Positions 1 through 64,000 of a DNA stretch of 64,000 nt are shown here, one piece after another. The position numbers and the translations under genes are program-made. Location of the stretch: NCBI GenBank assembly GCA_000092065.1, contig CP000581.1. One strand, given 5' to 3'. This stretch comes from Ostreococcus lucimarinus (taxonomy: Eukaryota). The notes beneath the pieces are model-generated. The model was not told where the DNA came from. It worked only from the letters and a program-made list of their open reading frames with translations, and did no database searches. The first letter of the stretch is position 1, and each line of letters starts with the position of its first letter.

Positions 1-972
1 AAAACCGGCAAGAATGAATACGATGGTGTTAGCCGCGTATGTTAGCACCTCCCAAAAGTGATGCATAGAGTGTTGTATGTTGCCCTTGAAAAACGTTCTG
101 CCCTTGGCGCTCAGGTACCATCCGAGAACGACGACGGCAAGCACGCCGCTGCACTTGATGACGATTTCGGCGAGCATGAAAGAAATATAACCAGCAAAAA
201 GAGTGATGGTAATATCTACTAAATGGTCTTTATGGGAATTTCGCAACCAAATCAAGCACAGTTCGCCGACGACGACGCCGGTGATGACTGATAAGATGGG
301 TTGAGTGATTAAATCCTTCATCACATCTCCGAACGAGAGATGCTCGCCTTTTGCGATCGCCAAAAAAACGTTGAAGACGACGATGGCGGTACCATCATTC
401 ACGAGCGACTCGCCTTCGATCAAATGTCCCAAAACTTTACTCGCCCCGACCTCCTTCAAGATGGCGACGACGGCGACGGGATCTGTCGCCGCCAAAATCG
501 ACCCCACCATCATACAAAATGCCCAGCTAAAATCGAACGGAAACACGCGTAACACGCACCCAGTGAGCGCCATGCTCATCAACACTCCGGGCCCGGCCAA
601 GATCAACACCTTGGGCAGCACCTTTTTCAGCGTGTGCCACTCCATCGAAAACGACGACTCAAAAATCAACGCAGGTAGGAAACACGCCAACAACACGTGC
701 GGGTTGATCCCACCCCACGCGCTCAGCGACGCCTCTAACAGTCCCAAGTCTGCGTAGTAATACACCACCGCCATGACCATGCCGATGATGAACAGCACAA
801 CCGTGTACGGTACCGACGTCCCGTGAAGCGCCGTCCTCGCCGCGCTGCCGACGGCTAGAGAGATGAATATGAACCACAGCGGTGCCGTCGCATCGTCGTG
901 CGCTGCGGCGTTGACAGCCGTGGCGTTCGACGCCGCCGCGCTGAGCAGCGTGCGACCGACGCGAGGCGTCAT
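1..972 (-). CDS. Na+/H+ exchanger (CPA1/NHX family), N-terminal part; 3' end lies outside the window
   Basis: Reverse-strand translation from ATG (cat at 970-972): MTPRVGRTLLSAAAS...ATDPVAVVAILKEVGA...ESLVNDGTAIVVF. These match the conserved CPA1 antiporter core motifs across multiple TM helices. The ORF track shows only fragments here (the 305..757 + ORF is antisense). Confidence 0.75.
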   Translation of the reverse strand, partial: MTPRVGRTLLSAAASNATAVNAAAHDDATAPLWFIFISLAVGSAARTALHGTSVPYTVVLFIIGMVMAVVYYYADLGLLEASLSAWGGINPHVLLACFLPALIFESSFSMEWHTLKKVLPKVLILAGPGVLMSMALTGCVLRVFPFDFSWAFCMMVGSILAATDPVAVVAILKEVGASKVLGHLIEGESLVNDGTAIVVFNVFLAIAKGEHLSFGDVMKDLITQPILSVITGVVVGELCLIWLRNSHKDHLVDITITLFAGYISFMLAEIVIKCSGVLAVVVLGWYLSAKGRTFFKGNIQHSMHHFWEVLTYAANTIVFILAGF

Positions 973-1290
973 CGCGCGCGGGGACGACGCGATTTCACGT
1001 CACGGCAACGTTTAGCAAGACAATGCCGTCACGTCACGTCACGGCACGTCACGCGTGAAAACAGCACGACGAACGAAGACGCGGCCGCGCGGCAACGCGA
1101 TCGCGCGGCCGCGCGCTCGAGCGGCGACGGCGAACGCCGCGAGCGCCGCGCGTGGTTTACGCTCGCGCGCGGACGTGTGCTGGAGGCGCGTCGTGACAAG
1201 GCGCGGTCACCTCGTCGGTTAAAGAAACCCGGGAGTCGTGAGGTTTGCACTCGTTGTTGAATTGAAGTGGTTGTATTACACGACGAAACA

Positions 1291-4215
1291 TCATTGAATG
1301 CGCGCACCAACGCGCGCACAGTACTCTGACAATGCCACTTGAACTTCCTGAGGGGTTTGGACGACGATGGATGCGATCGGGCGCTGAGAGGAGAATCGTG
1401 CCAGCGTCTCGGCGACGTGGCGCCTGACGTCGACGACATCCGGCACCGGATCCTTCTCCTTCACCGCACCTTGGGTGAGCTTGGAGTAAGACGCGGCGTA
1501 TCCGGCGTTGGCTTCAAGCTCTTCGAGTAAGGCGTCGTCGTCCTCGCCGACGGGTTCGTCGTCGTCGGGCTTGATGCACTGCTGGACGACGCCCGAGAGG
1601 AGCTTAGCAAAGGCTCCTGGACGATCGACCACGGGTGGGCACTCGGTGAGAAACTTAAGCGCAGCCACGCACGTGAGCTTACGCTCGGTCTTTCCCGTGA
1701 CACCAACGATATCCACCGCGACTACGTTTTCTAAAATCATGTCAAAGATGCCCTGCTGCACTTTGTTCATGCTATCCATCACGCTCGACGGACCGTGTTT
1801 GACGCACAACGCCGACGTGAACACGACCAAGCATCTGCTAAACTTGGGAGTGCGGCTAGTTTGTTGACGTTGAAACAGGATGCTCCAGATCGTGGGCAAA
1901 AATGGCGCCCACGCATCCAAGGCGAGAGATTCCACGAAAGAATTTAAAATGTAAAATCCTTGATGATCCTGCGCCTTGCTCGAGACAAGCTTTTGGAACA
2001 CGCCCAAGACACCTTGCAAGTGACCGCTGGCGACAATGGCTTGCGAATTCTTGGTGAGGTAAGCTTTGAGCAAGCGCACGAGCGGGGTGACGTTCGCGCG
2101 CCGGTCCCACATGAGCGGAGTCAGTAGAGCGGGAAAGATGGCCATGTACGACTCGGGGAGCGTCGCGCCCGCCGGATAACTCTCAATCATCTGCGCCAAC
2201 AACTGGAAGACGTATGGAGTGAACTCCACGACGTCGGCCGTCAACACGTGTTGATAGGCCGGAAAGAGCAACTGCTCAAACTGACCCATGAGCGCGGCTT
2301 CGTTGCTGACGTTTTTGACCAACGATGCTACGGACTCGAACAAATAATGCGCAAAGGTTGGGTTTCTAGGATTCTTGCACAGCTCGAGCAACATCCCACT
2401 CAACTGCTGCAAACAAATCGTCGCCACAGGTTTGACGTCTGCGCCGCTAAACGCGACGACGCGCATGACGCACTTCATCACATATTCATTTTCCGCGCTA
2501 TCGGGAATGGTGAACGCGTGGAACATGTTGGTGTAGAGTTGCTGACTCAAAGGCGCGATGTCGCCCGAGACGTATCTCGGCACGCCCGGACCGTCGCGAA
2601 CGGTGAGCAGACGTTCAAAGCAATTTGCCGCGTAGGAGTGCACGACGTTTTCATCTGTCGCGAGCAACTGCACAATCGCCGGTAGCAACGGCCCAGCGAT
2701 CGTCTTGGGGATCTGTTGTCGAAACATCGTCAAAAACTTGAGTGCGTCGGCGCGCACAACGGCGTGCGACGCGCCCTTCGCTGCCTGCAGCTCGGGCGCG
2801 ATGTGTTGATTGAAAAAGTCAATAATGTTGACTAAATCGTTCGTCTCCGTCGCACCTTTCACGAGCGACTTCGAGCGCACCGTCAAAGCCATGACCAAAT
2901 AAATTGCAGCGTCTTTCGCCTTCCAAAACTTCTTCGGGTCCGCGGAGTACTGCGCCAACAATGAGCTGACGTAGCCAGTGACTGCGCTTGTGACGTGCTC
3001 GGGAAATTTCGCCGTGAGCGCCTTGACGAGCTCGCACGCGCCTCGACGACGCGTATCTGCGTCACTGCCCTCCAGATCCCGTCGGATGTATTCCACGTGA
3101 TTATCGTTGAATAACTCTTCGTCTTCATCTCGAAACTGCAAGTTTGGAATGATGATGTTTTCGCACACTTGACGAAGCGTGTCGGGCGACTCGAACAATT
3201 TGTGATGCACGCTACTCGCCACTGTGGTGAGAAACTTCACACCCGACGTCACTAAATGATCCCGATTCGTCGCCAGGTCCGTGGACATGAGAAGTGTCCA
3301 CACATCTTGGACGAACTGTTGCAAGTAAGGCGCAAACTCTTCCTCATTTTTCTCGATGTAGAGGTTGATATTGTCGCACACCGCCGCCTTGAGTTGGTCA
3401 GCCTCGCTCGCTTTATCGTCATCCGTACTCGCCAATCCGGGCGGAGCTTGGTACGTCAAGAACTTGTGAAACACGCCCATCCACCCCGCCATGGCATCTT
3501 CGAAAACTTCGGGCAACTCCTGGCTATTCAAACTATAGAAGACTCTGCAAATCAACCGCAAGCACTGCAACAACTGACGCGTGAGCTCAACATTCGCCCC
3601 GCTCGCGTCTAACGCCGCGCTCACCTCCAGCGTCAGCTCAAGCAACGGCTTCGAAAACGTATCCAACACATACTTGAGCTCTTTATACAGCTCCTCTGTC
3701 TTCATCGCTCCGCGGTATCGCTTGAATATCGCGTTCGCCGTCGTCAACACGCCCGCCACGTCCCGAAAGTCCCTGTTCCCCGCGCTTCCGAGTCTCTGCA
3801 CCAGCTCCGGAAGTAATCCTTCCCATCGTTCGGGGAAATCGACCGCACATATTATGCTCAACGCTTCGCTCAACTGCGCCGACACCAGCTTGGGCGCGCG
3901 CAGCATCAGCCCCACGATGGCGCCTCGGCAGCGCGTCTTTTCGCCCTCGCTCGTCCCCACCGGTTTCACCGCCCCCACCTCATCCGGTTCGCTCGGGTCC
4001 CAGTTCTTCTTCACCATGTTCTTAAACGTCACCGCCGCGCTCTGTCGCGTCATCGCATCGACGTGGTCGCTCGCCGCGAGCTCCAGGACGCGCAAAAGGA
4101 ATCCATCTTGGATCGATCTCGAGCGCAGAAACTCTTCAGCGCTCGCGCGTTGCGACGCGTCAGCGCTGAGCGACGCCTGCAGCGCCGCGACGAGGGCTGA
4201 TGTGTCGTCGGACAT
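1291..4215 (-). CDS. CSE1: Exportin-2 / CSE1 (CAS), importin-alpha re-exporter
   Basis: ORF 1291..4233 (980 aa). The first ATG is at 4215 (MSDDTSALVAALQ...); the ORF-track start is a TTG. N-terminal importin-beta-like motif AAVTFKNMVKKNW, Cse1/CAS C-terminal region, ~970 aa as expected for CSE1L. Single exon. Confidence 0.85.
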   Translation of the reverse strand: MSDDTSALVAALQASLSADASQRASAEEFLRSRSIQDGFLLRVLELAASDHVDAMTRQSAAVTFKNMVKKNWDPSEPDEVGAVKPVGTSEGEKTRCRGAIVGLMLRAPKLVSAQLSEALSIICAVDFPERWEGLLPELVQRLGSAGNRDFRDVAGVLTTANAIFKRYRGAMKTEELYKELKYVLDTFSKPLLELTLEVSAALDASGANVELTRQLLQCLRLICRVFYSLNSQELPEVFEDAMAGWMGVFHKFLTYQAPPGLASTDDDKASEADQLKAAVCDNINLYIEKNEEEFAPYLQQFVQDVWTLLMSTDLATNRDHLVTSGVKFLTTVASSVHHKLFESPDTLRQVCENIIIPNLQFRDEDEELFNDNHVEYIRRDLEGSDADTRRRGACELVKALTAKFPEHVTSAVTGYVSSLLAQYSADPKKFWKAKDAAIYLVMALTVRSKSLVKGATETNDLVNIIDFFNQHIAPELQAAKGASHAVVRADALKFLTMFRQQIPKTIAGPLLPAIVQLLATDENVVHSYAANCFERLLTVRDGPGVPRYVSGDIAPLSQQLYTNMFHAFTIPDSAENEYVMKCVMRVVAFSGADVKPVATICLQQLSGMLLELCKNPRNPTFAHYLFESVASLVKNVSNEAALMGQFEQLLFPAYQHVLTADVVEFTPYVFQLLAQMIESYPAGATLPESYMAIFPALLTPLMWDRRANVTPLVRLLKAYLTKNSQAIVASGHLQGVLGVFQKLVSSKAQDHQGFYILNSFVESLALDAWAPFLPTIWSILFQRQQTSRTPKFSRCLVVFTSALCVKHGPSSVMDSMNKVQQGIFDMILENVVAVDIVGVTGKTERKLTCVAALKFLTECPPVVDRPGAFAKLLSGVVQQCIKPDDDEPVGEDDDALLEELEANAGYAASYSKLTQGAVKEKDPVPDVVDVRRHVAETLARFSSQRPIASIVVQTPQEVQVALSEYCARVGARIQ

Positions 4216-4468
4216 CGATCCAGCGGACGCCAACGCGAAGCGGCGAGGACTCGACGCGAAGCGCGTGAAACTGAGGAGGAAGAGCGCAGCGGCGGCTCAA
4301 CGCGCGTTCGAACGCGCGTGACGCAAGACGCGAGACGGGTGCGGGCGCGTGCGTGGCAAATGATGATGAATGCATTAAATCGAGAATGTGTGTTTAATGT
4401 GTGTTTAAGAAATGTTTGCGCGTGTGTGATAAAGAATATGTTGAAGGCTGAGCGCGAAAGGCGTCGCC

Positions 4469-6394
4469 TCAGCTCGGTCCCATCGAGATTGGAACACCTT
4501 GCGAGGAAGCCTTGGAGCCAAGTTTTTCCTTCATGGTGTCCGTGGTCGAGCCCGGGGCGTCTTTGTAGTTGCCTAAAAACCTTGAGCGGAGTTCGCGGAA
4601 CATGGCGTCAGCCCTGTTGCCGCTCGTAGCGATGCCATCCTTCGTGCGCGAGACGCCGTCGAGCATGTCGTCGATGGACACCAATTGTCTACCGTCGCGT
4701 ACGCTCAATAATGCGGCTTCGTTGGCGACGTTGGCGAGCTCGGCGCCGGTGAAGCCTGGTGTGGCGCGAGAAATAACGTCGCACACAACGTCGACGTCTT
4801 CCTCGAGATCCAAACCGCGCAAGTGCACTGACAAGATTTGCGCTCTCCCTTGCTGCGTTGGCGGGCCGACAAACACGCGTCGCGTCAAACGACCGGGACG
4901 CAACAGCGCCGGATCGAGCGCGTCCGGTCGGTTCGTCGCAGCTAAAATCAAAATTCCACTGTCCTTGGCGAATCCGTCCATCTCTACCAGCAATTGATTG
5001 AGCGTTTGGTCGCGTTCTTCGTTCAGACCCGCGCCTCGCCGCGATCCGACGGCGTCGAGTTCGTCGATGAAAATAATCGCAGGTCTGGCCTTTCGCGCCT
5101 CGGCAAACAGCTCGCGAACGCGCGCCGCACCGCGGCCGACGAACAGTTCGACAAACTCGGACGCGGCGACGGGGAAAAACGCAACGCCGGATTCGCCCGC
5201 CACCGCGCGAGCGAGTAGCGTCTTACCCGTCCCCGGCGGTCCGACCAAAAGGCACCCCGTGGGAAGTCTGCCGCGAACGTTCTTGTACTTTTCGGCGTTC
5301 TTCATGATTTGCACCAATTCAAAAAGTTCGGCCTTTGCCTCTTGCACGCCCGCCACGTCGGCGAACGTCACCTTGTCGGCTTCGTCTGTGCGCGCAGCCT
5401 TTTTCCGCTTTTTATCGCCCGCACCGCTCTGTCTGTTGATGGCGTTCCGCATGATGATCATGAGCGGAATGATAGGCAACCACATCGCGAGCACGGTGAA
5501 CATACCGCGGGACGCCAATCTCGACACCGCCGCGGGAACCGCGCCGAATTCCACCCCCGCGGCTTCGAGCTTCTTCATCAGCTCTGCGTCGCCGACCAAT
5601 CGTTTCGTCTGCAGCGTTCTCGCACGCCCAACCGCCGCATTCGGCTTCAAATCGTACAACAATCGCGTCGACCCTTCCTCAAATCGCACCGTCGATATCT
5701 TCTTGCCCTTTAAATCCTTCAAAAACGAACTGTACATCGTCGTCGGCACCACCGGCGCCGCCGCCTTCTTCGCGTTGTGTCCCCTTATCGCCATCCCCGC
5801 CCCGACCGTCGCCGCCATCACCAACCCCAGCCTCCCCAGGCGCGTTCTCGCGCTCATCGCGATCGCTCGCGCCGGCGTCGCGATCACCAACCACACCAGC
5901 ACCGCGAACGCGCGTCGCGCCACCAGCCCGAGCAGCAGCGTTCGCGTCGCCACCCAGCGCCACGCCGAGAACGGTTTCCGCTCCACCGGCCCGAGATCAT
6001 CCGACGCCGCGCTCGCGCTCGCGCTCGCGTCATCCTCCCCACTCGCGCGTTCCGTCGCGCCGCCGTCGCCGCCATCGCGCGCCGCCGTCGCCGTCTTCGT
6101 CACCGCGTCCCGCTCGACGTCATTGCCTTCGCGCGCGTTATCCACCCCCTGCGGCGTCGACACCGCGCGCGCGCGGCTCTCGAGCCCCCGCGCGAGCGCG
6201 CCGTTCGCACCCGCATCGCTCGCGCGCGCTCGCGCGCCGAGCGCGGCGCTCGCGACGCCCCGGCGGTCCCGCGAACGCGTCGCGCGCGACGCCGACGTCG
6301 TCGTCGCGAATCCTCGCGCGCGGACGACGCCGCGCGGCGCGCTCGCGCGCGCGCGCGCGGCGCGCATCGCGGGCGACGGCATCGTCGTCGTCAT
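4469..6394 (-). CDS. FtsH-like AAA+ ATPase lacking the M41 zinc-protease motif (FtsHi-like, probably plastid envelope)
   Basis: 641 aa: R/A/S-rich N-terminus (presequence-like), FtsH extracellular-type domain (YSSFLKDLKGKKISTVRFEEGSTRLLYDLK), one TM, Walker A GPPGTGKT, Walker B IIFIDELD, second region of homology. The C-terminus is short and has no HEXXH, which is the architecture of the short plant FtsHi proteins. Confidence 0.7.
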   Translation of the reverse strand: MTTTMPSPAMRAARARASAPRGVVRARGFATTTSASRATRSRDRRGVASAALGARARASDAGANGALARGLESRARAVSTPQGVDNAREGNDVERDAVTKTATAARDGGDGGATERASGEDDASASASAASDDLGPVERKPFSAWRWVATRTLLLGLVARRAFAVLVWLVIATPARAIAMSARTRLGRLGLVMAATVGAGMAIRGHNAKKAAAPVVPTTMYSSFLKDLKGKKISTVRFEEGSTRLLYDLKPNAAVGRARTLQTKRLVGDAELMKKLEAAGVEFGAVPAAVSRLASRGMFTVLAMWLPIIPLMIIMRNAINRQSGAGDKKRKKAARTDEADKVTFADVAGVQEAKAELFELVQIMKNAEKYKNVRGRLPTGCLLVGPPGTGKTLLARAVAGESGVAFFPVAASEFVELFVGRGAARVRELFAEARKARPAIIFIDELDAVGSRRGAGLNEERDQTLNQLLVEMDGFAKDSGILILAATNRPDALDPALLRPGRLTRRVFVGPPTQQGRAQILSVHLRGLDLEEDVDVVCDVISRATPGFTGAELANVANEAALLSVRDGRQLVSIDDMLDGVSRTKDGIATSGNRADAMFRELRSRFLGNYKDAPGSTTDTMKEKLGSKASSQGVPISMGPS

Positions 6395-6617
6395 CGCGCG
6401 CGTCGACCGTCGCGTCGCGCGCGCGCGTCGAACACTGGCGCCGTCGGCGGGCGACTCGTCTCCTCAGTCAGCGACGCGCGGCGACGCGCGGCGACGACCT
6501 CGACGCGCGGCGCGCGCGAGCGGCGCGAGCGCCGTTCGAAGACGTCGGCGCGCGCGCGCCGCCGCGACGTCGCGGCGGCGCGGGACGCGCGCACCGCGCG
6601 AAGAGCCGCGCGACGTC
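6395..6617. promoter_or_regulatory. Divergent (bidirectional) promoter between the FtsHi-like gene (-) and the desulfurase-TtcA fusion gene (+)
   Basis: ~220 bp CGCG-rich spacer between two start codons pointing away from each other. The call rests on position and composition only. Confidence 0.4.
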
Positions 6618-9600
6618 ATGGCGGCGGCTTCGACGACGACGACGCGCGCGCGCGACGACGACGCGGGACGACGCGGGACGACGCGGGACGACGCGATGCG
6701 CCTCGACGCGATCCTCGAGAGCGTTCGAAGGGACATCGTCGGACACGGGGCGACGTTCGGCGGGGCGTACGGGACGAAGTCGCTGGTGTACGCCGACTAC
6801 ACGGCGAGCGGACGGGCGTCGCGAGCGGTGGAGCGGTGCGTCGCGCGAGACGTGCTGCCGATGTACGCGAACACGCACACGTCGACGTCGACGACGGGGT
6901 CGCAGACGTCGTGCTTTCGAGCGGAGGCGAGACAGGTGGTGGCGCAGTGCGTGAACGCGCGGGTGGGATACAGCGATAGACACGCCGACGTGGTGACGTT
7001 TACGGGAAGCGGGAGCACGAGCGCGATCGATCGGTTGGCGCGAGCGCTCGGGATGCACGTACCGTTACCGGTGAACGCGCCGAGGGAAGCGAGGCCGGTC
7101 GTGTTCGTCGGACCGCACGAACATCACAGTAATATTTTGCCCTGGCGCGAGTCGTGCGCGATTGTGGTGGAAATTCCAGAGGAAGAGAGCTCGGGAATGG
7201 TGGACGTGGACGCGTTGCGCGCGGCGCTGCGCGCGTACGCGTCACACGCGACGCTGATTGGAAGTTTTAGCGCGGCGAGTAACGTGACGGGGGTGAGGGC
7301 GGATGTGAATTTAATCACGGAGACGTTGCATCGAGGAAACGCGTTGGCGTTGTGGGACTACGCCGCCGCCGCGGCGTACGTCGACGTCGACATGAACCCG
7401 GTAGTTTTCGACGAAAACACCGGTGCGTTGAATCCGTACGTATACAAAGATGCGATATTTATGTCACCGCACAAGCTTCCGGGAGGGCCGGGTGCGCCCG
7501 GGATTTTAGTGGCAAAACGCGCATTGTTCGTGAACGAAGTGCCGAGCGAACCGGGCGGAGGAACTGTCTTTTATGTCACGAGCACCGATCACCGGTATTT
7601 AAGCAACAGAGTGGAGCGCGAAGAGGGTGGGACTCAAGACATCGTTGGAAGCATCCGCGCTGGCTTGGCGTTCCAAATGAAAGCTAACGTGGGGACGTCG
7701 TTGATTGAAGCGGCGGAGGAACGACTGCGACGACGATTGTTCGACGAGCTGGAGAAGGATGAGAATATTTGCTTACTCGGACCTCGGGCGAATTCGACGA
7801 CGAAGCGCTTGCCTATTGCGTCGTTTCTCATACGAGCCCCAGCGGTGGATTCGAAAAGTAGGTTTCTACACTACTCATTCACGTGCGCGGTGTTGAACGA
7901 CGTCTTCGGCGTGCAGGCGCGAGGCGGATGCGCGTGCGCAGGGCCGTACGCGCATCGTCTTCTCGGAATATCTCCAGCTGATGCAGCCGCGATCGAGGCG
8001 CACTTGCTAGACAAAGCCGAAGTATTACGACCTGGTTTTGCGCGCGTCAGTTTGCCATACTTCGCGTCTGATGCTGAGATTGAGTACACGTTGGCCGCGG
8101 TACGCGCCGTCGCCGCGCACGGCTGGCGCTTGCTGCCGATGTATCGCATGGACGCCAAGACGGGTGAATGGAGACACGCCCTTCGAGCACGAAGTTTCCC
8201 TGAACGCAAGTGGCTCGCACACATGCAGTTTCCTGTAGATTCGGAAGAAATACACGAATCACCGCCGAGTGAAGAGGAGATATCTCGCCGACTCGACGAA
8301 CAATTGAGCGTCGGGATGCGCATTCTGGAAACGTGCGGTCAGTATCGCGACGGTGAACAACAAGGCAAAGCGAAGAACGGTCAGTTACGCATGCCGAATT
8401 CAGGTGGTATGGCTGCGGATGAGCGCATGGTGCTCGCTGGAGGCCGCGGCGACGACGACTCGAGGCTCGCTTACGACGAGGGCGAAGAGGACGACGACGC
8501 TCCTGAGCCGACGACGAATATCGAGCGCGGCGACGCGCTTCGTTGGTTCATGTTTCCGTCCGAGGCGGCTGCCTTGCTTTCAATCGCGCTTCCAGAGCAC
8601 TCGCACAGCGGAATACTACCACTTAGTTACGTGCCTCCAACTGGGACGATCACCGGCGCATTGCGTCCGCCGAATATTTGCGGCGCTCGCGAATCGGCAC
8701 CAAACGCACACGGTCAAAGTTACCGAACCGAAAGCAGGAAACACCCACTGCGCGTGACGGAAGAGTCGGGAAGTATTCGATCGGGCTTGATTCATCAGCG
8801 AGCGGCACCGTTTTGTGTAGGTGATGCACCGAGCGCACCACAGCCTTCAGTCGCAGAGGCTGAATTTCGCGCCGAATCGACGCTCGAACCGCGCGTGCGA
8901 GAGCTCACACTCGACGTGTCACCACCGATGAAAGAAGTGACGGTGACGGAAGATAGCATGTCCGAAAAACGTGTTCCGATGACAAATGATCAAACGCTTG
9001 ATGGTGCCGTCAGAGAAAAAGAAGTGAAAAAGAAGAGACACAAGTTCGCCAAGCCGTCACCAAAGTTGTTGCGCATGGTGAACCAGGCGATACAAGACTT
9101 TGACATGATTCAACCCGGAGACCGTATTTTGCTTGGTCTTTCGGGAGGTAAAGATTCTCTCGCAATGTTACACATTCTGATGTGCATGATGTCGCGTTAT
9201 CCGCCCGGAACATTTACTCTCGCGTGCGCGACAGTAGATCCCGGCACCGAGGCGTTCAATCCTCGGCCTTTGATTCCTTATGTGGAATCTCTCGGCATCG
9301 AGTACCATTATCTCGAAGAAGAAATCATGGCGATGGCGGACGCGCACATGACTGGTGACAGTATTTGTGCGTTCTGCGCGCGTATGAAACGGGGCGCTCT
9401 ATACACGTGTTGTCGCAAGTATGGTTACAACAAGCTCGTTCTAGCACAACATTTAGATGACTGTGTGGAGAGTTTCCTGATGAGCACAATGTACAACGGA
9501 ACGATGCGAACGATGAAAGCGTCGTATCTCATCGACGAGGGTGATATCACTGTCATTCGTCCCGCCATTTACTTACGCGAGAAGGCTTTACGTGACTTTT

Positions 9601-10112
9601 CTTACGAAGCGGGATTGCCCGTCATCAACGAAAATTGTCCGGCGTGCTTCGAAGCGCCCAAGGAGAGACAGAACATCAAGAAACTTTTGTCTCGCGAAGA
9701 AAGTTCGTTCCCATCGCTGTATTCGTGCATGCGTAATGCGCTAATGCCACTTTTTGATCCTGCCGCTATGGATATACTATCTATGATTCGAGAAACAATC
9801 GATGGGAGAAACAAGTTTAAGGAGCGCGCCAAGGCGCAACGCGCCGAATCTCTCGCAAACGGGAAGTGCAATCCCAAACGCGGAGAAGTTTCAATCGCCA
9901 AGAATGGTGCGAACACCGAGCCTGGGACTGAGCTTAACATCAACGAACCGATAGAACTGTCCAGTGCGTCAGAGATGCAGCTACTGGCAGAGTTAAATAA
10001 AAGGCGTCGTGAACGCATTCGCCAAACCACGAAAACCAACGACAGTGAATTCGACGCCGATTTAACGGAGAAGCAAGTGTTTTGTACCGCAGAAGGATGC
10101 AAACGTGAGTAG
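6618..10112 (+). CDS. Fusion protein: N-terminal class-V aminotransferase / cysteine-desulfurase-like PLP domain + long acidic linker + C-terminal TtcA-type PP-loop ATPase (tRNA 2-thiocytidine synthetase-like)
   Basis: Part of the 1704-aa ORF 4998..10112. Its first ~540 codons are antisense to the FtsHi gene (low-complexity translation) and are excluded. In-frame ATGs lie at 6618 and 6696. N-domain: MSPHKLPGGPGAPGIL (SxHK PLP-lysine motif), YANTHT, RGGCACAGPY (candidate catalytic Cys). C-domain: LGLSGGKDS (PP-loop), CAFCARMKRG and CPAC Cys pairs, LAQHLDDCVESFLMSTMYNGTMRTM (compare TtcA GHHRDD...MFYGG). There is no stop codon through the ~250-aa linker (8.2-9.0 kb). Confidence 0.65.
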   Translation: MAAASTTTTRARDDDAGRRGTTRDDAMRLDAILESVRRDIVGHGATFGGAYGTKSLVYADYTASGRASRAVERCVARDVLPMYANTHTSTSTTGSQTSCFRAEARQVVAQCVNARVGYSDRHADVVTFTGSGSTSAIDRLARALGMHVPLPVNAPREARPVVFVGPHEHHSNILPWRESCAIVVEIPEEESSGMVDVDALRAALRAYASHATLIGSFSAASNVTGVRADVNLITETLHRGNALALWDYAAAAAYVDVDMNPVVFDENTGALNPYVYKDAIFMSPHKLPGGPGAPGILVAKRALFVNEVPSEPGGGTVFYVTSTDHRYLSNRVEREEGGTQDIVGSIRAGLAFQMKANVGTSLIEAAEERLRRRLFDELEKDENICLLGPRANSTTKRLPIASFLIRAPAVDSKSRFLHYSFTCAVLNDVFGVQARGGCACAGPYAHRLLGISPADAAAIEAHLLDKAEVLRPGFARVSLPYFASDAEIEYTLAAVRAVAAHGWRLLPMYRMDAKTGEWRHALRARSFPERKWLAHMQFPVDSEEIHESPPSEEEISRRLDEQLSVGMRILETCGQYRDGEQQGKAKNGQLRMPNSGGMAADERMVLAGGRGDDDSRLAYDEGEEDDDAPEPTTNIERGDALRWFMFPSEAAALLSIALPEHSHSGILPLSYVPPTGTITGALRPPNICGARESAPNAHGQSYRTESRKHPLRVTEESGSIRSGLIHQRAAPFCVGDAPSAPQPSVAEAEFRAESTLEPRVRELTLDVSPPMKEVTVTEDSMSEKRVPMTNDQTLDGAVREKEVKKKRHKFAKPSPKLLRMVNQAIQDFDMIQPGDRILLGLSGGKDSLAMLHILMCMMSRYPPGTFTLACATVDPGTEAFNPRPLIPYVESLGIEYHYLEEEIMAMADAHMTGDSICAFCARMKRGALYTCCRKYGYNKLVLAQHLDDCVESFLMSTMYNGTMRTMKASYLIDEGDITVIRPAIYLREKALRDFSYEAGLPVINENCPACFEAPKERQNIKKLLSREESSFPSLYSCMRNALMPLFDPAAMDILSMIRETIDGRNKFKERAKAQRAESLANGKCNPKRGEVSIAKNGANTEPGTELNINEPIELSSASEMQLLAELNKRRRERIRQTTKTNDSEFDADLTEKQVFCTAEGCKRE

Positions 10113-10126
10113 ATTTTCTAGATCAA

Positions 10127-10131
10127 TGTAA
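10127..10131 (+). promoter_or_regulatory. TGTAA motif 15 nt after the stop of the fusion gene (candidate green-algal poly(A) signal)
   Basis: tgtaa at 10127-10131 inside the AT-richer 40-bp spacer between convergent genes (stop at 10110-10112). Confidence 0.35.
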
Positions 10132-10153
10132 TTGTATATTTTCAACGTTGTTT

Positions 10154-13100
10154 TTAAACTAACAATTGCGTGTCGTCGTCGTCAGCGCCGAGTTCAATAG
10201 TTTCGTATCCTTGCGAGAGGTCGATTTCATCGGACGCTTGTCTCTTGGCTTTGCGAGCCGGCGCGGGGCTAGCGCTTTTATGATTCAATTCCTGCTTCTG
10301 ACGCGCTGCCTCCGATTTTGCACACGATTCGGCGTAAGTTACGTATTCTTTGCACTCCTTTGCGCCTGGCAAGCTCTCAATCATCAGGCGAATGTGCGGG
10401 AGCGAGTAGCCAAAAAACTCTGGACCAGAAATCGCTGTCTTCTTCGCAACTTCGCCTCTAGCCTCGCGCGCAACTTTCGCTCGCTTGAGAACTTCAGCCC
10501 ACGCGGCGGTGGCGCTTTTGGCGACGATCCGCTCGCATCCGTGTTCGGCGGTGAGGGTGAACTGTGGTTCACCTTTTGGCCCTTCCGTGATCTCTTGCTC
10601 CCATTTACAGCGCTCGTCCAAGTTGTCCAATCGAGGGTACACGCGCACCGTCTTGAATCCGACAGGCAAAATGTACTGCTGCGTCACGAAGTCTTTTTTG
10701 TTCTTTATCTCTCCCAAACATTCGATCATGACGCCACTAACTGGACCTATCGGCATACGCAGATTACCGTCGTTGTCTCGCTTTGACTCTTTCAAAAATG
10801 TTTGCGCCTTGAGTAGCTTTTCCATCGTCGTACCAGAACCACTTCGCGGAGCGCCTTTAGGCTTCTTCTCACGCGGTAACTTGGGCGCCTTGGGCACCTT
10901 GGGCTTCACTGGGCGCTCAATTTTAGGCGGAGGCTCGTAAGATTTACCTCCGAGAACATTGAACACGCGCTTCACGCGATTACTCAAGAACCTTCCGTGG
11001 ATCCACTCGGGCTCGGCGTTCACGGCTTCTGTTTCAGTTTCGGCAATCGCGATTTCATCTTCGACGGGATGTTTCATCTTCTTTTCCTTCTTCGGCTCTG
11101 GCGCGATTTTCCCCGCAAAGTTGACGGCGAACGGCAAATCAACGTCGTCGCGGATTTCAGAATATTTCCCGAATCCATGTTTGAGCGTACCAACGACCAA
11201 CGCGCGATCGTGATCTTCTGTCCACCATTCCGCCAACGGCTCGGCGTGAAGTTCGGGGATGGGCATGCCTTCAGCCGTCAGGGCATTAGCGAATCCACCG
11301 GCCTTCTGAACGGCGCTAATGCCGCCTTGCAAGAGCTCGAGGCGAATCATATCGTCGCTGGCTCGTCCACGCAGGAAGTTATTGAAACCTTGCTCAGCCA
11401 TGATGTACGTGAGGTAATCTCGGCCTTCTTCTTCCGGCAGCGCTTTTTCATCGGCGTCTTCGTCAACCGTCACGACAGCGACAAGATTCGGGAACAGTTC
11501 AGACGAAAGTGACTTCATCGCTTCTTCGACGTAGCATCTACAGAAGAGCTTCACATGCGCGAGCGTTTTGTTCTCCTTGAGTTGCGAACGCTCTTTGATT
11601 TGCTCCCACATGCTCCAACCAAACAGCATAAATGATGCAACAACACGTTTGCGTTCACCCCACGACCACTGGAACGCATTCACGGAGTTCTGCTTCTCCA
11701 TCGCCAGCTTTTCAGCAGCTTGGAGTTTCTTCATGAGCTCCTCGGCTTCCGCCTTGCGTTCCTCCTCTGCCGCCGCCGCCTCGGGCATGAGCTTCTGCCA
11801 GAAATTAGGATCATCGAGCGAGACGCCATCGGCTGACCCACCGCCGTCGATAAATGTCGCAGTCGCAAACGTACTCGGTCCCGCATCATCCGTGTTCTCC
11901 TCCGAGCTCTTGATCAGTTTCTTTTCAGACTTGGCGAGAATATCGACGATGCTTTCGTTGCACCATTGTTGCGCGCGACTTTCATCCTCAGTGAACAGCC
12001 CGTACGCGCCGTGCTTGAGCAACTCTTCGATCTCTTTTCTCGACGCCGCGGCTGATTTCTCTTCCTTTTCTGCGCTCCCAAAGATGGCTTGTTCGAGACC
12101 GAGTTTCATCGACGCCCGCGTAAACATTTCCTTTTCGTACGTGGCCCGCATGACGAGTCGATATACCTGGACTTGGCGCGTTTGCCCGATGCGATGCGCT
12201 CTCGCGAGCGCCTGTGCATCGTTTTGCGGATTCCAGTCGCTGTCGAACATAACGACAGTGTCAGCCTGGACGAGGTTGATGCCTTGGCCTCCGGCGCGCG
12301 TGGAGAGGAGAAACAGAAAAGTGTCAGAATCCTCAGCGCAATACTTGTCGATCGCTTCTTGACGTGCTTTGCCGGTGATGCTACCGTCAAGTCGCACGTA
12401 AGAGTGACCTCGTGCGCGGCAATAATCCTCCAGGACGTCCAAAACGCGCGTCATTTGACTGAAGATGAGAGCTCGATGCCCACCTTCGCGAAGATGCGGA
12501 AGGAGCTTGTCCAAGAGCTGCAACTTTCCCGCGCTCGATACCAAGGCAGTGGTGCTCGCGCCTTCCGGCGCGATGGCAGCTTCGACGCCGTCGAGCAAAA
12601 ACGGGTGCTGGCAACACTTACGGACTTCCATCATGATGTTCGCAAAGTTTGCAAAACTCTCTCTCGAGTCGCAACCTTGCCGAAGAAAGGAAAAGTTACG
12701 CTCAAATAATGCACGATAGCACTTTTTCTGCAAAGGCGCGAGCTCGCACTCGACAAGTGTCTCACTTCGCGGTGGTAACTTTTGCTCGACGTCGCGCTTC
12801 AGTCGACGCAGCAAGTACGGACCAAGAACCTTTTGTAAACGCTCGACTTGCGCAGCCTTTGCCATGCCTCCAAACGCTTCTTCAAACTCCTCCGCGTTGG
12901 AGAAGTGCTTAGAATCGACAAAGTTCAGCAACGACCAGAGCTCGGTGGTGTTGTTTTGAAGCGGAGTGCCCGTGAGTAAGCAAATGCGCTCCACCGCGAG
13001 GCTGTTCAAATCGTTCCCAAGCTTACCTCCAACTCGTTTCAAGCGATGCGCTTCGTCGACGACCATCGTACTCCATTTTGCCTTCGCGAAAGATTGGCGA

Positions 13101-14503
13101 TCGGCAGTAATCGTTTCATAAGTAGTGAGGACGATATTAGCCTTAAACGCTCGCGATATGCTCTGGGTTTCGTCAACTGGGTGATACCAGTCGTGTTCTC
13201 GCGCGAATTCGCGACCGGCTTGCTTGCCGACGTGCGTCACCACGTACGCGTCCGGGACCCAGCGCTGCGCCTCGCGCTCCCAGTTCACAATCGTTGAAAG
13301 GGGAACGACGACAAGAGCAGGGAGACCTGGCCGCACTTGCAAGCAGTGATGTATGAGAGCTAGCGCCTGCGCAGTTTTCCCGAGACCCATCTCGTCCGCC
13401 AAGATGCACCCGCGTCCGGCTCGGAAGTTGAACGCCATCCACTTCACGCCTTCCTTCTGATACGATCGCAACTCGTCGGACTCTCCGTACGAGTCGCGCA
13501 CGGTGTCGGCATCGTACGAACTCCACGCATTGGCGACGTCCTCATCCGTCTCCGCATCAACGATGGCTTGGCGCTCGCGCGCCGCTGAAGCGCGGCTTCG
13601 GACGCGTTCAAACTCTTCCAAAGCGCTCGCACCACCTTCCATCTCGCGCACGGCAGTTATATCTTCCCAATTCGTCTCGTCATAACTCATTCGAGACCAC
13701 TTCACGCACACGAGTGTTCTGTCCACCTCTTCAAACATCGAAAAGACGCGGTCGACGACCAAGTAATCCGGTTTGACGTCCACGCACGGCCCGAGCTCCT
13801 TTGGATACTTATCGAAATACCTCGCCACACGCATCTTACCCTGCACACCACATGTCGGATCGTTTTCCAACGCCGTGACTTTCACCCACGTGCAATGCGC
13901 GTACGACGTACCTTTCCACTTTATCAACGTCTCCGTCTCCTCCTTTTCGCATCGTCGCCACCCGACGATGCTCTCCACTTCTCCCAACCGCTTGCTCTCC
14001 GCCGATTCTCGCGCCCACTGCCCTTCTTCCCACGCATGCATCCCACGCATCGCGTCTCTCGCGCACTCCATCGTCACAGACCGCTCGATCGCGTCCGCCT
14101 CCCCTCGCCTCGCCTCGCCGTCCAGCACGTCTCCCCAATCCACCTTTGCCCGCTTCTCAGCGCTCCCTTCCTCTCGTCCTTCGCTCACAGGCGCCTTCGA
14201 CGAATTCATGGGTTTCATCTCGAGCAGATCTTGCGCCGCGAGATCGACGTTCCCGTGTCTACGCTCGAGCACGGCGCTGATTACGTTCGCATCGAGCTCT
14301 TTGAATGCGCCCTCGAGCGAGCGTTGTTCGGAGCGATAGAGCGGACGCGTGCGTGGTCGCGACGCGGGAGACATCGCGGCGCGCGCGATGTGCTCTGTGT
14401 CACCGCGGGTCGCCGCGCGGGACGTCGCGCGCGACGTGGTGTGATGCGGTGCGCGCGCGTTCGATCGATCGACAGCTCGAGACTGAAATTTGAAATCAAA
14501 CAC
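10154..14503 (-). CDS. CHD-type SNF2 chromatin-remodeling ATPase (tandem chromodomains + SNF2 helicase) with an N-terminal CUE-like domain
   Basis: 1449 aa. CUE-like LEGAFKELDANVISAVLERRHGNVDLAAQDLLE near the N-terminus. Two chromodomains (ETLIKWKGTSYAHCTWV; LVCVKWSRMSYDETNWEDI). SNF2_N DEMGLGKTAQ...DEAHRLKR and Helicase_C ...RAHRIGQTRQV. C-terminal SANT/SLIDE-like WTEDHDRALVVGTLKHGFGKY. Start may instead be the second Met (MSPASRP). Confidence 0.8.
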   Translation of the reverse strand: MFDFKFQSRAVDRSNARAPHHTTSRATSRAATRGDTEHIARAAMSPASRPRTRPLYRSEQRSLEGAFKELDANVISAVLERRHGNVDLAAQDLLEMKPMNSSKAPVSEGREEGSAEKRAKVDWGDVLDGEARRGEADAIERSVTMECARDAMRGMHAWEEGQWARESAESKRLGEVESIVGWRRCEKEETETLIKWKGTSYAHCTWVKVTALENDPTCGVQGKMRVARYFDKYPKELGPCVDVKPDYLVVDRVFSMFEEVDRTLVCVKWSRMSYDETNWEDITAVREMEGGASALEEFERVRSRASAARERQAIVDAETDEDVANAWSSYDADTVRDSYGESDELRSYQKEGVKWMAFNFRAGRGCILADEMGLGKTAQALALIHHCLQVRPGLPALVVVPLSTIVNWEREAQRWVPDAYVVTHVGKQAGREFAREHDWYHPVDETQSISRAFKANIVLTTYETITADRQSFAKAKWSTMVVDEAHRLKRVGGKLGNDLNSLAVERICLLTGTPLQNNTTELWSLLNFVDSKHFSNAEEFEEAFGGMAKAAQVERLQKVLGPYLLRRLKRDVEQKLPPRSETLVECELAPLQKKCYRALFERNFSFLRQGCDSRESFANFANIMMEVRKCCQHPFLLDGVEAAIAPEGASTTALVSSAGKLQLLDKLLPHLREGGHRALIFSQMTRVLDVLEDYCRARGHSYVRLDGSITGKARQEAIDKYCAEDSDTFLFLLSTRAGGQGINLVQADTVVMFDSDWNPQNDAQALARAHRIGQTRQVQVYRLVMRATYEKEMFTRASMKLGLEQAIFGSAEKEEKSAAASRKEIEELLKHGAYGLFTEDESRAQQWCNESIVDILAKSEKKLIKSSEENTDDAGPSTFATATFIDGGGSADGVSLDDPNFWQKLMPEAAAAEEERKAEAEELMKKLQAAEKLAMEKQNSVNAFQWSWGERKRVVASFMLFGWSMWEQIKERSQLKENKTLAHVKLFCRCYVEEAMKSLSSELFPNLVAVVTVDEDADEKALPEEEGRDYLTYIMAEQGFNNFLRGRASDDMIRLELLQGGISAVQKAGGFANALTAEGMPIPELHAEPLAEWWTEDHDRALVVGTLKHGFGKYSEIRDDVDLPFAVNFAGKIAPEPKKEKKMKHPVEDEIAIAETETEAVNAEPEWIHGRFLSNRVKRVFNVLGGKSYEPPPKIERPVKPKVPKAPKLPREKKPKGAPRSGSGTTMEKLLKAQTFLKESKRDNDGNLRMPIGPVSGVMIECLGEIKNKKDFVTQQYILPVGFKTVRVYPRLDNLDERCKWEQEITEGPKGEPQFTLTAEHGCERIVAKSATAAWAEVLKRAKVAREARGEVAKKTAISGPEFFGYSLPHIRLMIESLPGAKECKEYVTYAESCAKSEAARQKQELNHKSASPAPARKAKRQASDEIDLSQGYETIELGADDDDTQLLV

Positions 14504-14596
14504 GACGCGGCGGTCGGAAGGACGCGGTGGATCGAACGCGGACGCGGAATAAATGAACAGACGAATGTGGTATTAATAGGAATATGTCGTGAGGCG

Positions 14597-15931
14597 TCAA
14601 CGCTTCGATGCCTTGGACGCGGCGATGACTTGGTTGACGACGCTCGCGGTGTCGCTCGGCGCCAACGATTTGGCTTTGCGAAACGCGTCTTCGGCGGCGT
14701 CCGGCTTGCCGACGGTTCGGAAAAAAACGCCTTGGGCGAGATAGCCGCGGAAATCTTCGGGATGTTCCGTGATGACGGCTTCGTACGCGATTTCCGCGTC
14801 CTTGCCGTGGCCCTTCCAGGCACTCTGTACGCGCGCCTCGAGCAGTCGTCCGTCGACTTCGTCGACCCAACCCTTCTTCGAAAACGTCTTGGCGTAATCG
14901 AGGGCGAGACCGTTTCGGCCGTCTTTACCTAAAGCGTCGAGAAACCCGCGCAAAAATGAAGGCGAAGGCGCGGTTTGCTGACCTTTGCCCAAGACGTCGG
15001 CGTCGATGATGGAGCGGAAAGCCTCGACGGCGCGTCTCGGCTGCCCATCCGCTATCCACGTCTCCGCGAGCGCGCTCACGTTTTCTTCATTCGTCGGATC
15101 GACGGCGACGAGGCGTTCTAAGTATGGCAACGCTTTCGGGTAATCATCCAGCGCGAGGAAAGACTGCGCCGCTTGCCGAAGCTTGTCCGCGTCCTCCGGC
15201 GCCGCGCTCAGCGCCTCCACGACGGCGTCCGCTTGCTTCTGCACCTCCTCCTTCACGCTGTCGCTCAATCCACCCTTCCCCTGAGGAATCGCCGCTTGAA
15301 ACGTGAGATCGCTCGGAATGAACACGACGACCAGCGCGCACGCCGCCAAGAAGCTCACGACGCGAACGAGCGTTTGATTCCCGTCCTCGTCCTCGCTCGC
15401 CGTCGCCCCGCGCTCCTCGTCCATGTAATTCGCCATCGGTCCCGCCGGCTTCGCCGCGCCGCCGCCTCCGAAACTCACCTTCGCGTCCATGTCGAACGTC
15501 CCGCTCGCGCCGCTCGTCCCGCGCGCGCCCTCTCGCCTCTTCTTCGCCGCGTCCGCGCGCACCGCCTCGAGCTTTTCGTCGAAGCTCGCCCCGACCGTCG
15601 TCGTCGTCGTCTCCTCCGCGTTCGCGCGCGCGTCCGCGCGCGCCCCGACCCGCGCCATCGCCTCGTCGAACTCCCGCGTCCGTCGACCGTCGTCCTCGGC
15701 GAACTCCTGCGTGCGCGCGCGTCCCTTTCGTCCCCTTCGCGTCGTCGGCGCCTTGCCCTTTTTCCGATCGTTCCGACGCGGTTCCGGCGTCGCCGACGCC
15801 CGCGTCGTCGTCGCGCGCGCCGCGACTCGCCCCGTCATCATCGTCGCCGTCGTTCGCCGCGCGCGCGCGGCTCGCGCGTCGCGTACTCGCGCGCGCGCGC
15901 GCGGATAACGCGTTGATGATGACGTTTGCAT
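14597..15931 (-). CDS. TPR-repeat protein with one predicted TM helix and an R/T/A-rich presequence-like N-terminus (possibly organelle-targeted)
   Basis: 444 aa. Hydrophobic segment LVRVVSFLAACALVVVFI followed by TPR-like helices (LALDDYPKALPYLERLVAVDPTNEENVSALAETW...). No closer family assignment is possible by eye. Confidence 0.5.
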   Translation of the reverse strand: MQTSSSTRYPRARARVRDARAARARRTTATMMTGRVAARATTTRASATPEPRRNDRKKGKAPTTRRGRKGRARTQEFAEDDGRRTREFDEAMARVGARADARANAEETTTTTVGASFDEKLEAVRADAAKKRREGARGTSGASGTFDMDAKVSFGGGGAAKPAGPMANYMDEERGATASEDEDGNQTLVRVVSFLAACALVVVFIPSDLTFQAAIPQGKGGLSDSVKEEVQKQADAVVEALSAAPEDADKLRQAAQSFLALDDYPKALPYLERLVAVDPTNEENVSALAETWIADGQPRRAVEAFRSIIDADVLGKGQQTAPSPSFLRGFLDALGKDGRNGLALDYAKTFSKKGWVDEVDGRLLEARVQSAWKGHGKDAEIAYEAVITEHPEDFRGYLAQGVFFRTVGKPDAAEDAFRKAKSLAPSDTASVVNQVIAASKASKR

Positions 15932-16020
15932 CTCGACGCCTCACTGTTTACCCACACGAAGACACCCATGGACGTCGTTCGCGACGCCGCGCGCGCCGCA
16001 CACGACGACGCGACCGCGCC

Positions 16021-16772
<752 letters not shown>

Positions 16773-16826
16773 TATCGCGTCGCGCGACGAAATCGCGACA
16801 TTCGAAACACACTCACGATCACGCGC

Positions 16827-16866
16827 TCGATCGATCGATCGTTCGTTCGTTCGTTCGATCGATCGG
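16827..16866. repeat. Microsatellite (CGAT)n/(CGTT)n in the ATG8 3' region
   Basis: cgatcgatcgatcgttcgttcgttcgttcgatcgatcgg read directly from the sequence. Confidence 0.8.
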
Positions 16867-16966
16867 CTCTGTACCATAGCGACGACGATTTCTGTAAATA
16901 CATTCCCGCGCACCTCCGCGCCGCACACGCCGACGCCCGTCGCGCTCGATCGCGCGCTCGAACGCG

Positions 16967-17710
16967 ATGGCGGACGCGATGATGGACGAGTTCATGAAAT
17001 TCCAAGCCGAGATGGACGCGATCGGCGCGAAAGACGCCGAGGCGAGCGAAAACGCGCCGACGGACGCGCCGACGGACGCGCCCGCGCCCGCGCGCGCGGT
17101 GCCGGGACCGACGCCGCGACCGGCGCCGCGACCGATCGCCGCGCACGGACGGGCGACGATCGCGCGCACGGCCGAACGCGTGCCCGCGGGACCGACGGCG
17201 CCGCCGCCGCCGCCGCGCGCGGCGTACGCGTCGACGGCGACGACGACGCACGGAAGAGTGATCCCGGGCGTGGAGTACAAACCGATCGGTAAGGCGCTGG
17301 CGCGGAAGGCGGGGGGAGATAAGTGGGACGATTCCTCGCTGGCGGAGTGGCCGGAGGATGATCACAGGATATTCGTCGGGGATTTAGGGAACGAGTGCAA
17401 CGACGAAATGCTCGCGCGAGCGTTCGCGAAATATCCGAGTTTCGCCAAGGCCAAGGTGGTGATGGATAAGATGAATCCGGGGAAGAACAAGGGGTATGGA
17501 TTCGTGTCGTTTCTTGACATCGGGGATTACGCGCGGGCGATGAAGGAGATGGCGGGGAAGTTTATCGGAAACCGGCCGGTCAAGTTGCGCAAATCGACGT
17601 GGAGCGAACGCACCGACGATAAGCGTCAAGTTAAGGGTTTGGGCGGGAAGAAGCGCGGAGTCCCACTGCACAAGCGTAAGCACATTCCCATCGGGCCTTC
17701 GCTGAAATAG
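16967..17710 (+). CDS. RBM42: RNA-binding motif protein 42 (RBM42) homolog, C-terminal RRM
   Basis: HRIFVGDLGNECNDEMLARAFAKYPSFAKAKVVMDKMNPGKNKGYGFVSFLDIGDYARAMKEMAGKFIGNRPVKLRKSTW matches the RBM42 RRM nearly residue for residue. Confidence 0.8.
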   Translation: MADAMMDEFMKFQAEMDAIGAKDAEASENAPTDAPTDAPAPARAVPGPTPRPAPRPIAAHGRATIARTAERVPAGPTAPPPPPRAAYASTATTTHGRVIPGVEYKPIGKALARKAGGDKWDDSSLAEWPEDDHRIFVGDLGNECNDEMLARAFAKYPSFAKAKVVMDKMNPGKNKGYGFVSFLDIGDYARAMKEMAGKFIGNRPVKLRKSTWSERTDDKRQVKGLGGKKRGVPLHKRKHIPIGPSLK

Positions 17711-17952
17711 CTCGATTAGCGATAGCGTGTCACGATTAAGTTAGTTCGCTTTGGCGATTCACAACAACAAGTCTTCTACGGTTCTTCTAGGTCACCTTCG
17801 TCGTTCATTCGTTCGTTATCATAATCCTTAAACCTGCGCGCGCGAGAAAGCGCATGCTCGTTCCGTCAGTCATCGCGCGTGAAATCGTGGTCTCGACGTT
17901 CGTCGCAAACGTTCGCATTCGCATCAGTAAACTTGTTCCTCGTCACAGAATT

Positions 17953-18960
17953 TCAGTTGGAACTTGTGCATTTTGAAAACAAGAAGATTACATCTCGTGC
18001 GTCGCGCGTTGAGACATCACATCGAGTGTTCGCGCGACGTACCATGCCCTGCTGCGCGGCGAGTTGGCGGAGATACTCCACCTGCGCGCGTTGATCCGGC
18101 GGCAACACCGCGATTTGCTGGGGCGTCATCGCGAGCACTTGTCGCAACAGCGCCTGCTGTTGATCCATCGGTGGCTGCGCCACCGCCACGGGCGGCGCCG
18201 GTGGAGGTGGCACTACCGCGCGCACCGGCGGCGGCGGCGGCGGTGCCGTGCGCATTCGCGACGCCTGCTGCCCGACCAAATGCGGCGCCGGCGCCGGCGC
18301 CGGCGCCGCGGCCCCACTCGGCGGTTTCACCATCCCCAGCACCAACTGCGCCTGAAACAACGCCAGCGATAACTGCGGATTCTGTATCAACAGCGTCCTC
18401 GCCTGCGCGGGATCACTCTCCGTCATCTGTTTCATCTGCGACATGATCTCGTACATCTGCGTCGGCGTGAGATCCGCCACGCGTTTCGTCAACAAATCCA
18501 TCGCCGCTCCCGTCGCCGACGTCGCGCCCTCAAACGCGTGTCGCATCCCCATCTGATTCGCGTGTTTCGCCATCGCTTGCCCGACCGGCGCGTCCGCGCG
18601 CAGCCGTCCCGGCGCCGCCGCGTTCGCGTTCGCGTTCCCGTTCCCGCCGCCCGCGCCTCCCGCGCCGCCGCCCTCTCCCTTCATCGTCTCCGCGTGATCA
18701 ACGCGCAGTTGTCTCCCGTTGTACTCGCGTCCGTTCACGTTCCGCACCGCGCTCATCGCCGTGGCGTAATCATCGAATTCCACGAACCCGTATCCCTTCA
18801 GCTTCCCCGTGTCGCGATCGGCGACGAGCCTGAGCTCGCGCACCGGCCCGACCTCGCCGAACACGTCCCGCAGGCTCGTCTCCGTCGCGTCGTACGGGAT
18901 GTTCCCGATGAAGACGGTGCCCTCGGGCATCGCGTCGCTTTTTGACGCCCTCGACGTCAC
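17953..18960 (-). CDS. Cleavage stimulation factor subunit 2 (CstF-64) homolog; C-terminal boundary uncertain
   Basis: N-terminal RRM (VFIGNIPYDATETSLRDVFGEVGPVRELRLVADRDTGKLKGYGFVEF). CstF-64 hinge (LTPTQMYEIMSQMKQMTESDPAQARTLLIQNPQLSLALFQAQLVLGMV). P/Q-rich region. The last ~30 residues look non-protein-like, so a 3' intron or a different stop is possible. Confidence 0.75.
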   Translation of the reverse strand: MTSRASKSDAMPEGTVFIGNIPYDATETSLRDVFGEVGPVRELRLVADRDTGKLKGYGFVEFDDYATAMSAVRNVNGREYNGRQLRVDHAETMKGEGGGAGGAGGGNGNANANAAAPGRLRADAPVGQAMAKHANQMGMRHAFEGATSATGAAMDLLTKRVADLTPTQMYEIMSQMKQMTESDPAQARTLLIQNPQLSLALFQAQLVLGMVKPPSGAAAPAPAPAPHLVGQQASRMRTAPPPPPPVRAVVPPPPAPPVAVAQPPMDQQQALLRQVLAMTPQQIAVLPPDQRAQVEYLRQLAAQQGMVRRANTRCDVSTRDARDVIFLFSKCTSSN

Positions 18961-18980
18961 CTCGCGACGCTCGCGTCGGC

Positions 18981-20012
18981 ATGCGCGCGTCGTCGCGTCG
19001 CCGCGCGCGCGCGCCGACGGCGCGGCGGTTTTTCGCGCTCTTTTCGTCGCTCGCCGTCGCGGCGCGCGCGGCGCCGGACAGGGTCGGCTGCGACCGGAAG
19101 GTGTCCGGCGTCGACATCATGACGAAATCGAGGATAATGGACCGGACGCCGAGCGTCGGGTCGTTCGTGACCGCGAGCGCGCCGACGTACGGGCCGAACG
19201 ATCCGATAACGATCACGCTCACCGGTTTGGCGCGCGCGGCGTTCGCGCACGCGAGCGCGGGGACGGCGACCACCATTTCTGGATTCACCGCGAAGTCGTG
19301 CGGCGGGACGGCGCAGCAGTACGCGAACTCGGGCGCTTCGGGAACGAAGACGTTCACGTGGACGGCGCCCGCGGATCTCACGAGCGTGTCGAGCGTGGAT
19401 ATTTCGGCCGGGTACGCCGCCGGGCAAGGCGCGGTGACGAGACAGACGATCACGCTGACTCGAGCGCCGGGGGCGGCGTGCGCGACGAACCAACGCGTGT
19501 CGAGCGGCGCGTGCGTCGCGTGTCCGGCGGGATCGACGCGCGCCGCGGGCGATCCGGTGTACGGCGGCGATACGACGTGTACGGCGACTCTGTGCGCGAC
19601 GAATGAACGCGTATCGAACAACGCGTGCGTCGCGTGCGCCGGGTCGGCGACGAACGCCGCCGGCGACGACGCCACGCAATCGGATACGACGTGCGACGGC
19701 GCGGCGTGCGCGTCGAACCAACACGTCTCGTCCAGCAGCTGCACCGCGTGTCCCGCGGGCACGACGCGCGCCGCGGGCGATCCGGTGTACGGCGGCGATA
19801 CGACGTGTACGGCGACCGCGTGTGGGGCGAATGAACGCGTATCGAACAACGCGTGCGTCGCGTGCGCCGCGTACACCACCAACGCCGCCGGCGACCTCGC
19901 CAACGGCGGCGACACCGCCTGCGACGCCGCCTCGGCCGCGCCGGCCGGTCCAAAATTTATCGTATTCGCCCTCTTCACCGCCCTCGCGTGCGCGTGCGCG
20001 CGCGTCGCTTGA
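18981..20012 (+). CDS. Secreted/GPI-anchored cysteine-rich surface protein with tandem GCC2/GCC3 (ephrin-receptor-like) repeats
   Basis: Signal-like MRASSRRRARAPTARRFFALFSSLAVAARAAP. Repeats of C..N.RVS..ACVACPAG.TRAAGD....GGDTTCTAT.C. C-terminal hydrophobic tail PKFIVFALFTALACACARVA. The start is taken at the ATG at 18981 because the ORF-track start at 18942 would overlap the CstF-64 start codon. Confidence 0.6.
   Translation: MRASSRRRARAPTARRFFALFSSLAVAARAAPDRVGCDRKVSGVDIMTKSRIMDRTPSVGSFVTASAPTYGPNDPITITLTGLARAAFAHASAGTATTISGFTAKSCGGTAQQYANSGASGTKTFTWTAPADLTSVSSVDISAGYAAGQGAVTRQTITLTRAPGAACATNQRVSSGACVACPAGSTRAAGDPVYGGDTTCTATLCATNERVSNNACVACAGSATNAAGDDATQSDTTCDGAACASNQHVSSSSCTACPAGTTRAAGDPVYGGDTTCTATACGANERVSNNACVACAAYTTNAAGDLANGGDTACDAASAAPAGPKFIVFALFTALACACARVA
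19480..19900. repeat. Internal tandem duplication (~230 bp unit, near-identical copies) inside the GCC2/GCC3 gene
   Basis: gatccggtgtacggcggcgatacgacgtgtacggcgac...gaatgaacgcgtatcgaacaacgcgtgcgtcgcgtgcgcc occurs at ~19551 and again at ~19781 with a few substitutions. It encodes the repeated AAGDPVYGGDTTCTAT.C..NERVSNNACVACA unit. Confidence 0.8.
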
Positions 20013-20050
20013 TTTCATTTCATTTCAATTCAATTCAATTTAATTTTTTT
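20011..20050. repeat. AT-rich microsatellite (CATTT/CAATT)n at the 3' end of the GCC2/GCC3 gene
   Basis: gatttcatttcatttcaattcaattcaatttaattttttt. This is the only strongly AT-rich simple repeat in the window. Confidence 0.8.
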
Positions 20051-20060
20051 CGCCCTCTCG

Positions 20061-21740
20061 GTGCGGTGTGATTTACATTCTTCTTCGATTCCTTTGCCTT
20101 CATCGCGCGCCCGGCGCGACGCCGCACACGCCCGCGCGGCCGCGCGTCGCTCGACGCGAATGACGGCGAACGGCGCGCGCGATGCGCCGTCGACGACGTC
20201 CTCGACGCCGCGCGCGAAGCGGAAACGCGCGCTCGAAGGCGCACCGAACGACGACGACGACGATGATGATGTCGACGCGAACGTCCGCGCGTGGCGCGCG
20301 ACGCGCGCGACGGACGACGACGACGACGAGGCGTCCGAAGAGATCTCAGCGACGGCGTTCGGCGCGGAGGACGACGAGGAGGCGCTGATCGAGGCGAGAC
20401 GGAAACGACGCGCGGAGATCATGGCGAAACACGGGGCGACGAGCGCGCGCGCGGCGACGGCGAACGCGGAGACGACGACGACGACGCGCGACGCGAGCGC
20501 GACGATGGCGACGAAGACGAAGACGGTGGTGCGGACATCGGCGACGACGGTCGCGGTCGGGGATATGTTCGGAGAGGATTCGGATGAAGACGCGTTGTAC
20601 TTGAATCCGACGGACGTCGGCGGCGACGCGAAGCGCGCGAAACGCGCGGGAGGGGCGGTGGATATGTCCAAAGGTTTGGCCGATAATTGGGACGATGCCG
20701 AGGGATACTACTGCGCGCGCATCGGCGAGGTGTTGGATGGGCGGTACACGATCACGGCGCACCTCGGTAAGGGGGTGTTTTCAAACGTCTTGCGCGCGGT
20801 GGACGAGTCAAAGACGGAGGGCGAGCCGAGTGAGGTGGCGATTAAAGTCATTCGGTGCAACGACTCCATGTACAAGGCGGCGCAGCTCGAGATTGACATA
20901 TTACAGAAACTCAGTGGAAGTGATCCCGAGAATAAGCGACACTGCGTGCGCTTCGTGCGGCACTTTGAGTATCGCGAGCACGTGTTCATGGTGTTCGAGT
21001 CGTTGGCGATGAATCTGCGCGAGGTGATTAAAAAGTTTGGCCGTAACGTCGGCATCAACATCAAAGCCGTGCAGGCGTACGCCACTCAGTTGTTCATCGC
21101 GCTGAGACACTTGAAGAACTGCGGCGTGGTGCACGCGGACATCAAGCCCGACAATGTTCTAGTCAACGAAAGCCACAACGTATTAAAGTTGTGCGATTTC
21201 GGCAGCGCGATGTTCGACGGCGACAACGAGTTGACGCCGTATTTGGTGTCGCGATTCTATCGCGCGCCGGAGGTGATTCTTGGACTGCCGTATTCGCATC
21301 CTATGGATTTGTGGTCAGTCGGATGCTGCTTGTACGAACTGTTCACCGGTAACATCTCGTTCCCGGGTCGCTCAAACAATCACATGCTAAAGCTCATGCT
21401 CGAACTCAAAGGGCCCGTACCGAAAAAGTTGCTTCGCCGCGCTTTGTTCAAGGATAATCACTACGATCCCATGGGGATATTCTCGGTCGTCGAGGAAGAT
21501 CCCGTGACGAAGAAGAGTATTCGCCGTCTCGTTCGCGACGCCAAACCGACAAAAGATTTATCGAAAATATTCACGCGCGACTCCGACATGAGCGACGGCG
21601 AGCGCAAAAAAGCGCTTCAGTTGGCCGACTTGCTCAATCAGATCTTCAATATCGATCCGGAGAAGCGCATCACGGTGCTCGACGCGCTGCAGCACCCGTT
21701 CATAGTTGAAAAAATATCATCCGCTTCCGATGGCAAATGA
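20061..21740 (+). CDS. PRP4K: Serine/threonine protein kinase PRP4 (pre-mRNA processing factor 4 kinase) homolog
   Basis: Kinase domain HADIKPDNVLVNE, DFGSA, YLVSRFYRAPEVILGLPY, characteristic of PRPF4B. R/D/E-rich N-terminus. The ATG is probably at 20160 (MTANGARD...), in frame with the ORF-track start at 20061. Confidence 0.85.
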   Translation: MRCDLHSSSIPLPSSRARRDAAHARAAARRSTRMTANGARDAPSTTSSTPRAKRKRALEGAPNDDDDDDDVDANVRAWRATRATDDDDDEASEEISATAFGAEDDEEALIEARRKRRAEIMAKHGATSARAATANAETTTTTRDASATMATKTKTVVRTSATTVAVGDMFGEDSDEDALYLNPTDVGGDAKRAKRAGGAVDMSKGLADNWDDAEGYYCARIGEVLDGRYTITAHLGKGVFSNVLRAVDESKTEGEPSEVAIKVIRCNDSMYKAAQLEIDILQKLSGSDPENKRHCVRFVRHFEYREHVFMVFESLAMNLREVIKKFGRNVGINIKAVQAYATQLFIALRHLKNCGVVHADIKPDNVLVNESHNVLKLCDFGSAMFDGDNELTPYLVSRFYRAPEVILGLPYSHPMDLWSVGCCLYELFTGNISFPGRSNNHMLKLMLELKGPVPKKLLRRALFKDNHYDPMGIFSVVEEDPVTKKSIRRLVRDAKPTKDLSKIFTRDSDMSDGERKKALQLADLLNQIFNIDPEKRITVLDALQHPFIVEKISSASDGK

Positions 21741-21759
21741 TAAATAGCGATTAGAACAG

Positions 21760-21764
21760 TGTAA
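21760..21764 (+). promoter_or_regulatory. TGTAA motif 20 nt after the PRP4K stop codon (candidate poly(A) signal)
   Basis: cagtgtaaaaac at 21757-21768; stop at 21738-21740. Confidence 0.35.
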
Positions 21765-21839
21765 AAACATCGGAACGACGCCGACGTCGCTTCGAAAAGC
21801 AATGTGTGTTTGTTCGTTAAAACGCGTTCTCTAAGTTTC

Positions 21840-23171
21840 TCAACGTCCGCCGGGCAACCCAGACCAGGCCCCCGCCTTCTTCTTTGGTTCTTCCTTCGGC
21901 TTCGCCGCTTCCTTCGGCTTTTCCGGCTCCGGCGCCTTGATGCCTTCAGCCATGGTTTCGTCAAAGTTGAGCATGGCGCTGCCCTTGAAGATTTTGTTAA
22001 ACGCGAGCGTGACCTTGAATCCACCATCCATGGTATCGGTGACGTCCTTTCTCAATCGATGGCTCAGGCAGGGGCCGATAACGCGGGCGATGTCTTCCAT
22101 CGTGACTTCAGTGCGACCTTCGAAGGCGACGAGAGCCTTGGCGGCGCGAGTGACTACGATGTCCCCGCGCAAACCGTCAACGTTGACCAAGGCGCAAACG
22201 CCAGAAATCTTCAACGCAAAATCACGATCCATGGTCACCGAAGGCAAGAGTTTTTGAGCGGCGACAATCTTCGCCTTCAACGCTTCGGTTTCTTCTCTAC
22301 ACTCCTCCGTGTAGCCCTTCGGATCGCGCTCGTACGCCAACTTGTTCATCACCAACTCCGTACGTTGATCCATGTCGAAGATTGTTCTGATGTTCACCGC
22401 CATCCCGAAACGATCGAGAAGCTGAGGACGAAGTTCACCCTCCTCCGGGTTGCCGCTACCGATCATGATAAACTTCGCCGGGTGGGTCAACGAGATGCCT
22501 TCGCGCTCCACAGTGTTCCAACCGCCCGCGGCGGAATCGAGGACGACGTCCACGAGCGAATCGTCCAACAAGTTCACCTCATCAATGTACAGCAAACCTC
22601 TGTTCGCTTTCGCCAACAAACCGGGATCGTACGCTTTCGTACCCTCGCTCAGCGCCTTTTCGATGTCGATGGTCCCACAAATGCGATCCTCCGTCGTCCC
22701 GAGCGGCACCTCCACCATCGGCACGCGCATCTTCGCCGTCTCCAACGTCTCGCCTCTCTGAAACGCCTCCCGCACGTCCGGTCCCATGAGCTCCGGATTC
22801 GTCGGCGACGAATTAAACGGGTCATTCTTCACCACGTCGATCTCCGGCAGCAACTGCACGAGCGAGCGCACCGACACGCTCTTCGCCGTGCCGCGGTCGC
22901 CCATGATGAGCACCCCGCCGATGGCGCTATCCACCACGTTCAGCGTCAGCGCCAGCTTCAGCTCCTCCTGCGCCACGATCTTCACGAACGGGAACGACGC
23001 CGACTCGCTCTTCGCCCGCGTCACCGTCGCTCGGCGCGCATCGCTCGCGCGCGCGCGCCCACCGACCGTCGTCGCCGCCGTCGCGCGCGCCCGCGTCTTA
23101 TCCGCAACCGCGCGCGTCGTTCGCGCGCGCGCGGCGCCGGGCGCGCGGCGCGGCGCGCTCGAGCACCGCAT
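21840..23171 (-). CDS. CHLI: Magnesium chelatase subunit ChlI (AAA+), with plastid transit-peptide-like N-terminus
   Basis: Mature part [39 protein letters not shown]...[12 protein letters not shown]...[17 protein letters not shown] is classic ChlI. ORF 21840..23849 continues upstream into R/A-rich low complexity. Start chosen at Met-227 of that ORF (cat at 23169-23171: [12 protein letters not shown]...), giving a ~58-aa presequence. Upstream Mets remain possible. Confidence 0.8.
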
Positions 23172-23427
23172 TCCGTGCGTTCGCGAGGTGCGCGCGCGTC
23201 CGTCGCGATCCGCGCGTCGCGATCGCGCGTGTGCGGCGCGCGCGCGACGCGCGATCGTCGCCGTCCGAGACGTCCGAGAAAACCAGCCCCGATCGCGATC
23301 GCGCGCGCCCGGGCGCCTGACTGTTTGCCCACACGACGACGTAGGTTTTGCGACGCCGACGCGTCCGAGACGGCCGAGACGACGCGCGGTGACGTCACAA
23401 CGCGACCGCACGACGCGCGCGACGCAC
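23172..23427. promoter_or_regulatory. Divergent promoter region shared by chlI (-) and hisD (+)
   Basis: ~256 bp CGCG-rich spacer between divergent start codons of two plastid-function genes. The call rests on position only. Confidence 0.35.
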
Positions 23428-24876
23428 ATGTCCGCGGCGCGCGCGCGCGCGGCGAACGCGCGAACGACGCGCGCGGCGCGCGGACGCGTCGCGGGCGCAC
23501 GCGCGGGCGCGCGCGGCGAGCGCGCGGGCGCGAGACGAAGGATCGCTCGACCGGCGGGGGCGACGGCGGCGACGACGGCGTTCGACATGCGGACGTACGT
23601 CGAGCGCGATCTCACCGCGGAAGAGCGCGTGGAGGTGATGCGTCGACCGCGGGTGGACTTTACGAGCATCCTGGACACGGTGAAGCCGATCGTGGAGGCG
23701 GTGGGAACGCGCGGGGACGCGGCGGTGCGCGAGTACACGAGCAAGTTCGACGGCGTCGATTTGGAAGCGGTGACGGTGCGCGTGGATGAATTGCCCGATC
23801 CCGTGCTGGATGATGATGTGAAGAAGGCGTTTGACGTGGCGTACGACAATATCGCGGCGTTTCACGCGGCGCAGGCGAAGAGCGGGGACGTGGACGTGAC
23901 GACGATGCCAGGGGTGCGCTGTCGACGCGTGTCGAGACCGATCGGAGCGGTCGGACTGTACGTCCCGGGCGGCACCGCGGTGTTACCGAGCACGGCGCTC
24001 ATGCTCGCGGTGCCGGCGAAGATTGCCGGGTGCGAACGCGTCGTGCTCGCGACGCCGCCGCGCAAGGATGGTTCCATCGTTCCGGAGGTGCTGTACGTGG
24101 CGAAAAAGGCGGGGGTGACGCACATTCTCAAGGCTGGCGGCGCGCAAGCGATCGCGGCGATGGGATTCGGCACGGAAACGTGCCCGAAGGTGGATAAGCT
24201 CTTCGGTCCGGGGAATCAGTTTGTGACGGCGGCGAAGATGTCGCTGCAAAACTCAGACGCGATGGTTTCCATCGACATGCCCGCGGGCCCGAGTGAGGTG
24301 CTCGTCATCGCGGATAAAGACGCCCCCGCCGCCCACGTCGCCGCCGATCTCTTGTCTCAAGCCGAGCACGGGCCGGACAGCCAGGTGGTTTTGGTGACGT
24401 TCCCGGACGTGGATTTGAAGGCTATCACGGACGCCGTGGCGGACCAAGCGAGCAAGCTCCCGCGCGCCGAAATCACCGCCAAGGCGCTCGGCCACTCCTA
24501 CGCCGTCGTCGTTGACGACATGGCGGCCGCGTGCGATTTTAGCAATCGATACGCTCCCGAGCACTTGATCGTAAACGTCGAAAATGCGGAATCATGGTTA
24601 CCGCAGTTAGACAACGCCGGTTCCATCTTCCTCGGGCGCTGGACCCCAGAATCCGTGGGCGATTACGCCAGCGGCACCAACCACGTTTTACCCACCTATG
24701 GCTACTCTCGCATGTACTCCGGCGTATCCTTGGACTCTTTCGTTAAGTACATGACGGTTCAAGAGCTCACCAAGGAAGGTTTAGACGCGCTCGGTCCTCA
24801 CGTCGCCAGGATGGCGGCGGTCGAAGGTTTGGACGCGCACAGATCCGCCGTGACTTTACGCTTAGGCATCGACTAG
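23428..24876 (+). CDS. hisD: Histidinol dehydrogenase (HisD) with R/A-rich presequence
   Basis: ATG at 23428 ([14 protein letters not shown]...), then MRTYVERDL...; [53 protein letters not shown] are hallmark HisD motifs. Part of ORF 22786..24876, whose 5' portion is antisense to chlI. Confidence 0.85.
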
Positions 24877-25063
24877 CCCACTGTTGAATTTATATTCTTT
24901 TGCCTAAATTTGCGAACGACCGTTTGTCAACCATCGCCGACCGCCGTCCTCGCGCTTTTGCGCCGCCGCGTCGCGTTTGCTCGCCGGCGCCTCCTCCCAT
25001 CTTGTCGCTCAGGTCGCGCCACTCCTCCGCGCCCTCGAGCGCGTCGGACTCGCTCGAACGACG

Positions 25064-26242
25064 ATGAACGTCGACGAGGCCGAACGATGTTGCGACATCG
25101 CGCGCGCCGCGCTCGATAACGCGTCGTCCGAGGCCGATCTTGAAAAGGCGCTGAGGTTCATCTCCAAGGCACTTAAACTCGATTCCACGAGCGCGCGCGC
25201 GAACAAGCTCCGCGCCGACGTCGAGAGCAAACGCGTGAAAGGATTTAGTGGCAGCGCGTCCGCGAGCGCGAGCGAAAACGGGCGAAACGGCGAGGCGAAT
25301 GGGCGATCGGCGAGTCAGCCCGGGACGCAGCGTCGCGCGAGCGCGACGACTTCGGCGCCGAGCGGTGAAAAGAGCGCGAAGCGAGGGACGCCCGAGCAAG
25401 AGAAACTCATCGCGAATGTGAAAAAGGCCGGTGCGGATTATTATCGAGTGCTCGGGATCGAGCGCGGTGCGAGCGACGCGGACATAAAGAAGGCGTACAG
25501 AAAGTTGGCGTTGAAGCTGCACCCGGACAAGTGTCAAGCCGCGGGGGCTGAGGAGGTGTTTAAGACGGTGAGTAAAGCGTTCGCGTGCTTGAGCGATCCG
25601 AACAAACGTGCGGCGTTCGATCGATATGGGAGCGATGATCCACAGCAAGCAGGCTTCGGGCCGGGGATGCGTCGACGCGGGGGCGCGGGTGGCGCGCAAG
25701 GGTTCGGCTTCGACGACGATATCGATCCTGCGGACATTTTCAACATGTTCTTTAACGGAGGCATGCCGGGCGGTATGGGTGGGTTCGGCGGACCGGGGTT
25801 CAGAGTACACACGTTCGGGGGTGGGTTCCCGCGCCAGAGGCAGCACTCGGGCGGGGCGAGAGGTCCTCACGTGGACGATAGCGCGACCGTGATTCGCAAC
25901 ATACTGCATCTTCTGCCACTGTTGATTCCAATTCTGATGTGGCTATTGACGCCGGCAGAGGAGCACTTTTCCATGCATCGATCGAAAGAACATCCAGACT
26001 TGCTTCGCACGTCGCGCATGGAGTTGCCGTTTTACGTCAACAAACACATCTTTGAGCAAAAGTTCCCCAAGGGTGACCAGCAACGCTCGATGGAGCATCG
26101 AATCGAGAACGAAATCATCAATCGTTATCGTCGGCAGTGCGACTACGAGCGTCAGAGTTGGACGAGCAAGAGGCCACACTGCGAGCATTTGCGAGAGCTC
26201 CAAAAAAAGTATCCGGAGCTCAACGTGTTTTCGCCGTGGTGA
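25064..26242 (+). CDS. DnaJ/Hsp40, DNAJB12/14-like ER-membrane J-protein (J domain + TM + DUF1977)
   Basis: MNVDEAERCCDIARAALDNASSE... resembles the DNAJB12 N-terminus. J domain DYYRVLGIERGASDADIKKAYRKLALKLHPDKC. G/F-rich region. TM LHLLPLLIPILMWLL. C-terminal DUF1977-like PFYVNKHIFEQKFPKGDQQRSMEHRIENEIINRYRRQCDYERQ. Confidence 0.8.
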   Translation: MNVDEAERCCDIARAALDNASSEADLEKALRFISKALKLDSTSARANKLRADVESKRVKGFSGSASASASENGRNGEANGRSASQPGTQRRASATTSAPSGEKSAKRGTPEQEKLIANVKKAGADYYRVLGIERGASDADIKKAYRKLALKLHPDKCQAAGAEEVFKTVSKAFACLSDPNKRAAFDRYGSDDPQQAGFGPGMRRRGGAGGAQGFGFDDDIDPADIFNMFFNGGMPGGMGGFGGPGFRVHTFGGGFPRQRQHSGGARGPHVDDSATVIRNILHLLPLLIPILMWLLTPAEEHFSMHRSKEHPDLLRTSRMELPFYVNKHIFEQKFPKGDQQRSMEHRIENEIINRYRRQCDYERQSWTSKRPHCEHLRELQKKYPELNVFSPW

Positions 26243-26311
26243 TGAGCGACACTACAATCCTCCTTAGGTCTTTACTAAATACACATCTTAGTAGTTGAGT
26301 TGAAGAAACGT

Positions 26312-26316
26312 TTACA
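26312..26316 (-). promoter_or_regulatory. TGTAA (reverse strand) 24 nt after the stop of the 26340..27515 gene
   Basis: Plus-strand tttacattcg at 26311-26320 reads ...gaatgtaaa... on the minus strand. Confidence 0.3.
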
Positions 26317-26339
26317 TTCGTAACAACGCGGCTAATGGG

Positions 26340-27515
26340 TCAAGTTGGTAGACGCGCGAGCGCGAAGAGCGTAAACAAACGCGTGAAAAGAAGCAACACT
26401 ACGGACGCGAGCGCGAAGCACACGGCGAGAACCCAGTACTGAACGTGCATTCTGTGGCCAGCAAATTTGCCTTTAAATATGACGTCGTACGTACCGCTTG
26501 CGAATCCTCGCAGCGCGGCCATCGTCGCCGTGCCCGTCGTGGCGAGCACCAATCGACGGTTTTCGCGAGTCTCCGTCGCCGCCTGGAACAACTCTTTCCA
26601 AGTCCCGAAGAGCGCGGGAGAGTGAATCTCTCCGTCTGTGTGCGCATTGTGGACTCCGTTTGAGCGCGGTGGTGTCTGCGCCACCGGGGTGAAGCGCGAA
26701 GCCAGTGGACTTGTCGGCGAATCGTCTCGCTTTGACGCCGCGTACGAGCCCCCGCGAAGCATCTCATCGGGGTGCATCGCCATTTCCATCGACGCGACGA
26801 CGTACGTGCGAACGCTCGTTTCCACCATAGCGTGCATCATCTCTAAGAATACCGCCTTGTTGGCTGGATTTCGAACCGCCTCAAACATATCGGCGTACAT
26901 GTTATCGTCGCCCATCGTGCGCACGTACGTCGTCATCGCCGCGTCCACAAGCTCTCGACCGAAGTCTACGACTAAATTTTTGTTCTTCGACTTCTCCAAG
27001 AACGCCACCGCGCGATCCGCCGCGCTCGGACGCTCAACCGCCTCGCCGTCGCCAGCGTCGTCGAACCCGGCGATCGCTCGCAGCACCTCCGCGTTATCCT
27101 TCGCCACGCTCACCATCGCGCCGAGCAAGCTCTTGCTCGTTTCACCCACAAAGTCGCTCACCGCGCGCAACCGTTTCGGTTCGAGCAGCGCGTCGACGAT
27201 GGATTCCATCAACGTATCGCTCTCCGCCGCGTCGCCGCCGCTCGAGCTCGCCCCCGCGCTCGTTCGTTTCGTCACCATCCTCGCTCCCGCGCTCGCCCCG
27301 ACCGCCGCTCCGTGCGCCACCGCCGTCGCCACGCGCGCCACCGCCGCGGTCACCTCGGGCGCCTCCATCAGCGCGCACGCTCGCGCCAACGACGCCGGCG
27401 GCGCCGCGTCCCCGTCCCCGTCCACCACGTAATCCTTCACGTCCGCGCTCACCCTCTGCAGTATCTCCCCCAGCGCGACCGCCGCCGCGCAGTACGACAT
27501 CGTCGCTCGCACCAT
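26340..27515 (-). CDS. Hypothetical protein with C-terminal TM anchor (no recognisable domain)
   Basis: 391-aa ORF with ordinary amino-acid composition (not R/A low complexity). C-terminal hydrophobic stretch YWVLAVCFALASVVLLLF. No motif I can name. Confidence 0.45.
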   Translation of the reverse strand: MVRATMSYCAAAVALGEILQRVSADVKDYVVDGDGDAAPPASLARACALMEAPEVTAAVARVATAVAHGAAVGASAGARMVTKRTSAGASSSGGDAAESDTLMESIVDALLEPKRLRAVSDFVGETSKSLLGAMVSVAKDNAEVLRAIAGFDDAGDGEAVERPSAADRAVAFLEKSKNKNLVVDFGRELVDAAMTTYVRTMGDDNMYADMFEAVRNPANKAVFLEMMHAMVETSVRTYVVASMEMAMHPDEMLRGGSYAASKRDDSPTSPLASRFTPVAQTPPRSNGVHNAHTDGEIHSPALFGTWKELFQAATETRENRRLVLATTGTATMAALRGFASGTYDVIFKGKFAGHRMHVQYWVLAVCFALASVVLLLFTRLFTLFALARLPT

Positions 27516-27789
27516 TCGTTGGTACGACTCCGTCGTTCGCGCGTGTTCGTACGCTAGCGTCGTCGAAACGTTTCCATTCCGTCAGTCGATGCGCGCGTCG
27601 ATTGTTCGCGCATTCGTCGCCCTCGCGCGTCGCTCGCGCGCGCGTCGCGCGCGTCGCGCGTCGCGCGCACCGTAAAATCCAAGCGCGAGCGCGCCCGCGG
27701 CGCACGCCGCCCGTCGCGCGACGCTCGGCATCGCGACGCGTCGCACACTGCGACGCGCGGCGATTCGCGACGCCTCGGCGCGCGTTTCG

Positions 27790-28785
27790 ATGGCCTCGCG
27801 CGTCGCCGCGCGCGTCGCCGCGCGCCTGCGCGCGGCGCGCGACGGCGCCGCGTCGACGCGCGCGATCGGCGGCGCGCGCGCGATCGCGACGCGCGCGACG
27901 ACGACGGGAGAGGAGGATGAAGACGCGAATGCGAATGCGAATTCGCCGCGCGTCGAGACGACGACGCTGTATCGACGCGCGCTGAAGCGCGCGCGGCGGC
28001 TGCCGGACCCGTGCGCGCGACACTTCGCGCGCGAACGATTCGCGAGCGCGTTCAGGCGATACGCAGAGGTGACGAGCGCGAGGGAGATCGAGAAGAGGCG
28101 AGGGGAGGCGGCGCGATGGACGCGGCGGCTGCGGCGAAGCGGACGCGACGACGACGATTATCGGGCGGTGCTGGAACGCGCGTACGGATTGCGAGGAAGG
28201 ATGAAACACATGGTGAAAGCGTGCGAGGAGGAGTGCGGGGAGGGGGCGCCGGTGAAGACGCGACGGGCGACGCGGTTCGCGCTGCCGGCGACGAACGAAC
28301 GCACGGGGGAGACGTACTCGTTGAGATATTTGTTCTCCGCGATGGAGGCGCAGCGCGCGGCGGGGGGGGAGACGGAGGATGAGAGCTTAGCGGCGCAGAT
28401 GCGAATGTTGCGGTTGAGGGTGCCGCGGTATTTTCATCCCAACGGCGTCGCCGCGCGAGCGACGAATGCGAGGGCGAATGAGCAAACCGACGACGCGTCG
28501 ACGACGGCGGATTTCGTGCGCGTGTGGCCTTGGGAAGCGGCGACGGAAGAAGATCTGGCGAACCCATCGCCGTCGTACGGGATCGGTACGATGGCCAGTG
28601 CGGAAAGCTGGGAGATGGTGCACTTGGCGCTGTTGAAGACGACGTTCGTGCCTTTGATGATGGAACGCGTGAAGACGATGAGTCGACGCTCGAGACGCGT
28701 GTACGAACGCACGTTTGATCTCGAGCGCACGTTCGTTTCCGTGGACGATATCGACGACGTTCATGAAGGTGATTTCTCGGCGTGA
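27790..28785 (+). CDS. LYR-motif (Complex1_LYR family) protein with a long C-terminal extension
   Basis: TLYRRALKRARRLPDPCARHFARERFASAFRRY is a canonical LYR/K...F motif following an R/A-rich presequence-like N-terminus. The remaining ~220 aa have no assignable domain. Confidence 0.55.
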   Translation: MASRVAARVAARLRAARDGAASTRAIGGARAIATRATTTGEEDEDANANANSPRVETTTLYRRALKRARRLPDPCARHFARERFASAFRRYAEVTSAREIEKRRGEAARWTRRLRRSGRDDDDYRAVLERAYGLRGRMKHMVKACEEECGEGAPVKTRRATRFALPATNERTGETYSLRYLFSAMEAQRAAGGETEDESLAAQMRMLRLRVPRYFHPNGVAARATNARANEQTDDASTTADFVRVWPWEAATEEDLANPSPSYGIGTMASAESWEMVHLALLKTTFVPLMMERVKTMSRRSRRVYERTFDLERTFVSVDDIDDVHEGDFSA

Positions 28786-28826
28786 TAGAGTTTTAGAGTT
28801 AGAAGGTTGTTAGTAGATTTAAGCGA

Positions 28827-29858
28827 TCATAGCTCGGCTTCCGCGAAGACTTGCGCGTCGTCGTCGTCAAACGCCTCGGGAGACCACGCAATACCCGCGG
28901 TCGCCACGTCGTCAGGTACGCGACCACCCATGCGTTCTATCGATTCGCTTAATCGCTCGATCGCGAGCGATTTCGATTTATCGCTTTGACTCAAAGCCTC
29001 GATCATGCGCCTCGCTCGATGAACGCCTCTAGTCATTTCCTCCTTTTCGCGGATCGATTCCAGCAGTTGCTCCGCCAACGCAGCGACGAACGGATCGCTC
29101 GGCGTCGCACCCGACATCAGAAACGATCTATACTGTTCGATCATGTCCTCACGAATTCGATGCGCTATTTGATCCACCTCTGCCGCCTTTTGAGTCGAAC
29201 GAACGTGCTCGCTCCACTCGCGAAGTCGGTGCGCCGATTCGTCCTCGTCTCCCGCGCCTTCGTCCTCCATCGTCATCGGCGGCGCCGACGCCGTCTCCGG
29301 GCCTTCTAAGCCGTCATCATCGACTAACACGCGCCTCGGTGGCCCTATGGGCGACGCCGATCGTCGAAGACCGCTCGGCGACACGATGCGAGGCGACGAC
29401 GCCGGCGACGAACCCGCGCCGCCGGGCGACGACGCGGCGCCACCGAATTCGCGCCCTCGTCGCGTCGTCCCGCTCTCCGGCGACGCTCCGACGGCGATGG
29501 AAATCTCTCGCAGCGCTTCCGCCACGCGCGCGAAGCTATCGACGGTCACGCGTCCATCCGGTCCTCGGCGCACGAGCTCGAGCGCCGCTCGCACCTCCGG
29601 CGTCGTCTCCGCCAGCGCCTCCAGGTGTTTCAGCGCCGCGTCCACGCTCGCGTGCGCGTCCGCGTCGTTCGTCGCGTCGGCGCGCGCGCTCGACGGCGCG
29701 TACTGCGCCCGCAGGCGGTCGCGCGGGGAGGATGCGTGTTCGAACTCGCGTTCAAATTTGCCGGCGGAAACGTCGACGGTGTGCGGCGGTGCGACGTACG
29801 GACGCGCGGGCGACGCGCGCGCGCGCAGGTTTTCCATGCGCTGTCTCAAGTTTTCCAT
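28827..29858 (-). CDS. Hypothetical protein (acidic, predicted helical); 5' boundary uncertain
   Basis: ORF 28827..30137, but its first ~90 codons would overlap the 3' end of the Mpv17 gene. Start taken at the Met at 29858 (MENLRQRMENLRARAS...). C-terminal DDDDAQVFAEAEL. No recognisable domain. Confidence 0.4.
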   Translation of the reverse strand: MENLRQRMENLRARASPARPYVAPPHTVDVSAGKFEREFEHASSPRDRLRAQYAPSSARADATNDADAHASVDAALKHLEALAETTPEVRAALELVRRGPDGRVTVDSFARVAEALREISIAVGASPESGTTRRGREFGGAASSPGGAGSSPASSPRIVSPSGLRRSASPIGPPRRVLVDDDGLEGPETASAPPMTMEDEGAGDEDESAHRLREWSEHVRSTQKAAEVDQIAHRIREDMIEQYRSFLMSGATPSDPFVAALAEQLLESIREKEEMTRGVHRARRMIEALSQSDKSKSLAIERLSESIERMGGRVPDDVATAGIAWSPEAFDDDDAQVFAEAEL

Positions 29859-29974
29859 CGCGCGGTCGATGCGAGCGCGCGCGCGCGGCGGAGTGTCGCG
29901 GCTCGAGTTCGGCGCGGCGGCGACGCGGCGCGTAACCGACGATATTACAATATTACGGGACGAGCGCGACGAAT

Positions 29975-30724
29975 CTATCGCTTCTTGGCGTTCTTGTTCG
30001 CCGCCGGCGCGGGTTTGTTCAGGTTGATGCTCAAGATGACGTTCCACACGATGGAACACGCGGACATGTACAACACCTGGTGCTTGGTCGGGACGAAGGC
30101 GAAGTTGACGCTCGACGCCGGCACCCAGAAGGACCAACCGGCGCGAAGCGTCGGTAAGGCGTCTCGGCGCACCTTGCCCGGATACTCAGCGACGGTGCCG
30201 CCCCAGATCGCTCCCCACAGAAAGAACGTCGTCACGACGATCGGCCCTAACACGGCTTGGTTTAAGAAGACCTTGGCCGCGAACGGCGAAAGCGATTCGG
30301 CGGTGAGCGCGAACGCGCGCGCCGGAAACTTTGAAGCCAGCGCGATGTACCAGTGATGCTGCACGGGACCGTAGAAGAAGAAGTTATACAACGCTTGTTT
30401 CAGCGTGCGCTCGAAGTCGTGCGCTTCGACGACCGGGGCGGCGTTTTTATTCTTCTTTGAACCGACGGCGTCTCGCGCCGCCGCGCGTCTCGCGCCCGCG
30501 TCCCGTTTCTGCGCCACCGTGTCCCCGACGCACCCGAGCGCCGCGCACACGAGCGCAGATTTCAACAACGGCTTACCTTCGATCGCGTTGATGACATCTT
30601 TAGCCCCAGCGCGCGCGCGCACGCTTCGCGACGCGCGCTTGTTCGCGTCGAAGTGTCCCTTACCGTTGGACGAAAACGGCGAACGACCGCGGCCGAACGA
30701 CGACGACATCGGACCGAAGCGCAT
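29975..30724 (-). CDS. Mpv17/PMP22 family membrane protein
   Basis: FLNQAVLGPIVVTTFFLWGAIWGG...AGWSFWVPASSVNFAFVPTKHQVLYMSACSIVWNVILS is the conserved Mpv17/PMP22 core. Confidence 0.8.
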   Translation of the reverse strand: MRFGPMSSSFGRGRSPFSSNGKGHFDANKRASRSVRARAGAKDVINAIEGKPLLKSALVCAALGCVGDTVAQKRDAGARRAAARDAVGSKKNKNAAPVVEAHDFERTLKQALYNFFFYGPVQHHWYIALASKFPARAFALTAESLSPFAAKVFLNQAVLGPIVVTTFFLWGAIWGGTVAEYPGKVRRDALPTLRAGWSFWVPASSVNFAFVPTKHQVLYMSACSIVWNVILSINLNKPAPAANKNAKKR

Positions 30725-30882
30725 GTCGAGACGGTATCACGCGTTCGTGTCTTTCCGCGACGAGCGCTGTTTCGCTCGTTCGCGGCGATCGCGCCGAGGA
30801 ATGCCGCGCGGAAGCTCCTGGACCGCGCGTCGTCCCGATGGGACAAATGTGCACTTTTTGGACACTTCGTCGTTCGACGCGC

Positions 30883-31149
30883 TCAGCCGCCGCTGATCGG
30901 CGGTACGACCGCGAGCTCGTCTCCAGGCTTCAGCGCGGTGTCGGCCTCGCGCGCGCGGTCGACGTAGGACTGGTTCAGCGCGAACACGGCGGTGAGAAGG
31001 ACGGACTCGAGCTGAGGGTAGAGCTCGAGCAGACGCGCGCGCGCCGTGGCGACGGTCGGTGAGGCGTCGGCGTCAAGATCGACGGACGCGGACGATGTTT
31101 CGGCGAGCTCGCGCGCGCGGGCGAAGAAGAGGACGGTGATGGTCGTCAT
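30883..31149 (-). CDS. MoaD/MOCS2A-type sulfur-carrier protein (molybdopterin synthase small subunit), ends in GG
   Basis: 88 aa: MTTITVLFFARARELAETSS...YVDRAREADTALKPGDELAVVPPISGG. The MoaD fold signature (FFA..RE, C-terminal PP.SGG) is present. Confidence 0.65.
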   Translation of the reverse strand: MTTITVLFFARARELAETSSASVDLDADASPTVATARARLLELYPQLESVLLTAVFALNQSYVDRAREADTALKPGDELAVVPPISGG

Positions 31150-31320
31150 GGTTTGACGTTCGAGCGCGGGCGCTGCGCGCGAGGAGCGCTTCTACGAATC
31201 GAAAGATACATCACAACGATCGCGACCTCGAGGATTCAACGATTTGCTATTCGTTCGCTTTGAACGCTATTAATAATGTTTATGTATGGCAACGGTGCCG
31301 CGCGCGGCTTGGCGCGGGGT

Positions 31321-33723
31321 TCACTTTTCCGACGCGCCGTACCCACCCTGCTCGGCTTTCAACAACGACGATCCCACACTCGGTTCGTTGCCCGATTCCA
31401 ACTCATCGTCGTATTGTTCGCCTTCGAGCTCTGGGAACAAGCAAAAGTACAGTTCAATGAGAATCAAGACGAAGCAGAGCGAAAAACAAAACATCGCCGC
31501 GAGTTGCAGCGTCGACGTCAAGTCGAGTCCAAAGATTTCAAACTTGAACGGCGTGATCAAGCCCTTTCCGTTCGGAAGCACGAGGACATCGTCGGGTTCC
31601 AAGTACACGTCATCGCCGCGCTTCACACTCCACTTTTTTGTGGAGCCAGCGACGCAGGATCTACCATCCGTCAGCGGATAATTTTGCTCCGTGTACAAAC
31701 CGCACGTGCCGTACCCGCCTTCGCCGAGCTCCATGGAGAGCTTGGCATATCCATCTTCGCCCCAATCCGAGTCGTACGAGTTCTTCATTATCCAATACCC
31801 TTGTTTCGACTGCTGGTCGTAGCCCCAGCCCACTAAAACAGCGGCGTGGTTAATTGCGAGAAGCGGGTCGCTATCCGCCGGCGGGCAGTCGTGTAGGCGC
31901 ACGATGCCGCCGCCATACAACTGCAGCGGTTTGATGTTCACGCCGACCGCCACCGTTTGCTGCTGCAGCGCACGCATGAGATTGATGAGCGTCGATTCCC
32001 CCTCTAAAGGTGGGATTTCGCAGTATCCATCAATCTTCACGCCTCGCGACTGATCCGATTTTACCACCTCGCAACTGCTTCCTTCGGGGAAATCGGTGGC
32101 GACAAGTACGCCTTTAGGCTGCACATTGATCCACGCGTACGCCGTGGCCATGTTCCCAGTGTTGCATGCCGAGTCCAGGTTGTCACACGACAACAAATGA
32201 TACGGGCTGACAGCCATGCGAGAGCCCGTCGCAATCGCCTTGCTATCGCCAACAACTTGAGCGGTGGTGAACGCCCAGCATCCAGAGCACATCCCCTGAC
32301 TATAAATAGGACCAATATCTATCTTTTTGCGCCAATCCATGGACTCATTAAATCCTTGGGAAGTGAATTCAAATTTTCCGAGCGAGCCGACGGCGTCAAA
32401 CGCGTCGTCGCGGCGATGACGAGCTGAGCTGCTGAAGGAAATCCGCGAGCGCCGGGAGTGCGGCCGAGTGGCGTGCAACGCGGCAACGTCCTCAGCGGAC
32501 AAATCGCCCAGTTTCGGCAATCTCACGACGTTGCTATCCTCAACTGTCGCGTTTGCATACGTGGCGTGATCACGCGCAAACTCGTCACTTTCTAAATCAG
32601 CAAAGCGCGTCACGCGCTTAATCATGCCCCCTCGCTTGTTCGTCGCCTCGATGTCTCTCAAATTCTTCAAAAACACCGTCTGCCTTCGAAAAGCCTCGCC
32701 GCACGGGTACGATTTATCCGCGCAATACGTTTTCTGCTTCCCGTAACGAGCGACGAAATCGACGAACCGCCTATCTAAACCATCCTTTTTGCCAAGCCGC
32801 GCTTCATCCGCTTCGTCCGTCGGCGCCTCGACGGACGGCGTTTGCTTCTCCTTTTCCGCCTCGTTGTCCACAACCTTAGCTCGCACCACCTTCGCCCGCT
32901 TCGCGTTCGCATCGACGTTCGACTTTTCTACCGTCGACGCTTCCGCGGATTGCGGGTTTTTGCTCTGATTCGCTGCCGACTTCGCCTTGGTCGGCTTGAC
33001 GCCCAACGCCGCGACCTCGACGCCGCGCTTCTTGTGATGCGTTCTTCGCTCGTACGCCACGTGCCTTTGCTCAAACTCCTCCTCAGTCAAATCAGCGAAC
33101 TTGCCAACGCGCATGCGCATCCCATTTGGCGGTACATTCGCGTTATGTGCGTCCACCTTGGCCACGTTTGCCTCGAAAATCCTCTCCCTTCGCAGACTCT
33201 CCTCGCACGGCAGTCGTTCCTCACCGCAATACCTCTTCGCCCGTTCCCCGTGACGCGACAACCACGCCAAAAACCGATCACCGTGTCGCGCCGGCGCATC
33301 GACGCCGTCCCGATCGTCCCCACCCGCGTCCGTTCGCGTCGTCGTCGTCGCTTCCGCGTCGTCCGTCTTCAACACCCTCTCGGTCGCCCCGAGTTCGATC
33401 GCATCCTTCCTCTTCACCCGCGCCGCTTCGTCCAGCGCCTGCGCCCAGACGCTTCCCGGGATTATGAGTTCGTTCTCGATCGCCGCCGCCGCGCGCACGT
33501 CCGGGTCGATCAACGACGCCGCGGTCTCGCCCTTGACGTAGTGTCCAAAGCTCAGCAGCGGGGCGTCGGCGTCGACGTCGTCGGCGCTCGCGACGGCGCG
33601 CGCGACGGCGTCGATCGCGATCGCGACGATCGCGATTGTTTTGACGGCGCGCGCGGCGAAGCGCGCGCGGCGACCGCGGCGCATCGCGCGCGGGCGTGTG
33701 CCGACGATCAAAATCAAAATCAA
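31321..33723 (-). CDS. Papain-family (C1A) cysteine protease with two tandem I29 propeptide-inhibitor domains and a C-terminal TM anchor
   Basis: 800 aa. Catalytic QGMCSGCWAFTTAQVVGDSKAI. Two I29-like units (RFLAWLSRHGERAKRYCGEEE...RIFEANVAKVDAHN; RFVDFVARYGKQKTYCADKS...TVFLKNLRDIEATN). C-terminal hydrophobic AAMFCFSLCFVLILIELYFCLF followed by an acidic tail. N-terminal signal/anchor. Confidence 0.8.
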   Translation of the reverse strand: MILILIVGTRPRAMRRGRRARFAARAVKTIAIVAIAIDAVARAVASADDVDADAPLLSFGHYVKGETAASLIDPDVRAAAAIENELIIPGSVWAQALDEAARVKRKDAIELGATERVLKTDDAEATTTTRTDAGGDDRDGVDAPARHGDRFLAWLSRHGERAKRYCGEERLPCEESLRRERIFEANVAKVDAHNANVPPNGMRMRVGKFADLTEEEFEQRHVAYERRTHHKKRGVEVAALGVKPTKAKSAANQSKNPQSAEASTVEKSNVDANAKRAKVVRAKVVDNEAEKEKQTPSVEAPTDEADEARLGKKDGLDRRFVDFVARYGKQKTYCADKSYPCGEAFRRQTVFLKNLRDIEATNKRGGMIKRVTRFADLESDEFARDHATYANATVEDSNVVRLPKLGDLSAEDVAALHATRPHSRRSRISFSSSARHRRDDAFDAVGSLGKFEFTSQGFNESMDWRKKIDIGPIYSQGMCSGCWAFTTAQVVGDSKAIATGSRMAVSPYHLLSCDNLDSACNTGNMATAYAWINVQPKGVLVATDFPEGSSCEVVKSDQSRGVKIDGYCEIPPLEGESTLINLMRALQQQTVAVGVNIKPLQLYGGGIVRLHDCPPADSDPLLAINHAAVLVGWGYDQQSKQGYWIMKNSYDSDWGEDGYAKLSMELGEGGYGTCGLYTEQNYPLTDGRSCVAGSTKKWSVKRGDDVYLEPDDVLVLPNGKGLITPFKFEIFGLDLTSTLQLAAMFCFSLCFVLILIELYFCLFPELEGEQYDDELESGNEPSVGSSLLKAEQGGYGASEK

Positions 33724-33788
33724 ATGACTTTCGGGGTGTTGAGCTTTTTGAGACGAAGGCGCGCCGAGCTACGATTTCAGTCGTCTTC

Positions 33789-35481
33789 TTACAATTCTGA
33801 GTCTACGATGGGCGCTAGCGCCGCTCGAGCGTCTTCGATGACGCGATTCAAGTCGTGCGGGGCGCCGGCGATGAGCCTGGCGAAGGCGCGGACGAGGAAT
33901 GGGGCGGCGGCGTCGAGGTAGGCGCGGACGCACGCGAGGAAGGCGGCGCGCGCGCGGTCGTCTCGAGCCGCGGATGCATCCTTGGATTGGCCGTGCGCGA
34001 GCAAGGAGGCGGTGGCGCGGCTGAACGCAGACTCGAGGGAACGTGCGAGCCGAAGGTTGAGCTCGAGGGCGGGGGTGAGGTGTCGAAGCTCGTTGTACGC
34101 CAAGAGGACGCCGTTGACGAAGGCGGCGAGCGGGACGTGATCGGCCAACGTCGCGGGCGGACCCTCGACGTTATCGCCTGCCTCTGTTTTCGCAGCCAAA
34201 GGTGTGGATTCAGCGGTGGACGATGCCGCCGTCCATGTCGCCGATGCGAGCGCGCGCTCGAAATCATCACCCGCGGAAGCGAGCGCGGCGTCGAAGACGG
34301 CCATCGCCGCGTCGCCGAACACAGGGCGCAACAGCGGCCTCGTGTCCAATCCCACGCGCGCCAAGCTCGTGCCGCAATACTCGCAGTGCTCGTACACCGA
34401 CGCCAGCGCTCCACCTTCGTACACGCGCGGAAGCGTGGCCTTGACTAAGTCCAAATATTTGGAGATCCTATGCGTTGCCCAGCTGTACAACAACGCGCCG
34501 CCGTCTTCGCCCGCGTCGTCACCCGCTTCGTCTGAAAATATCGCCCTATACTGCATGACGACGTCGAACAGCGACACGCGATGGGTGTCCGTGAGCTTTT
34601 TCAAGTACTCGTATGCGTTCGTGTCATCCAACTCCCCGACCGTATTCGCGATGTACTCTTCTCGGCACGCCAAAAACGTCCTGCGCAGCGTCGTCTCGTC
34701 GTACGCGCTCAAACGCCTCAAATACCCCACCATCCGCAAGCACTCCGGCAACTGTATTCCCACTCGCAACCGCGCTAACAATGCTCGCAACATCTCCGCA
34801 CTCGACGCCCGCGCCTCGTCCGCTAACCTCTTCACCAACGCAATATCCCCGTGCGTCGCTTCCATCTTCGCCACGAAATTTTCCAAATCCAGCGCCTCGT
34901 CGTAGTGCCCGTTCCGCACGCACGCATCCAGCAACTTCGGCACCTCCAGCAATTCCGCCACCGCCCCAGAGTTATTCATCAGCGTCCGATTCATCGCTCG
35001 CGCTTTCGCGATCTCTTTCGCGCCTTTCACGAATCCATCGCATCCGCGCTTCAAATCCGGCAGTTGCGCCTCGAGCGTCTCCAACAGCGTCGCCGCGTCC
35101 TTCACCTCCGCCCTCACCGCCGCGTAGCACGCCGCGGCGTCGATGTACGCGCGGTAGTTTCGGACGCTGACGTCTTCAAGTCGTCGTTTAGCGCGCGCGG
35201 CGTCCTCTTCGAGTCGTTTGGGTTCCTACGCCGCGGAAAGATCATCACTCGTCAGTGGGCGGTCGGGACATTTCGTGAGATTTCGTCAAAGAATGCGTCG
35301 TCGCGCGCGCGTGGGCGAGCGCGCGCACCTCCGCGAGGTTCTCGACGCCGCGAGAGAGTAGCTGTGCGACGTAAGTCGCGTCGGAAGGGTGGCTCGACGT
35401 CATCGAGCGCGCGAGGCGCGACTTGAAGTGAGGATTACTGGACGCGCGAGGCGAGCTCGTCGGGGCGCGCGTCGGACTCAT
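33789..35481 (-). CDS. COG8: Conserved oligomeric Golgi complex subunit 8 (COG8/Dor1), two exons: 33789..35225 and 35329..35481
   Basis: Exon 2 carries LLEVPKLLDACVRNGHYDEALDLENFVAKME (compare COG8 [26 protein letters not shown]). Upstream exon MSPTRAPTSS...SDATYVAQLLSRGVENLAE is joined through GT(35328)...AG(35226), a 103-nt intron, to EPKRLEEDAARAKRRLEDVSVRNYRAYI, reproducing COG8 GLERLRREPERLAEEAAQL...NYKTFI. Both exon frames are open and in phase 0. Confidence 0.75.
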
Positions 35482-35575
35482 CGATGTCAAAACTCGTTGT
35501 AAATTACACACTAAGCGCGCGCGCTGTAAAAATGAAAGATATAAGTAAGTAGTAGTAGGCAAAGAGGGAGAGAGA

Positions 35576-38290
35576 TTACAGGAGAGTGGCCCAAGCCTTG
35601 GCGGGCTGGACGCCGCGAGGGGCGTCGGCGGCGCCGCCGGTAGCGAGGGACGGAAACGCCTCCTCGCATTCGACGACTGGGACTCTCGTTTTGCCTTTAC
35701 GCGAACGAACGCGCTTGGTCTTGGACTGTGCGTTTGATGAATCGTTCCCGGCGGCGGAATCGTCGGACTGCGGGGTGATGGTGTGCTCCCCGGGAGACCC
35801 TTCCATCGGCGAGGACTGGGAGGAGTCTTCGGCGACGAGCGCTGGCGTCTTGGGGCGATCGTCCACGACGGGTTTCTCCGCGTTGGCCTTGAGAACGTCG
35901 ATAGGTGCTGATCCTTTCGGACCCCACGAAGGCTTTACCGTCGATGGCGTCGCCGCCACGTCGTCAAGCGAAGCCGAAGATGTATCCGTCAACGCGACAT
36001 TGACAGCCAGCTTGTCCTCGATGTCTTTTTTCAGCATGGCCGCCATCGTGACTGCTTTGTCTTCCTCGCTCGTCGGCTGCTCGTTCATGAACTTGGCCGG
36101 AAGCTTTGCGACTCCGCTCCACGCTTGTGGAAACGTGGGCGACGGCCTCGGCGATCGAGTTCGCCGCGGCGCGTCATCCTCGATCGAGGATGACGCCTCT
36201 TTGGCTGGATCGACCTCTTTGGCTGGATCGACGTGCGGAAAGTGCGCGCTCATATCCTCGAAAACAGCAGTAGAGTTGTTGTCGCTCGCGTAACCACGCT
36301 TCGCCGTGCCCAGTGGCGGCACTCCCGGAGGAGGAGGTGGTGGAACAGCCGATTGGAAACTTTGTTGCGCCGCGCTCTTGCTCGCCTTGTTGCTCCTAGA
36401 CGCGTTTCGAGAACGGTTGTACGGAGGACGATTACCGTTGCCTCGTCGATTATTGTTGTTGGAACTTCGACGCCGGTCATCACCACTTCGTCTTGCCGCG
36501 ATCGTTCGCTCGTGCGCGCGTCGGTGGTGGAACACACCAAAAGCCAAATGCTCACGAATGGTGTCAAGACATCCGGTAAAGATGTCATTGATGCCCGGCG
36601 CGGTGGCGTCCTCGGGGATGGGCGGCTGCTTACTATCTGCACCATCGCACGAGTCGTGCTGTTCGCCAGAATCGTCCGAAAAAAAACTCTGAGGCGGTGA
36701 TGTGGACATTTGCGCGCTGTCGTCGTCGATTGATCGTCGCTCGTCACTCGTCGGAACTCGCTGCTCATCCCCGAGAGCGTCCCAGCGACCCCAGTGGATG
36801 CCGCGCTCTTGTTCAGAGAGTGAACCCATGGACTCGCTTCGCTTGTGAAGACCGCCGCGCTCTGGCGAGGGTGGATCGCCGAGCGTGGGCCAATGGTTCG
36901 CCGCGACGGCTGACGACTCGTCGGCTTCCGCGTCCTTCGACTCCGAGTCTTCCATGTTCAGCTGTCTCGGTTGTAACTCGTCCACGACCGAGCGCGTGTG
37001 AGGATGCGTCGCGAGCGCGGTCGCCGGTGTCGTGCCTTCGACGAGGCAGCTTCTCGAACGTAAAGCGATGGCGCTTGTCGGCATTCCCATGGGCGTCATT
37101 GAAACCTCATCGGCGTGCGAGCATCCCCCCGGCGTGTCCGGCGCGTGCGGAAGCGGGTAAAGTAAACGCCTGTGACGTAAGATGTTCCCAAACATTTCCA
37201 CGAACCCTCGCAACACACCGACGTCATCGCGCGCCGCAGAAGAGGCCATCAGCGCATCCAGACGTTGCGCTCCAAGCTTGAGCGCCGCGCGCACGCGTCT
37301 ATAATTGCCGCAAGATACAGAGCGGCCTAAGTTGTTATTGGGTAAAAGAGGATCGATGATGTTCATGTACTTCACGGTCACGGGCGCTGAGCTCGCCGCC
37401 GCGCGCATGAACTCGCAACTGTACGTCGACAACATCGTCCGCATGAACTCTTCGGTGATCAAACCACCCTCCAGACACTCGTCGGGCGGCGTCGCGATGC
37501 CCTCGATCGCCACCGGTCCGTGAATCGTGAGCGCGTAGCCTTCCCAATCAAACTCGGCGAAAACGCTCAAAAGCTTGTGCAACACGGACAACGGGCACGT
37601 CAAGTCGGCGTGATACTTGTTGATGATGTACAAAACGAGCGTCTCCAACGCGTACGTGGAAATCAAGGCGTGATGCGCTCCTAAGATGCGCCCCTCGTAA
37701 AATCCCCAAGCCTTGACGAGAATGATCGAGCGCACGAACAAATCGTCCCTACCGATGAACGCGTTCATCTCTTCTAAAAATCCGAGCGACGCCAAGCCAC
37801 CAAACTGATTGGCGCTCACGTCCACCATCATCCCGTCCACGATGCACTTCATCAGCCGTACCTCTGCGTTGATCACGCTCACCTCACTCACCGCGAACTC
37901 GTGGGGCGGATCCGCCTCCGCCTCCGCCTTCTCGATGTGTTTCCTAAACTTGGTCGTCCACTGCGCCTTATCGATCACGCGATGATCACCCAGCAAGCAC
38001 ACGTCGATGTCGCCGTCCGGAAGATACGCCCGCAGCGGCACGCTCCCGTACGCGCTCACCAGCGTGTGCGCCGTCCCGAAGCACTCCTGCGCCAACTGTT
38101 TGATGTGCTCAAACACCGCCCGTCGCCGAATCTCGCTCATCTCCGTCGGCCGCAGCGACGCCACGAGCTCGTTCGTCAGCGTCTCCAGTCCGCCCGCGTC
38201 CCCGCTCGCGCTCGCGCGTCCGCTCCCCGCGCTCCGCTCCCGTTTCGCCCCTCCCGGCGCGCGTTCGCTCGCGTACGGGCACCTCGACAT
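35576..38290 (-). CDS. Nucleotidyltransferase-fold protein (Pol-beta-like NTase + PAP/OAS1 substrate-binding-like region) with long low-complexity C-terminus
   Basis: GSVPLRAYLPDGDIDVCLLGD is the GS...D.D NTase motif, followed by a region resembling the PAP/OAS1 substrate-binding domain. The C-terminal ~450 aa are S/R/N-rich. Confidence 0.55.
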   Translation of the reverse strand: MSRCPYASERAPGGAKRERSAGSGRASASGDAGGLETLTNELVASLRPTEMSEIRRRAVFEHIKQLAQECFGTAHTLVSAYGSVPLRAYLPDGDIDVCLLGDHRVIDKAQWTTKFRKHIEKAEAEADPPHEFAVSEVSVINAEVRLMKCIVDGMMVDVSANQFGGLASLGFLEEMNAFIGRDDLFVRSIILVKAWGFYEGRILGAHHALISTYALETLVLYIINKYHADLTCPLSVLHKLLSVFAEFDWEGYALTIHGPVAIEGIATPPDECLEGGLITEEFMRTMLSTYSCEFMRAAASSAPVTVKYMNIIDPLLPNNNLGRSVSCGNYRRVRAALKLGAQRLDALMASSAARDDVGVLRGFVEMFGNILRHRRLLYPLPHAPDTPGGCSHADEVSMTPMGMPTSAIALRSRSCLVEGTTPATALATHPHTRSVVDELQPRQLNMEDSESKDAEADESSAVAANHWPTLGDPPSPERGGLHKRSESMGSLSEQERGIHWGRWDALGDEQRVPTSDERRSIDDDSAQMSTSPPQSFFSDDSGEQHDSCDGADSKQPPIPEDATAPGINDIFTGCLDTIREHLAFGVFHHRRAHERTIAARRSGDDRRRSSNNNNRRGNGNRPPYNRSRNASRSNKASKSAAQQSFQSAVPPPPPPGVPPLGTAKRGYASDNNSTAVFEDMSAHFPHVDPAKEVDPAKEASSSIEDDAPRRTRSPRPSPTFPQAWSGVAKLPAKFMNEQPTSEEDKAVTMAAMLKKDIEDKLAVNVALTDTSSASLDDVAATPSTVKPSWGPKGSAPIDVLKANAEKPVVDDRPKTPALVAEDSSQSSPMEGSPGEHTITPQSDDSAAGNDSSNAQSKTKRVRSRKGKTRVPVVECEEAFPSLATGGAADAPRGVQPAKAWATLL

Positions 38291-38739
38291 CGTCGTCCGT
38301 CGTCCGTCGCGCCCGTCGCCCTCGCCCGCGTCCCTCTCGCGTGCCTTTCGCGCGTCGTCGGCGTCGCGCGTCGGCGCCGCTCGAATCCGTCGTCGCGTCG
38401 CGATCGCGTCGGCGTCGTCGTCTCGCGTCGATCGCGCGCGCCGTCGGGTCGATCGCGCGCGAGAGTTCGCCCGCGCGCGCGTCGCGCGCCTCGGCGCGCT
38501 CGCGCGTCGTCGTCTCGCGCCGGCGCCGTCGCGCGCGCGGTGCCGCCCTATCCGGACGGGGCGTCGCGCGCGTGATTCCGCTGTCTCACTGTTTGCCCAT
38601 AGGATGGGCGTCCGCCGCGGCGACCGCGCGTCGCGCGCCGCAGAGCGCGGCGCGCGGCGACGCGAGCGCGCGTTTTCGAAGGCGCGACTCGCGCGCGCGC
38701 GGCGACCGCGACTCGCGCGCGCGCGCGGGCGCGACGGCG

Positions 38740-39399
38740 ATGGCGCGGCGACGCCAACGTTCGAAGTGGCGGTTGACGACGACGCTGACGGCGACGACGC
38801 TCGCGACGGCGATCGGACGCGCGCGCGTGGGCCGAGCGCAGTTCCAGCGCGCGACGGATTACGAGTATCGCGTGTGCGCGGAACAGCCGGGAGAGTACGC
38901 GACGACGCAGACGGACGGGACGACGGCGACGCGGGCGCGGTGCGTGTCGCTGGACGCGGGCGAGCTCGGGTTCTGCGCGGGGATCGCGTACGACGCGTGC
39001 GTGCGCACGAATCCGCCGTCGACGCAGGATAAACGCGTGCTGAGCGCGTTCGAGAGGATGACGAAGATGCAAAGCGCGATGGCGCCGGAATTAGCGGGGG
39101 AGCCGACGTGCCTGGTGGTGATGGCGGAGTACATGTGCGCGGTGGCGTTTCCGAGGTGCGATCCGGATCCGTTGGAGGCGACGAAGTACAACGAGGTGCC
39201 GGCGTGTTGGGATTATTGCACGAATTCGGTGTTCGGGTGCACGGGGGAGATGGCGACGGCGATGGACGTGTGTAATCGTTCGGTGTACGCGGGGGTGGTG
39301 GTGGCGCAAGACAGGCCAGACGTTAAGTGCGTGAGCGGGGCGGGCGAGTTGGTGTTGATCACCGTCGCGATGATGACCGTCGCGCTCGTGCTCCTGTAG
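38740..39399 (+). CDS. Cysteine-rich (12 Cys) predicted secreted/GPI- or TM-anchored protein, paralog A
   Basis: ATG at 38740 within ORF 38341..39399 (upstream part is R-rich, likely non-coding). Cys spacing C-x10-C-x7-C ... C-x7-C-x6-C ... C-x3-C-x6-C-x9-C. C-terminal hydrophobic ELVLITVAMMTVALVLL. Confidence 0.5.
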   Translation: MARRRQRSKWRLTTTLTATTLATAIGRARVGRAQFQRATDYEYRVCAEQPGEYATTQTDGTTATRARCVSLDAGELGFCAGIAYDACVRTNPPSTQDKRVLSAFERMTKMQSAMAPELAGEPTCLVVMAEYMCAVAFPRCDPDPLEATKYNEVPACWDYCTNSVFGCTGEMATAMDVCNRSVYAGVVVAQDRPDVKCVSGAGELVLITVAMMTVALVLL

Positions 39400-39444
39400 A
39401 TTTGGGTTTAGCTAGGTACCCGTACTGTACAATACTATCGCGCG

Positions 39445-40296
39445 CTAAGCTGCTATCGACGCGAACGACGCGAAAACCGTCGCGGCGAACAACGCGACTC
39501 GCGCGCTCGCGAGGGCGGCGCCGCCCGTGCACTTACCCGGCGACGGCTCGAAAATCGCCGTGCCGTTTTCCCCGTTCGGTTTCCTGCCGTAAATATAATT
39601 CCCATTCGCTTTCCCTTCGGCGTCGTTGTAGTACGTGCCGTTGCCGTCGTACGAGCCGCCCGTGTAAAACGTCGCCGGCGTGTTTCCGCCGAAATCTTGC
39701 TCCTCGTACTCCAAACCACAGTTTATGAACGCTGAGTTCGCCTCCCCGCACGATTTTTTCACCGCGATGCACGTCGCCGTGCACGTGGGCATGAACCGCG
39801 TCTCGTCCACGTTGCACCGACTAAAGTATTCGAAACAAAACCATCGTCGCAGCGTCGCTCGACACCCCGCCGTCGGTTCGAACGTCAGCTGTCGAATCAA
39901 ATTCAAGTACTGCTTTCGCAGCGCTTGCTCCATCAGATCCACGCTCGCTTGATCGCTCGTCCCCGCCGCCAGCGTCGCCGCGCTCCCTCGTTTACAAAAC
40001 GTGTACTGCACGCGTTCGTCGCAAAACTCGAGCGTCACCGCGTCGCTCGACACGCACCCGTGTCGGCACTTGAAGTACTCCGCGGAGTCCGTGGAGCCGC
40101 CGATCGCGGAGGCGTCGGCGAAGAAGTCGGCGCTGACGTCGGTGTTGATGTTGGAGACGTCGAACGACAGGTACGGATGCGGCGACGACGCGCTCGTCGC
40201 GTCCGCGCGCGCGAGGCGAGCGAACGCCGCGCACGAAGCGATGAGCGACGCGACGACGCGCGCGCGGGCGCGAGGACGAGGACCCGCGCGCGACAT
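39445..40296 (-). CDS. Cysteine-rich (12 Cys) predicted secreted/GPI-anchored protein, paralog B (convergent with paralog A)
   Basis: ATG at 40296 (MSRAGPRPRARARVVASLIASCAAFARLARA, signal-like). Same Cys spacing as paralog A, e.g. CVSSDAVTLEFC vs CVSLDAGELGFC and EPTAGCRATLRRWFCFEYFSRC vs EPTCLVVMAEYMCAVAFPRC. C-terminal hydrophobic ALFAATVFASFASIAA. Confidence 0.5.
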   Translation of the reverse strand: MSRAGPRPRARARVVASLIASCAAFARLARADATSASSPHPYLSFDVSNINTDVSADFFADASAIGGSTDSAEYFKCRHGCVSSDAVTLEFCDERVQYTFCKRGSAATLAAGTSDQASVDLMEQALRKQYLNLIRQLTFEPTAGCRATLRRWFCFEYFSRCNVDETRFMPTCTATCIAVKKSCGEANSAFINCGLEYEEQDFGGNTPATFYTGGSYDGNGTYYNDAEGKANGNYIYGRKPNGENGTAIFEPSPGKCTGGAALASARVALFAATVFASFASIAA

Positions 40297-40415
40297 CGTC
40301 GAGACGACGGACGCGAAGTGACGCGCGCGCGTCGAGCGCCGCGAGGGGAGCGTAGCTATTTCGTCGTCTGATGTTTCAACGGATTTCAACGCCGAGGAGC
40401 GAAGGGGCGTCGCGG

Positions 40416-41506
40416 TCAGGCGCGTCGCGCGGCGTCGCGAAGGCCGCCCTGCTTGGCGAGCATTTTGTCTTTGATGGCGCGGACGCTCTTGTCGCGGCCG
40501 GACCATAAATCGTCGTCGTCGCCCTTTCGCGCCGCGCTCGTGTCTTCCGCGGCCAAGTGCGTCCATTTGGTTTGGCCGGCGCGACCGAATTTTCCCTTGC
40601 GAACTTGCATGGCGGCGGGGAGGATGGACTTGTCGAACTTTTCCTCCGCCGTCGGGGCGGAGAAGTCGCGCTTGTAAATTTCATCTGGGCCCGCGGTGCC
40701 GAACGCGTCGTCGGCCGATTCTTGGAAGAACGCGCCCTTGTGGTAATACTTCTGCATGAACGCCATCTTGGGTTTTTCCTTTTCCTGCTCCGCGCGTTTC
40801 GCGAGGCGTTTGGCGTGATACAAGTCGCGCTCTTCCTCGGTCATCGAGCGGATGCGTTCTTGCTCTTCGCGTTCGCGGAAAATCAATTCGCGCTGGATCC
40901 TATCCGTTTTCAAACGCTCGAGCTCGCGGGACTTCCACGCGTCGAATTCGAGGGCATCGTCGAGCTCGTCGTCGGTGTCCACGTCGCTCGGTTCCATCTC
41001 GTCCATCGCCGCCGCGAGAGCCTCTTCGCGCTTGACTTCGACTTCGACCAACTTTTTGCTCTCCGCCTTCTTCGCCGCCTTGGCCGCCTCCGTCTTCGCC
41101 GCCTCGGCGTCGAGTTCGGCCAGCATCTTATCCCGCTCCTCGATCGTGTCTCGCTCAATCTTACGCACGAACACGGGCTTGAACATTTTCCGCGCGCCGC
41201 CGCCGCCGGAATCGCTCGCGTCGCTATCCGTCTCGTATTCGCTATCCGTTTCGTACGACGACGACGACGCCCCACCGTTCCCCGGTTCGCCCGTCGCCAA
41301 CGCACCGTCGCGTCGCGCTACCGCAACCGCGCCGCCCGCGCCGCCGTCCTCCGCATCCTCCTCGTCGTCGTCCTCCGCGCGTTCCGTCTCTCGAGCCGCC
41401 GCGCGCGCTCGAATCGCCGCCCGTCTCGCGTCTCGCGCCTCCTCGTCCTCGCTCTCCGACGAGCTCGCGTCGCTCGCGCTCGACGACGCGTTCCCTCGCG
41501 CGCGTC

Positions 41507-41544
<38 letters not shown>

Positions 41545-41807
41545 TCGCGTTCCGTTCGCGTCCGCGCGAACCCGAGCGCGTCCTCGTCCTCTTCCTCGCT
41601 CTCGCTCTCGCGCGTCGCGCGTCCGTCGTCGACGCCCGCGCGGTGTCTCCGCACCACCGTCGTCGCGCGTCGCATCGCGTCCTCGCGCGCGCCGCTTCGC
41701 GCCGCTTCCTCGCGCGCGCGATCGACCGCGAAGGCGTTGGCGGCCGCCCTCAATTTCGACGCCCGCTCGTCGTCCATCGCCGCGCGCGCGGCGCCCGCGC
41801 GCCCCAT
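40416..41807 (-). CDS. MFAP1: Microfibrillar-associated protein 1 (MFAP1) homolog, spliceosomal B-complex protein
   Basis: FKPVFVRKIERDTIEERDK...DELDDALEFDAWKSRELERLKTDR...MQKYYHKGAFFQ...YKRDFSAPTAEEKFDKSILPAAMQVRKGKFGRAGQTKWTHL aligns along the MFAP1 C-terminal domain. Start taken at MGRAG (41807). The ORF-track start at 41903 would sit 38 bp from the divergent CA start. Confidence 0.8.
41508..41546. repeat. (GTC)n/(ACG)n trinucleotide repeat encoding poly-Thr inside MFAP1
   Basis: cgtcgtcgtcgtcgtcgtcgtcgtcgtcgtcgtcgtc on the plus strand, translated TTTTTTTTTTTT on the minus strand. Confidence 0.85.
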
Positions 41808-41940
41808 TTTCGCGCGCGTTTCTTCGCGTCCGTCTCGCGCGCGCGTTTCTTCGCGACGTCGGCGCGCGCGCGTGTGCCGACGCGGCGCGTCGCGCGCGCG
41901 CACCCCTCGGCGCGCACACGCCGACGCGCGGCGTCGCGCG

Positions 41941-42735
41941 ATGCCGTCCGACGCGATCCGCGACTTGATCGCGGGCTACCGCGATTTTCGCGCCGCGCAC
42001 TTCGACGCGCGCCGGGACGCGCGCGCGCGCGACGGCGGCGCGAGCGGCGCGCGATGCGTGCGGTCGACGCTTCGCGAGCTGTCCGAGCGCGGACAAAACC
42101 CGCGCGCGCTCGTCGTGGCGTGCTGCGACAGCCGCGCGGACCCGGCGATCGTGTTCGACACCGCGCCCGGGGACGTGTTCGTGGTGCGGAACGTCGCGAA
42201 CCTGGTGCCGCCGTACACGGGGGTCGATTTCGGGCACCACGGGACGTGCGCGGCGGTGGAGTACAGCGTCGCGCACCTGGAGGTGCCGCTCATCGTCGTC
42301 ATGGGACACACGCAGTGCGGCGGCGCCGCGGCGGGACTGCGAAAGTACGGTGGCGACCCGAACGGCGATCCCGCGGTGTTCGCGGCGAACGAGGCGACCG
42401 GGGAGGGGTTCATCGGATCGTGGGTCGCGCTCACGAAGACGAGCGTGCGCGAGGTGTGCGAAAAGTACGACCCGGACATTCGCGCGCGAATGCTCGAGCA
42501 CGAGTTGGTGCGAAACAGCGTGAGGAATTTAGCGACGTTTCCGTTCGTGCGGGAGCGAATGGATAAGGGGACGCTGGAGGTGATCGGCGCGGTGTTCAAC
42601 GTCTTCGACGGGACGTTGACAATTTTAGACGCCGAGACGGGCGAGTTCGTCGCGCCGGATATATTCGACGACGACGCCCGCGCGTCGGGCGGCGACGACG
42701 TCGCACCGGATGCGAAGCGCGCGAAAGCGGCGTGA
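41941..42735 (+). CDS. Beta-class carbonic anhydrase
   Basis: VVACCDSRADPAIVFDTAPGDVFVVRNVANLV and VMGHTQCGGAAAG are the beta-CA zinc-ligand motifs (C-D-R ... H..C). ATG at 41941, in frame within ORF 40852..42735. Confidence 0.85.
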   Translation: MPSDAIRDLIAGYRDFRAAHFDARRDARARDGGASGARCVRSTLRELSERGQNPRALVVACCDSRADPAIVFDTAPGDVFVVRNVANLVPPYTGVDFGHHGTCAAVEYSVAHLEVPLIVVMGHTQCGGAAAGLRKYGGDPNGDPAVFAANEATGEGFIGSWVALTKTSVREVCEKYDPDIRARMLEHELVRNSVRNLATFPFVRERMDKGTLEVIGAVFNVFDGTLTILDAETGEFVAPDIFDDDARASGGDDVAPDAKRAKAA

Positions 42736-42882
42736 CGTGGCGTCCGTCGTCGCGCGCGCGCGCGAGCCGCTGTAAATTACGAATCATTCATTCGCGCGTT
42801 CGCTCGCGTTCGCCGCGCGTCCCGCTCGACCCCTCTCGCCGCACACCGCGCCCCGCGCGCGCGCCCGGGGGCGCCGTTCGCC

Positions 42883-44220
42883 ATGCCGCACGCGCGCGCG
42901 CATCGCGCGCGCGCGTCCGCGTCCGTTCGCGCGTCCTCGCGCGGCGCGCGCTCGACGTCGTCGTCCCGCCGCCGCGCGCCGCGTCGAAAAAGCGCACTTT
43001 TCGCCACGAGTGGATCCGCCGACGCCCGACCGTGGGTCGACGACGTCGAGCGCGCGATCCCCGCGCTGTCGAACGTGCGGTTCGTGATGTGCGCGCCGCA
43101 AGGCCCCGCGAACGTGGGCGCGGCGGCGCGCGTGATGCAAAATTTTGGCATCTACGACTTGGCGCTCGTGGACGTCGGGCCGTTCGTGCTGACGACGACG
43201 ACGCGGAGCGGCGACGCGACGCGAGAAATCTCGGACGAGGCGAGCGAAGGCGAGGGACGCGCGCCCGAACGGGCGAGCGAAGTTCTGGGAAGCGAGGCGC
43301 GGACGACGCCGCTTTGCGAGGAGGCGATGCGGTACGCGTGCGCGGCGGATTGGTTGTTGGCGGACGCCGAGCGATGCGACGACGCGGAGGAGGCGCTGCG
43401 AGGGTGCTCGTTCGTGTTGGCGACGACGGCGAGACCGAGGAGCGGAACACCGCTGATGACGGCGAGGGAGGCGGCGGAGAGAGTGCGCGAGGAGGCGAAA
43501 CGAGGGAAAGTCGCGGTGCTGTTCGGGAACGAGCGCACGGGGTTGACGAACGACGAGTTGAGTTGGGCGCACGCCGCGGTGGCCATTCCGACGGCGGGGG
43601 CGGGTAAGATTTGCCGCAAGAGTTTAAAATATACCGGCGGCACCGGTCCGACGAGCTTAAACTTATCGCACGCGGTCGGCATATTAGCGTACGAAATATT
43701 CATGGCGTGCGGCGGCGAAGCGACGAACGGCGAAATTTTACCGGAGAAGGCAAAGCTCCTCACCGTGGACGAAAAGGTGACGCTGCGAAACGAAATCGTC
43801 GCCGCGCGACGAACGCTCGACGTGTTGCGATCGGACGTCGGCGCATCCACGTCGAGCGCGAGCGCTGACGACGGCGATGGCGAAGACGGCGACGACGAAG
43901 ACGACGAGGAAATCATCGCGCGAGAGGAACGCGCCTTTGAGCGCATCCTCGCGGCGGCGCCCATGCACCGCAGCGACGCCGCCGCGCTCTTCCAGCTTTC
44001 GCGCCGCGTCACCGCCATGGCCAAAGGCGCCGTCGTCGCCCCTCGCGACGGAGAGAATCTGCTCGACGAGACCGTCGTGCAGTGCGTGAGATCCCTCGTC
44101 GACGAAAATCAAGCCGTGACGATTAAATCCGCGCGAAACCGTCTTCGCGCGCGTCTCGGCGTCAGTCTGACCAACCGCGAGATCGCGCGCGCCATCGCGC
44201 GCGCCGCGAGCGACTTGTGA
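42883..44220 (+). CDS. SpoU-class RNA 2'-O-methyltransferase, TrmJ-like (bacterial type), with N-terminal presequence and acidic C-terminal extension
   Basis: VRFVMCAPQGPANVGAAARVMQNFGIYDLALVDV (compare TrmJ IRIVLVEPQHPGNIGAVARAMKNMG). VAVLFGNERTGLTNDEL. SLNLSHAVGILAYEI (SPOUT knot motifs). R/S/A-rich N-terminus. Confidence 0.7.
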   Translation: MPHARAHRARASASVRASSRGARSTSSSRRRAPRRKSALFATSGSADARPWVDDVERAIPALSNVRFVMCAPQGPANVGAAARVMQNFGIYDLALVDVGPFVLTTTTRSGDATREISDEASEGEGRAPERASEVLGSEARTTPLCEEAMRYACAADWLLADAERCDDAEEALRGCSFVLATTARPRSGTPLMTAREAAERVREEAKRGKVAVLFGNERTGLTNDELSWAHAAVAIPTAGAGKICRKSLKYTGGTGPTSLNLSHAVGILAYEIFMACGGEATNGEILPEKAKLLTVDEKVTLRNEIVAARRTLDVLRSDVGASTSSASADDGDGEDGDDEDDEEIIAREERAFERILAAAPMHRSDAAALFQLSRRVTAMAKGAVVAPRDGENLLDETVVQCVRSLVDENQAVTIKSARNRLRARLGVSLTNREIARAIARAASDL

Positions 44221-44268
44221 AACGAGCCAATCCAGCGTCTCCGCCGTCTGTTCGACTCCCGCGTCGCC

Positions 44269-45486
44269 GTGGACGCCATCGACGTCTCGCGCTTCGCCTC
44301 GCGCCGCTTCGCGTCCCCACTCGCCGCCGCGCGCGCCATGGCCCCCACCGTCATCCTCGACCTCGACGGCACGCTGATCAACACCGAGCAGCTCGTCGAT
44401 GAGATTTGCACCGCCGTCGTCCTCGAGATCGCGCCGCGCCTGTCCCCGTCCGTCGTCCACGACGCCCTCGAGCGCGTGCGAGGGATGCGTCCGCTCGAAG
44501 CGTCGCGCGCGCTGTGCGCCTCGCTCGAGCTCTCGACGCTCGAGCGCGTCACCGGGGAGGCCCTGCTCGAGCGCACGTCACCGCTGCTCGACGCCAGATG
44601 GCGGGAGGTCAGGCTCATGCCGGGCGCGCGGCGTTTGTTGGAACATCTGCGCGCGCGCGGCGTCCCGTTCGGCTTGGCGACGAGCACGCCGGCGACGTAT
44701 TTAAAGGAGAAGATGCGCGGACACGAGGACGTGCTGGCGATGATGGATTGCGTCGTTACGGGATGCATGGTGAATCGAGGGAAACCCGATCCGGAGATAT
44801 TCGTCGCCGCGAGCGCGAAATTGGGCGCGGAGGCGAGCGCGTGCGTGGTTTTGGAGGATACGCCGGTGGGATGCGAAGCGGCGCGGCGTGCGGGGTGTAA
44901 AACGATTGCGATTCCATCGATACGCGATCGGAAGTGCTTCGAAGCGTGGAGCGATGTGGTTCTGCACTCGTTGTACGACTTGGAGTTGGAAAAGTTTGGT
45001 CTGCCGGCGTTCGACGACTGGTTGCCGGTCGGCGACGGGAGCGCGGATCGCGTGTTGCCGGTGCCGACGATCGAGATGCGAGGGCCGGTGGTGAAGGGAT
45101 TCGGTCGGGGATCAACGCAGCTCGGGATTCCGACGGCGAACTTGGACATTGTGCCGTTGAAGCATCAAGTCGACTCGCTCGCGCCGGGCATTTATCTAGG
45201 ATTCGCGTCGATTCGAGGCGAGACGCACAAGATGGTGATGAGCATAGGATGGAATCCGTACTTTGACAACTCGAAGAAGACGATCGAGCCGTGGCTCCTG
45301 CATGAATTCGAAAGTGACTTTTACGGAGAAGAGCTCAGTCTCGTTGTCGTGGGGTACATTCGCCCTGAGGCTGATTTCACGACGCTAGAGGCGCTCGTTG
45401 AGCGCATTCATCGCGACGCTGAAGTCGCTCGCGTCGTGCTCGAACGGGAGCCTTTCGTGGGGAAGCGGCAGATGTTGATGCCTTGA
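44269..45486 (+). CDS. Bifunctional FMN hydrolase (HAD) / riboflavin kinase
   Basis: HAD motif I VILDLDGTLINTE. Riboflavin-kinase domain GPVVKGFGRGSTQLGIPTANL...GIYLGFASIRGETHKMVMSIGWNPYFDN...EPWLLHEFESDFYGEELSLVVVGYIRPE. ATG may be at ~44338 (MAPTVILDLDG). Confidence 0.8.
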   Translation: MDAIDVSRFASRRFASPLAAARAMAPTVILDLDGTLINTEQLVDEICTAVVLEIAPRLSPSVVHDALERVRGMRPLEASRALCASLELSTLERVTGEALLERTSPLLDARWREVRLMPGARRLLEHLRARGVPFGLATSTPATYLKEKMRGHEDVLAMMDCVVTGCMVNRGKPDPEIFVAASAKLGAEASACVVLEDTPVGCEAARRAGCKTIAIPSIRDRKCFEAWSDVVLHSLYDLELEKFGLPAFDDWLPVGDGSADRVLPVPTIEMRGPVVKGFGRGSTQLGIPTANLDIVPLKHQVDSLAPGIYLGFASIRGETHKMVMSIGWNPYFDNSKKTIEPWLLHEFESDFYGEELSLVVVGYIRPEADFTTLEALVERIHRDAEVARVVLEREPFVGKRQMLMP

Positions 45487-45508
45487 TTTCATTGTACAGA
45501 TACTAATG

Positions 45509-45513
45509 TTACA
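45509..45513 (-). promoter_or_regulatory. TGTAA (reverse strand) 6 nt after the stop of the 45519..46751 gene
   Basis: Plus-strand atgttacag gives minus-strand ctgtaacat. It lies in the 33-bp spacer between convergent stop codons 45486 and 45519. Confidence 0.3.
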
Positions 45514-45518
45514 GATAG

Positions 45519-46751
45519 CTAGGTTTGCGTTTGTGTCCCCCGCGCTTTGACTTGTGCCACGGATTTGCGCACGAAATGCAACGCGCTCGAAGCGAAGTCG
45601 ATGGCGCGTTCGTGCGCGTGCATGCCTCCGCCCTCGTCTAGCGGCTTCGGTGCACGCGCCGCGCGCAATTGCGCTGAAATAGCGGCGGCGTGCTCTGCGT
45701 CGTGTGCGTCCGCGGCCGCCTTCGCGCGCTTGTACTCGACGTTATTGGTGCTTGCCTCGAGTGGTTCGCGCAGAGACGGCAACACGCTCGCGTCGTAATC
45801 CTTCGCTCCGCCTTCCAAAAACAATCGATACGCCTCACCGTCGCGACTCTGCACTTCGAGCGCGAGCAGCGGTATTCCATACATTCCACCCCACTTGCGC
45901 GCGCCCAAGCTGACGACGCCGCGCTTGCGCGTGCCTCGTAATTCAAACGCGACGTGCGCCCATTTCGAGTCCACGCTCACGGGAAGCGTGACGGCGCCAA
46001 AAACTCTAGAAGTCGTGCGCTTAAACAGCGCGAGACCTCCACCTGAAGTGACGATAACGCGCGATTCTCCCAAAGTCACCGGTCCACCGAGCAGCTCGCG
46101 CACGCCCGAGTGCGCTTCGAGCCTGCGCATCGCGAGCGTCACCGCGTAATCGACGTCCAAACGCCACCGTTGCCGCAACGCGAACGCCCCGACGCCCGCG
46201 AGTAACATCGACCCACCGAGCATCGACGGATCGCCAAACGCCACGTCAAACACCGCACTATCGCACGGCACGCCCATGACATCGCTCTTAAACGCCCGCG
46301 CCGCGCGCCACGTCGCCGTCCCGCACGCCGCCGCGCTCGCCGCCTCCAAACTCCGCCAATGCCTCGCGATCGCGCTCAGCGCCCGCTGTTCCACCGCTCG
46401 CTTCACGACGCCGGGATTCATCGACGACGCCGTCCACAAATACTCGCTCGCCCGTTTCCCGAGCACCCGATCCGTGGCGTCGCGCGCTCGTCGAGTCGCG
46501 TTCGCGCTCGCGCGCTCCGCCGCCGCGCGCGCCGATTCCATCGTTTTCGACGCCGCCTCCCGCGCGCGCCCGCGCGCGTCGCTCAAAACCTTCCCGTACG
46601 TCGCGGCGTCGCCCGAGGCGTACGCGCGCGACTCCCCGCGCGCGTGCGCCCCGCGCGCGCGCGCAGCTGTCAAAAGATTTGAAATCATCGCCGAGCTCTC
46701 TCGCGCGCGCGTCGCCCGCGTCGCCGCGGCGCGCGCGATGTCGGCGCGCAT
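45519..46751 (-). CDS. Hypothetical protein (no recognisable domain); start uncertain (possibly the Met at ~46690)
   Basis: 410-aa ORF with a mixed-composition C-terminal half (GVPCDSAVFDVAFGDPSMLGGSMLLAGVGAFALRQRWRLDVDYAVTLAMRRLEAHSGVREL...) that looks protein-like. The N-terminus is R/A-rich. Confidence 0.4.
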   Translation of the reverse strand: MRADIARAAATRATRARESSAMISNLLTAARARGAHARGESRAYASGDAATYGKVLSDARGRAREAASKTMESARAAAERASANATRRARDATDRVLGKRASEYLWTASSMNPGVVKRAVEQRALSAIARHWRSLEAASAAACGTATWRAARAFKSDVMGVPCDSAVFDVAFGDPSMLGGSMLLAGVGAFALRQRWRLDVDYAVTLAMRRLEAHSGVRELLGGPVTLGESRVIVTSGGGLALFKRTTSRVFGAVTLPVSVDSKWAHVAFELRGTRKRGVVSLGARKWGGMYGIPLLALEVQSRDGEAYRLFLEGGAKDYDASVLPSLREPLEASTNNVEYKRAKAAADAHDAEHAAAISAQLRAARAPKPLDEGGGMHAHERAIDFASSALHFVRKSVAQVKARGTQTQT

Positions 46752-46885
46752 CGCGCGTTTTCGCGCCCTCGCGCGGTTCGCCCACGCGTCGCGCGCCCCG
46801 CGCGCCGTGCTGTGCGGCGCTGCGCGATCGTCATCGCGCGGTCGATCGCCATTCGGCCGCGCGCGGCGCCGCCCTCGCGCGCGCG

Positions 46886-49534
46886 ATGTCGCACGACCCG
46901 CACGCGCTTCCCAATCGCGAGCGCGCGCTGTTCACCGCCGTCGTCGACGCGTACGAGACGAAAAAGTACGCCGAGGGCGTCGCGGCGGCGGATGCCATCC
47001 TGAAGAAATTTCCCGAGCACGGCGAAACGCTGGCGATGAAGGGGCTGATCGTGCGCTCGATGGACGAGGGACACGAGCGCCACGACGAGGCGCACGCGCT
47101 GTGCGCGCGAGGGATCGAGTGCCACCCGGGATCGCACGTGTGCTGGCACGTGCTCGGGTTGGTGCACCGAGCGGAGCGGAACCACGCGGAGAGCGCGAAG
47201 TGCTACGCGCAAGCGCTGAAGATCGATCCCGAGAACTCGCTGGTGATGAAGGATTTGTCGCTGGTGTACGCGCAGACGAGAAACGTGAAGGCGTTCGTGG
47301 AGCTGAGATGGAAGATTTTGTCGAGGAAGCGCGATCAGCGAATGTCGTACGTGGCGTTGGCGTGCGGGTTACATTTGATGGGGGAGCACGAGAACGCGTA
47401 TGAGGTGTTGGACAGTTACGAGAAGATACGAAGAGGGGCGAATATCGATCACCGCGGGGCGTGGAGGGATGAAGATCCCTTGATGAAGCGATTCGACGCG
47501 AGCGAGCTCGCGTTGTTCAAGGCGAAGCTGAAGCGCGCGGCGGGGAAGGAAAAAGACGCCTTGGCACTGTTAGAGCGCGGTGAGGAGACGATCGTGGACA
47601 AAGTGGCATATCTGACGTTTAAGGGCGAGGTGCAAGTCGCGCTCGGCATGAACGCTGCGGCTGAGGAGACGTATTGGAAGTTGCTCGAACGTTTGCCTGA
47701 CAGTTACGATTATCACGAGGCCCTGCGCGTCGTCAAGGGGCTTCCCGAGAAGGTGCACGACGGCGCGAAGGAGATTTCAGACGATGATATCGCAAAGTTG
47801 AAATCGCTTTACGAAGAAATCGGTTCGAAGTTGCAGTACTGCGCCGCGGCGAAGCGTTTGCCCTTATCGTTCACCAAAGCGGGCGAAGAGTTTAAGAAGC
47901 TCATCGTGACATACGTGGAAAAACCACTTCGTAAAGGCGTGCCGAGCTTGTTTGAGGATTTGAGGAATTTGTACGAAAATTCGGCGAAAGCGACACTGTT
48001 GGAAGACATTTTTACTGACACCGTGCGCTCGCTCAAGGAAAGTGGCAAGTTTTTATCCGGCGGTGCGACAAAGTCCGAGGACGAAAAGAAGGAATGCGTC
48101 ATGTACGCGGTCAACCTGCTCGCCATGCATTACGACGAGATGGGGCGTAGATCAAGCGACGGTGGCGCCAAAGAGTTCGCCAAGGCGATCGAGTGCATCG
48201 ACGAAGCGATCGCATCGAACGACTCGTGCGTGGAGTTGTACTTGAACAAGGCGACAATTCTCGAGCACGCAGGCGATTTGCAAGGCGCCGCGAACGCCGC
48301 GGAAACCTCTCGCAAACTCGATCTCGCCGATAGGTACTTGAACTCTAACTGTGTGCGACACATGTTGCGTGCCGGGCGTTACGCTTACGCGGAACAGCTC
48401 GCAGCCATGTTTGCGCGTGATGGCGATCAGGCGACGAATTCGTTCGACATGGAGGCGACGTGGTTCGAGCTCGAGGCGGCCAAGTGCCACATCAGAGGGA
48501 AGAAGTACGGGCGTGCGTTAAAATATTACCACGCAGTGCTCACGCATTTTGACCAGTTTATCGAAGATGAATTCGACTTTCACGGGTACTGTTTGCGACG
48601 AACGTCCATTAGCGCGTACTTGGACTTGTTACGAGCGGAGGATCGCATGTTCGCGAGACCGGAATTCCGCGAAGCGGCGCGGGGCGCGATCACACTTTAC
48701 GTCAACCTGTTCGACGAGCCACCGGCTAAGAAAGTGGCTGATTTAGAAGCAAAGCTCGCTGCCATGTCATCTGACGACGCCGCGAAATTCCGCGAGCACA
48801 TGCGCGTCGAGAGAGAACGCGAGGAAGCGGCGGAGAAGGCGCGCCTCGAGGCGTTGGAGGAGCAAAAGAAGATAGCCGCGGCGCAGGAAAGCAAGAACAA
48901 AAGCCCCAAGGACACCCCGCAGAAGGTTGATCCAGACCCTGTCGGTGAGGCTTTGGAAAACACCAATCAGCCGCTCGAACAAGCGATGAAATTCGTCGAA
49001 CCGCTGTTGAAGCACGCCGCTGATTACGAGGAGACGCAGCTTCTCGCGTTCGAAGTATTCATTCGTCAAGGCAAACCGATACTGGCGCTCAAAACGGTAA
49101 ATGAGGCATTAAAGATCGCCCCCAGCAGCTTCAGAGCGAAACGTAATATCGTTCGGCTGGCGCGTTCGGTCGAGAAGATGGACGAGTCGAATGCGATGAA
49201 GAAGATTTTGACGATGCAAGTCGGGAAATTGATGGGCGATAAAACGGCTTCTGAGTTCGCAGCTTCGATGTCGTTCGAAGAAGCGTCGCACCCGGTCGAC
49301 ATCGCGGCCGTTGCTTTCGCTAAGCGCGAGGTTGGCGATGACTCCGCCTTGGTTGAAGGCGCCAAGGCGACCAAGATGGGTGCAGAGTTCTCACTTGATG
49401 ATTACTTGAACGCTTTGGACACGTACGCCGACGCGAGTGAAGCCGCCGCTGAAGCGCTCACGAAAACGTGCGCTCAAGCGTTCCCGTACGCGACGTGTTT
49501 TGGTGGGGCCAAGTGCACCGCGCGCGAAAACTAG
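46886..49534 (+). CDS. NAA15: N-alpha-acetyltransferase NatA auxiliary subunit (NAA15/NARP1), TPR-rich
   Basis: ATG at 46886. LPNRERALFTAVVDAYETKKYAEGVAAADAILKKFPEHGETLAMKGL... matches the NAA15 N-terminus. 882 aa, with TPR repeats throughout and a K/E-rich segment. Confidence 0.85.
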   Translation: MSHDPHALPNRERALFTAVVDAYETKKYAEGVAAADAILKKFPEHGETLAMKGLIVRSMDEGHERHDEAHALCARGIECHPGSHVCWHVLGLVHRAERNHAESAKCYAQALKIDPENSLVMKDLSLVYAQTRNVKAFVELRWKILSRKRDQRMSYVALACGLHLMGEHENAYEVLDSYEKIRRGANIDHRGAWRDEDPLMKRFDASELALFKAKLKRAAGKEKDALALLERGEETIVDKVAYLTFKGEVQVALGMNAAAEETYWKLLERLPDSYDYHEALRVVKGLPEKVHDGAKEISDDDIAKLKSLYEEIGSKLQYCAAAKRLPLSFTKAGEEFKKLIVTYVEKPLRKGVPSLFEDLRNLYENSAKATLLEDIFTDTVRSLKESGKFLSGGATKSEDEKKECVMYAVNLLAMHYDEMGRRSSDGGAKEFAKAIECIDEAIASNDSCVELYLNKATILEHAGDLQGAANAAETSRKLDLADRYLNSNCVRHMLRAGRYAYAEQLAAMFARDGDQATNSFDMEATWFELEAAKCHIRGKKYGRALKYYHAVLTHFDQFIEDEFDFHGYCLRRTSISAYLDLLRAEDRMFARPEFREAARGAITLYVNLFDEPPAKKVADLEAKLAAMSSDDAAKFREHMRVEREREEAAEKARLEALEEQKKIAAAQESKNKSPKDTPQKVDPDPVGEALENTNQPLEQAMKFVEPLLKHAADYEETQLLAFEVFIRQGKPILALKTVNEALKIAPSSFRAKRNIVRLARSVEKMDESNAMKKILTMQVGKLMGDKTASEFAASMSFEEASHPVDIAAVAFAKREVGDDSALVEGAKATKMGAEFSLDDYLNALDTYADASEAAAEALTKTCAQAFPYATCFGGAKCTAREN

Positions 49535-49575
49535 AGCGCGCATAGTAGACTGCGATTCTGTGAAACACAATATTC

Positions 49576-49580
49576 TTACA
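49576..49580 (-). promoter_or_regulatory. TGTAA (reverse strand) 35 nt after the CHMP1 stop
   Basis: Plus-strand tattcttacaatt gives minus-strand aattgtaagaata. Confidence 0.3.
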
Positions 49581-49614
49581 ATTCTCTCCGCGGTGCTGGT
49601 CGCGACTCGCGGAA

Positions 49615-50396
49615 TCACGTCCCCTTCAGCGTCTCGAGACGGTTCGCTAAATCCGCTTCCGCTTGTTTCGCCGCTGGAATCGTCGTCCCTGCCGCGGGTA
49701 AATCACTCGCAAACTCCAACCCGTGCTCATCCGCGATTTGCTGCATCAGCAACGCCACGTCCTCCGGCGGCGTCGACAACGCCGACGTGTTCCCCATCGC
49801 CTGCTCCACGAATTCCGTCTGAACGTCCAAATTCTCGAACTGTTTCTCGAATTCATCCATCGTCTCCGAAACCTTCTCCAAATTGTTTGTGTTCAAGCTC
49901 TTCTCCAACGATTTCACGATGCCAGACATGTCTGCGTTGACCGCGTTCATCTTCGCCTGCGTCTCCAAACGCGCCACCACGCCGTCCAATCGACTCGCCA
50001 ACCGCAGCATATTCAACCCCTCGTTCTTCTTGCGTATCGCATCTTGCGCGTGTATTTTCGCCCCATCGATATTTCCGCGCTCGATCGCGCGCTTCACCTG
50101 CGAGCGTCGTCGATTCGCCGCGCGTCTCGTCGTCAGTTGCGCGTTCTCCGCCACCTGGCTCGTTCGCGTCCCGTCACCCGCCGCGCGCGGCGTCCAACGC
50201 GCGCGCGGCGTCCGCGCGTCGACCGCGAGCGTCGCGGCGTTAAAACGCGCACCTTTGATTTGTTCGCGCGCTCCTCGGCCTCGCACTTCTTCGCCGCGCG
50301 CGCGAGTGATTTCGCGGTGAATTTCAGATTGAAAATTTGATCTTGCAGCTTGGCGTCCGCGCTGCCGCGACCGAACAGGTTCGAAAGCAGACCCAT
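49615..50396 (-). CDS. CHMP1: CHMP1/Did2 (Snf7-family ESCRT-III protein), two exons: 49615..50097 and 50253..50396
   Basis: Exon 1 MGLLSNLFGRGSADAKLQDQIFNLKFTAKSLARAAKKCEAEERANKSK, donor AAG|GTGCGC. Acceptor GCAG|GTGAAG, giving VKRAIERGNIDGAKIHAQDAIRKKNEGLNMLRLASRLD.... The join matches human CHMP1 ...AEKAKIKKAIQKGNMEVARIHAE.... 155-nt intron (50098..50252). Confidence 0.75.
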
Positions 50397-50586
50397 GGCG
50401 CGGAGTCGCGCTTTGTTCGTTTCGTGCGCGCGCGCGTGCGGAAACGACGGAGACGCCGAGGTGGGTTTTGAGGACTGAGACGAGAGCGAGGCAACTGTCG
50501 GCGGACGCGACGGCGCCGGCGAGGACAGCTGAGCGTTGAACAGCGTGAATGAATTAAAATAAATGAGTGCGCGCGTCCTAGTTCAA

Positions 50587-51558
50587 CTACACGGACCAGA
50601 CCGCGCCGGTGAGCTTCACAGAGTCCTTCCACAGACGCGCCCATGCTTCGGCGTCGTACGCGCGCTCGTTGGCGCGTTTCGGCTCGTGCACCCCCGGCTT
50701 GCCGTCGTCGCTCAGCTCGCTCACGTACACGCCGCTCACGCCACGGTACTTCTCGTCCATGGCTAACGCGATCTGGCCGCGCGCGCCTTGCTCCGGAGTG
50801 ATGAGTTTGCCCGCGGCTTTTAACTGCGGATAAAAGTCGAGCGAAAGCGAACGATTCAACTCTGTGTCGACGACGCCAGGATGCACGGCGTTCACGGCGA
50901 CGTTCGTCACCCCTTTGGCTTTCAATCGACGATCGAGCTCAAACGTGAACATGATGTTGGCCATCTTCGTGCGCCCGTACGTGGCCCATCCTAGAAAAGG
51001 ATACCCGAAGACTCCCTCCGAGTTGACGTTGTGGAAATCGAGCGTGCCAAAGTTGTGCGCGATGCTCGACAGATTCACGATGCGCTTATCGTCCGACGGC
51101 GTGTTCACCATCGTGTCGAGCAGCAGCGACGTCAGCAAAAAGTGCCCCAGATGATTCACTTGCATCTGCAATTCGTTCCCGTCCTTCGTCTCGCTTCGCG
51201 ACGGCGGCGCCATGACGCCCGAGTTATTCACCAGCGCGTCCAATCGATCGTACTTCGCCTCGAACGCCCTCGCGAACGCGCGCACCGATTCAAAATCCGC
51301 CAAATCCACGAGCATGACGTCCACCTTCGCCTCCGGCACCGCCGCGAGCACGCGCGTCTTCGCCCGCTCGCCTCGCGCTTCGTCCCGCACCGCCGCGACG
51401 ACCCGTCGTCCAGCCTTCGCCGCCGCCTTCGCCGTCTCGTACCCGAGTCCGGTGTTCGCGCCCGTGATCACCACCACCTCGTCCCCGCGCGCGCCGCGCG
51501 TCGTCGCCGCACGTCGCTTCGTCACCGTCGTCGTCGCGCGACGCTCGCGCGACGTCAT
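50587..51558 (-). CDS. Short-chain dehydrogenase/reductase, retinol-dehydrogenase/TIC32-like
   Basis: VVITGANTGLGYETAK (TGxxxGxG). NNSGVM. catalytic-tetrad region YGRTKMANIMF. ORF 50587..52197 extends upstream into R/A/T low complexity. ATG taken at 51558 (MTSRERRATTTVTKRRAATT...). Confidence 0.75.
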   Translation of the reverse strand: MTSRERRATTTVTKRRAATTRGARGDEVVVITGANTGLGYETAKAAAKAGRRVVAAVRDEARGERAKTRVLAAVPEAKVDVMLVDLADFESVRAFARAFEAKYDRLDALVNNSGVMAPPSRSETKDGNELQMQVNHLGHFLLTSLLLDTMVNTPSDDKRIVNLSSIAHNFGTLDFHNVNSEGVFGYPFLGWATYGRTKMANIMFTFELDRRLKAKGVTNVAVNAVHPGVVDTELNRSLSLDFYPQLKAAGKLITPEQGARGQIALAMDEKYRGVSGVYVSELSDDGKPGVHEPKRANERAYDAEAWARLWKDSVKLTGAVWSV

Positions 51559-51655
51559 CGTCGTCGTCTTTCCATCCTTCGCTCCCGTCGCGCGCGTCGC
51601 GCGCGTCGCGCGCCGCGTCGGCGTCGCGCGCGCCGCGCATCGCGCGCGCATCGCT

Positions 51656-51687
<32 letters not shown>

Positions 51688-51754
51688 TGTGCTTTCGCCG
51701 CGTCGCGTCGCGTCGTCGCCGTGACGCTTTTTCGTCACATCGCGCCGCGCCGCG

Positions 51755-52708
51755 ATGTCGCTGCCGACGCACCGCGCGCGCGACCTCGCGGGCGCGCACG
51801 ACGGCGCCGTCCTCGCCGCGCGCTTCTCGCGCGACGCCGCGCACTGCGTGACGTGCGGGCGCGACCGCGCGTTCGCGCTCTGGAACGCGCGCAAGGGGAC
51901 GCTGCTCCGAGTGTACCGCGGCGGACACGCGCGAGAGGTTCGCGACGCGTCGTGCGCGCGAGACGGCGCGCGAATCGCCACGTGCGGCGGCGACCGAGGC
52001 GTGTTTCTGTGGGACGTCGCCACGGGGGCGAGCGTGCGACGGTGGAGCGGACACGAGGGCGAGGGAGGCGCGAACGCGACGGCGCTGTGCGGACCGGGGG
52101 ACGCGCTGTGCGCGAGCGCGGGGTACGACGCGAGCGTCAGACTGTGGGATTGTCGAGCGAGCGGCGCGAGGGCGATGCAGGTGATGCACGCGCGCACGGG
52201 AGTGGCGTTCGGGGACAGCGTGACGAGCCTGAGCGTGGACGAGGACGGGGCGAAAATCGCGGCGGGGTGCGTGGACGGATGCGCGAGGACGATTGATTTA
52301 AGAAACGGGAAATGTCACGTCGACAGCGTCGGCGCGCCGGTGACGAGCGTGTGCTTCAGTCACGATAAACAGTGTTTGATCGTGGGGTGCCTGACCTCGC
52401 GCGTCGCGCTGCTCGATTGCGCGAGCGGGAACGCGATGGCGACGTATCGCGGGCACGTCGCCGAGCGCGCGAAAACCGAGTGTCGATTCTCAAATACCGA
52501 CGCCCACGTCGTCGCGTCCTCCGAAGACGGCCGCGTGGTGTTTTGGGATTTAGTCACGGGCGACGTCGTGCGCGAGCTTCAGGCCCACGACCGATCCACG
52601 GTGGTGTGCTCGATCGATTACGCCCCGGAGGGCGCCGAGCCCGCGATGGCGACGTGCGCCGCCGACGGTACGGCGCGGTACTGGACCGCGCCACCAACCA
52701 CACAATAG
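51755..52708 (+). CDS. WDR83: WD40-repeat protein WDR83/MORG1 homolog
   Basis: 317 aa, aligns end-to-end with MORG1 (...CVTCGRDRAFALWNARKGTLLRVYRGGHAREV...VVASSEDGRVVFWDLVTGD...). Confidence 0.8.
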   Translation: MSLPTHRARDLAGAHDGAVLAARFSRDAAHCVTCGRDRAFALWNARKGTLLRVYRGGHAREVRDASCARDGARIATCGGDRGVFLWDVATGASVRRWSGHEGEGGANATALCGPGDALCASAGYDASVRLWDCRASGARAMQVMHARTGVAFGDSVTSLSVDEDGAKIAAGCVDGCARTIDLRNGKCHVDSVGAPVTSVCFSHDKQCLIVGCLTSRVALLDCASGNAMATYRGHVAERAKTECRFSNTDAHVVASSEDGRVVFWDLVTGDVVRELQAHDRSTVVCSIDYAPEGAEPAMATCAADGTARYWTAPPTTQ

Positions 52709-52733
52709 ACGCGTAAACTCGCTGCACATTGGC

Positions 52734-52757
52734 TGTAAATTGTACATATCGCTGTAA
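52734..52757 (+). promoter_or_regulatory. Two TGTAA motifs (52734-52738, 52753-52757) 26-50 nt after the WDR83 stop
   Basis: ggctgtaaattgtacatatcgctgtaacatcg. The local sequence is AT-richer than the flanks. Confidence 0.35.
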
Positions 52758-52890
52758 CATCGCCCATCTTCGCGCGCCCATCTTCGCGCGCGCGCCGCGT
52801 CTCGCCGCCGACGAAAATCAACCGAAAAACGCCGCCGCCCGCGCGCCGCCCCATCATCCGCCAGACGCCGCCGCGCCCGCGCGCGCGACG

Positions 52891-53520
52891 ATGCGCGCGA
52901 CGCCGCGCGCGCGCGGGGCGTCGAAGCGCGACGACGCGGACGCGCGACGCTCGACGCGCGCGACGCGCGCGCGGCGTTTGGTGGTTTTCCGACGCGGCGC
53001 GTACAAAGGTTTAAAGGAAAAACCGCCGTTTCGCACGACGTGGGACGTGCCCTGCGAGCGCCTGGACGTCAAGCTCGGACACCGCGACGGGACGGCGTCG
53101 CGGTTCGGGTCGATCGTCACCGTGTCGTGCGACGTCGAGCCCGTGGGGGCGCACGGCTTTTTTCTCGCCGCCGCGATTCGCGGCGCCGTCGACTGCGCGT
53201 GCGCGTCGTGCGGCGTCGTCTTCGCGCACGCGCTTCCGGAACACCGCGACGACGGCGACGACGACGATGACGTCGTCGTCGTCGACGCGCCGTGCGCGTT
53301 CACCGCTTGGCTCGATCCAGATTTCGTCTCCACCGCGGACGGCGCGTCGAGCGCGAGCGGCGACGCCGAGGTGTTCCCGTTCCCTCCCTCTCGCGACGCC
53401 GTCGATCTCACCGATCTCGTCGTCGACACGATCGACGCCTTCGGCGTGCCCGACGAGTGCGTGTGCGACGCCTGTCGCGCCGCCGAACCGCGCGCGTGGT
53501 CCACCGAGCGCGCGATGTAA
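52891..53520 (+). CDS. DUF177/YceD-like protein (plant homologs are plastid proteins needed for 23S rRNA accumulation)
   Basis: C-terminal DAVDLTDLVVDTIDAFGVPDECVCDACR matches the DUF177 D..DL...V.D.I.L..P...LC...C motif. Start taken at MRATPRARG (52891) because the 5' part of ORF 52729.. covers the WDR83 3' UTR containing TGTAA. Confidence 0.55.
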   Translation: MRATPRARGASKRDDADARRSTRATRARRLVVFRRGAYKGLKEKPPFRTTWDVPCERLDVKLGHRDGTASRFGSIVTVSCDVEPVGAHGFFLAAAIRGAVDCACASCGVVFAHALPEHRDDGDDDDDVVVVDAPCAFTAWLDPDFVSTADGASSASGDAEVFPFPPSRDAVDLTDLVVDTIDAFGVPDECVCDACRAAEPRAWSTERAM

Positions 53521-53604
53521 AAAAAAAACAATCGACGCGACGCTTCGCGTCCCGAGGTCGACCTCGGCGACGCTTCGGCGCGGCGTCAGATTCGGGCGCG
53601 CGCG

Positions 53605-54786
53605 ATGACGAGCGCGTACCGCGCGCTCGCGTTCGCGGCGCACGGCTACAGGGCGTACCTCGGCGACGCGTTCGAGCGCCTCAGGCTGCCGGCGCTGCCC
53701 GAGCGCGACCTGAGCGGCGCGGAGTGCGTCGTCACGGGCGCGAACCAGGGCATCGGATTCGAGGTCGCCGGCGCGCTCGTCGAGCGCGGCGCGCGCGTGC
53801 ACTGCGTGTGCCGGGACGAGGCGCGCGGAAGCGCGGCGGTGGAGGCGCTGAACGCGCGCGCGAGCCAGACGGGACGCGGACGCGGACGCGCGGAGCTGCA
53901 CGCGTGCGATCTGAGCTCGCTCGCGCAGACGCGGCGGTTCGTCGAGCGGTACACGGCGAGCGGACGAGCGCTGCACGCGCTGGTGTGCAACGCGGGAGCG
54001 ATGGTGCACGAACGAGGGAACACGAGCGAGGGATTCGAGCGGAACTTCGCGGTGAACACGCTCGGGACGCACGTCCTCGTCGCGGGGCTGCGGCCGGTGC
54101 TGGGACGCACGGCGCAGGGGGACGCGAACCTGGAGGGCGAGGGAGGGTACTACGCGCCGAGGGTCGTCGTCGTGTCGAGCGCGGGGATGATGACGGAGCC
54201 GCTGGAGGTGAAGGATTTGGAGATGCGGAGGACGAAGAAGTTTGACGGGGTGAAGCAGTACGCGCGCGGGAAGCGACACCAGACGGCGATGATGGAGCGT
54301 TGGGCGCGATTGGAGCTAGAGAACGTGGGCGAGGAGCGCGTGAAGAGCGGAAGGGGATACGTGGGGTATTATTCCATGCATCCGGGGTGGGTGGCGACGA
54401 CCGGGGTGGCGAACGCGTTGCCGAAATTTTACGCGTCCATGGCGGGGAAGCTTCGGACGACCGCGCAGGGCGCGGATACGATTCTCTACCTCTTGACGGC
54501 CGGGACGGAAGACTTGCAACCGGGAGCGTTTTACTTCGATCGTGCTCCCGTGGCGAAGCACATCACCTGCGGGTTCACGCGGTACGAGCCGAAGCAGGTG
54601 GACGCCCTCGTGAGCAAGCTCGACGCGTTGCAGGCGGAAGGTTCCGTGCGGAGCGAAAAGAACCTTCTCAAAGCGTCTGGCTCGTTTACGAAGGGCTCGG
54701 CGACTAAGGACGCGTCGACCAAGGACGCTTCGCCGTCGAGTGAGACGAAGACGAAACGCAGCAATCCGTCGTGGAACATTCGATGA
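53605..54786 (+). CDS. Short-chain dehydrogenase/reductase, DHRS12-like
   Basis: CVVTGANQGIGFEVAGALVERGARVHCVCRDEARG. NAGAMV. YARGKRHQTAMMERW. 393 aa with the extended C-terminus typical of DHRS12. Confidence 0.75.
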   Translation: MTSAYRALAFAAHGYRAYLGDAFERLRLPALPERDLSGAECVVTGANQGIGFEVAGALVERGARVHCVCRDEARGSAAVEALNARASQTGRGRGRAELHACDLSSLAQTRRFVERYTASGRALHALVCNAGAMVHERGNTSEGFERNFAVNTLGTHVLVAGLRPVLGRTAQGDANLEGEGGYYAPRVVVVSSAGMMTEPLEVKDLEMRRTKKFDGVKQYARGKRHQTAMMERWARLELENVGEERVKSGRGYVGYYSMHPGWVATTGVANALPKFYASMAGKLRTTAQGADTILYLLTAGTEDLQPGAFYFDRAPVAKHITCGFTRYEPKQVDALVSKLDALQAEGSVRSEKNLLKASGSFTKGSATKDASTKDASPSSETKTKRSNPSWNIR

Positions 54787-55088
54787 GCCAAACAGCGAAA
54801 TGAAAAAAAAGTACAAAAAAGCCACCGGCTGGCACGAGCCGTTGCGCGCGCGCATTCTGACAATCGTTCTTCACAATTCAATTCTTGTTATATCAAAATA
54901 TTATTTGCCCATCGTTCGCAAGTGCACGACTCGCACATCTCGAGCGAATCGTCCTGCATGCGTCGTCTTCTTCGTGTCTCTCGGATCGCGGTGTCGCGAG
55001 CAAAGCGAATCGAATCGGCGCGGAAACAAAAACTGTTTTCCTACAATCACCTTGTGATCGACAACTTTTTAGCTAAATTCTATGTGTG

Positions 55089-58000
55089 CTAGCGGCCAAT
55101 CGGCGGTGGGCCCGCGGAAGGGGATCCGCCGGTATCGAGACCGAATTTCTTTGCCTGTTGGTTTACCGCGATGGTGACGTACGCGCCGATGAAATCGTTG
55201 ATGATGAACACGGACAAACCAGCGAACATGCCGATGAAGAGCAGACAGCAACCGACGATGAGAATCTTTCGAAGCATCTCTGGGCCCAGAATTAAAGAAA
55301 GCGATCCGAGCGGGTCCATGAGACTCAATCTCGCGCGCACCGGTTCTCTGAGTTCCGGATCTCGGTTCGGCGCATCGCGCCCGGCGCCGACGGGCCTGAC
55401 TTCAGCTTTGCGCACCGGCATGAGTGAGAGCATTATCTCCACCTCGCCTTGGCACTCGTTGGGCTTGCTCGGGTGATACAACTTCAACCACCTTCCTTCA
55501 GCCGCGCCGTCGAAGATGTTGAAAGTCGATAAACTGTCTGTGAAAGACGACTTAAACTCCACAGTCGCCTCGGTGGCCAACTCTCCATCAGGCGAGTTGT
55601 CCACCGCGCGCATGAGCTGTCGGCACATGCCCGTCAATGGAATCGTAACTTCCCCGATGGCATCGTTAGCGCTGAACAAATCTCTGTCGTACGCTGAGAT
55701 TCGCAAAGCCCCTCGAGCGATCGGAAGCTCAAACCTGAAGATGTTTCTAAAGTTGAAGCTGCCTCGACCATCCGTGGCGAACCAGTGCGTGTCGGTTTCT
55801 TGCGCCTCCGTGAAGCGAGTTTGCGTCCTATCGAGACCGACGAGGGTAAGCTTGAAGAACAAGTCATTTTTACCACCGACATCTTTGTTCATGACTTTTC
55901 GCGCGCCAAACGTGACGCATCGAAGTTCAACTTCCATCACCGGAGGCGGCTGCAACGGAAACGCCGGCGGAGGCGCGTCGTGACCTTCATGGATCTCAAC
56001 GAACATTTCTAAAAAGCCTTGTGGAGTGTCGCTGTCCGGAAGAAGTAACGGTCTCATCTCCAGTGGTGGCGTTTCAGAGAGGTTTTGCACCCACACTGGG
56101 GAGAAGAATCTGTCCTCGATGTCGATGGAGCACGTGCCCAATAATATATCCTTGCCTCTCTTTTCCCAATCGTACACGTTGATGTCTACGATGGAGTCAC
56201 CAGGGACGTCGGTCTGAAACTGGAAAACCTTGTAAAACCACGGCGAAAGAGTTCGTTCGACTCGATCTTCACGCTTACCGTAACGCTTCTTCAAACCACG
56301 TTGATTGACGATGAGATACGGATCGCACAAACCCGTCGGGTCGGACGTTCGAAGGTCTCTTCCGCGAATCACGTACACGCGAACCGTGACCTCCGTTGGT
56401 GCGGAAGCCAAATCGCCTCCTCCCGCAATTCGCTGTACTTCAAGAAACTCATCTTTACCCATGGTTGCGAAATCTTCCTCTGGTTCCCATCTCGCCATCT
56501 CTTCCTCGTGAATTCTATCCAGGCGCCTCTTCTTTTCCTTCTTGTTCAGCGCCTCCTTGAGAGCTCTTTTTCGGTTGACCTTATTTTCGAGAAGGTTTTC
56601 TGCGACAAAACTCGTGTCTTCCCGAAGTGGTACGCTTCGGATGGCAACCTTGACGACACCCGCGAGTTCTTTTTCAGATGTGTTGTCCGCGAATCCTTTC
56701 GCATGGTACACTGGGATGGACATGAACTGCAAGGGCCGCAGCTCGTCCTCGAGTAAGCCGCCTGCGAGGATCATTCGGCCCTCCATCCAAATCGGGAGCT
56801 TACCGGTGCCGTCGTCAAAGGTGATGGCGTCTTGTTGCTCCGCATCGGAGTCACTCGATTCTTCTTCCACCGACTCCGCGTCATCGTTGTCGTCCTTCGA
56901 CGTACTACTGCCGAGGTCGTCGCTATCGCTCTCGCTGCTGGCGTACGACTTTTCCGTCTCCGTCCCGCTAATTTCAGTCTTGTCCGAGTCTGACTCGGAA
57001 GAATCTGGACGCTCGACTTCTTTGATAGACATCAGCTGATTTTTAGACTTGCGTCTTTCCTTACTGAAATCTTCAAGCGGAATGTATTTCCGCTTGCCAT
57101 CCATTGAGCGAATCATGTGATAACCCGCGGCAGACTCCGGCTCCGTCAATTTTTTTCCCTGTTTTTGCCCTTTTTGCATAGACTTCGAACTCGCCAATCG
57201 CGACATCTTACTCTTAGAGCTACCCAGCATGCTTGTCGACTGGTTTATAGCTGTACTCGACCGTTTCATGGATCCACTTTTATTCTTAAAAGTAACACTC
57301 GCGCCGAATAACTCAGAGTCGTCGTCGGCGTCGCTGAACTCGTTTGTGACTGTGTCAGAGTCGTCCTCGTACAAAGTAGTGTTCGTACCGAAAGTTCTCT
57401 CCGACTCGGATACAGTCGCGGACATCTCCGCCATGAGCTTCTCGCGAATCTCGTCTGGAGTCAATTTACGAATCTTGACTGACTTCAGTTTACTCACGAA
57501 TTCAGCCTCTTCGACTTTTTCGGAATCGCGGACACGAAGTGCATGCTCGGCAGTCGCGATGATGTGCGTCGAACTGTTCCGACCATCCATCACACGGATG
57601 GATAAACTGAGACGGACTTTATTGAGCCTCGTCATCATTCCGCTCAGTCTGAGAATCTCTCCCTTGAAGTTTGCGTTCGGTCCGTTTGGATACATTTGCT
57701 GACGTGTTCGTGCGAGATGAGCGCGCGAACCAAAGTACAAGGGCGTCACACCGTTGAGCTCAAACTCGACGCAAGGACGATGGACTGGAGTACCTCTGTA
57801 AGGTGTCAACCCGCGCACACCCAACACAACGAGCTCTACTGCGATAGCGGTTGCGCCGTAATGGTCCTCGAGCGGACGTACTGCAGAGTTGAGCCTCATC
57901 AACGCGAGCGCCTTGAAGGAAGAGTCTGCGACACCGGCGTACGCTGCGATGCCTTCCTTGGGCATCGGTAACAACTCATAAAACATGAGAATGTAACCGC

Positions 58001-60767
58001 CCGCGTCTATTGGTGAGACGCTCAAACCTTTCTTTGGATTCAACTGGCGCATCGGATACCATTCGGGTTCAGCCGACAACGCACCGACTTCGTAATTTGC
58101 AATGTCATCGTATCTATCTGGGAATTCAGAATCAAGACTGAACTTTGAATAGAAGGACAAAATAGATGACGCGATGACGCTAAAGTTATCGTCGCCACGC
58201 CGCTCGGCTTCCGCAGCGGCAGGATGAATCAAAGGCAACGAGAGCACAGATAACGGATCGTTGTCCATCATGAGCAATCCTTCGTCTCTGTCAAAAACCA
58301 TGACATTCAAGGATGGCGCCGCCCACCATGCAATTCCTTCAAACTCTTGCCCCACACCGCCGCCGCCGCCTTTACCGACGAACTTCTCTTTCTTCTTTTG
58401 AGGTTTTGTCGACGTTTCAGCCATCTCCACATCGTAATCGCGCGAATCAAAACTGGCATCGCTCGAGTTGCCATCATTTGCCGCGTTAATTTCCGCCATT
58501 CGAGACGGATCAAGTAGGACATCCTCGCTATCCTCATCCGAGTCGTCGCCGTCGGTGACAAGCGTACCATCAGGCAGACGTTTCTTGTCCTTAACTACGA
58601 GTGGAAGATCCACTTGAACGAATAACTCTCGGAACCAAGAAGGTGACGTCGTTGAATTCACCACATTCGTCTCCGCGATGTTGCGACCGACTCGGAGCAC
58701 CGCAAAAGGGTCGCTTGAACCGTGAGCGTCAGCGGCCGGTAAATCGCGCGCTTGATACAACTCCATCCGAAGCATGAATGGACGAGTTGGAAGAGGTTCA
58801 ACGAACTCTGATTCTAAATTTGCAGCGAGGCGCTCGCCACGAAGCTCTGCTTTGCGCTCCAAATCCCCGCGCCGATCGTCCATGGCTGCTTCAGCGTCGG
58901 AAGCCACGCTCTTGACGTCATCTTCGTCGACGTATGCTTCACCCGCCGCGTGCTTTCCAGCGCTTGATCCTCGAATCATGAGACGCAGAAGTACCTGCCC
59001 AATCGGTTTGACGTTTTCGGCGCGGCGACTATGAAACCACTTGTGATTGCTGAGTGCATCCGCTCTGAGAGGAAACCACCCTTGCACTTTCCAGCCGTAC
59101 GGGAATTCCGCGTTCGTCGGCGGCGCCCTCGGTCGCAACGTTTCGTTCACCGGCACGAGCTCGGTGACTGGGATGCGACAATAACCCACACGTCGAGAGC
59201 CGTTTCCACTCAAAATATTAACGTTCACAAAGACGTCTGGCGACCCTGTACCCGCGAGTGGTCCCTCGAAAGGCGTTGGAATCTTGACCAACAACGGCGC
59301 CAAGTTACACTGAACGTTGGCGTAGCACTCGGCGCTGAGCGATCCACCTTCGCCTCGAAGTATAACTGAGGGCGATGACGTGGATTCAAGCCCCATGCGG
59401 ACGTCGACGGATAACATTTTGCCCGTAGCTTTCGTTTGGAAGAGTTCCACGTTCATGATTTGCGAGTGAAGAAAACAACGCCACTCCTTGCCCATCTTCG
59501 CCAACACCGGAGGAATCGATTTCTTCGCCCGCGCGTGCTTGTTTCTTCGGTTCTCTGGCTCTAATGTGAACGATATCAACGTCCGACCGCGGTATGCTGC
59601 ACCGTCCACGTATCCCGCGTTCATTCTCTTGGCTAACTTTGACATGCGACTAAAAAACGCAACTTCCATGCCACGTAAACCGCCGTAGAAGCAGTACCAT
59701 TTCGGTTTTTCGTACGCCTTCGGGCGATCTAAGATATCCTTCAAACTAATTGCCGTCGAAGCGACGTGATCATCCGCGTCCATGACGTCTCTATCCATGA
59801 CGCTCATACGCAAGGGCGGCATCGCATCGATACCTTGCTCGCCGCCCGGCACTAAAAGTCGCAAGACAATCTCCTGGTTCCAATCCGGGTTCTTACTCGT
59901 GATCACTCGCGTCTTCGCCTCTTTCGCCGACCCACAGGATATCTTGAGATACGCATCCAAGCCTCCCGCGCCGAACCTATCCATCCTCGGAAACTCTCTA
60001 CCGCTGTACACGCACGCCTTTAGAATGTAAGCTTGCACATTCTTGCGAGTCATTTCCGCCTCGTCATGTTGCAACTTCTCCAACGCTTTTTTCTCAGCGC
60101 GTTTAACGCGCTTTGCGCGAGCTTTGGCGGTTTCAAACTGTCCGACTTCGACCATTTCCTCCTCGCCGTCGCTAAATTTCTCATCCAAGTGCAGCGGCGG
60201 AGAGTCGCCGTCTCGCAGCACCGTCACGCACAGGCACAACTCCCCTTGACTCCCCGATCGCCTCCCCGAGAAATCCGTCAACGTGTACCACTCGTTCCAA
60301 ATCTCGTGCGTCTTCGACAAGTACACCGCGGCGAGATTTATGTCCACGCTCCCGATCACCATGTCCTTGCCGATTCTCGACTTATCGCACACGTTCACCA
60401 CCACGTTACACGCCTCCAGCTCATCCTCTGCCACCTCGACTCGATCAAAATAAAACAACTGATTCCACAGCGGCGACGCCGTCTCCTTCTCGATCACCGT
60501 CCTTCGCTTCTGCGGTTCGAACCCCGCGCGCTGCAGCTTCACCTTGCCCACCACGTTCGGCAACCGATCGGCGTGCACCGTCTGCGTCTTCAGCCTAAAG
60601 CTCATCAGCGTCTGCAGCAGGCTGAACGCTTGTATCGCCTGCAGGTTTTTCGCCTCCACCAGGCGCACGGCGACGCTGTACGCGCCCGCGGGCGTCGTGT
60701 GTCGCGCGGGCGCTTGCAATTCCTGTCCATCGACGACCGACGCTTTGTCGCCCCACAGCCACCCCAT
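55089..60767 (-). CDS. Ferlin-like protein: multiple C2 domains and a C-terminal tail-anchor TM helix (1892 aa)
   Basis: Several C2 domains (e.g. LYQARDLPAADAHGSSDPFAVLRVG; VRVYVIRGRDLRTSDPTGLCDPYLIVNQRG...VDINVYDWEKRGKDILLG; VELRCVTFGARKVMNKDVGGKNDLFFKL). Single C-terminal TM ILIVGCCLLFIGMFAGLSVFIINDFIGAYVTIAV. The size and architecture fit ferlins rather than MCTPs or synaptotagmins. Confidence 0.7.
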   Translation of the reverse strand: MGWLWGDKASVVDGQELQAPARHTTPAGAYSVAVRLVEAKNLQAIQAFSLLQTLMSFRLKTQTVHADRLPNVVGKVKLQRAGFEPQKRRTVIEKETASPLWNQLFYFDRVEVAEDELEACNVVVNVCDKSRIGKDMVIGSVDINLAAVYLSKTHEIWNEWYTLTDFSGRRSGSQGELCLCVTVLRDGDSPPLHLDEKFSDGEEEMVEVGQFETAKARAKRVKRAEKKALEKLQHDEAEMTRKNVQAYILKACVYSGREFPRMDRFGAGGLDAYLKISCGSAKEAKTRVITSKNPDWNQEIVLRLLVPGGEQGIDAMPPLRMSVMDRDVMDADDHVASTAISLKDILDRPKAYEKPKWYCFYGGLRGMEVAFFSRMSKLAKRMNAGYVDGAAYRGRTLISFTLEPENRRNKHARAKKSIPPVLAKMGKEWRCFLHSQIMNVELFQTKATGKMLSVDVRMGLESTSSPSVILRGEGGSLSAECYANVQCNLAPLLVKIPTPFEGPLAGTGSPDVFVNVNILSGNGSRRVGYCRIPVTELVPVNETLRPRAPPTNAEFPYGWKVQGWFPLRADALSNHKWFHSRRAENVKPIGQVLLRLMIRGSSAGKHAAGEAYVDEDDVKSVASDAEAAMDDRRGDLERKAELRGERLAANLESEFVEPLPTRPFMLRMELYQARDLPAADAHGSSDPFAVLRVGRNIAETNVVNSTTSPSWFRELFVQVDLPLVVKDKKRLPDGTLVTDGDDSDEDSEDVLLDPSRMAEINAANDGNSSDASFDSRDYDVEMAETSTKPQKKKEKFVGKGGGGGVGQEFEGIAWWAAPSLNVMVFDRDEGLLMMDNDPLSVLSLPLIHPAAAEAERRGDDNFSVIASSILSFYSKFSLDSEFPDRYDDIANYEVGALSAEPEWYPMRQLNPKKGLSVSPIDAGGYILMFYELLPMPKEGIAAYAGVADSSFKALALMRLNSAVRPLEDHYGATAIAVELVVLGVRGLTPYRGTPVHRPCVEFELNGVTPLYFGSRAHLARTRQQMYPNGPNANFKGEILRLSGMMTRLNKVRLSLSIRVMDGRNSSTHIIATAEHALRVRDSEKVEEAEFVSKLKSVKIRKLTPDEIREKLMAEMSATVSESERTFGTNTTLYEDDSDTVTNEFSDADDDSELFGASVTFKNKSGSMKRSSTAINQSTSMLGSSKSKMSRLASSKSMQKGQKQGKKLTEPESAAGYHMIRSMDGKRKYIPLEDFSKERRKSKNQLMSIKEVERPDSSESDSDKTEISGTETEKSYASSESDSDDLGSSTSKDDNDDAESVEEESSDSDAEQQDAITFDDGTGKLPIWMEGRMILAGGLLEDELRPLQFMSIPVYHAKGFADNTSEKELAGVVKVAIRSVPLREDTSFVAENLLENKVNRKRALKEALNKKEKKRRLDRIHEEEMARWEPEEDFATMGKDEFLEVQRIAGGGDLASAPTEVTVRVYVIRGRDLRTSDPTGLCDPYLIVNQRGLKKRYGKREDRVERTLSPWFYKVFQFQTDVPGDSIVDINVYDWEKRGKDILLGTCSIDIEDRFFSPVWVQNLSETPPLEMRPLLLPDSDTPQGFLEMFVEIHEGHDAPPPAFPLQPPPVMEVELRCVTFGARKVMNKDVGGKNDLFFKLTLVGLDRTQTRFTEAQETDTHWFATDGRGSFNFRNIFRFELPIARGALRISAYDRDLFSANDAIGEVTIPLTGMCRQLMRAVDNSPDGELATEATVEFKSSFTDSLSTFNIFDGAAEGRWLKLYHPSKPNECQGEVEIMLSLMPVRKAEVRPVGAGRDAPNRDPELREPVRARLSLMDPLGSLSLILGPEMLRKILIVGCCLLFIGMFAGLSVFIINDFIGAYVTIAVNQQAKKFGLDTGGSPSAGPPPIGR

Positions 60768-61065
60768 GGCGCCGGGCGCGCGCGCGCGGCCGCCGACGCG
60801 CGCCGGGCGCGCGTTCGCGTCCTTCCGAGCGCGCGCGACCGCCGAGCGCGCGCGCGTCGCGGCGGCGCGTGCGGAAGATGACGCCGCGTCAAGCCTTTTT
60901 AGTGTTGGGTCGCGGGCGCGCCCGTCCGTGACGGAGCCCTTATATGGGCCAAAATGAGCTTAAATACGTGACGCGCGACCGACGTCACACATCGACGCGC
61001 GCCTCGACGCGCCGCGACGCCGCGCGACCGCGCGCGCGCGGAGCGACGCGAAGACGAGACGCGCG

Positions 61066-61839
61066 ATGTCCGTCCTCGCCCTCGACGTCGCGCGCGACGT
61101 CGCCGCGCCGCGGCGCGCGGAGATTTTAGAAACCCTGCGCGCGCTCGCGGACGGCGCCGACGCGACGACGCGCGAGATCGCGAGCGACGACGACGCGGAC
61201 GCGCTCGAGCGCGCGTCGTGCGACGCGTACTTCGCGCGCGCGCGCGACGCGAGCGAGGCGCGACGGGCGTGCGCGCGCGCGAGCGAAAAGCTGCGCGCGG
61301 GGGGGGCGCTGGGCGTCGTCGTCGACGACGAGCGCACGGCGACGGCGACGACGGAGGCGATGGTGCTGGCGGGATTCACGACGGTCACGCGCGAGGACGA
61401 TGGGGTGGTGCGATGCGTGAAACCGAACTGGGCGCGAGGGACGGCGTTCGCGCTGAAATCGCGAGCGGTGAGGGTGAACGCGACGGCGGCGGACGCGGCG
61501 GACGCGTGGGGCGCGAGCGCGGCGGCGGACGACGACGAGCTCATCGACGAGAGCGCGCTGCTCACGGAGCTGGACGTGAACACGGCGCCGGTGAAGTATG
61601 ATGATTGCGACGTCGGGGCGGGGAAGAAGGCGTGTAAGAATTGTACGTGCGGGCGCGCGGAGGCGGAAGCCGCGGAGGAGGCGACGACGGCGGCGAGCGA
61701 GGAAACCTTCGTGAGCGCGTGCGGGAACTGCGCGCTGGGCGACGCGTTCCGGTGCGCGGGGTGTCCGTACTTGGGCCAGCCCGCGTTTAAGGATCAACCC
61801 GGGACGAAAGTCGAGCTCGATCTCGGCGATGATTTGTAA
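61066..61839 (+). CDS. DRE2: Anamorsin (CIAPIN1/Dre2) Fe-S assembly protein
   Basis: C-terminal CIAPIN1 motifs [10 protein letters not shown]...[24 protein letters not shown]. Confidence 0.85.
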
Positions 61840-61916
61840 GACATTTTGTGACTCGTCTAAAATATCTCGCGCGGACGCGCGCCGCGGCGTCGCGACACTT
61901 CGGAACGCGCCGAGCC

Positions 61917-62705
61917 ATGCCCGCGCTCGGCGGACTCGCGCTCCAGCGCGCGCACGTGCGCGCGCCGACGCGTCGCGCGCGTCGATCGGGCCGCGCATCG
62001 CCGCGCGCGTCCGCGACCGCGCGCGATGTCGGCGCGAGTGCTGACGTCCCCGAAAACCATCGCGACGGTTCCAGCTCGAGGCGCGCGCTTCTCGCGTCCG
62101 CGCTCGTCGTCGTCGGCGCGTCGGCGATGGGCGAACCCGAGGCCGCGCGCGCGGAGGCGGCGCTGACGACGTACGAGGACGACAAGCTGAAATTCAAAGT
62201 GCAGTACCCGAGCGACTGGACGACGTCCACGGGCGAGACGCCGGCGAGCGAGGAAATCCTCGGTGGAGGCGCCCGTGACTTGTTCACGATCTCCCCTCCC
62301 GGTGCGAACGCGAGGGATGTGAACGTGACGATCGTCGCGACGCCGGCGGGGGCGGATTTCACGAAGATGGGCTCGCTCGGCGACGCGTACGGGTTCGGAT
62401 ACGGCTTGGTGGTGCCGTTGAACAAACCGCGGGCGAAGAAAGGACAAGAGGACAGGATTCAATTCGCCGAGTTGATCGATTCGGTAGGTAAGGGCGATTA
62501 CTACAAGGTTGAGTACAAGTTTGCCAAGCCGTCGACTGGAATTAACAGCATTTTCTTTGTTCTCGCCGGTCTCGGCTACGACGGACGAGTCAGTCACCTG
62601 TACACGGCCACCGCGCAGTATCCGCGCGCGGAGGAAGACAAGTGGCGCGCGCAAGTCGAGGCAATCATTGACTCTGTAGTGTATCCGCCGACTATTTACG
62701 GGTAA
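61917..62705 (+). CDS. PsbP-domain protein, thylakoid-lumen type (twin-arginine signal)
   Basis: ATG at 61917. R/A-rich transit region then RRALLASALVVVGASA (Tat RR + hydrophobic). PsbP fold region FKVQYPSDWTTS...DVNVTIVATPAG...YYKVEYKF...LYTATAQYPRAEEDKW. Confidence 0.75.
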   Translation: MPALGGLALQRAHVRAPTRRARRSGRASPRASATARDVGASADVPENHRDGSSSRRALLASALVVVGASAMGEPEAARAEAALTTYEDDKLKFKVQYPSDWTTSTGETPASEEILGGGARDLFTISPPGANARDVNVTIVATPAGADFTKMGSLGDAYGFGYGLVVPLNKPRAKKGQEDRIQFAELIDSVGKGDYYKVEYKFAKPSTGINSIFFVLAGLGYDGRVSHLYTATAQYPRAEEDKWRAQVEAIIDSVVYPPTIYG

Positions 62706-62772
62706 ATGGCGGAAGGAGTAAGCGGGCGTCCCTCATGGCCGGCGTCGCCCCTACGAGCGAGACGAGACCACG

Positions 62773-63468
62773 TTAGACCGCGGTATTTAATTGTTGTAAT
62801 CTCTGGGAGAGTAATCTGCGCATCAAACGTCGTTTCCCGCGTCGCCCGCGCGCGCTTCGTTTGACTGATCGTCTCACGGCCATACGCACGTAAGTTCTAT
62901 CACGCACCACGCGAGCGAGCTCGATGCCGCGACTGCACGTCTCGGTTTGCGCGTCGGTTTCGTTGACGTAGAGAATCAACGGTGACTCCTCGAGCAACTG
63001 CACCCCCACGGGCTGCAGCTCGATCTTGGACATCCCACTCCCGTCTGCATCGGTCCAGTTGTAAATGCTTCCATCGATGGTGACAAACAGACCGCGATAC
63101 CCGACGGAGACGTTGCCGTACGCGATGTATTGCCGAAGAATCTCTTGCACGTACGCCTTATTCTCGAGCACGGATTCCTCCCCCGTAAGTTCGAGGATGT
63201 CTTTCCAGTACTCGATTTCGTCTTCGAGATCGTCGTCAGAAGGCACGAAGAAGGTCAAATCGCCCGTGACTTCGTAGAAAAGGCCGCCAGGCACGACGAG
63301 CGCGTCGAGCTCACTGAACTTGGCCAACGTCGCAAAAAGAGAATCCTTGGAGGCGTCGCGCAGGGCGGAGCCGATGACGACGTTAACATCGGAGCAGTTT
63401 AGCGTGGCGTTTGAGGCGGCGATCGAGCCGGGAAAGATGGCGAGAAAGGCGAGGAAGATGAGGAACAT
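62773..63468 (-). CDS. Secreted protein with cleavable signal peptide, weak fasciclin (FAS1)-like similarity; C-terminal end doubtful
   Basis: MFLIFLAFLAIFPGSIAAS signal. LTFFVPSDDDL resembles the FAS1 TVFAPTNEAF motif. The last ~35 codons are R-rich, and a TGTAA (62795-62799, plus strand) lies inside them, so the true stop or a 3' intron may differ. Confidence 0.4.
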   Translation of the reverse strand: MFLIFLAFLAIFPGSIAASNATLNCSDVNVVIGSALRDASKDSLFATLAKFSELDALVVPGGLFYEVTGDLTFFVPSDDDLEDEIEYWKDILELTGEESVLENKAYVQEILRQYIAYGNVSVGYRGLFVTIDGSIYNWTDADGSGMSKIELQPVGVQLLEESPLILYVNETDAQTETCSRGIELARVVRDRTYVRMAVRRSVKRSARGRRGKRRLMRRLLSQRLQQLNTAV

Positions 63469-63581
63469 CGAGCGTGTGGAGAAATGAAGGCACTCTTCGA
63501 GATGAGACGAGACGAGACGCGGACGAGGACTGAATATTTCTAAAGTTTTAAATACACGTTCCCGCGATGCAATCGATTTAA

Positions 63582-64000
63582 TTAAGCCGCTTCTTTCATG
63601 ATTTGTTCGGCGACAACCTTGACGCCCATGAGCACGAGCGGAACGCCGTTACCCGGTCGCGTCGACGCGCCTACGAAATGCAAGCCGTCGACGACGGGCG
63701 AGTCAAGCTGCTTGATGCCCGTGCGCACCGGCGGTCGGAACGCGGCGAGCTGCAACAACCCGTGAGACAAACCAAAGACAGCGCCGTTCTTAATGTTGAA
63801 CTTGTCGCGCCATTCCGAGGGCACGGTGACGGATTCGTGCGCGATGATTTCTGTGAGGTCGCCGTGACCCGCTTCCTTGAAGCGTCGCAAGATGGCTTGT
63901 CGGCCAGCCTCGACGAGTTCGGTCTCACTCGGCACCGGAACGCCCCGTTTCTTGCAAATATTTTCTTGCTCTTTAATGTTCGCAATGGGGAGCAAAATCA
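63582..64000 (-). CDS. CrtI-family FAD-dependent oxidoreductase (phytoene desaturase / carotenoid isomerase-like), C-terminal part; gene continues beyond the window
   Basis: C-terminal LHFVGASTRPGNGVPLVLMGVKVVAEQI is the conserved CrtI-family C-terminal FAD-binding motif. The ORF is open to the window edge. Confidence 0.6.
   Translation of the reverse strand, partial: ILLPIANIKEQENICKKRGVPVPSETELVEAGRQAILRRFKEAGHGDLTEIIAHESVTVPSEWRDKFNIKNGAVFGLSHGLLQLAAFRPPVRTGIKQLDSPVVDGLHFVGASTRPGNGVPLVLMGVKVVAEQIMKEAA

Follow-up and report, generated by a model that had tools for sequence, protein, structure and literature searches.

The window analysed here, 64,000 nucleotides of Ostreococcus lucimarinus DNA, carries on its plus strand a single open reading frame of 1164 codons (6618..10112) that joins a desulfurase-like N-terminal module to a TtcA-type C-terminal module. 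The coding sequence is complete, encoding 1164 amino acids followed by a TAG stop (10110-10112), needs no intron and begins at the first in-frame ATG, at 6618; a sequence-only reading that had proposed a single frame of about 1160 codons at 6618-10112 had its coordinates exactly right. The nearest upstream neighbour is a divergent AAA (AAA/FtsH-like) gene on the minus strand (4469..6394), and the 223-bp intergenic region that the two genes share (6395..6617, 82% GC, assigned to neither strand) is presumed to act as a bidirectional promoter. No tRNA genes were found in the 64,000-nucleotide window.

A frame of this length might be an artefact of the gene model or the assembly, with a fortuitously stop-free non-coding stretch between adjacent desulfurase and TtcA genes. 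The ORF list was compiled mechanically, spurious long ORFs are common in high-GC DNA, and the frame has no stop back to 4998, where the very GC-rich stretch leading to 6618 lies antisense to the AAA gene and contains no ATG; GC content also declines along the fusion gene from 0.68 to 0.53. Against this, the 277 codons between the modules (amino acids 536-812) would remain stop-free by chance with a probability of 1.4e-5 given the local base composition, and each of the other five frames has 5-10 stops over the same stretch. The sequence-only reading had put this chance at about 0.002, so that its claim of improbability stands while its figure is replaced by a stronger one. A protein from an independent metagenome assembly (P0001) is 100% identical to the fusion protein, and a complete transcript product of 1160 amino acids from Ostreococcus mediterraneus aligns in one piece through the linker at 71.6% identity over residues 2-1164. 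With the conservation described below, these results leave the artefact explanation with almost no probability: the fusion is real, encoded by a single gene and transcribed.

The N-terminal module contains a PLP-dependent cysteine-desulfurase core of type II, or SufS-like, character (amino acids 36-535; 6723..8222, plus strand), identified by Pfam (Aminotran_5, amino acids 57-489, E = 5.8e-30), NCBIfam (SufS subfamily, E = 9.6e-30), a PDB sequence search (SufS, E about 1e-15) and Foldseek (TM 0.85 against SufS/Nfs2). The desulfurase family proposed from the sequence, with a decarboxylase as the alternative, was thus borne out by NCBIfam, PDB and Foldseek. The SufS score of 103.7 bits falls below the 475-bit cut-off of the subfamily model TIGR01979, and with about 26% identity to E. 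coli SufS the module represents a separate subfamily. Type I models scored 16 bits (IscS, E = 0.0045) and 24 bits (NifS) as against 104 for SufS; SufS/CsdA is accordingly a better comparison than IscS, the bacterial donor named in the sequence-only reading. Because IscS and NifS score so far below SufS, the label 'IscS-TtcA' is imprecise: judged by these profiles, the module is SufS-like rather than IscS-like.

Of the 14 active-site positions compared with E. coli SufS, 12 retain the residue (H55, H123, H124, N175, D200, S223, H225, K226, T278, R359, C364 and R379), the exceptions being Q203, replaced by Ala250, and H362, replaced by Cys438. The EHHSN motif (7119..7133, plus strand), invariant across 100 fusions, supplies H169 and H170, which align with the PLP-stacking histidines H123 and H124 of SufS, and K286 in SPHK (7473..7475, plus strand), the PLP Schiff-base lysine, aligns with SufS K226 and is likewise invariant in the 100 fusions. 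In RGGCACAGPY (7920..7949, plus strand), the aligned counterpart of the SufS catalytic residue Cys364 is C440 (7935-7937), conserved in at least 90% of the 100 fusions; C438 (7929-7931), which takes the place of SufS H362, is a second, family-specific cysteine that is invariant in all of them.

The stretch between the modules is not the uniform acidic linker of about 250 residues described in the sequence-only reading; its frame is open as stated, but conservation and high model confidence extend over residues 536-690. The stretch of amino acids 536-812 is mildly acidic overall (pI 5.05; 48 D+E versus 34 K+R), and amino acids 535-813 matched no Pfam family. The stretch opens with a segment (amino acids 536-655; 8223..8582, plus strand) that extends the desulfurase module C-terminally, corresponds to the C-terminus of stand-alone bacterial proteins, includes a confidently modelled helix at 552-572 (pLDDT for the extension about 94-98) and ends in LRWFMFPSEA (8538-8567, plus strand), in which W643 does not vary across 100 fusions and conservation of R642 and F644 reaches 90% or more; this, too, tells against the artefact reading. 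Going by its alignment with these proteins, about half of the supposed linker (~120 residues) is a conserved desulfurase tail inherited from the stand-alone bacterial family. Beyond the RWF motif lies a eukaryote-specific conserved, structured segment (amino acids 656-690; 8583..8687, plus strand) in which P673 and P684 are near-invariant. The true flexible linker is confined to amino acids ~691-812 (8688..9053, plus strand), which are poorly conserved, have low alignment occupancy and are predicted to be disordered (AF2 pLDDT 31-39 for residues 719-806).

The C-terminal module (amino acids 813-1048; 9054..9761, plus strand) is a TtcA-type PP-loop [4Fe-4S] tRNA thiolase domain that matches ATP_bind_3 in Pfam (amino acids 837-1002, E = 1.1e-11) and TtcA in NCBIfam (E = 3.1e-57, 194.1 bits, below the 272-bit cut-off of the equivalog model NF007972). 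TtcA (194 bits) is its best PP-loop model, ahead of TilS (47), TtuA (34) and NcsA (29.9). An Ncs6/Ctu1 identity was rejected on that NcsA score and on a PDB match to NcsA of just E = 7.5e-6. E. coli TtcA aligns collinearly across the catalytic domain (34% identity over 245 amino acids, E = 2e-46), bringing into register the SGGKDS PP-loop for ATP binding and adenylation (amino acids 842-847; 9141..9158, plus strand; invariant in 100 fusions) and both cysteine pairs. CAFC (9366..9377, plus strand) places C917 and C920 opposite the [4Fe-4S] ligands Cys122 and Cys125, and CPAC (9636..9647, plus strand), with C1007 and C1010, aligns with the E. coli CNLC motif, whose second cysteine is the third cluster ligand, Cys222 (Bouvier 2014). 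In TtcA these cysteines bind an essential [4Fe-4S] cluster, and activity in vitro is supported by cysteine plus a desulfurase, ATP and DTT (Bouvier 2014). With the PP-loop and all three cluster cysteines kept, the module looks functional. The TtcA-like domain foreseen from the sequence was confirmed, as were Aminotran_5, ATP_bind_3 and TtcA as the families that an HMM search should return, and every motif listed in advance was found in place (SPHKLPGGPG, RGGCACAGPY, SGGKDS, CAFC, CPAC and LAQHLDDC...MYNGTMRTM). The remaining helical, poorly conserved tail (amino acids 1049-1164; 9762..10109, plus strand) matched no Pfam family and ends in FCTAEGC (10080-10100, plus strand), a Mamiellophyceae-specific terminal motif.

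The fusion is not restricted to Ostreococcus. More than 100 full-length desulfurase-TtcA fusions, several from transcriptomes, occur in other eukaryotes, including green algae, stramenopiles, alveolates, euglenids, an amoebozoan and animals, and this retention across supergroups further argues against an artefact. The N module was present in 71 of the 72 closest TtcA-domain representatives of at least 900 amino acids. In a sea-star member (XP_038055890.1), identity is 54% for the TtcA module and 40% for the part of the N module that aligns, and with RGGCACAGPYA and LRWFMLPSEA this protein shares with the O. lucimarinus protein both family motifs, GGCxCAGPY and LRWFxxPSE. Some alveolate fusions contain an inserted dsRNA-type zinc finger. 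The sequence-only reading had called TtcA-type enzymes unusual in eukaryotes; the fusion is widespread among them, and the family was first described in a September 2026 preprint, to which the O. lucimarinus gene adds a member. That preprint notes the fusion in animals and reports s2C32 in Aplysia tRNA-Lys(UUU), a cytosolic-type tRNA and the sole eukaryotic case of s2C32 reported so far; this animal has no TtcA homologue other than a desulfurase-TtcA fusion (bioRxiv 10.64898/2026.09.27.754811).

These observations bear on where the protein may act, which the sequence-only reading had suggested was possibly an organelle. The variable, acidic N-terminal 35 residues (6618..6722, plus strand; M27 is an alternative start) lack targeting-peptide character, residues 1-17 have AF2 pLDDT < 50, and several homologues begin just 8-12 residues ahead of the conserved core; no organelle-targeting signal was seen in this short acidic N-terminus or in the short homologue N-termini. 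The Aplysia modification, lying in a cytosolic-type tRNA, likewise speaks against an organellar role.

We infer that the fusion gene probably encodes a cytosolic, self-supplied tRNA cytidine-32 2-thiolase (s2C32 synthase). In the proposed mechanism, the PLP-dependent N module (amino acids ~36-690) would take sulfur from free L-cysteine to form a persulfide on C440, while the C module (amino acids ~813-1048) would bind a [4Fe-4S] cluster via C917, C920 and C1010 and carry out ATP-dependent adenylation at C2 of cytidine 32 in target tRNAs. The N module would then pass its sulfur to the cluster's free iron site, and this sulfur would replace the activated oxygen, so that the fusion would take the place of the separate bacterial handover from IscS to TtcA. 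The Rosetta-stone idea of a self-contained sulfur supply, put forward in the sequence-only reading, is the best-supported mechanism, with both modules in one gene. SufS is a homodimer. Because TtcA is one as well (Bouvier 2014), the fusion protein probably also acts as a dimer.

The thiolase could have a target other than tRNA C32, such as another nucleoside position, s2U or another RNA. The TtcA score lies below the equivalog cut-off (194 versus 272), identity to E. coli TtcA is just 34%, and the fused TtcA domains group by themselves, the best 150 TtcA-domain representatives consisting of fusions and fragments, none of them clearly a stand-alone relative; the zinc finger of certain alveolate members would also fit a different substrate. 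We nevertheless regard another target as improbable, given a TtcA score far above those of TilS, TtuA and NcsA, the collinearity of the whole catalytic domain with E. coli TtcA, and s2C32 in an animal that has the fusion as its only TtcA homologue.

Nor need the two enzymes work as one molecule: the chain could be cleaved within its ~120-residue disordered, poorly conserved linker, the fusion then serving co-expression and stoichiometry only, an option raised by the Aplysia preprint (bioRxiv 10.64898/2026.09.27.754811). This seems unlikely to us, as module order and architecture are kept in more than 100 sequences from distant lineages and no conserved cleavage motif was seen in the linker in the alignment of fusions. 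The AF2 model of the whole protein points the same way, since a pTM of 0.70 over 1164 residues, despite 173 residues with pLDDT < 50, suggests a defined placement of the modules relative to each other.

The N-terminal module has close stand-alone relatives in bacteria. A class-V PLP family of ~555 amino acids, exemplified in Neptunomonas antarctica (NZ_LJSI01000015.1, locus L011 5980-7647), is 46-50% identical to the N module over amino acids 36-520, shares SPHK, EHHSN and RGGCSCAGPY as well as a C-terminus ending in LRWFxLP, and is placed as sister to the eukaryotic N modules by a neighbour-joining tree. No NCBIfam model is specific to this family, ttcA or suf/isc genes lay near its genes at 0 of 80 loci, and no conserved neighbour was found within 6 kb in the same 80 loci. 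Type II desulfurases normally depend on an acceptor that docks to them, for example SufE, SufU or CsdE, and Pfam detected no SufE/SufU/CsdE domain in amino acids 535-813 or 1049-1164 of the polypeptide.

The missing acceptor domain and unlinked bacterial homologues, together with the ~26% identity to SufS, the Q203-to-Ala change and the extra invariant cysteine of the CxC pair, could mean that the N module is not the persulfide donor for thiolation and is instead a C-S lyase, a selenocysteine lyase, or a builder or repairer of the [4Fe-4S] cluster for the TtcA module. We give such roles a low probability, because the SufS catalytic cysteine and the substrate- and PLP-binding residues are kept and fusion to a sulfur-inserting enzyme has a sulfur donor as its simplest functional link. 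More speculatively, and with greater doubt than confidence, the N module and its ~555-residue bacterial relatives might form an unrecognised type II desulfurase subfamily, marked by the CxC pair and LRWF tail and working without a SufE/SufU-type acceptor; eukaryotic cytosolic tRNA thiolation could then draw sulfur independently of mitochondrial Nfs1, and by Rosetta-stone logic the bacterial proteins would be dedicated TtcA donors.

Until the 2026 preprint, s2C32 and TtcA were held to be bacterial and archaeal. The O. lucimarinus gene places a candidate eukaryotic s2C32 synthase in an organism that ranks among the smallest free-living eukaryotes, within a fusion family that spans most eukaryotic supergroups. 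Should the fused desulfurase prove active, it would be a cytosolic cysteine desulfurase dedicated to a single tRNA modification and would bear on the old question of where the sulfur for cytosolic thiolation originates. The link to the fusion also provides the large, uncharacterised bacterial family with a first hypothesis of function. With its compact genome and genetic tractability, Ostreococcus would be a convenient organism in which to study the enzyme.

Among the closest known counterparts is the Aplysia californica 'IscS-TtcA' (CsdA-TtcA) fusion LOC101861551, which shares the order of COG0520-type desulfurase, spacer and TtcA-like module within ~1000-1300 amino acids, the PLP lysine, the SGGKDS PP-loop and the C...CxxC...CPAC arrangement; its CxC pair, C448/C450 by the preprint's description, corresponds to C438/C440 in O. 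lucimarinus. The one is an animal copy and the other green-algal, and proteins of the Ostreococcus group carry an additional FCxA[DE]GC motif at the C-terminus. The preprint leaves the catalytic cysteine unplaced, calls the module IscS-like and treats the whole spacer as unconstrained, whereas in O. lucimarinus C440 aligns with SufS Cys364, of type II, and the first part of the spacer is conserved desulfurase tail. E. coli TtcA (b1344) has the same PP-loop, CxxC and third cysteine for [4Fe-4S], but is a stand-alone protein of 311 amino acids that receives sulfur from separate IscS, whereas the O. lucimarinus domain is the C-terminal third of the 1164-residue chain. SufS/CsdA proteins (E. coli SufS, B. 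subtilis SufS and Arabidopsis Nfs2) share the fold, PLP lysine, stacking histidine, aspartate, both substrate-binding arginines and a catalytic cysteine in a short RxGxxCAxP loop, and lack the ~120-150-residue extension ending in LRWF; the bacterial ~555-residue proteins differ from the fusion in standing alone without a TtcA domain. Ncs6/Ctu1-Ctu2 obtains sulfur for s2U34 through the Nfs1/Tum1/Uba4/Urm1 thiocarboxylate route. PMC2651780 mentions the Urm1 route. Both this system and the fusion belong to the PP-loop [Fe-S]-dependent thiolase superfamily and are directed to the anticodon loop of cytosolic tRNA, in the latter case presumptively, but the proposed sulfur source in O. lucimarinus is the fused desulfurase rather than Urm1 thiocarboxylate.

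The desulfurase–TtcA fusion gene occupies one open frame of 1,164 codons ending in TAG (6618..10112, +), as the sequence-only reading had claimed, and the motifs which that reading quoted all lie at their expected positions in the translated product. The frame extends back to 4998 without a stop, adding 540 upstream codons (4998–6617, +); because this stretch lacks an ATG and is antisense to a divergent AAA gene (4469..6394), 6618 is the first possible start, with M27 as an alternative. Under the local base composition, the probability that all 277 codons separating the Pfam domains stay open is 1.4e-5, and each of the other five frames carries 5–10 stops across the same stretch, bearing out the earlier view that the linker is open beyond chance. 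The protein is 100% identical on an independently assembled metagenome contig, where its neighbours are the same too. A 72%-identity cluster includes complete 1,158–1,160-aa ORFs from Ostreococcus mediterraneus MMETSP transcripts, providing the related-alga fusion that had been proposed as a check; one of these ORFs matches residues 2–1164 in a single BLASTP alignment (71.6% identity), and the linker therefore lies within mature mRNA in a congener. Open-frame statistics, the identical independent contig and these transcript-derived orthologues together led us to reject a gene-model artefact.

The open frame at 4998–6617 exemplifies how high GC produces long spurious ORFs in this genome, and several other overlapping ORFs of 100–400 aa nearby are of the same kind. 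Along the fusion gene, composition shifts strongly from 5' to 3': GC3 falls from 0.91 over codons 1–35 to 0.70 for the PLP domain and 0.55 for the linker plus TtcA module. The gene adjoins a divergent intergenic region (6395–6617) of 82% GC. The flanking spacers are compact (223 bp and 41 bp), as suits the Ostreococcus-like prasinophyte source to which the matching proteins point. The upstream divergent gene (4469–6394, −) encodes a 641-aa FtsH-like protein with AAA and AAA_lid_3 domains and a long low-complexity N-terminus; no Peptidase_M41 domain was detectable in it, and it is possibly an inactive protease of the FtsHi type. The convergent downstream gene (10154–14503, −), across the 41-bp gap, encodes a SNF2/chromodomain remodeller with FYRN and FYRC, an unusual combination.

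Both modules were matched in the suggested HMM searches. Pfam assigned aa 57–489 to Aminotran_5 (E = 5.8e-30) and aa 837–1002 to the PP-loop family (E = 1.1e-11). The top NCBIfam models were TtcA towards the C-terminus (aa 800–1053; 194 bits, 3.1e-57) and, towards the N-terminus, the SufS subfamily, which scored 104 bits where IscS scored 16; both top scores fall under the curated cut-offs. A PDB sequence search with the N module returned type II desulfurases only (SufS/CsdB and Nfs2, E ~1e-15), and its predicted structure superposes on the same proteins with a TM of 0.85, pointing to a type II (SufS-like) enzyme. A multiple alignment that includes E. coli SufS matches its H55 to H87 of the fusion protein, H123/H124 to H169/H170, N175 to N222, D200 to D247, S223/H225/K226 to S283/H285/K286, T278 to T339, R359 to R435, C364 to C440 and R379 to R476; two positions differ, Q203 being A250 and H362 being C438. 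Across 100 fusions, neither K286 nor C438 varies, and conservation of C440 is 90% or higher. The candidate catalytic cysteine is C440, the second Cys of a CxC pair, a residue not located by the preprint on the Aplysia californica desulfurase–TtcA protein (bioRxiv 10.64898/2026.09.27.754811).

We used the N-domain alignment to scan 185,579 prokaryotic species genomes and recovered 587 or more relatives, of which the best 80 share 46–50% identity over aa 36–520 and belong chiefly to Acidimicrobiia and other Actinomycetota, with others in Gammaproteobacteria, Myxococcota and further phyla. They carry SPHK, EHHSN and RGGCSCAGPY motifs and an LRWFxLP end ~80 residues past the GxWxH motif. In a neighbour-joining tree, the eukaryotic N modules are sister to the bacterial proteins and separated from SufS by a long branch; mean identity is 56% within the eukaryotic set, 49% across the eukaryote–bacterium divide and 26% to SufS. 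By sequence comparison, the N module derives from a large stand-alone bacterial family. This unnamed SufS-like family of ~555 aa, exemplified by a Neptunomonas antarctica protein (locus L011, 5980–7647), has no specific NCBIfam model. Within 6 kb of the gene, none of the 80 bacterial loci contains a TtcA domain, and all-against-all ORF clustering found no consistent neighbour; a conserved gene neighbourhood was rejected, the largest real neighbour family, an ABC ATPase, occurring at just 20 of the 80 loci.

The bacterial comparison also revises the linker, which the sequence-only reading had put at ~250 residues. In the fusions, LRWFMFPSEA (aa 641–650, with W643 invariant) lies in the middle of this region, and the shared motif position makes aa 36–655 the counterpart of the whole bacterial protein. 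AF2 pLDDT is ~94–98 for helix 552–572 and residues 634–690, and in this region drops below 50 solely for residues 719–806. The true flexible linker is therefore ~120 residues rather than 250–280, and about half of the supposed linker is the conserved tail of the bacterial family. Homology of this tail to the bacterial proteins was detected only through the LRWF motif and the multiple alignment. We also looked in the linker and C-terminal tail for a concealed acceptor or any other domain and abandoned the idea, as neither Pfam (at E up to 1) nor tblastn of these regions against the 80 bacterial loci gave a match. We likewise rejected a relay cysteine within the linker, since C573, C688 and C733 are not conserved family-wide.

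For the C module, the rival NCBIfam PP-loop models scored far below TtcA (TilS 47 bits, TtuA 34 and NcsA 30), and alignment with E. coli TtcA gave 34% identity over 245 residues (E = 2e-46), with SGGKDS matching the PP-loop, C917/C920 the CSLC pair and C1007/C1010 the CNLC pair. In E. coli TtcA, an essential [4Fe-4S] cluster is held by Cys122, Cys125 and one cysteine from the second pair (numbered Cys222), the in vitro reaction runs with cysteine and a desulfurase, ATP and DTT, and sulfur was proposed to be handed to the cluster's free iron site (Bouvier et al. 2014, PMC4081106). That study's Cys200, Cys219 and Cys222 are offset by ~9 from RefSeq NP_415860.1 (E. coli ttcA locus L002, 6014–6949), where CNLC lies at ~210–213 and the numbering of Cys122 and Cys125 agrees; we therefore set cysteine equivalences by motif rather than by number. 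Searching the TtcA domain alone against 1.84 billion representatives gave 391 matches at E up to 1e-30. Among the best 150 of these, 72 are at least 900 aa, with the N module present in 71, and most of the shorter proteins look like fragments. Close stand-alone relatives were thus discounted, the best 150 being fusions or fragments, so the search yielded no prokaryotic sister group for the TtcA module.

The reading that the evidence supports best is an enzyme that makes 2-thiocytidine at tRNA position 32 (s2C32) and supplies its own sulfur. The analysis establishes what the domains are, that their residues are conserved, and that the fusion itself is both conserved and transcribed; from this we infer the activities, intramolecular transfer, target position and location. 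PLP-dependent desulfuration of L-cysteine would leave a persulfide on C440, from which sulfur would pass to the TtcA module's [4Fe-4S] cluster; C32 would then be activated by ATP-dependent adenylation, and sulfur would replace the activated oxygen. The AF2 pTM of 0.70 for the full chain, in which 173 residues have pLDDT < 50, suggests that the two modules are fixed relative to each other in the model. Type II desulfurases normally require an acceptor protein. No acceptor domain was detectable with Pfam in the fusion's linker or tail, and the conserved tail (helix 552–572, LRWF and residues 656–690) could serve as a docking element. No tRNA genes, sought as candidate substrates, were found within the 64-kb window.

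Two features lie C-terminal to the TtcA module: a Thioredoxin_8 domain in one metagenomic fusion (P0064, aa 1028–1122), and an F-C-x-A-[DE]-G-C motif in Ostreococcus (aa 1155–1161; 10080–10100). The motif is kept in Ostreococcus/Micromonas-like homologues down to ~52% identity and absent from fusions of other lineages, and could act as a redox or dithiol element particular to this lineage. As TtcA needs DTT in vitro (PMC4081106), we speculate that both may provide a built-in dithiol reductant.

The earlier suggestion of an organellar enzyme found no support. The first 35 residues are acidic and variable, and several homologues start 8–12 residues ahead of the conserved core; organellar targeting was dropped because the N-terminal extension is not conserved. 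The sole known eukaryotic s2C32 is in a cytosolic-type tRNA-Lys(UUU) (bioRxiv 10.64898/2026.09.27.754811).

A search of 5.8 billion proteins recovered more than 100 full-length proteins with both Pfam domains. Members occur in green algae (Ostreococcus, Prasinoderma and Pseudoscourfieldia), stramenopiles (oomycetes, labyrinthulids, brown algae, diatoms and Triparma), alveolates (Chromera, Vitrella, Perkinsus, Amoebophrya and Gregarina), a euglenid (Euglena), an amoebozoan (Vermistella) and a sea star (Patiria miniata), and transcriptome-derived fused ORFs were also found in Euglena, Paraphysomonas, Mucochytrium, Ditylum and Vermistella. Molluscs, birds and insects have the fusion as well (bioRxiv 10.64898/2026.09.27.754811). 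By this distribution, the fusion spans most eukaryotic supergroups and is old and widespread rather than an algal peculiarity. In the Chromera velia fusion (P0237), a C2H2 zinc finger of dsRNA type interrupts the desulfurase module at aa 178–201, and such an insertion explains why alveolate members are named 'C2H2-type domain-containing'.

Public annotations already display the architecture: JGI names it 'selenocysteine lyase/cysteine desulfurase/tRNA(Ile)-lysidine synthase', and the UniRef name of the sea-star protein is 'tRNA 2-thiocytidine biosynthesis protein TtcA'. Our literature search found no biochemical study of any fusion member; the animal fusion and the first eukaryotic s2C32 were described in the preprint of 28 September 2026 (bioRxiv 10.64898/2026.09.27.754811). 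Our analysis adds the type II assignment with its C440 candidate, the derivation of the N module from a bacterial family, the reading of half the linker as a tail, and the spread across supergroups. The sea-star orthologue, the animal sequence used for direct comparison, shares both family motifs with the Ostreococcus fusion, with 54% identity in the TtcA module and 40% over the portion of the N module that aligns.

Follow-up and report, generated by a model that had tools for sequence, protein, structure and literature searches.

A CHD subfamily III chromatin remodeler with an N-terminal CUE-type domain in Ostreococcus lucimarinus

Histone ubiquitylation is known to direct ATP-dependent remodelers in only a few cases, among them the SMARCAD1 CUE-H2Aub interaction and the stimulation of Chd1 by H2Bub, and CUE domains in remodelers are otherwise known from the Fun30/SMARCAD1 lineage. 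A locus on the minus strand of a 64,000-nt stretch of Ostreococcus lucimarinus contig CP000581.1 (hereinafter the window) raises the question of whether a CHD-type enzyme also carries such a domain, and what the domain might recognize. A CUE built into a CHD7-type enzyme would add a second, independent case of a SNF2 ATPase fused to a ubiquitin-binding module, and since its hosts, marine picoalgae, have very small genomes and available genetics, the link between ubiquitin and remodeler would be directly testable.

The reading frame runs from GTG to stop over 1449 codons without interruption and spans exactly 10154..14503 (-), the coordinates assigned to the gene by a first-pass annotation; an identical 1449-aa version (P0122) comes from prokaryote-style gene calls in public metagenomes. 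The frame is upheld and its start is not. The host being a eukaryote, the CDS likely begins at the first ATG past the stop of the upstream gene, at nt 14374 (ORF residue 44), giving a predicted CDS of 10154..14374 (-) that encodes 1406 aa, makes an intron unnecessary and keeps the CUE segment inside. The 1406-aa translation is identical to the public gene model P0121, present on 175 contigs, and the MSP start is kept in P0002 and in O. tauri.

The encoded protein has the core layout of a CHD remodeler, in agreement with the first-pass call of a SNF2 ATPase with tandem chromodomains. Pfam Chromo matches two stretches (8.8e-13 on the fragment) at ORF residues ~175–215 and ~258–290, within a tandem chromodomain region at 13574..13981 (-) (ORF ~175–310). 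These are followed by the SNF2-related ATPase N-lobe at 12599..13462 (-) (ORF 348–635; PF00176, SNF2-rel_dom, 1.4e-73) and the Helicase_C C-lobe at 12185..12526 (-) (ORF 660–773; PF00271, 2.7e-23). Further downstream lies a CHD-type SANT/SLIDE-like helix-turn-helix at 11090..11230 (-) (ORF 1092–1138; PF23588 HTH_CHD1_Hrp3, 34 bits), with weak matches to CHDCT2 and SLIDE. A Pfam scan of the window protein did not detect BRK (PF07533) or PF23078 (HTH_CHD6-9); the latter occurs in relatives with an FYR module, that of C. merolae among them, and within the set of proteins examined BRK turned up in animal sequences only.

Judged by its sequence, the ATPase belongs to CHD subfamily III (CHD6–9/Kismet) and not to Fun30. 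In phmmer searches the ATPase core scores 462–477 bits with CHD6/7, 438 with CHD4 and 415 with CHD1; the SMARCAD1 chain (9jao_C) reaches 271 bits, matches the N-lobe only and ranks under CHD, ISWI, SNF2, INO80 and DDM1 chains. A phylogeny of the core, proposed in the first-pass annotation as the way to separate CHD from Fun30, points to the same placement: in a neighbour-joining tree of 454 columns, in which CHD4 was represented by one reference, CHD1 by two and Fun30 by none, the window protein forms a clade with CHD6/7 and protist and chytrid homologs in 100/100 bootstrap replicates, leaving CHD4 and CHD1 outside. The CHD4 and CHD1 reference cores were taken from PDB alignments because the PHD-containing representatives were unsuitable as Mi-2 references, having proved to be protist bromodomain-PHD-chromo-SNF2-NSD-PHD proteins; P0023 and P0024 were likewise discarded as tandem or chimeric fish models. 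The public name of the window protein is 'chromodomain-helicase-DNA-binding protein 6', and a broad CHD survey already reports subfamily III in green algae (PMC9113485).

Compared with vertebrate CHD6/7/8/9, Drosophila Kismet and the protist, red-algal and chytrid homologs, the window protein shares the tandem chromodomains, the SNF2 ATPase and the SANT/SLIDE-like HTH. It differs in its N-terminal CUE-type domain and an accompanying W-x-x-V-L motif, and its length of 1406 aa falls far short of that of the animal proteins.

The CUE-type domain occupies 14213..14338 (-) (ORF residues 56–97, protein residues 13–54) and contains the peptide singled out in the first-pass annotation as CUE-like, LEGAFKELDANVISAVLERRHGNVDLAAQDLLE (ORF residues 63–95, nt 14219–14317). 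Profile searches bear out that assignment. Pfam CUE (PF02845) matches the isolated module with 26.1 bits (E=6.6e-6), above its gathering cut-off of 21.1 bits, and the CUE profile is matched by 16 of the 17 orthologous modules. On the full-length protein the same profile scores 20.2 bits, slightly under the cut-off, which probably explains why the domain is missing from precomputed Pfam lists; it is thus missed at standard Pfam thresholds. A profile built from the orthologs and run against 177,635 PDB sequences retrieves the Tollip CUE domain (1WGL, E=2.2e-6) and the CUEDC1 CUE domain (E=0.018), both matches covering all three helices. The AF2 model shows a compact three-helix bundle of ~40 residues with a core pLDDT of ~91, and the Tollip CUE is the best match of the module by both sequence and structure. 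A CUE fold within a CHD subfamily III protein is therefore very probable.

The elements through which CUE domains contact ubiquitin, and which are both essential for binding, are an MFP motif (M-F-P, or h-F-P / h-a-P) that closes helix 1 and a di-leucine motif (LL, iL or ih) in helix 3 (PMC6688830). The window module reads A-F-K at the former and L-L at the latter. The Phe is invariant in all 18 CUE-bearing sequences. The Pro position is occupied by K/E/A/R/D/S/Q in Ostreococcus-type sequences and by E or D in Micromonas, where the motif reads T-F-E, with A-F-P confined to Bathycoccus and P0042. Of the di-leucine, the first Leu likewise never varies among the 18 sequences, and the residue after it is L or V (L-V in Micromonas) except in P0042, which has V-L-A. 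In helix 1, an E and an L vary little or not at all across the CUE-bearing proteins. The retained Phe and first Leu make ubiquitin a candidate ligand, whereas the degenerate MFP motif and the generally weak affinity of CUE domains for ubiquitin count against it; we place our confidence in ubiquitin a little short of even.

Downstream of the CUE module, a segment predicted to be disordered carries a conserved D/F/Y-W-x-x-V-L motif (here DWGDVL) at 14123..14140 (-), preceded by a basic KRAK patch. All 18 CUE-bearing proteins have this W, V and L, and the motif occurs in 23 of the 255 proteins examined, exclusively in CUE-bearing ones, hinting at a co-evolved interaction system. The surrounding linker is unalignable across three genera, whereas the CUE module is conserved. 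We considered the motif as a possible autoinhibitor docking onto the CUE, but the AF2 model of CUE plus linker leaves it disordered (pLDDT ~50) and undocked.

Three other accounts of the N-terminal segment have to be weighed, and they concern in turn its connection to the remodeler, its fold and its ligand. Two Met codons directly past the CUE (ORF residues 96 and 99), together with the derivation of the public 1449-aa versions from prokaryote-style gene callers, could be read as signs that the true start lies downstream, as the first-pass annotation had allowed, or that annotation has merged a separate small upstream gene with the remodeler. The nearest ortholog, however, has Leu and Ala in place of these Met residues, and the stretch from CUE to chromodomains is free of stop codons in the window and in all orthologs, which represent three genera. 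Between the window gene and that ortholog, 11 codon differences are synonymous and 8 non-synonymous, and amino-acid conservation sets in right after the ATG at nt 14374, the DNA upstream being unrelated. The module is also included in the reference models of O. tauri, M. pusilla, M. commoda and B. prasinos and in a Tara record of M. commoda flagged complete. Because the ATG at nt 14374 is the first after the upstream stop, and because the MSP start has been kept while the Met residues past the CUE have not, a downstream start was rejected, and a CUE that is no part of the remodeler is extremely improbable: the CUE domain is real, translated and conserved, and it precedes the tandem chromodomains and the ATPase. 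The fold leaves slightly more room for doubt. Pfam HTH_8, a Fis-type HTH, is also matched by 8 of the 17 modules (best E=0.0017), the three-helix bundle is a common fold, and the Foldseek E-values of the model all exceed 0.1, owing to the tiny size of the domain. These observations speak for a generic helical element, such as a DNA-binding helix-turn-helix, that resembles CUE by composition alone; we nevertheless regard this reading as very unlikely, and a Fis-type identity was rejected.

The ligand is less certain. A genuine CUE fold may have been retargeted to a non-ubiquitin partner, to dimerisation or to intramolecular regulation of the ATPase. The CUE1 domain of SMARCAD1 sets a precedent, binding the coiled coil of KAP1 through an interface dominated by helix 1 (PMC6688830), and the helix 1 E and L are conserved here; Ostreococcus and Micromonas no longer have the Pro of MFP, Micromonas and P0042 show a weakened di-leucine, and every CUE comes with the clade-specific W-x-x-V-L motif. 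On the other side, no CUE-bearing sequence has replaced the Phe or the leading Leu among the ubiquitin-contact residues, and AF2 gives no indication that W-x-x-V-L docks on the domain. The Tollip CUE, the closest match of the module, binds ubiquitin. On balance we regard retargeting as unlikely, if still to be taken seriously. A CUE that does not bind ubiquitin would reduce the finding to ordinary lineage-specific domain accretion.

Our preferred explanation, which we hold at even confidence, is that a subfamily III remodeler gained the CUE in a Mamiellales ancestor as a flexible module that likely binds ubiquitin weakly. A single-polypeptide CHD enzyme would have acquired a CUE-type (UBA-like) domain at its extreme N-terminus, with a disordered linker (~80–120 residues, carrying a basic NLS-like patch and the W-x-x-V-L motif) between it and the chromodomains, and this domain would act as a targeting or regulatory module. 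Weak ubiquitin binding, most likely through the exposed Phe at the MFP position and the helix 3 di-leucine, would bias the remodeler to ubiquitylated chromatin, either H2Bub/H2Aub nucleosomes or a ubiquitylated partner, with the chromodomains serving as readers of histone methylation and the FYRN-FYRC module at the C-terminus as a possible docking site for a protein partner. Such a logic would recall the use that Fun30/SMARCAD1 make of their N-terminal CUE domains, arrived at independently on a CHD scaffold.

Among the proteins examined, the module is confined to one clade. As the first-pass annotation had asked of related algae, orthologs in Ostreococcus tauri, Micromonas pusilla, Micromonas commoda and Bathycoccus prasinos carry it, and one metagenomic sister lineage conserves it weakly. 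None of the 232 other CHD-like proteins examined has a CUE-like match, and the CUE bearers are monophyletic in the neighbour-joining tree (100/100). By these sequence comparisons, the presence of CUE on CHD is a clade-specific gain. The query of the representative search was the first 1200 aa of the protein; a search on the P0042 lineage returned no protein closer than the Mamiellales ones, and the CUE alignment profile run against a database of 5.8 billion proteins gave just 254 candidates and 5 short fragments, a result uninformative on wider distribution. Literature searches on CUE with CHD, FYR with CHD and Ostreococcus remodelers turned up no account of this architecture, which apparently represents a real lineage-specific variant, undescribed so far, of a known remodeler family. 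More broadly, non-animal subfamily III CHDs carry accessory domains (CUE, FYRN-FYRC) that the main text of the broad CHD survey leaves unmentioned (PMC9113485).

The resemblance to Fun30/SMARCAD1/ETL1 appears to be convergent, because the ATPase is not of the Fun30 type, with 271 bits for SMARCAD1 against at least 438 bits for CHD4 and CHD6/7, and because the CUE sequence is nearest those of Tollip and CUEDC1, not SMARCAD1, in the PDB profile search. To our knowledge, Fun30/SMARCAD1 proteins have neither chromodomains nor an FYR module. The CUE domains of Tollip and CUEDC1 are found in an endosomal adaptor and other non-chromatin proteins, and those of Tollip (1WGL) and CUEDC1 (2DHY) have M-F-P where the window protein has A-F-K. 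In Fun30/SMARCAD1/ETL1 a SAM-key domain lies between CUE and ATPase, and ubiquitylated H2A is a reported ligand of the SMARCAD1 CUE (PMC10355287); in the window protein the chromodomains occupy the place of the SAM-key. If the module does read ubiquitin, the enzyme would parallel SMARCAD1/Fun30 by convergence and O. tauri, in which homologous recombination works, would offer a genetically tractable minimal system for ubiquitin-remodeler crosstalk. It is a more speculative and rather doubtful proposition that Mamiellales and a sister lineage seen only in metagenomes independently built a ubiquitin-reading CHD, in which CUE, methyl-lysine-reading chromodomains and a trithorax-type FYR module would couple H2Bub/H2Aub to CHD7-type sliding.

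The FYR module lies at the opposite end of the protein, at 10340..10738 (-) (ORF 1256–1388), where FYRN (PF05964, 4e-14 on the fragment) and FYRC (PF05965, 7.5e-20) are contiguous, with 3 residues between them. Neither this module nor membership in subfamily III figured in the first-pass annotation. The module is common to many protist members of the subfamily and absent from the animal members examined. As in trithorax/MLL, plant JmjC demethylases and TBRG1, the two Pfam halves adjoin and both exceed their cut-offs (FYRN 52.4 bits against 24, FYRC 71.3 bits against 21); unlike in those proteins, the module sits on a CHD ATPase and not on a SET or JmjC enzyme.

On sequence profiles and predicted fold, the N-terminal segment of the remodeler encoded at 10154..14503 (−) is a CUE domain, an assignment that combines the Pfam score of the isolated segment, matches in orthologs, a profile search of the PDB and AlphaFold2. 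Against PF02845, the full-length protein scores 20.2 bits, below the 21.1 cut-off, and the isolated segment scores 25–26 bits (E=6.6e-6), over it; CUE is also matched individually by 16 of the 17 orthologous modules in the module alignment A1 (best E=7.2e-7). A profile of this alignment run against all PDB sequences reaches E<0.1 only for the CUE domains of Tollip (1WGL, E=2.2e-6, aligned across helices 1–3) and CUEDC1 (2DHY, E=0.018). AlphaFold2, supplied with alignments, predicts three helices, with a mean pLDDT of 79 for a 57-residue construct and a pLDDT of ~91 for the CUE core of an 89-residue construct. The rival Pfam match, HTH_8, covers its model partially and scores below CUE every time. 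Profiles and predicted fold thus bear out the CUE-like nature of the peptide quoted in the first-pass annotation, which corresponds to ORF residues 63–95. CUE is missing from the precomputed Pfam lists of these public proteins.

The maximal ORF is uninterrupted from GTG to stop (10154..14503 (−), 1449 codons), and its first ATG, at nt 14374 (ORF residue 44), is the earliest ATG anywhere downstream of the upstream TPR gene's stop codon. The resulting 1406-aa product is identical to the public model P0121 (NCBI, JGI, ENA and Logan; 175 contigs). The GTG-start 1449-aa form, extended by 14375–14503 (−), occurs in public metagenome annotations (P0122, P0123, P0129 and P0133) and is an artefact that arises when prokaryotic gene callers are run on eukaryotic contigs. 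The module is common to related algae: its amino acids are conserved in sequences of Ostreococcus type, O. tauri (XP_003074615.1) among them, and in Micromonas pusilla CCMP1545 (XP_003062867.1), Micromonas commoda (XP_002506737.1) and Bathycoccus prasinos (CAL6318203.1), while the linker 3′ of the CUE is unalignable between genera. Relative to the nearest ortholog (78% overall identity), the 42 CUE codons carry 11 synonymous and 8 non-synonymous differences. A start codon downstream of the CUE, a possibility that the first-pass annotation had itself raised, is rejected because the module is conserved, the DNA 5′ of the ATG is unrelated to that of the nearest ortholog, and the two Met residues just 3′ of the CUE read Leu and Ala there; the CUE lies inside a CDS begun at ATG 14374. 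The window has a GC content of 0.52–0.70, with long ORFs densely packed on both strands, and its top protein matches are Mamiellales picoalgae.

Pfam scanning of the full protein, with domain bounds sharpened on fragments, also recovered the chromodomains and ATPase expected of a CHD protein: two Chromo stretches (ORF residues ~175–215 and ~258–290), SNF2-rel_dom (348–635, 1.4e-73), Helicase_C (660–773) and a CHD-type SANT/SLIDE-like HTH (1092–1138; PF23588, 34 bits), all on the minus strand. A C-terminal module absent from the first-pass annotation consists of contiguous FYRN (1256–1308) and FYRC (1312–1388), both well over cut-off, at 10340–10738 (−). The CHD+FYR combination also occurs in Cyanidioschyzon merolae, Arcella, Trichomonas vaginalis, Tritrichomonas, a ciliate transcriptome and others. 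None of the animal CHD6-9 sequences examined carries the FYR module, and many of them carry BRK instead. A different arrangement is seen in the protist CHD-like proteins P0313, P0333 and P0363, in which bromodomain, PHD, chromo and SNF2 ATPase are followed by NSD-type PHD fingers.

Judged by its ATPase sequence, the protein belongs to CHD subfamily III. In phmmer comparisons with its 461-aa core, protist and red-algal CHDs with a FYR module, together with further subfamily III homologs from outside animals (chytrids, Physarum), score 453–490 bits and vertebrate CHD6/7 462–477 bits, followed by human CHD4 (438), human CHD1 (415), yeast Chd1 (390) and ISWI (352–378), as against 271 bits for SMARCAD1, matched over the N-lobe only. 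The fish models P0023 and P0024, high-scoring named matches in which Helicase_C or SNF2 occurs twice and the order of the stretches is scrambled, appear mis-assembled or tandem-merged and were dropped as references. A simple, sparsely sampled neighbour-joining tree without Fun30 and plant PKL/PKR sequences (24 cores over 454 columns; 100 bootstraps; ISWI as outgroup) groups the window protein, at 100/100, with CHD6/7 and with homologs from chytrids and protists, leaving CHD4 and then CHD1 outside. Scores and tree settle the choice posed between CHD and Fun30 in favor of CHD. Subfamily III has been recorded in green algae before (Trujillo et al. 2022, PMC9113485). The FYR module may be an ancient feature of this subfamily.

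We searched 120 close homologs and 150 representatives of 50%-identity clusters (from 1.84 billion proteins), filters off, using the module HMM and a broader HMM including Tollip, CUEDC1 and P0042. Beyond Mamiellales, a single protein in this set matched, the metagenomic P0042; the remainder showed no CUE-like module, all scoring <5 bits. P0042 (1195 aa, high GC, N-terminus ...LRAAFPGLDPEAV...) has a weak Pfam CUE match (12.8 bits, E=0.094) and retains the CUE-like N-terminus, the ATPase and the FYR module, with no detectable chromodomains. The proteins closest to it are those of the Mamiellales, to which it is sister at 100/100; the CUE bearers are therefore monophyletic in this tree, consistent with a single gain. 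P0042 also shares a [D/F/Y]-W-x-x-V-L motif (window 14123–14140 (−)) lying 25–60 residues past the CUE, which is present in 23/23 CUE-bearing proteins and 0/232 other CHD-like proteins examined. The motif is predicted by AlphaFold2 to be disordered and is preceded by an NLS-like basic patch (KRAK/KKxx/KPKREEK).

Small UBA-like domains are promiscuous, and for the algal CUE ubiquitin is a plausible, not an assured, ligand. CUE domains contact the ubiquitin Ile44 patch through M-F-P and di-leucine motifs, both held essential (PMC6688830). The Phe of the former and the first Leu of the latter are invariant in 18/18 sequences; the two positions read A-F-K and L-L in the window protein, T-F-E and L-V in Micromonas, A-F-P and L-L in Bathycoccus, and A-F-P and V-L in P0042. 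We tentatively favor a reading, held at somewhat under even odds, in which a flexibly tethered CUE would read ubiquitin weakly and, alongside the chromodomains and FYR module, would give a CHD7-type remodeler a preference for ubiquitylated chromatin. The main competing explanation, that the CUE has been retargeted to protein interaction, has a precedent in SMARCAD1 CUE1, whose helix 1 binds a non-ubiquitin partner (PMC6688830), and appears rather unlikely, though far from negligible.

Among remodelers, CUE domains have been described for Fun30/SMARCAD1/ETL1 (PMC10355287). In our literature search no paper turned up that places a CUE or FYR module on a CHD, and the main text of a large CHD survey mentions neither (PMC9113485). 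The proteins themselves are already public under generic names ('CHD6', 'SNF2 super family', 'Helicase, C-terminal'), and automated InterPro annotation may already flag the CUE.

The convergent neighbour ORF (4998–10112 (+); true CDS probably ~6618–10112, 1164 aa) stops 41 bp from the CHD stop and encodes a class-V aminotransferase (cysteine desulfurase-like) fused to PP-loop ATP_bind_3. The order of TPR gene, CHD and fusion gene is syntenic at the nearest ortholog locus.

Follow-up and report, generated by a model that had tools for sequence, protein, structure and literature searches.

Identification of the gene and layout of the protein

The locus studied here raises the question of whether one gene of Ostreococcus lucimarinus really encodes a papain-like protease that carries both a duplicated inhibitory propeptide and a membrane anchor, and how such an enzyme would be controlled. 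That proposal came from an initial annotation of the 64-kb stretch of DNA analysed in this work (hereafter the window). We find that the gene is real and intact and that it encodes a papain-type protease with two I29 propeptide-like domains and a C-terminal membrane helix. A single unbroken open reading frame (ORF) occupies positions 31321-33723 of the minus strand and would give 800 aa if begun at an upstream TTG. Its first ATG is residue 14 of this ORF and opens a 787-aa protein (coding 33684..31324, stop codon 31321-31323), whose numbering is used below. The protein is identical, except for 3 residues, to P0001, a gene call from a 68-kb metagenome contig; because the contig and the window gene differ at just 3 nucleotides, a synonymous/non-synonymous comparison between them is uninformative. 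A gene-fusion artefact was considered and rejected. No other C1A gene was found in the 64-kb window, and an NCBIfam search of the protein returned no match.

From N- to C-terminus, the protein comprises a signal-peptide-like segment, I29 unit 1, a spacer, I29 unit 2, a Peptidase_C1 domain, a 51-aa extension, a transmembrane (TM) helix and an acidic tail:

31321..33684, minus strand: whole coding region, stop codon included; 787 aa when begun at the first ATG
33583..33684, minus strand: signal-peptide-like residues 1-34, MRRGRRARFAARAVKTIAIVAIAIDAVARAVASA, with an Arg-rich n-region, a hydrophobic core and A-S-A before D35
33298..33582, minus strand: N-terminal region, residues 35-129, without recognisable domain, conserved within Ostreococcus only
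33052..33297, minus strand: I29 unit 1, residues 130-211 (PF08246, 44.8 bits, E=1.6e-11, scanned alone)
32806..33000, minus strand: spacer 1, residues 229-293, A/K/V/E-rich, predicted disordered, poorly conserved
32557..32805, minus strand: I29 unit 2, residues 294-376 (PF08246, 30.8 bits, E=3.7e-7, scanned alone)
31675..32349, minus strand: Peptidase_C1 domain (Pfam PF00112), residues 446-670 (ORF residues 459-683)
31522..31674, minus strand: juxtamembrane extension or stalk, residues 671-721, LTDGRSCVAGSTKKWSVKRGDDVYLEPDDVLVLPNGKGLITPFKF, 51 aa
31435..31521, minus strand: TM helix, residues 722-750, LTSTLQLAAMFCFSLCFVLILIELYFCLF, Kyte-Doolittle peak 2.53
31324..31434, minus strand: acidic, presumed cytosolic tail of 37 aa, PELEGEQYDDELESGNEPSVGSSLLKAEQGGYGASEK

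This layout bears out the initial annotation in each of its structural claims. Pfam recovers Peptidase_C1 and two stretches of Inhibitor_I29, both above the PF08246 gathering cut-off of 24.4 bits; the first unit, for which a lack of profile support had been named as a possible objection, is the stronger match of the two. The charged, K/A/E-rich spacer described between the units corresponds to residues 229-293 (A12, K10, V8 and E7 of 65). The hydrophobic helix has a mean Kyte-Doolittle value of 2.5 over 19 residues, is also predicted by AF2, and is directly followed by the acidic tail that had been pointed out (PELEGEQYDDELESGNEP...). As this stretch and the tail belong to the ORF and their protein sequence is conserved in three genera, they are neither intron nor UTR. 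The further proposal of a regulated, surface- or vacuole-tethered protease is one that the sequence features suggest.

Two I29 units of old origin

Both units carry the signatures of I29 prodomains. In unit 1 we recognised an E-x3-R-x3-I-x3-N-x3-V-x3-N motif (E-ESL-R-RER-I-FEA-N-VAK-V-DAH-N), followed by GKFADLT and a trailing HVAY; unit 2 contains E-x3-R-x3-V-x3-N-x3-I-x3-N (starting E-AFR-R-QTV), TRFADLE and an invariant HATY. A loop insertion bounded by two cysteines is present in each, as YCGEERLPC in unit 1 (Cys153...Cys160, an invariant pair) and as YCADKSYPC in unit 2 (Cys321...Cys328). When each unit was taken together with about 25 following residues, the two were 34% identical over 104 aa (E=3e-18), and each is followed by a short conserved segment of its own. 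In the AF2 model (a 636-aa construct with an alignment of 107 sequences), pLDDT values were 94-98 for the helices of unit 1 and 91-96 for unit 2.

The whole layout recurs in the orthologues of Ostreococcus, Micromonas and Bathycoccus: every full-length one from Mamiellophyceae has two I29 units, one catalytic Cys and a C-terminal TM segment, and Pfam detected a pair of I29 stretches in Ostreococcus tauri and in two proteins each from Micromonas and Bathycoccus. The O. tauri orthologue is OUS42409.1 / XP_003074628.2. Units 1 and 2 fall into separate cross-genus clades, the unit 1 of Bathycoccus being strongly diverged and placed on a long branch. The unit 1 sequences of the different genera group together, as do the unit 2 sequences, so the duplication is an old one after which neither copy was lost. 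As judged from these groupings, it predates the Ostreococcus/Micromonas/Bathycoccus split.

Catalytic domain and stalk

The Peptidase_C1 match is nearly full length (131.1 bits, E=8e-38, profile positions 2-219 of 220; cut-off 20.7 bits) and includes the QGMCSGCWAF motif noted in the initial annotation, at window position ~32289. The residues of interest are as follows:

32278-32280, minus strand: Cys469, catalytic residue
31846-31848, minus strand: His613, catalytic residue
31780-31782, minus strand: Asn635, catalytic residue
32020-32022, minus strand: Cys555, extra cysteine of the catalytic domain, candidate partner of stalk Cys677

Q463 (oxyanion hole), C469, H613 and N635 are the same residue in 105-106 of 107 family sequences. 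All six cysteines that make up the three canonical papain disulfides can be identified, and the columns of these cysteines and of the catalytic residues are conserved across 93-107 of the 107 sequences of the papain family. Among solved structures, plant papain-like proteases are the closest, and the motifs could be aligned to triticain and EP-B2. A Tyr takes the place of papain Trp177 (NSY for NSW after the catalytic Asn). On this alignment, the catalytic centre is of the papain type and intact.

The stalk equals the catalytic domain in its degree of conservation (identity 0.80 among Ostreococcus sequences, 0.67 between genera) and was predicted by AF2 as beta-strands with pLDDT ~90-97, while stalk, TM helix and tail gave no Pfam or PDB sequence match. 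Cys555 and Cys677 occur together in 26 sequences, are both missing from 78 and are discordant in 3. This co-occurrence suggests that they probably form a disulfide stapling the stalk to the catalytic domain.

Membrane helix and tail

AF2 placed a helix at construct residues 598-625, equivalent to protein residues 722-749. Within the TM helix, no variation is seen at Cys733, Cys737, Cys748 or the intramembrane Glu744, and Y782 and G783, the near-terminal Tyr-Gly of the tail, are likewise invariant. The polar tail after the helix is 33-69 aa long in Ostreococcus, Bathycoccus and Micromonas pusilla and 20-38 aa long in other Micromonas. It contains a conserved pair of leucines:

31360-31365, minus strand: Leu774-Leu775 di-leucine, each residue conserved in at least 90%

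A distal LL is found in most tails of the family and a canonical [DE]xxxL[LI] in those of seven single-I29 relatives; two of the three sampled Micromonas lineages have no di-leucine. The canonical form is absent from the tail studied here, whose SVGSSLL has no acidic residue at -4 and is for this reason not a canonical adaptor motif. Given its conserved LL, the protein may nevertheless work like the adaptor-sorted endolysosomal or tonoplast class, while standing outside that class in the strict sense. The predicted topology is type-I single-pass with a cytosolic tail, and the di-leucine suggests an endolysosomal or vacuolar destination, which we favour over the cell surface.

N-terminus, spacers and putative processing sites

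The mean Kyte-Doolittle value is 1.7-1.9 across residues 9-35, and orthologues have an N-terminus of like type. From hydropathy and the A-x-A motif, we infer a signal peptide with cleavage before D35; the same segment could be an uncleaved signal anchor. Residues 35-129, with a pairwise identity of 0.30 within Ostreococcus and 0.06 across genera, had no Pfam match and no significant PDB sequence match. Spacer 1 is also divergent (0.16 within Ostreococcus, 0.09 across genera), has AF2 pLDDT values below 50 and gave no significant match in Pfam or PDB sequence searches.

Three Leu-Gly dipeptides of the proregion are candidate cleavage sites:

33001..33006, minus strand: Leu227-Gly228 in VAALG, after unit 1, putative processing site
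32506..32511, minus strand: Leu392-Gly393 in LPKLGDLS, after unit 2, conserved, putative processing site
32377..32382, minus strand: Leu435-Gly436 in VGSLGKFEF, putative maturation site

A225, L227 and G228 are invariant or almost so within an otherwise unconserved stretch, and Leu435-Gly436 precedes by 13 residues the DWR motif (D450) at which the catalytic domain starts. In the proregion spacers of 17 family members, 48 Leu-Gly dipeptides were observed for 13.5 expected, and at aligned positions, although these counts are not independent because the sequences are related. The conserved Leu-Gly sites of the spacers are probably processing points.

Dibasic clusters (KKR, RRSR and RHRR) are present close to the Leu-Gly sites; they would suit a kexin-type convertase equally.

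Proposed mechanism and alternatives

We propose, with fair but far from complete confidence in the mechanism as a whole, that the gene product is a cathepsin-L-like (C1A) protease of type-I topology, tethered to the membrane and made as a zymogen with two prodomains in tandem. The signal peptide would direct the protein to the ER, so that the prodomains and the protease would come to lie on the lumenal side and the tail on the cytosolic side. Unit 2, which adjoins the catalytic domain, would serve as cognate inhibitor and folding aid, as for procathepsin L and propapain, and unit 1 as an accessory I29, either a second lock or a freed propeptide-like inhibitor of the CTLA-2/BCPI/crammer/salarin type. 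The di-leucine of the tail would then route the protein to an acidic compartment, endosomal or vacuolar, where the proregion would be cut at the conserved Leu-Gly sites, whose P2 Leu suits the S2 pockets of papain-type enzymes. The active enzyme would stay tethered to the membrane through its probably disulfide-stapled stalk. A bolder version of this proposal, which we regard as speculative and on balance unlikely, is that the gene specifies protease and inhibitor in one precursor. Cleavage at the conserved Leu-Gly sites would free the extra I29, which could then regulate this and other C1A proteases, and the protease, never leaving its lysosome-like membrane, would represent an algal/protist clade of cathepsins not described before. 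The stapled stalk, a TM helix with a conserved Glu and an adaptor-sorting tail may be the marks of such a clade. According to a published report, nine C1A proteases but no cystatins occur in the lineage (PMC2474614).

The roles given to the two units could be exchanged, unit 1 occupying the active-site cleft, or both units binding in turn, with unit 2 mainly a folding aid or spacer. We hold this to be improbable, even though unit 1 has the higher Pfam score (44.8 vs 30.8 bits) and the higher pLDDT and was assigned, by elimination, to the canonical zymogen pose of the AF2 model. In that model one I29 superimposes on a zymogen prodomain (~2 A over 271-282 residues), its identity as unit 1 or 2 being doubtful owing to alignment bias: 83 of the 106 reference propeptides were aligned to unit-1 columns, so that the docking of unit 1 is very likely alignment-driven. 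A full-length AF2 model built from an 11-sequence family alignment (pLDDT 42.5, catalytic domain below 50) was not used. Conservation among 11 orthologues points the other way. The C-terminal, enzyme-contacting half of unit 2 (beta-strand, helix 3 and HATY) is invariant at 15 of 24 positions and the equivalent half of unit 1, which is strongly diverged in Bathycoccus, at 4 of 25; moreover, the nearest outgroup has kept the unit 2 segment MKKGLTRFADL..EF..HATY in its only I29. Because its enzyme-contacting half is almost invariant, we read unit 2 as the probable cognate inhibitor acting within the molecule, with unit 1 as accessory. That unit 1 is a duplication relic now acting only as a linker might be argued from its variable post-helical segment and its long Bathycoccus branch, but this idea is largely refuted and we give it very little credence. 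Overall, unit 1 is as conserved as unit 2 (identity 0.66 vs 0.68 within Ostreococcus, 0.40 vs 0.44 across genera), when true spacers reach 0.09-0.16; neither the ERFNIN-type motif nor FADLT nor the invariant Cys pair has been lost from it, and all three genera still have it after a duplication older than their split.

Where the tethered enzyme would act can also be read differently. Type-I topology places the protease on the exoplasmic face of whichever membrane is reached, and it could thus be a plasma-membrane ectoprotease outside the wall-less cell, engaged for example in nutrient scavenging, shedding, or virus or mate interactions. The non-canonical di-leucine, its absence from the two Micromonas lineages and the C-terminally anchored EhCP-B enzymes of Entamoeba, which are proposed surface proteases (PMC1913524), are all consistent with this. 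The distal LL kept in most family tails and the canonical motifs of the seven relatives argue against it. Furthermore, di-leucine motifs typically drive endosomal or tonoplast sorting in plants and animals, and removal of an I29 prodomain normally requires an acidic compartment, both of which count against a surface enzyme; we therefore consider the ectoprotease unlikely. Hardly credible at all is the view that the hydrophobic segment near the C-terminus serves as a signal for GPI attachment or is an artefact of annotation. GPI signals terminate in the hydrophobic stretch, whereas the orthologues have a conserved polar tail of 20-69 aa beyond the helix with the invariant near-terminal Tyr-Gly, and the segment belongs to one continuous ORF and is conserved across genera, which speaks against an artefact. 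In favour of GPI attachment, some EhCP-B proteases are predicted to be GPI-anchored (PMC1913524). The endolysosomal or vacuolar zymogen thus remains our preferred reading.

Within this order, picoplanktonic green algae serve as models of minimal eukaryotes, and vacuolar and lysosomal proteolysis in them is almost unstudied. If the proposal is true, a membrane-bound cathepsin with a second inhibitor domain would imply a distinct control of lysosomal proteolysis in cells reported to be cystatin-free, and the protein would be a tractable marker of the acidic compartment. It is also a natural case of a long-maintained prodomain duplication, which helps to ask what a second I29 adds.

Comparison with known systems

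In the literature on Ostreococcus and Mamiellophyceae papain-like proteases, tandem I29 domains and C-terminally anchored C1A enzymes, we found no description of this architecture and no experimental or expression results on the protein or its orthologues. Its catalytic fold and residues are like those of the procathepsin L and propapain zymogens (1pci, procaricain; 5ef4, pro-Amb a 11; 6czs, procathepsin H; 8zlq, triticain-alpha), and an ERFNIN/GNFD-type I29 prodomain is common to both. These zymogens have one I29, whereas the algal protein has two, each with a Cys-x6-Cys loop insertion, and adds the Cys555-Cys677 pair, the 51-aa stalk, the TM helix, the cytosolic tail and NSY for NSW; the algal orthologues also have long disordered spacers of 65-400 aa.

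The closest relatives outside Mamiellophyceae are single-I29 anchored C1A proteins of uncultured marine eukaryotes (P0031, P0032, P0034 and P0047), with P0038, P0039, P0041, P0042, P0044 and P0046 more distant. They share the Cys-loop I29, HATY, Cys555/Cys677, NSY, the stalk motif, a C-terminal TM segment and a di-leucine tail, but have one I29 and TM helices without the conserved Glu and Cys pattern.

Several I29 units in one chain are also known from animals, with six in a Thrips palmi protein (P0065) and five plus a C1 domain in a 'salarin-like' protein of the fly Condylostylus (P0070, XP_055387365.1), the latter resembling the algal protein in its tandem I29 units upstream of a single catalytic domain. 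These animal proteins are soluble, have short linkers and no TM segment, stalk or Cys loop, and arose by independent duplications. Salmon salarin, to which the same differences apply, is a tandem propeptide-like inhibitor of four units. Inhibitors of this type, salarin being among the listed I29-family inhibitors (PMC4089206), have tandem I29 units without a protease domain; the algal protein carries a catalytic domain and so lies outside this type, and its unit 1 could act as a free salarin-like inhibitor only after processing. A Symbiodinium tandem-repeated cysteine protease (PMC6355014) and other (I29-C1)n polyproteins (P0036, P0043, P0049 and P0050) likewise repeat I29 in one chain, but with a catalytic domain for each I29, where the algal protein has two I29 units before one.

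As regards anchoring, the EhCP-B proteases of Entamoeba histolytica are pre-pro enzymes of the cathepsin-L-like type, anchored at the C-terminus by a hydrophobic or TM segment or by GPI (PMC1913524). They differ in having a single prodomain, show no detectable specific kinship to the algal family, and several are predicted to be GPI-anchored. Falcipains and Toxoplasma TgCPL are type-II membrane zymogens. They are comparable to the algal protein as membrane-bound C1A zymogens whose I29-type prodomain is inhibitory and whose destination is an acidic digestive compartment (PMC2682653); their anchor, however, is N-terminal, in the prodomain, and is lost at maturation, whereas the strong TM segment of the algal protein is C-terminal to the catalytic domain, unlike an anchor of the falcipain/TgCPL type, and would stay on the mature enzyme. 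Neither tandem I29 units nor a C-terminal C1A anchor is therefore unique, each part having a precedent (insects and salmon for the one, Entamoeba and Plasmodium for the other), and because all parts are known, the value of the present architecture is incremental rather than fundamental.

Gene structure and domain organization

The minus strand at 31321-33723 holds a single uninterrupted reading frame of 800 aa when counted from a TTG. Its first ATG, at residue 14, gives a 787-aa protein (33684..31324; stop codon 31321-31323), whose numbering is used here. It differs at 3 residues from P0001, a gene call on a 68-kb contig from a marine metagenome, where the neighbouring genes are the same; among named proteins, those of Ostreococcus tauri are its nearest relatives. 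A G+C content of ~60% and dense packing of genes on one strand in the window suit that genus. Pfam detected Peptidase_C1 (131 bits, E=8e-38) and two Inhibitor_I29 stretches in the whole protein. Each unit also passed the 24.4-bit gathering cut-off when scanned on its own, unit 1 with 44.8 bits (E=1.6e-11) and unit 2 with 30.8 bits (E=3.7e-7). Nothing significant matched the first 130 aa, the spacer between the units or the last 124 aa. The initial annotation had proposed two I29-like units upstream of a C1A domain, a charged spacer between them, and a C-terminal hydrophobic segment followed by an acidic tail. The profile scores bear out both units, the first included. The spacer has a high content of A, K, V and E, and the hydrophobic segment 722-750 (Kyte-Doolittle up to 2.53) is followed by PELEGEQYDDELESGNEP...; this stretch is inside the uninterrupted frame and is not intron or UTR. 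The gene is real, its architecture is real and conserved, and the original interpretation is supported.

Aligned to each other, the two units are 34% identical across 104 aa (E=3e-18). Because their alignment extends past the I29 core, via an H-x-x-Y segment, to a Leu-Gly, the duplicated element is the whole prodomain and not the helical core alone.

At 28827-38290 (-), six same-strand genes are separated by intergenic gaps of only ~100-170 bp. Neighbour coordinates, mapped from gene calls on the matching contig, are as follows.

35576-38290, minus strand, poly(A)-polymerase/OAS1-like nucleotidyltransferase
78-aa ORF, minus strand, among the six packed genes, listed between the nucleotidyltransferase and COG8/Dor1
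33791-35107, minus strand, COG8/Dor1
30883-31149, minus strand, ThiS/MoaD-like 88-aa protein
29975-30724, minus strand, Mpv17/PMP22
28827-29837, minus strand, 336-aa protein without Pfam match, after the six genes

Long antisense or overlapping Arg/Ala/Pro-rich ORFs of up to 359 aa (32842-33921 (+), others in 29347-35426) are in all likelihood side effects of the ~60% G+C content and not genes. Elsewhere, G+C falls from 0.70 (52001-54000) to 0.52-0.53 (56001-60000) within a few kilobases, the low-G+C part coinciding with a 1892-aa ORF at 55089-60767 (-).

The tandem prodomain is conserved in the Mamiellophyceae sampled

A word-indexed search returned 26 relatives, and a profile run against 1.84 billion cluster representatives gave 23,092 papain-family matches, the top few belonging to the same family. 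We screened 272 retrieved sequences for matches to a family I29 model, for a catalytic-motif pattern and by hydropathy. Two I29 units, one catalytic Cys and a C-terminal TM were found in every full-length Ostreococcus orthologue among them (O. tauri 'cysteine protease-5' OUS42409.1 and XP_003074628.2 included), as well as in those from Micromonas (including the M. pusilla CCMP1545 cluster) and in Bathycoccus-like ones, whose genus was judged from sequence character. In five of the six orthologues submitted to it, Pfam reported two I29 stretches; unit 2 of M. pusilla fell under the per-stretch threshold, yet was detected by the family model. Neighbour-joining placed unit 1 in one cross-genus clade and unit 2 in another, and the duplication is therefore older than the split of these genera. 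Regional identities indicate similar constraint on both I29 units and spacers free to vary. In the Bathycoccus-like P0019-P0026, the spacers on either side of unit 2 have grown to 180-400 aa of Lys/Glu/Ser/Asn-rich low complexity, for up to ~1200 aa overall, with every folded module kept.

Pairwise identity by region (within Ostreococcus; across three genera)
Unit 1: 0.66; 0.40
Unit 2: 0.68; 0.44
Spacer 1: 0.16; 0.09
Catalytic domain: 0.83; 0.66
Stalk: 0.80; 0.67
TM: 0.79; 0.37
Tail: 0.57; 0.17

Predicted fold and identity of the working prodomain

The columns of Gln463, Cys469, His613 and Asn635 are near-invariant across 107 papain-family sequences, and in this alignment the protein has all six Cys of the three canonical disulfides. 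Of the proteins with solved structures, plant papain-like proteases match it best by sequence, e.g. triticain-alpha and EP-B2 (E~1e-28). Given the full protein and 11 homologues, AF2 reached a pLDDT of only 42.5; the model used covers residues 125-760 with the 107-sequence alignment (pLDDT 79.5, pTM 0.66).

AF2 model of the 125-760 construct
Unit 1: pLDDT 94-98
Unit 2: pLDDT 91-96
Catalytic domain: pLDDT 93-98
Juxtamembrane segment: beta-strands, pLDDT ~90-97
C-terminal hydrophobic segment: helix 722-749
Spacers: pLDDT below 50

By elimination, unit 1 is the one that takes the prodomain position in this model. We treated the pose as an artefact: the input alignment placed the lone propeptide of 83/106 reference sequences on unit-1 columns, so that the co-variation signal went to unit 1 by construction. 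In the enzyme-contacting half (beta-strand, helix 3 and cleft segment, as in known zymogens), 15/24 positions of unit 2 are invariant (GGM.K..TRFADL...EF...HATY) and 4/25 of unit 1. The nearest outgroup, which has one I29, keeps exactly the unit-2 version of this half. On these grounds we favour unit 2 as the putative cognate intramolecular inhibitor, unit 1 being accessory. It is conceivable, though less likely, that unit 1 is set free to inhibit in trans, in algae reported to lack cystatins.

Anchored relatives with a single I29

After the orthologues, the next-best matches are P0031, P0032, P0034 and P0047, from uncultured marine eukaryotes, as are the more distant anchored P0038, P0039, P0041, P0042, P0044 and P0046. 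These relatives have a single I29, versus two in the window protein, and share with it an I29 with a Cys-x(4-8)-Cys loop insertion, a HATY-type segment, NSY, not NSW, after the catalytic Asn, the stalk motif C-x-x-G-S-x-x-K... and the C-terminal TM. In both units of the window protein the loop is a Tyr-Cys-x6-Cys insertion between helices 1 and 2. It is missing from the Pfam I29 consensus, invariant among orthologues and present in all C-terminally anchored relatives; it probably forms a small disulfide loop.

33207-33230, minus strand, unit 1 loop YCGEERLPC, residues 153-160
32703-32726, minus strand, unit 2 loop YCADKSYPC, residues 321-328

An extra catalytic-domain Cys555 and the stalk Cys677 co-occur in 26 sequences and are both absent from 78, with 3 discordant; two of the latter, without the stalk Cys only, were taken as truncated gene models. 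This pattern suggests a Cys555-Cys677 disulfide that would staple the stalk to the enzyme. Given these shared features and the single I29 of the relatives, the window protein is the tandem-prodomain branch of a broader C-terminally anchored cathepsin-L-like clade.

P0048 (607 aa, 217 cluster members) and P0041 (524 aa, 47 members) represent abundant marine C1A families with Cys-loop I29 and C-terminal TM; because their N-termini look Mamiellophyceae-like, they may be paralogues within the same algae. An acidic insertion appears to interrupt the I29 of P0048.

Putative processing and sorting signals, and the membrane helix

Although the spacers cannot otherwise be aligned, Leu-Gly recurs in them at corresponding places.

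VAALG, after unit 1
LPKLGDLS, after unit 2
S/T-LG, few to ~15 residues upstream of DWR at the catalytic-domain start (13 in the window protein)

In the proregion spacers of 17 family members, 48 Leu-Gly were observed against 13.5 expected by shuffling, an enrichment that is indicative only because the sequences are related. Leu at P2 fits the S2 pocket of papain-type enzymes, which makes these sites plausible candidates for autoprocessing. Alternatively, a kexin-type convertase could cut this region, as dibasic clusters lie close to the Leu-Gly sites.

Most family members keep a distal Leu-Leu in the tail. It is the canonical [DE]xxxL[LI] in seven single-I29 relatives and the non-canonical SVGSSLL in the window protein; Mamiellophyceae orthologues have an additional, invariant near-terminal Tyr-Gly. 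Such a tail would favour sorting by adaptors to a compartment of endosomal or vacuolar type. The TM helix (31435-31521 (-), residues 722-750) is unusually conserved, with Cys733, Cys737, Cys748 and the intramembrane Glu744 invariant in Ostreococcus, Micromonas and Bathycoccus; single-I29 relatives have plain, Ala/Val-rich helices instead. Such conservation hints at a membrane partner, oligomerisation, palmitoylation or other lipid modification.

Comparison with known systems

Textbook C1A zymogens have one prodomain, whereas this protein has two; falcipains attach to the membrane via the prodomain, whereas here a C-terminal TM is present. Insect multi-I29 proteins exist, and the fly P0070 carries five I29 before its single catalytic domain, compared with two here. 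Free propeptide-like inhibitors (CTLA-2, BCPI, crammer, salarin) make up the MEROPS I29 family (PMC4089206). Entamoeba EhCP-B proteases, with C-terminal TM or GPI anchors, offer a precedent for the anchor (PMC1913524), and Symbiodinium polyproteins repeat the I29-C1 pair (PMC6355014), unlike the two I29 and one C1 found here. A plant and algal C1A survey gives nine C1A proteases and no cystatins per Ostreococcus genome, and the passages searched in it mention neither transmembrane anchors nor the present architecture (PMC2474614); the tandem-I29 anchored architecture is likewise absent from those searched in a 2023 survey of papain-family origins (PMC10380794). Reference annotations name the O. 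tauri orthologue just 'Peptidase C1A' or 'cysteine protease-5'. Every element of the protein has precedent; the whole is a stalked cathepsin-L-like protease with tandem prodomains and a type-I membrane anchor, confined in this sampling to Mamiellophyceae lineages.

Follow-up and report, generated by a model that had tools for sequence, protein, structure and literature searches.

A tail-to-tail gene pair of Ostreococcus lucimarinus encodes ancient paralogues with a predicted divergent Frizzled-type cysteine-rich domain

Introduction

Frizzled-type (Fz) cysteine-rich domains (CRDs) have mostly been treated as modules of the Wnt and Hedgehog receptors of animals. In MuSK and the ROR proteins of animals, the CRD is one module of a large kinase receptor that also carries Ig or Kringle domains, and the CRDs of MuSK and ROR2 work mainly via protein contacts. 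To our knowledge, green algae have no Wnt or Hedgehog pathway, and we know of no Wnt, Hedgehog or Frizzled receptors in prasinophyte green algae. The published signature of the Fz CRD is a ten-cysteine pattern, CnCnCX8CX6CnCX3CX6,7CnCnC (PMC6938638), and the Frizzled family is usually traced to the opisthokont–amoebozoan ancestor (PMC12716839). Fz-like CRDs often bind small hydrophobic molecules, and the fold has been proposed to have served ancestrally as an extracellular sensor or carrier of such molecules (PMC3809587).

We have analysed a gene pair in a 64 kb stretch of the genome of O. lucimarinus (hereafter the window). The initial annotation of this DNA had described two paralogous 12-cysteine surface proteins with no recognisable domain. 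The main outcome of the present work is a correction: the seemingly unclassifiable 12-cysteine domain appears to be a divergent Fz-type CRD.

The gene pair

The two genes and the spacer between them are as follows.

38740..39399, plus strand: gene A, 219 aa and stop codon (open reading frame with translation; exact-sequence look-up)
39400..39444, no strand: spacer between the two stop codons, 45 bp (read from the sequence)
39445..40296, minus strand: gene B, 283 aa and stop codon (open reading frame with translation; exact-sequence look-up)

The reading frame of gene A opens at its first in-frame ATG (38740) and its stop codon ends at 39399, while gene B runs on the opposite strand from the ATG at 40296 to the stop codon at 39445–39447. 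Position 40296 is the plausible start for gene B, since the in-frame ATGs upstream of it fall within the coding sequence of MFAP1 (40416–41903). Exact-sequence look-up identified both products in O. lucimarinus CCE9901: A is XP_001415658.1 (UniProt A4RS10) and B is XP_001416000.1 (UniProt A4RS11), and in UniRef the two exact sequences are both called ‘FZ domain-containing protein’. The two models are thus independently supported by their presence as NCBI gene models, and the pair is real, intact and arranged tail to tail, as first described. The distance between the 3′ ends, initially put at about 45 bp, is exactly 45 bp from stop codon to stop codon. In this spacer, the two 3′ UTRs must either meet or overlap; an inverted-repeat scan detected short overlapping palindromes in it, including GTACTGTACAATAC. 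The flanking genes encode an MTPAP-like nucleotidyltransferase, the splicing factor MFAP1 and a beta-carbonic anhydrase (Pro_CA); they are unrelated housekeeping genes and give no hint of the function of the pair.

The cysteine-rich domain

The following features define the cysteine framework of the two proteins.

38875..38877, plus strand: codon of C46 of gene A, an extra family-specific cysteine upstream of Fz C1
38941..39330, plus strand: predicted Fz-type CRD of gene A, from C68 (Fz C1) to C197 (Fz C10), with C87 as an extra cysteine
39529..40056, minus strand: predicted Fz-type CRD of gene B, from C81 (Fz C1) to C256 (Fz C10)
39532..39717, minus strand: Gly/Asn/Tyr-rich insert of gene B, residues 194–255 (62 residues), between Fz C9 and C10

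Protein A contains 12 cysteines (C46, 68, 79, 87, 124, 133, 140, 156, 160, 167, 178 and 197). Protein B contains 13, of which C22 lies within the signal peptide, so that 12 are left in the mature protein (C77, 81, 92, 101, 145, 154, 161, 172, 176, 183, 193 and 256), and the count of 12 given for each protein by the initial annotation is therefore correct. The same annotation had considered the spacing to differ from that of the Frizzled CRD. Yet all ten canonical Fz cysteines are present in both proteins, in the order and with the spacing of the published signature: C68 and C79 followed by C124-x8-C133-x6-C140-x15-C156-x3-C160-x6-C167-x10-C178-x18-C197 in A, and C81 and C92 followed by C145-x8-C154-x6-C161-x10-C172-x3-C176-x6-C183-x9-C193-x62-C256 in B. 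In the six-frame translation of the window, the pattern C-x8-C-x6-C-x(5-25)-C-x3-C-x(6-7)-C has exactly two matches, one per gene. By their spacing, the 12 cysteines are thus the ten Fz cysteines plus two family-specific ones. In A, C46 sits in a conserved motif (Y-x-Y-R-V-C-x-E-Q-P-G) and is invariant across the A family and missing in canonical Fz domains; its predicted disulfide partner is C87. The extra cysteines of B are C101 and C77, the latter located three residues upstream of C1, and the disulfide maps of both proteins are likewise predicted ones. An Fz CRD is mainly helical, a bundle of four helices, with the bonds C1–C5, C2–C4, C3–C8, C6–C10 and C7–C9. The 62-residue insert of B, which contains two N-x-T sequons (NGT at 219 and 244) and has no Pfam match, is strongly conserved in the B-family alignment; it is specific to this subfamily, with no counterpart in A or in canonical Fz domains.

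The Pfam Fz model (PF01392) matches A with 22.6 bits (E = 1.6e-4, residues 76–173) and B with 25.6 bits (E = 1.9e-5, residues 97–187), both under its gathering score of 32.1 bits, and no other Pfam family was matched. Similarly, Fz is the sole family matched, below the gathering score, in 26 of the 29 family members (11 of 11 in the B family and 15 of 18 in the A family), and the relative P0035 clears this score with 33.7 bits. When the family is aligned with three canonical animal Fz domains, C1–C9 and the tyrosine after C2 are invariant, C10 is aligned in seven of the eight sequences, and the algal F-[PS]-x-C at C5 aligns with the canonical [YF]-x-P-x-C. Moreover, the profile of the family core matches a profile of 11 canonical animal Fz domains in hhalign (probability 94.7%, E = 6.1e-8), over only 47 columns (C3 to C8), and an exhaustive search with the family profile recovers animal proteins that contain four to nine Fz domains and score 131–851 bits on Pfam Fz. 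Against the PDB, the full-length family profiles gave weak matches that improved on trimming to the CRD core; about 30 of the 38 matches of the trimmed profile are Fz CRDs, each of them individually weak (E = 0.005–0.9). Single-sequence PDB searches with A and B yielded no significant match and only noise, including a spurious match to thymic stromal lymphopoietin. A match to UL131A in the PDB was also spurious, arising via its own signal peptide region.

For the two proteins, AlphaFold2 with a 27-sequence alignment gave models of low confidence, with mean pLDDT values of 57.6 and 47.8. With the model of A as a query, the top seven Foldseek matches are all Fz CRDs, and the fold searches as a whole matched only Fz CRDs, the best being those of MuSK and ROR2. 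These fold matches carry limited weight because of the low confidence of the query models.

As judged from the sequence comparisons, the 12-cysteine core is a divergent Frizzled-type CRD that had already been flagged by automatic annotation, and not a new domain. The statement that no domain could be recognised does not survive the Pfam, hhalign and cysteine evidence or the UniRef name. The initial annotation had itself proposed that a confident match to a known domain such as Fz would remove the novelty, and such a match has now largely been obtained.

The termini of the proteins

Both proteins carry features of secreted, membrane-attached proteins at their ends.

38740..38841, plus strand: N-terminal signal-like region of gene A, approximately residues 1–34, with a basic n-region and a Thr/Ala/Leu h-region
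40204..40296, minus strand: signal peptide of gene B, approximately residues 1–31, MSRAGPRPRARARVVASLIASCAAFARLARA, including C22 (hydropathy)
39331..39396, plus strand: GPI-signal-like tail of gene A, VSGAGELVLITVAMMTVALVLL (pattern analysis)
39448..39528, minus strand: GPI-signal-like tail of gene B, TGGAALASARVALFAATVFASFASIAA (pattern analysis)

The signal-like N-terminus that had been ascribed to both proteins is clear in B (best Kyte–Doolittle 10-mer 2.30) and weak in A, in which the h-region is Thr-rich and weakly hydrophobic (1.47); a clear h-region is found in most A orthologues. Cleavage of A may possibly occur after GRA, and the cleavage site of B is likewise a prediction.

Both proteins do have a hydrophobic tail at the C-terminus, consistent with a GPI-anchored surface protein. 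In A, an omega triplet of small residues (SGA or GAG) is followed, after a short spacer, by a hydrophobic end of 16 residues. All 27 family members compared are built in this way: C10, a small-residue triplet at +2, a short spacer and a hydrophobic end of 12–17 residues (Kyte–Doolittle 2.1–3.3), with at most six trailing residues bearing at most one charge. An N-terminal signal combined with an omega-like site, a spacer and a hydrophobic end is the layout of a GPI-type signal. GPI-core glycosyltransferases have been reported in Ostreococcus, with the full set of core mannosyltransferases in Ostreococcus and Micromonas, and GPI biosynthesis is unusual or truncated in some chlorophyte lineages (PMC3797821). 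GPI attachment of A and B is thereby rather probable, and would place the two proteins at the cell surface.

Alternatively, the same Fz-type CRD proteins might be held in the membrane by a single C-terminal transmembrane helix with practically no cytoplasmic tail. The hydrophobicity of the C-terminal ends could suit such a helix, the GPI assignment is read from a sequence pattern, and the unusual or truncated pathway of some chlorophytes would also fit. However, the stretch is short for a membrane-spanning helix and reaches the extreme C-terminus with zero to six trailing residues and no basic stop-transfer cluster. In addition, the small-residue triplet two residues past the last cysteine, found in 27 of 27 members, is the classic omega-site layout, and the core mannosyltransferases are fully reported for Ostreococcus and Micromonas. 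A transmembrane anchor is therefore possible but rather unlikely.

Possible function

The explanation that we favour, with good confidence, is that A and B are ancient paralogues that each consist of one secreted divergent Fz CRD and a likely GPI signal and would serve as stand-alone binding modules. Each would be a small secreted protein with a single divergent Fz CRD (PF01392/PROSITE FZ) containing the ten Fz cysteines and an extra pair. The CRD would run straight into the C-terminal signal, most likely directing GPI attachment, and the mature product would lie on the outside of the plasma membrane as a helical module stapled by disulfides. Since we know of no Wnt outside animals, the CRD would act there as a stand-alone, Wnt-independent extracellular binding module.

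Two modes of binding may be considered: the CRD could take up a small hydrophobic ligand, such as a fatty acyl group or a sterol, in a groove like that of other Fz-fold CRDs, or it could make a protein–protein contact. Binding of a hydrophobic ligand is a tentative proposal by analogy, because the closest structural matches are MuSK and ROR2, Fz CRDs whose established mode is not lipid binding. The hydrophobic groove is open in FZD8 and Smo and occluded in ROR2 and MuSK. The CRDs might instead bind no lipid-like ligand and recognise other proteins at the surface of the naked cell; they could, for instance, mediate adhesion or mating recognition, or offer prasinoviruses a docking site. The protein contacts through which the CRDs of MuSK and ROR2 mainly work would agree with such a role, the two paralogues could conceivably form a heterodimer and, as Ostreococcus has no wall, its GPI proteins would be directly exposed. 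On the other hand, no co-variation or partner was found, and the neighbouring housekeeping genes offer none. Our literature search found no published study of the two proteins, no expression, localisation or binding data on them, and nothing relevant on Frizzled in Ostreococcus or Micromonas or on these accessions. Protein recognition without a lipid-like ligand is thus also a doubtful, if conceivable, reading.

Origin of the pair

A and B align by BLASTP with 31% identity over 87 aa (E = 5e-5), the two orthologue families align by hhalign over 109 columns (E = 2.9e-5), and the combined family alignment contains 11 invariant cysteine columns. The paralogy claimed by the initial annotation is thus upheld by pairwise alignment and, with an identity of about 23–31%, A and B are by these comparisons ancient paralogues. 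The gene order MTPAP-like/A> <B/MFAP1/Pro_CA is found in the window, in O. tauri and on several related, diverged metagenome contigs. On one related contig, B adjoins the MTPAP-like gene with no A in between, and an A (P0018) lies on a separate contig from this sample (JGI 3300033183). The two subfamilies have distinct conserved hallmarks, the N-terminal Y-x-Y-R-V-C motif in A and the Gly/Asn/Tyr insert in B, and relatives of the two types are found separately among the distant matches. The family had been thought to be lineage-specific; its profile in fact reaches at least 150 cluster representatives at E < 1e-3, including Pycnococcus provasolii and animal multi-Fz proteins. A further word-indexed homologue search with the combined alignment gave no additional homologues, and tblastn and a six-frame regular-expression search for the cysteine motif found no further copies in the window.

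We may wonder at this stage how old the domain itself is. It is conceivable, although speculative, that these stand-alone GPI-tethered Fz CRDs represent two ancient prasinophyte subfamilies, that the Fz CRD proper predates the opisthokont–amoebozoan ancestor and that the ancestral role as a sensor or carrier of hydrophobic molecules has been kept. Ancient horizontal transfer of the Fz CRDs to the algae is the alternative.

The adjacent, tail-to-tail position of the genes 45 bp apart and the absence of other relatives in the window might suggest that the pair arose recently in this lineage by local inverted duplication, but this is most improbable given their low identity, the conserved features of each subfamily and the separate distant relatives. 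The pair and its flanking genes also recur in O. tauri and on diverged contigs, B stands without A beside the MTPAP-like gene on one contig, and alignments group the sequences by subfamily across species, so that the local duplication and inversion initially proposed cannot be recent. Most improbable, too, is a new lineage-specific extracellular domain unrelated to Frizzled, with an Fz-like spacing acquired by chance or convergence: the Pfam scores under the gathering score, the empty single-sequence PDB searches, the two extra cysteines and the insert of B could be cited in its favour, but the sole Pfam match in 26 of 29 members, the ten cysteines with the tyrosine after C2 and F-[PS]-x-C at C5, the hhalign match, the recovery of canonical animal Fz proteins, the exclusively Fz fold matches and the UniRef names all speak against it.

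A wall-less marine picoalga thus appears to retain two Fz CRDs, both ancient and conserved, and each with little beyond the CRD except a likely GPI anchor. O. tauri is genetically tractable and permits homologous recombination, and the two proteins could provide convenient minimal models both for the role of an Fz CRD where there is no Wnt and for establishing when the domain arose.

Comparison with known Fz-fold proteins

The best true PDB profile matches are MuSK (E = 0.0046) and Ror2 (E = 0.0055). The CRDs of MuSK and ROR1/2 (PDB entries 3hkl, 9lgg, 7me4 and 9fse) have the ten-cysteine framework in common with the algal proteins, albeit with only 13–20% identity, and whereas they are embedded in large receptors, the CRD would make up the whole mature protein in A and B, with two extra cysteines and a GPI-like tail. 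The CRDs of Frizzled, sFRP and Smoothened also have the pattern C-x8-C-x6-C-n-C-x3-C-x6-C in common with the algal proteins; P-x-C before C6 is conserved and the tyrosine after C2 is invariant. A and B have neither the 7TM bundle of FZD and SMO nor the NTR domain of sFRP. The lack of a 7TM, a kinase or any other domain means that they do not belong to the Frizzled receptors (class F GPCRs); Pfam gave no Frizzled 7TM match in either protein, and their single hydrophobic stretch lies at the extreme C-terminus. An identity as sFRP was rejected for lack of the NTR domain.

The wider Fz-fold superfamily also includes proteins with a GPI anchor, among them folate receptor alpha and the glypicans. 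Folate receptors contain 16 cysteines, and large protrusions surround their core; glypicans are much larger and bear heparan sulphate; neither A nor B has a Pfam match to Folate_rec (PF03024) or glypican at E ≤ 10. Finally, an A-type relative is found in Pycnococcus provasolii (GHP10374.1/A0A830HT93; family profile E = 9e-21). This protein has no Pfam match at E ≤ 0.01 and is named FZ domain-containing. Like A, it has an N-terminal Y-P-Y-x-x-C motif, an extra cysteine after C2 and a hydrophobic tail; unlike A, it is 439 aa long and possesses an additional N-terminal region.

Gene models of the convergent pair

The two genes form a tail-to-tail pair of intact ORFs, as the initial annotation had proposed, and ORF calling and translation leave 45 bp (39400-39444) between their stop codons.

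38740..39399, + strand: gene A, 219 aa, intact ORF (first in-frame ATG at 38740, stop ending at 39399)
39445..40296, - strand: gene B, 283 aa, intact ORF (ATG at 40296, stop at 39445-39447)
39532-39717, - strand: strongly conserved Gly/Asn/Tyr-rich insert of protein B (62 residues, 194-255) between cysteines C9 and C10 of its Frizzled-type (Fz) domain, with two NGT sequons

Both ORFs can be extended upstream, the extension of B entering the MFAP1 coding sequence (40416-41903); in the B-family alignment, the orthologues of gene B begin at the same methionine as the model starting at 40296. Exact-sequence look-up identified protein A as ABO93950.1 (XP_001415658.1; UniProt A4RS10) and protein B as ABO94292.1 (XP_001416000.1; UniProt A4RS11) of O. 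lucimarinus CCE9901, matching from the first residue to the last, so that the initial gene models agree with the reference annotation. Both are named 'predicted protein' by NCBI and 'FZ domain-containing protein' by UniRef, and a Frizzled-type domain had therefore already been assigned to them automatically. The cluster representatives of A (P0014, 275 aa) and B (P0001, 314 aa) are longer than these eukaryotic models because the bacterial rules of metagenome gene callers push starts upstream to non-ATG codons. In O. tauri (GCA_002158475.1, KZ155792.1, locus L010 6025-6576), the orthologue of gene B is a 183-aa ORF with a stop just past the sixth Fz cysteine, C6, and a metagenome protein near-identical to it (P0009) has the full length of 285 aa. 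The difference points to a frameshift, an unannotated intron or an error in the O. tauri assembly.

The 3' UTRs of A and B must overlap or abut in the 45-bp spacer, which contains overlapping short palindromes (GGTACC; GTACTGTACAATAC, centred on TGTACA; and CGCGCG). Both transcripts could in principle share a palindromic TGTA-type element as their 3'-end signal. Low-complexity CG-dinucleotide or CGCGAC-type tracts, apparently intergenic or 5', occur at 6315-6695, 23433-23532, 27797-27897, 51586-51719, 52872-52973 and 38213-38747, the last directly upstream of the start codon of gene A. The longest tandem array of the window lies at 19473-19902 (228-bp unit, 1.9 copies, 86% match, internal 114-bp period), and a perfect (CGT)12 at 41508-41544 (- strand) encodes a 12-residue poly-Thr in the MFAP1-like gene.

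A divergent Frizzled-type cysteine-rich domain

Protein A has 12 cysteines and protein B has 13, one of which (C22) is within the signal peptide, so both mature proteins carry the proposed 12. The spacing is C68-x10-C79 ... C124-x8-C133-x6-C140-x15-C156-x3-C160-x6-C167-x10-C178-x18-C197 in A and C81-x10-C92 ... C145-x8-C154-x6-C161-x10-C172-x3-C176-x6-C183-x9-C193-x62-C256 in B. Frizzled had initially been set aside on cysteine count and spacing; yet both proteins fit the published signature of the Fz cysteine-rich domain (CRD), CnCnCX8CX6CnCX3CX6,7CnCnC, for which the disulfides C1-C5, C2-C4, C3-C8, C6-C10 and C7-C9 are given (Pei and Grishin 2012, as quoted in PMC6938638). Judged from sequence, the 12 cysteines are the ten of Fz plus two family-specific ones. 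One of these precedes C1 (C46 in A, C77 in B) and the other follows C2 by 7-8 residues (C87 and C101); the two would pair as a sixth disulfide. Across a six-frame translation of the whole 64 kb, the pattern C-x8-C-x6-C-x(5-25)-C-x3-C-x(6,7)-C occurs twice, once per gene, and tblastn found no further copy of A or B in the window.

Pfam Fz (PF01392) is the only family matched by either protein, even at E<=10, with 22.6 bits for A (E 1.6e-4, residues 76-173) and 25.6 bits for B (E 1.9e-5, residues 97-187), both under the gathering score of 32.1. It is also the sole match in 11/11 members of the B family and 15/18 of the A family; for several B orthologues a PF01392 assignment was already precomputed, and a close algal relative (P0035) exceeds the gathering score at 33.7 bits. 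When A/B-type sequences are aligned with animal Fz domains of Pinctada, Asterias and Branchiostoma, which are end-to-end, high-scoring Pfam matches, C1-C9 are invariant columns and C10 is aligned in seven of eight sequences. This alignment also shows an invariant Tyr after C2 and a Pro before C6, and the algal F-[PS]-x-C at C5 aligns with the animal [YF]-x-P-x-C.

The trimmed family-core profile matches 11 canonical animal Fz domains (hhalign probability 94.7%, E 6.1e-8) in a local alignment of 47 columns spanning C3-C8. A family profile search of 1.84 billion representatives retrieved at least 150 proteins at E<1e-3, among them animal proteins carrying 4-9 Fz domains, whose Pfam Fz scores are 131-851 bits, and a papain-like protease fused to Fz domains. 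Against the PDB, about 30 of the 38 matches of the core profile are Fz CRDs (MuSK, E 0.0046; Ror2, 0.0055; FZD5, 0.016; also Smoothened, FZD8, FZD10 and sFRP3). AlphaFold2 modelling on the 27-sequence alignment gave structures of low quality, with a mean pLDDT of 57.6 (A) and 47.8 (B); with the low-confidence model of A as query, the seven best Foldseek matches are all Fz CRDs. No single test is overwhelming, but all of the independent lines point to Fz and to nothing else, the individually modest scores reflecting a divergent branch of the family. A and B are thus very probably Fz CRD proteins, and the domain first described as unrecognisable and new belongs, as a divergent member, to a well-known family, as the automatic UniProt naming already reflects. 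They are not Frizzled receptors, as they have just the CRD and a terminal hydrophobic stretch, with no 7TM region.

An ancient pair of paralogues

The proposed paralogy is confirmed, as the two products align beyond their cysteines: BLASTP aligns 87 residues at 31% identity (E 5e-5), profiles of the A and B families (18 and 11 orthologous sequences, respectively; 50-94% identity) align over 109 columns (hhalign E 2.9e-5), and when 27 sequences of both families are aligned jointly with MAFFT, cysteine is invariant in 11 columns, and there are also invariant Phe, Pro, Gly and Ala positions. Both subfamilies are under strong purifying conservation, each with its own hallmark. A-type proteins share the conserved stretch F-x-R-A-x-D-Y-x-Y-R-V-C-x-E-Q-P-G before C1, bearing the extra cysteine; distant relatives have this motif as well, among them Pycnococcus provasolii GHP10374.1, which likewise bears the name 'FZ domain-containing protein'. 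Every B-type orthologue has the 62-residue insert, as does the more distant B-type protein P0050, and the insert has no match in Pfam or the PDB.

The gene order MTPAP-like / A> <B / MFAP1 / beta-carbonic anhydrase is also found in O. tauri (GCA_002158475.1) and in several marine metagenome contigs, in which A and B share only 50-65% identity with the window proteins and the tail-to-tail gaps are 33-125 bp. The A-B identity of 23-31% and the occurrence of A-type relatives beyond Mamiellophyceae show the duplication to be ancient; the convergent layout is a conserved state, and the local duplication and inversion first envisaged was not a recent event. In one long contig (L002 6001-7411, JGI 3300033183), B adjoins the MTPAP-like gene with A absent between them; the same sample has an A orthologue on a different contig (L003 6001-6690), between coatomer-epsilon and methyltransferase genes. 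This points to relocation of gene A in that lineage, if both contigs are from one organism.

Probable surface attachment and possible function

Of the terminal features initially ascribed to both proteins, the hydrophobic C-terminal tail is present in each, whereas the N-terminal signal peptide is clear in B (best 10-mer hydropathy 2.30) and only weak and Thr-rich in A (1.47); most A orthologues have a clear h-region. All 27 aligned members (27/27) share one C-terminal layout: two residues past C10, a small-residue triplet (SGA, GGA, GAA, SAA or AGS), a short spacer that often includes one Arg or Lys, and a hydrophobic end of 12-17 residues followed by 0-6 residues with at most one charge. By its pattern this is the classic layout of a GPI-attachment signal rather than of a stop-transfer anchor. 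Core GPI glycosyltransferases (PIG-A, PIG-M, PIG-V and the last mannosyltransferase) have been reported for Ostreococcus and Micromonas (PMC3797821). GPI attachment of A and B is somewhat probable, the alternative being a short transmembrane tail.

The architecture of both proteins is that of a secreted-type precursor with a single Fz-type CRD and a GPI-like tail. In this wall-less cell, the mature proteins would be placed on the outer plasma-membrane leaflet, where they may work as binding modules. To our knowledge, Wnt and Hedgehog are absent from green algae, so their role must be Wnt-independent. The neighbouring genes (MTPAP-like, MFAP1 and beta-carbonic anhydrase) give no functional hint, and our literature search found no publication on A/B or on Fz domains in Ostreococcus. 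It is common for CRDs of the Fz fold to bind a small hydrophobic molecule between the core helices: FZD8 holds the palmitoleate of Wnt, Smoothened and NPC1 hold sterols, and the folate and riboflavin carriers hold these vitamins. A hydrophobic-molecule sensor has been proposed as the ancestor of the fold (PMC3809587). By analogy, we tentatively favour a role of the A/B CRDs in capturing or sensing a hydrophobic ligand. Protein-protein recognition is an equal rival, just as speculative, and fits better with MuSK and ROR2 as the best structural matches.

Overall, the initial annotation is partly supported: these are paralogous surface-type cysteine-rich proteins, but neither an unrecognisable new domain nor a recent local duplication. 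The presence of Fz CRDs in these algae means that the domain either originated earlier or was transferred long ago. Prasinophyte green algae keep stand-alone Fz CRDs as two ancient conserved subfamilies, with a GPI-type tail and a putative extra disulfide.
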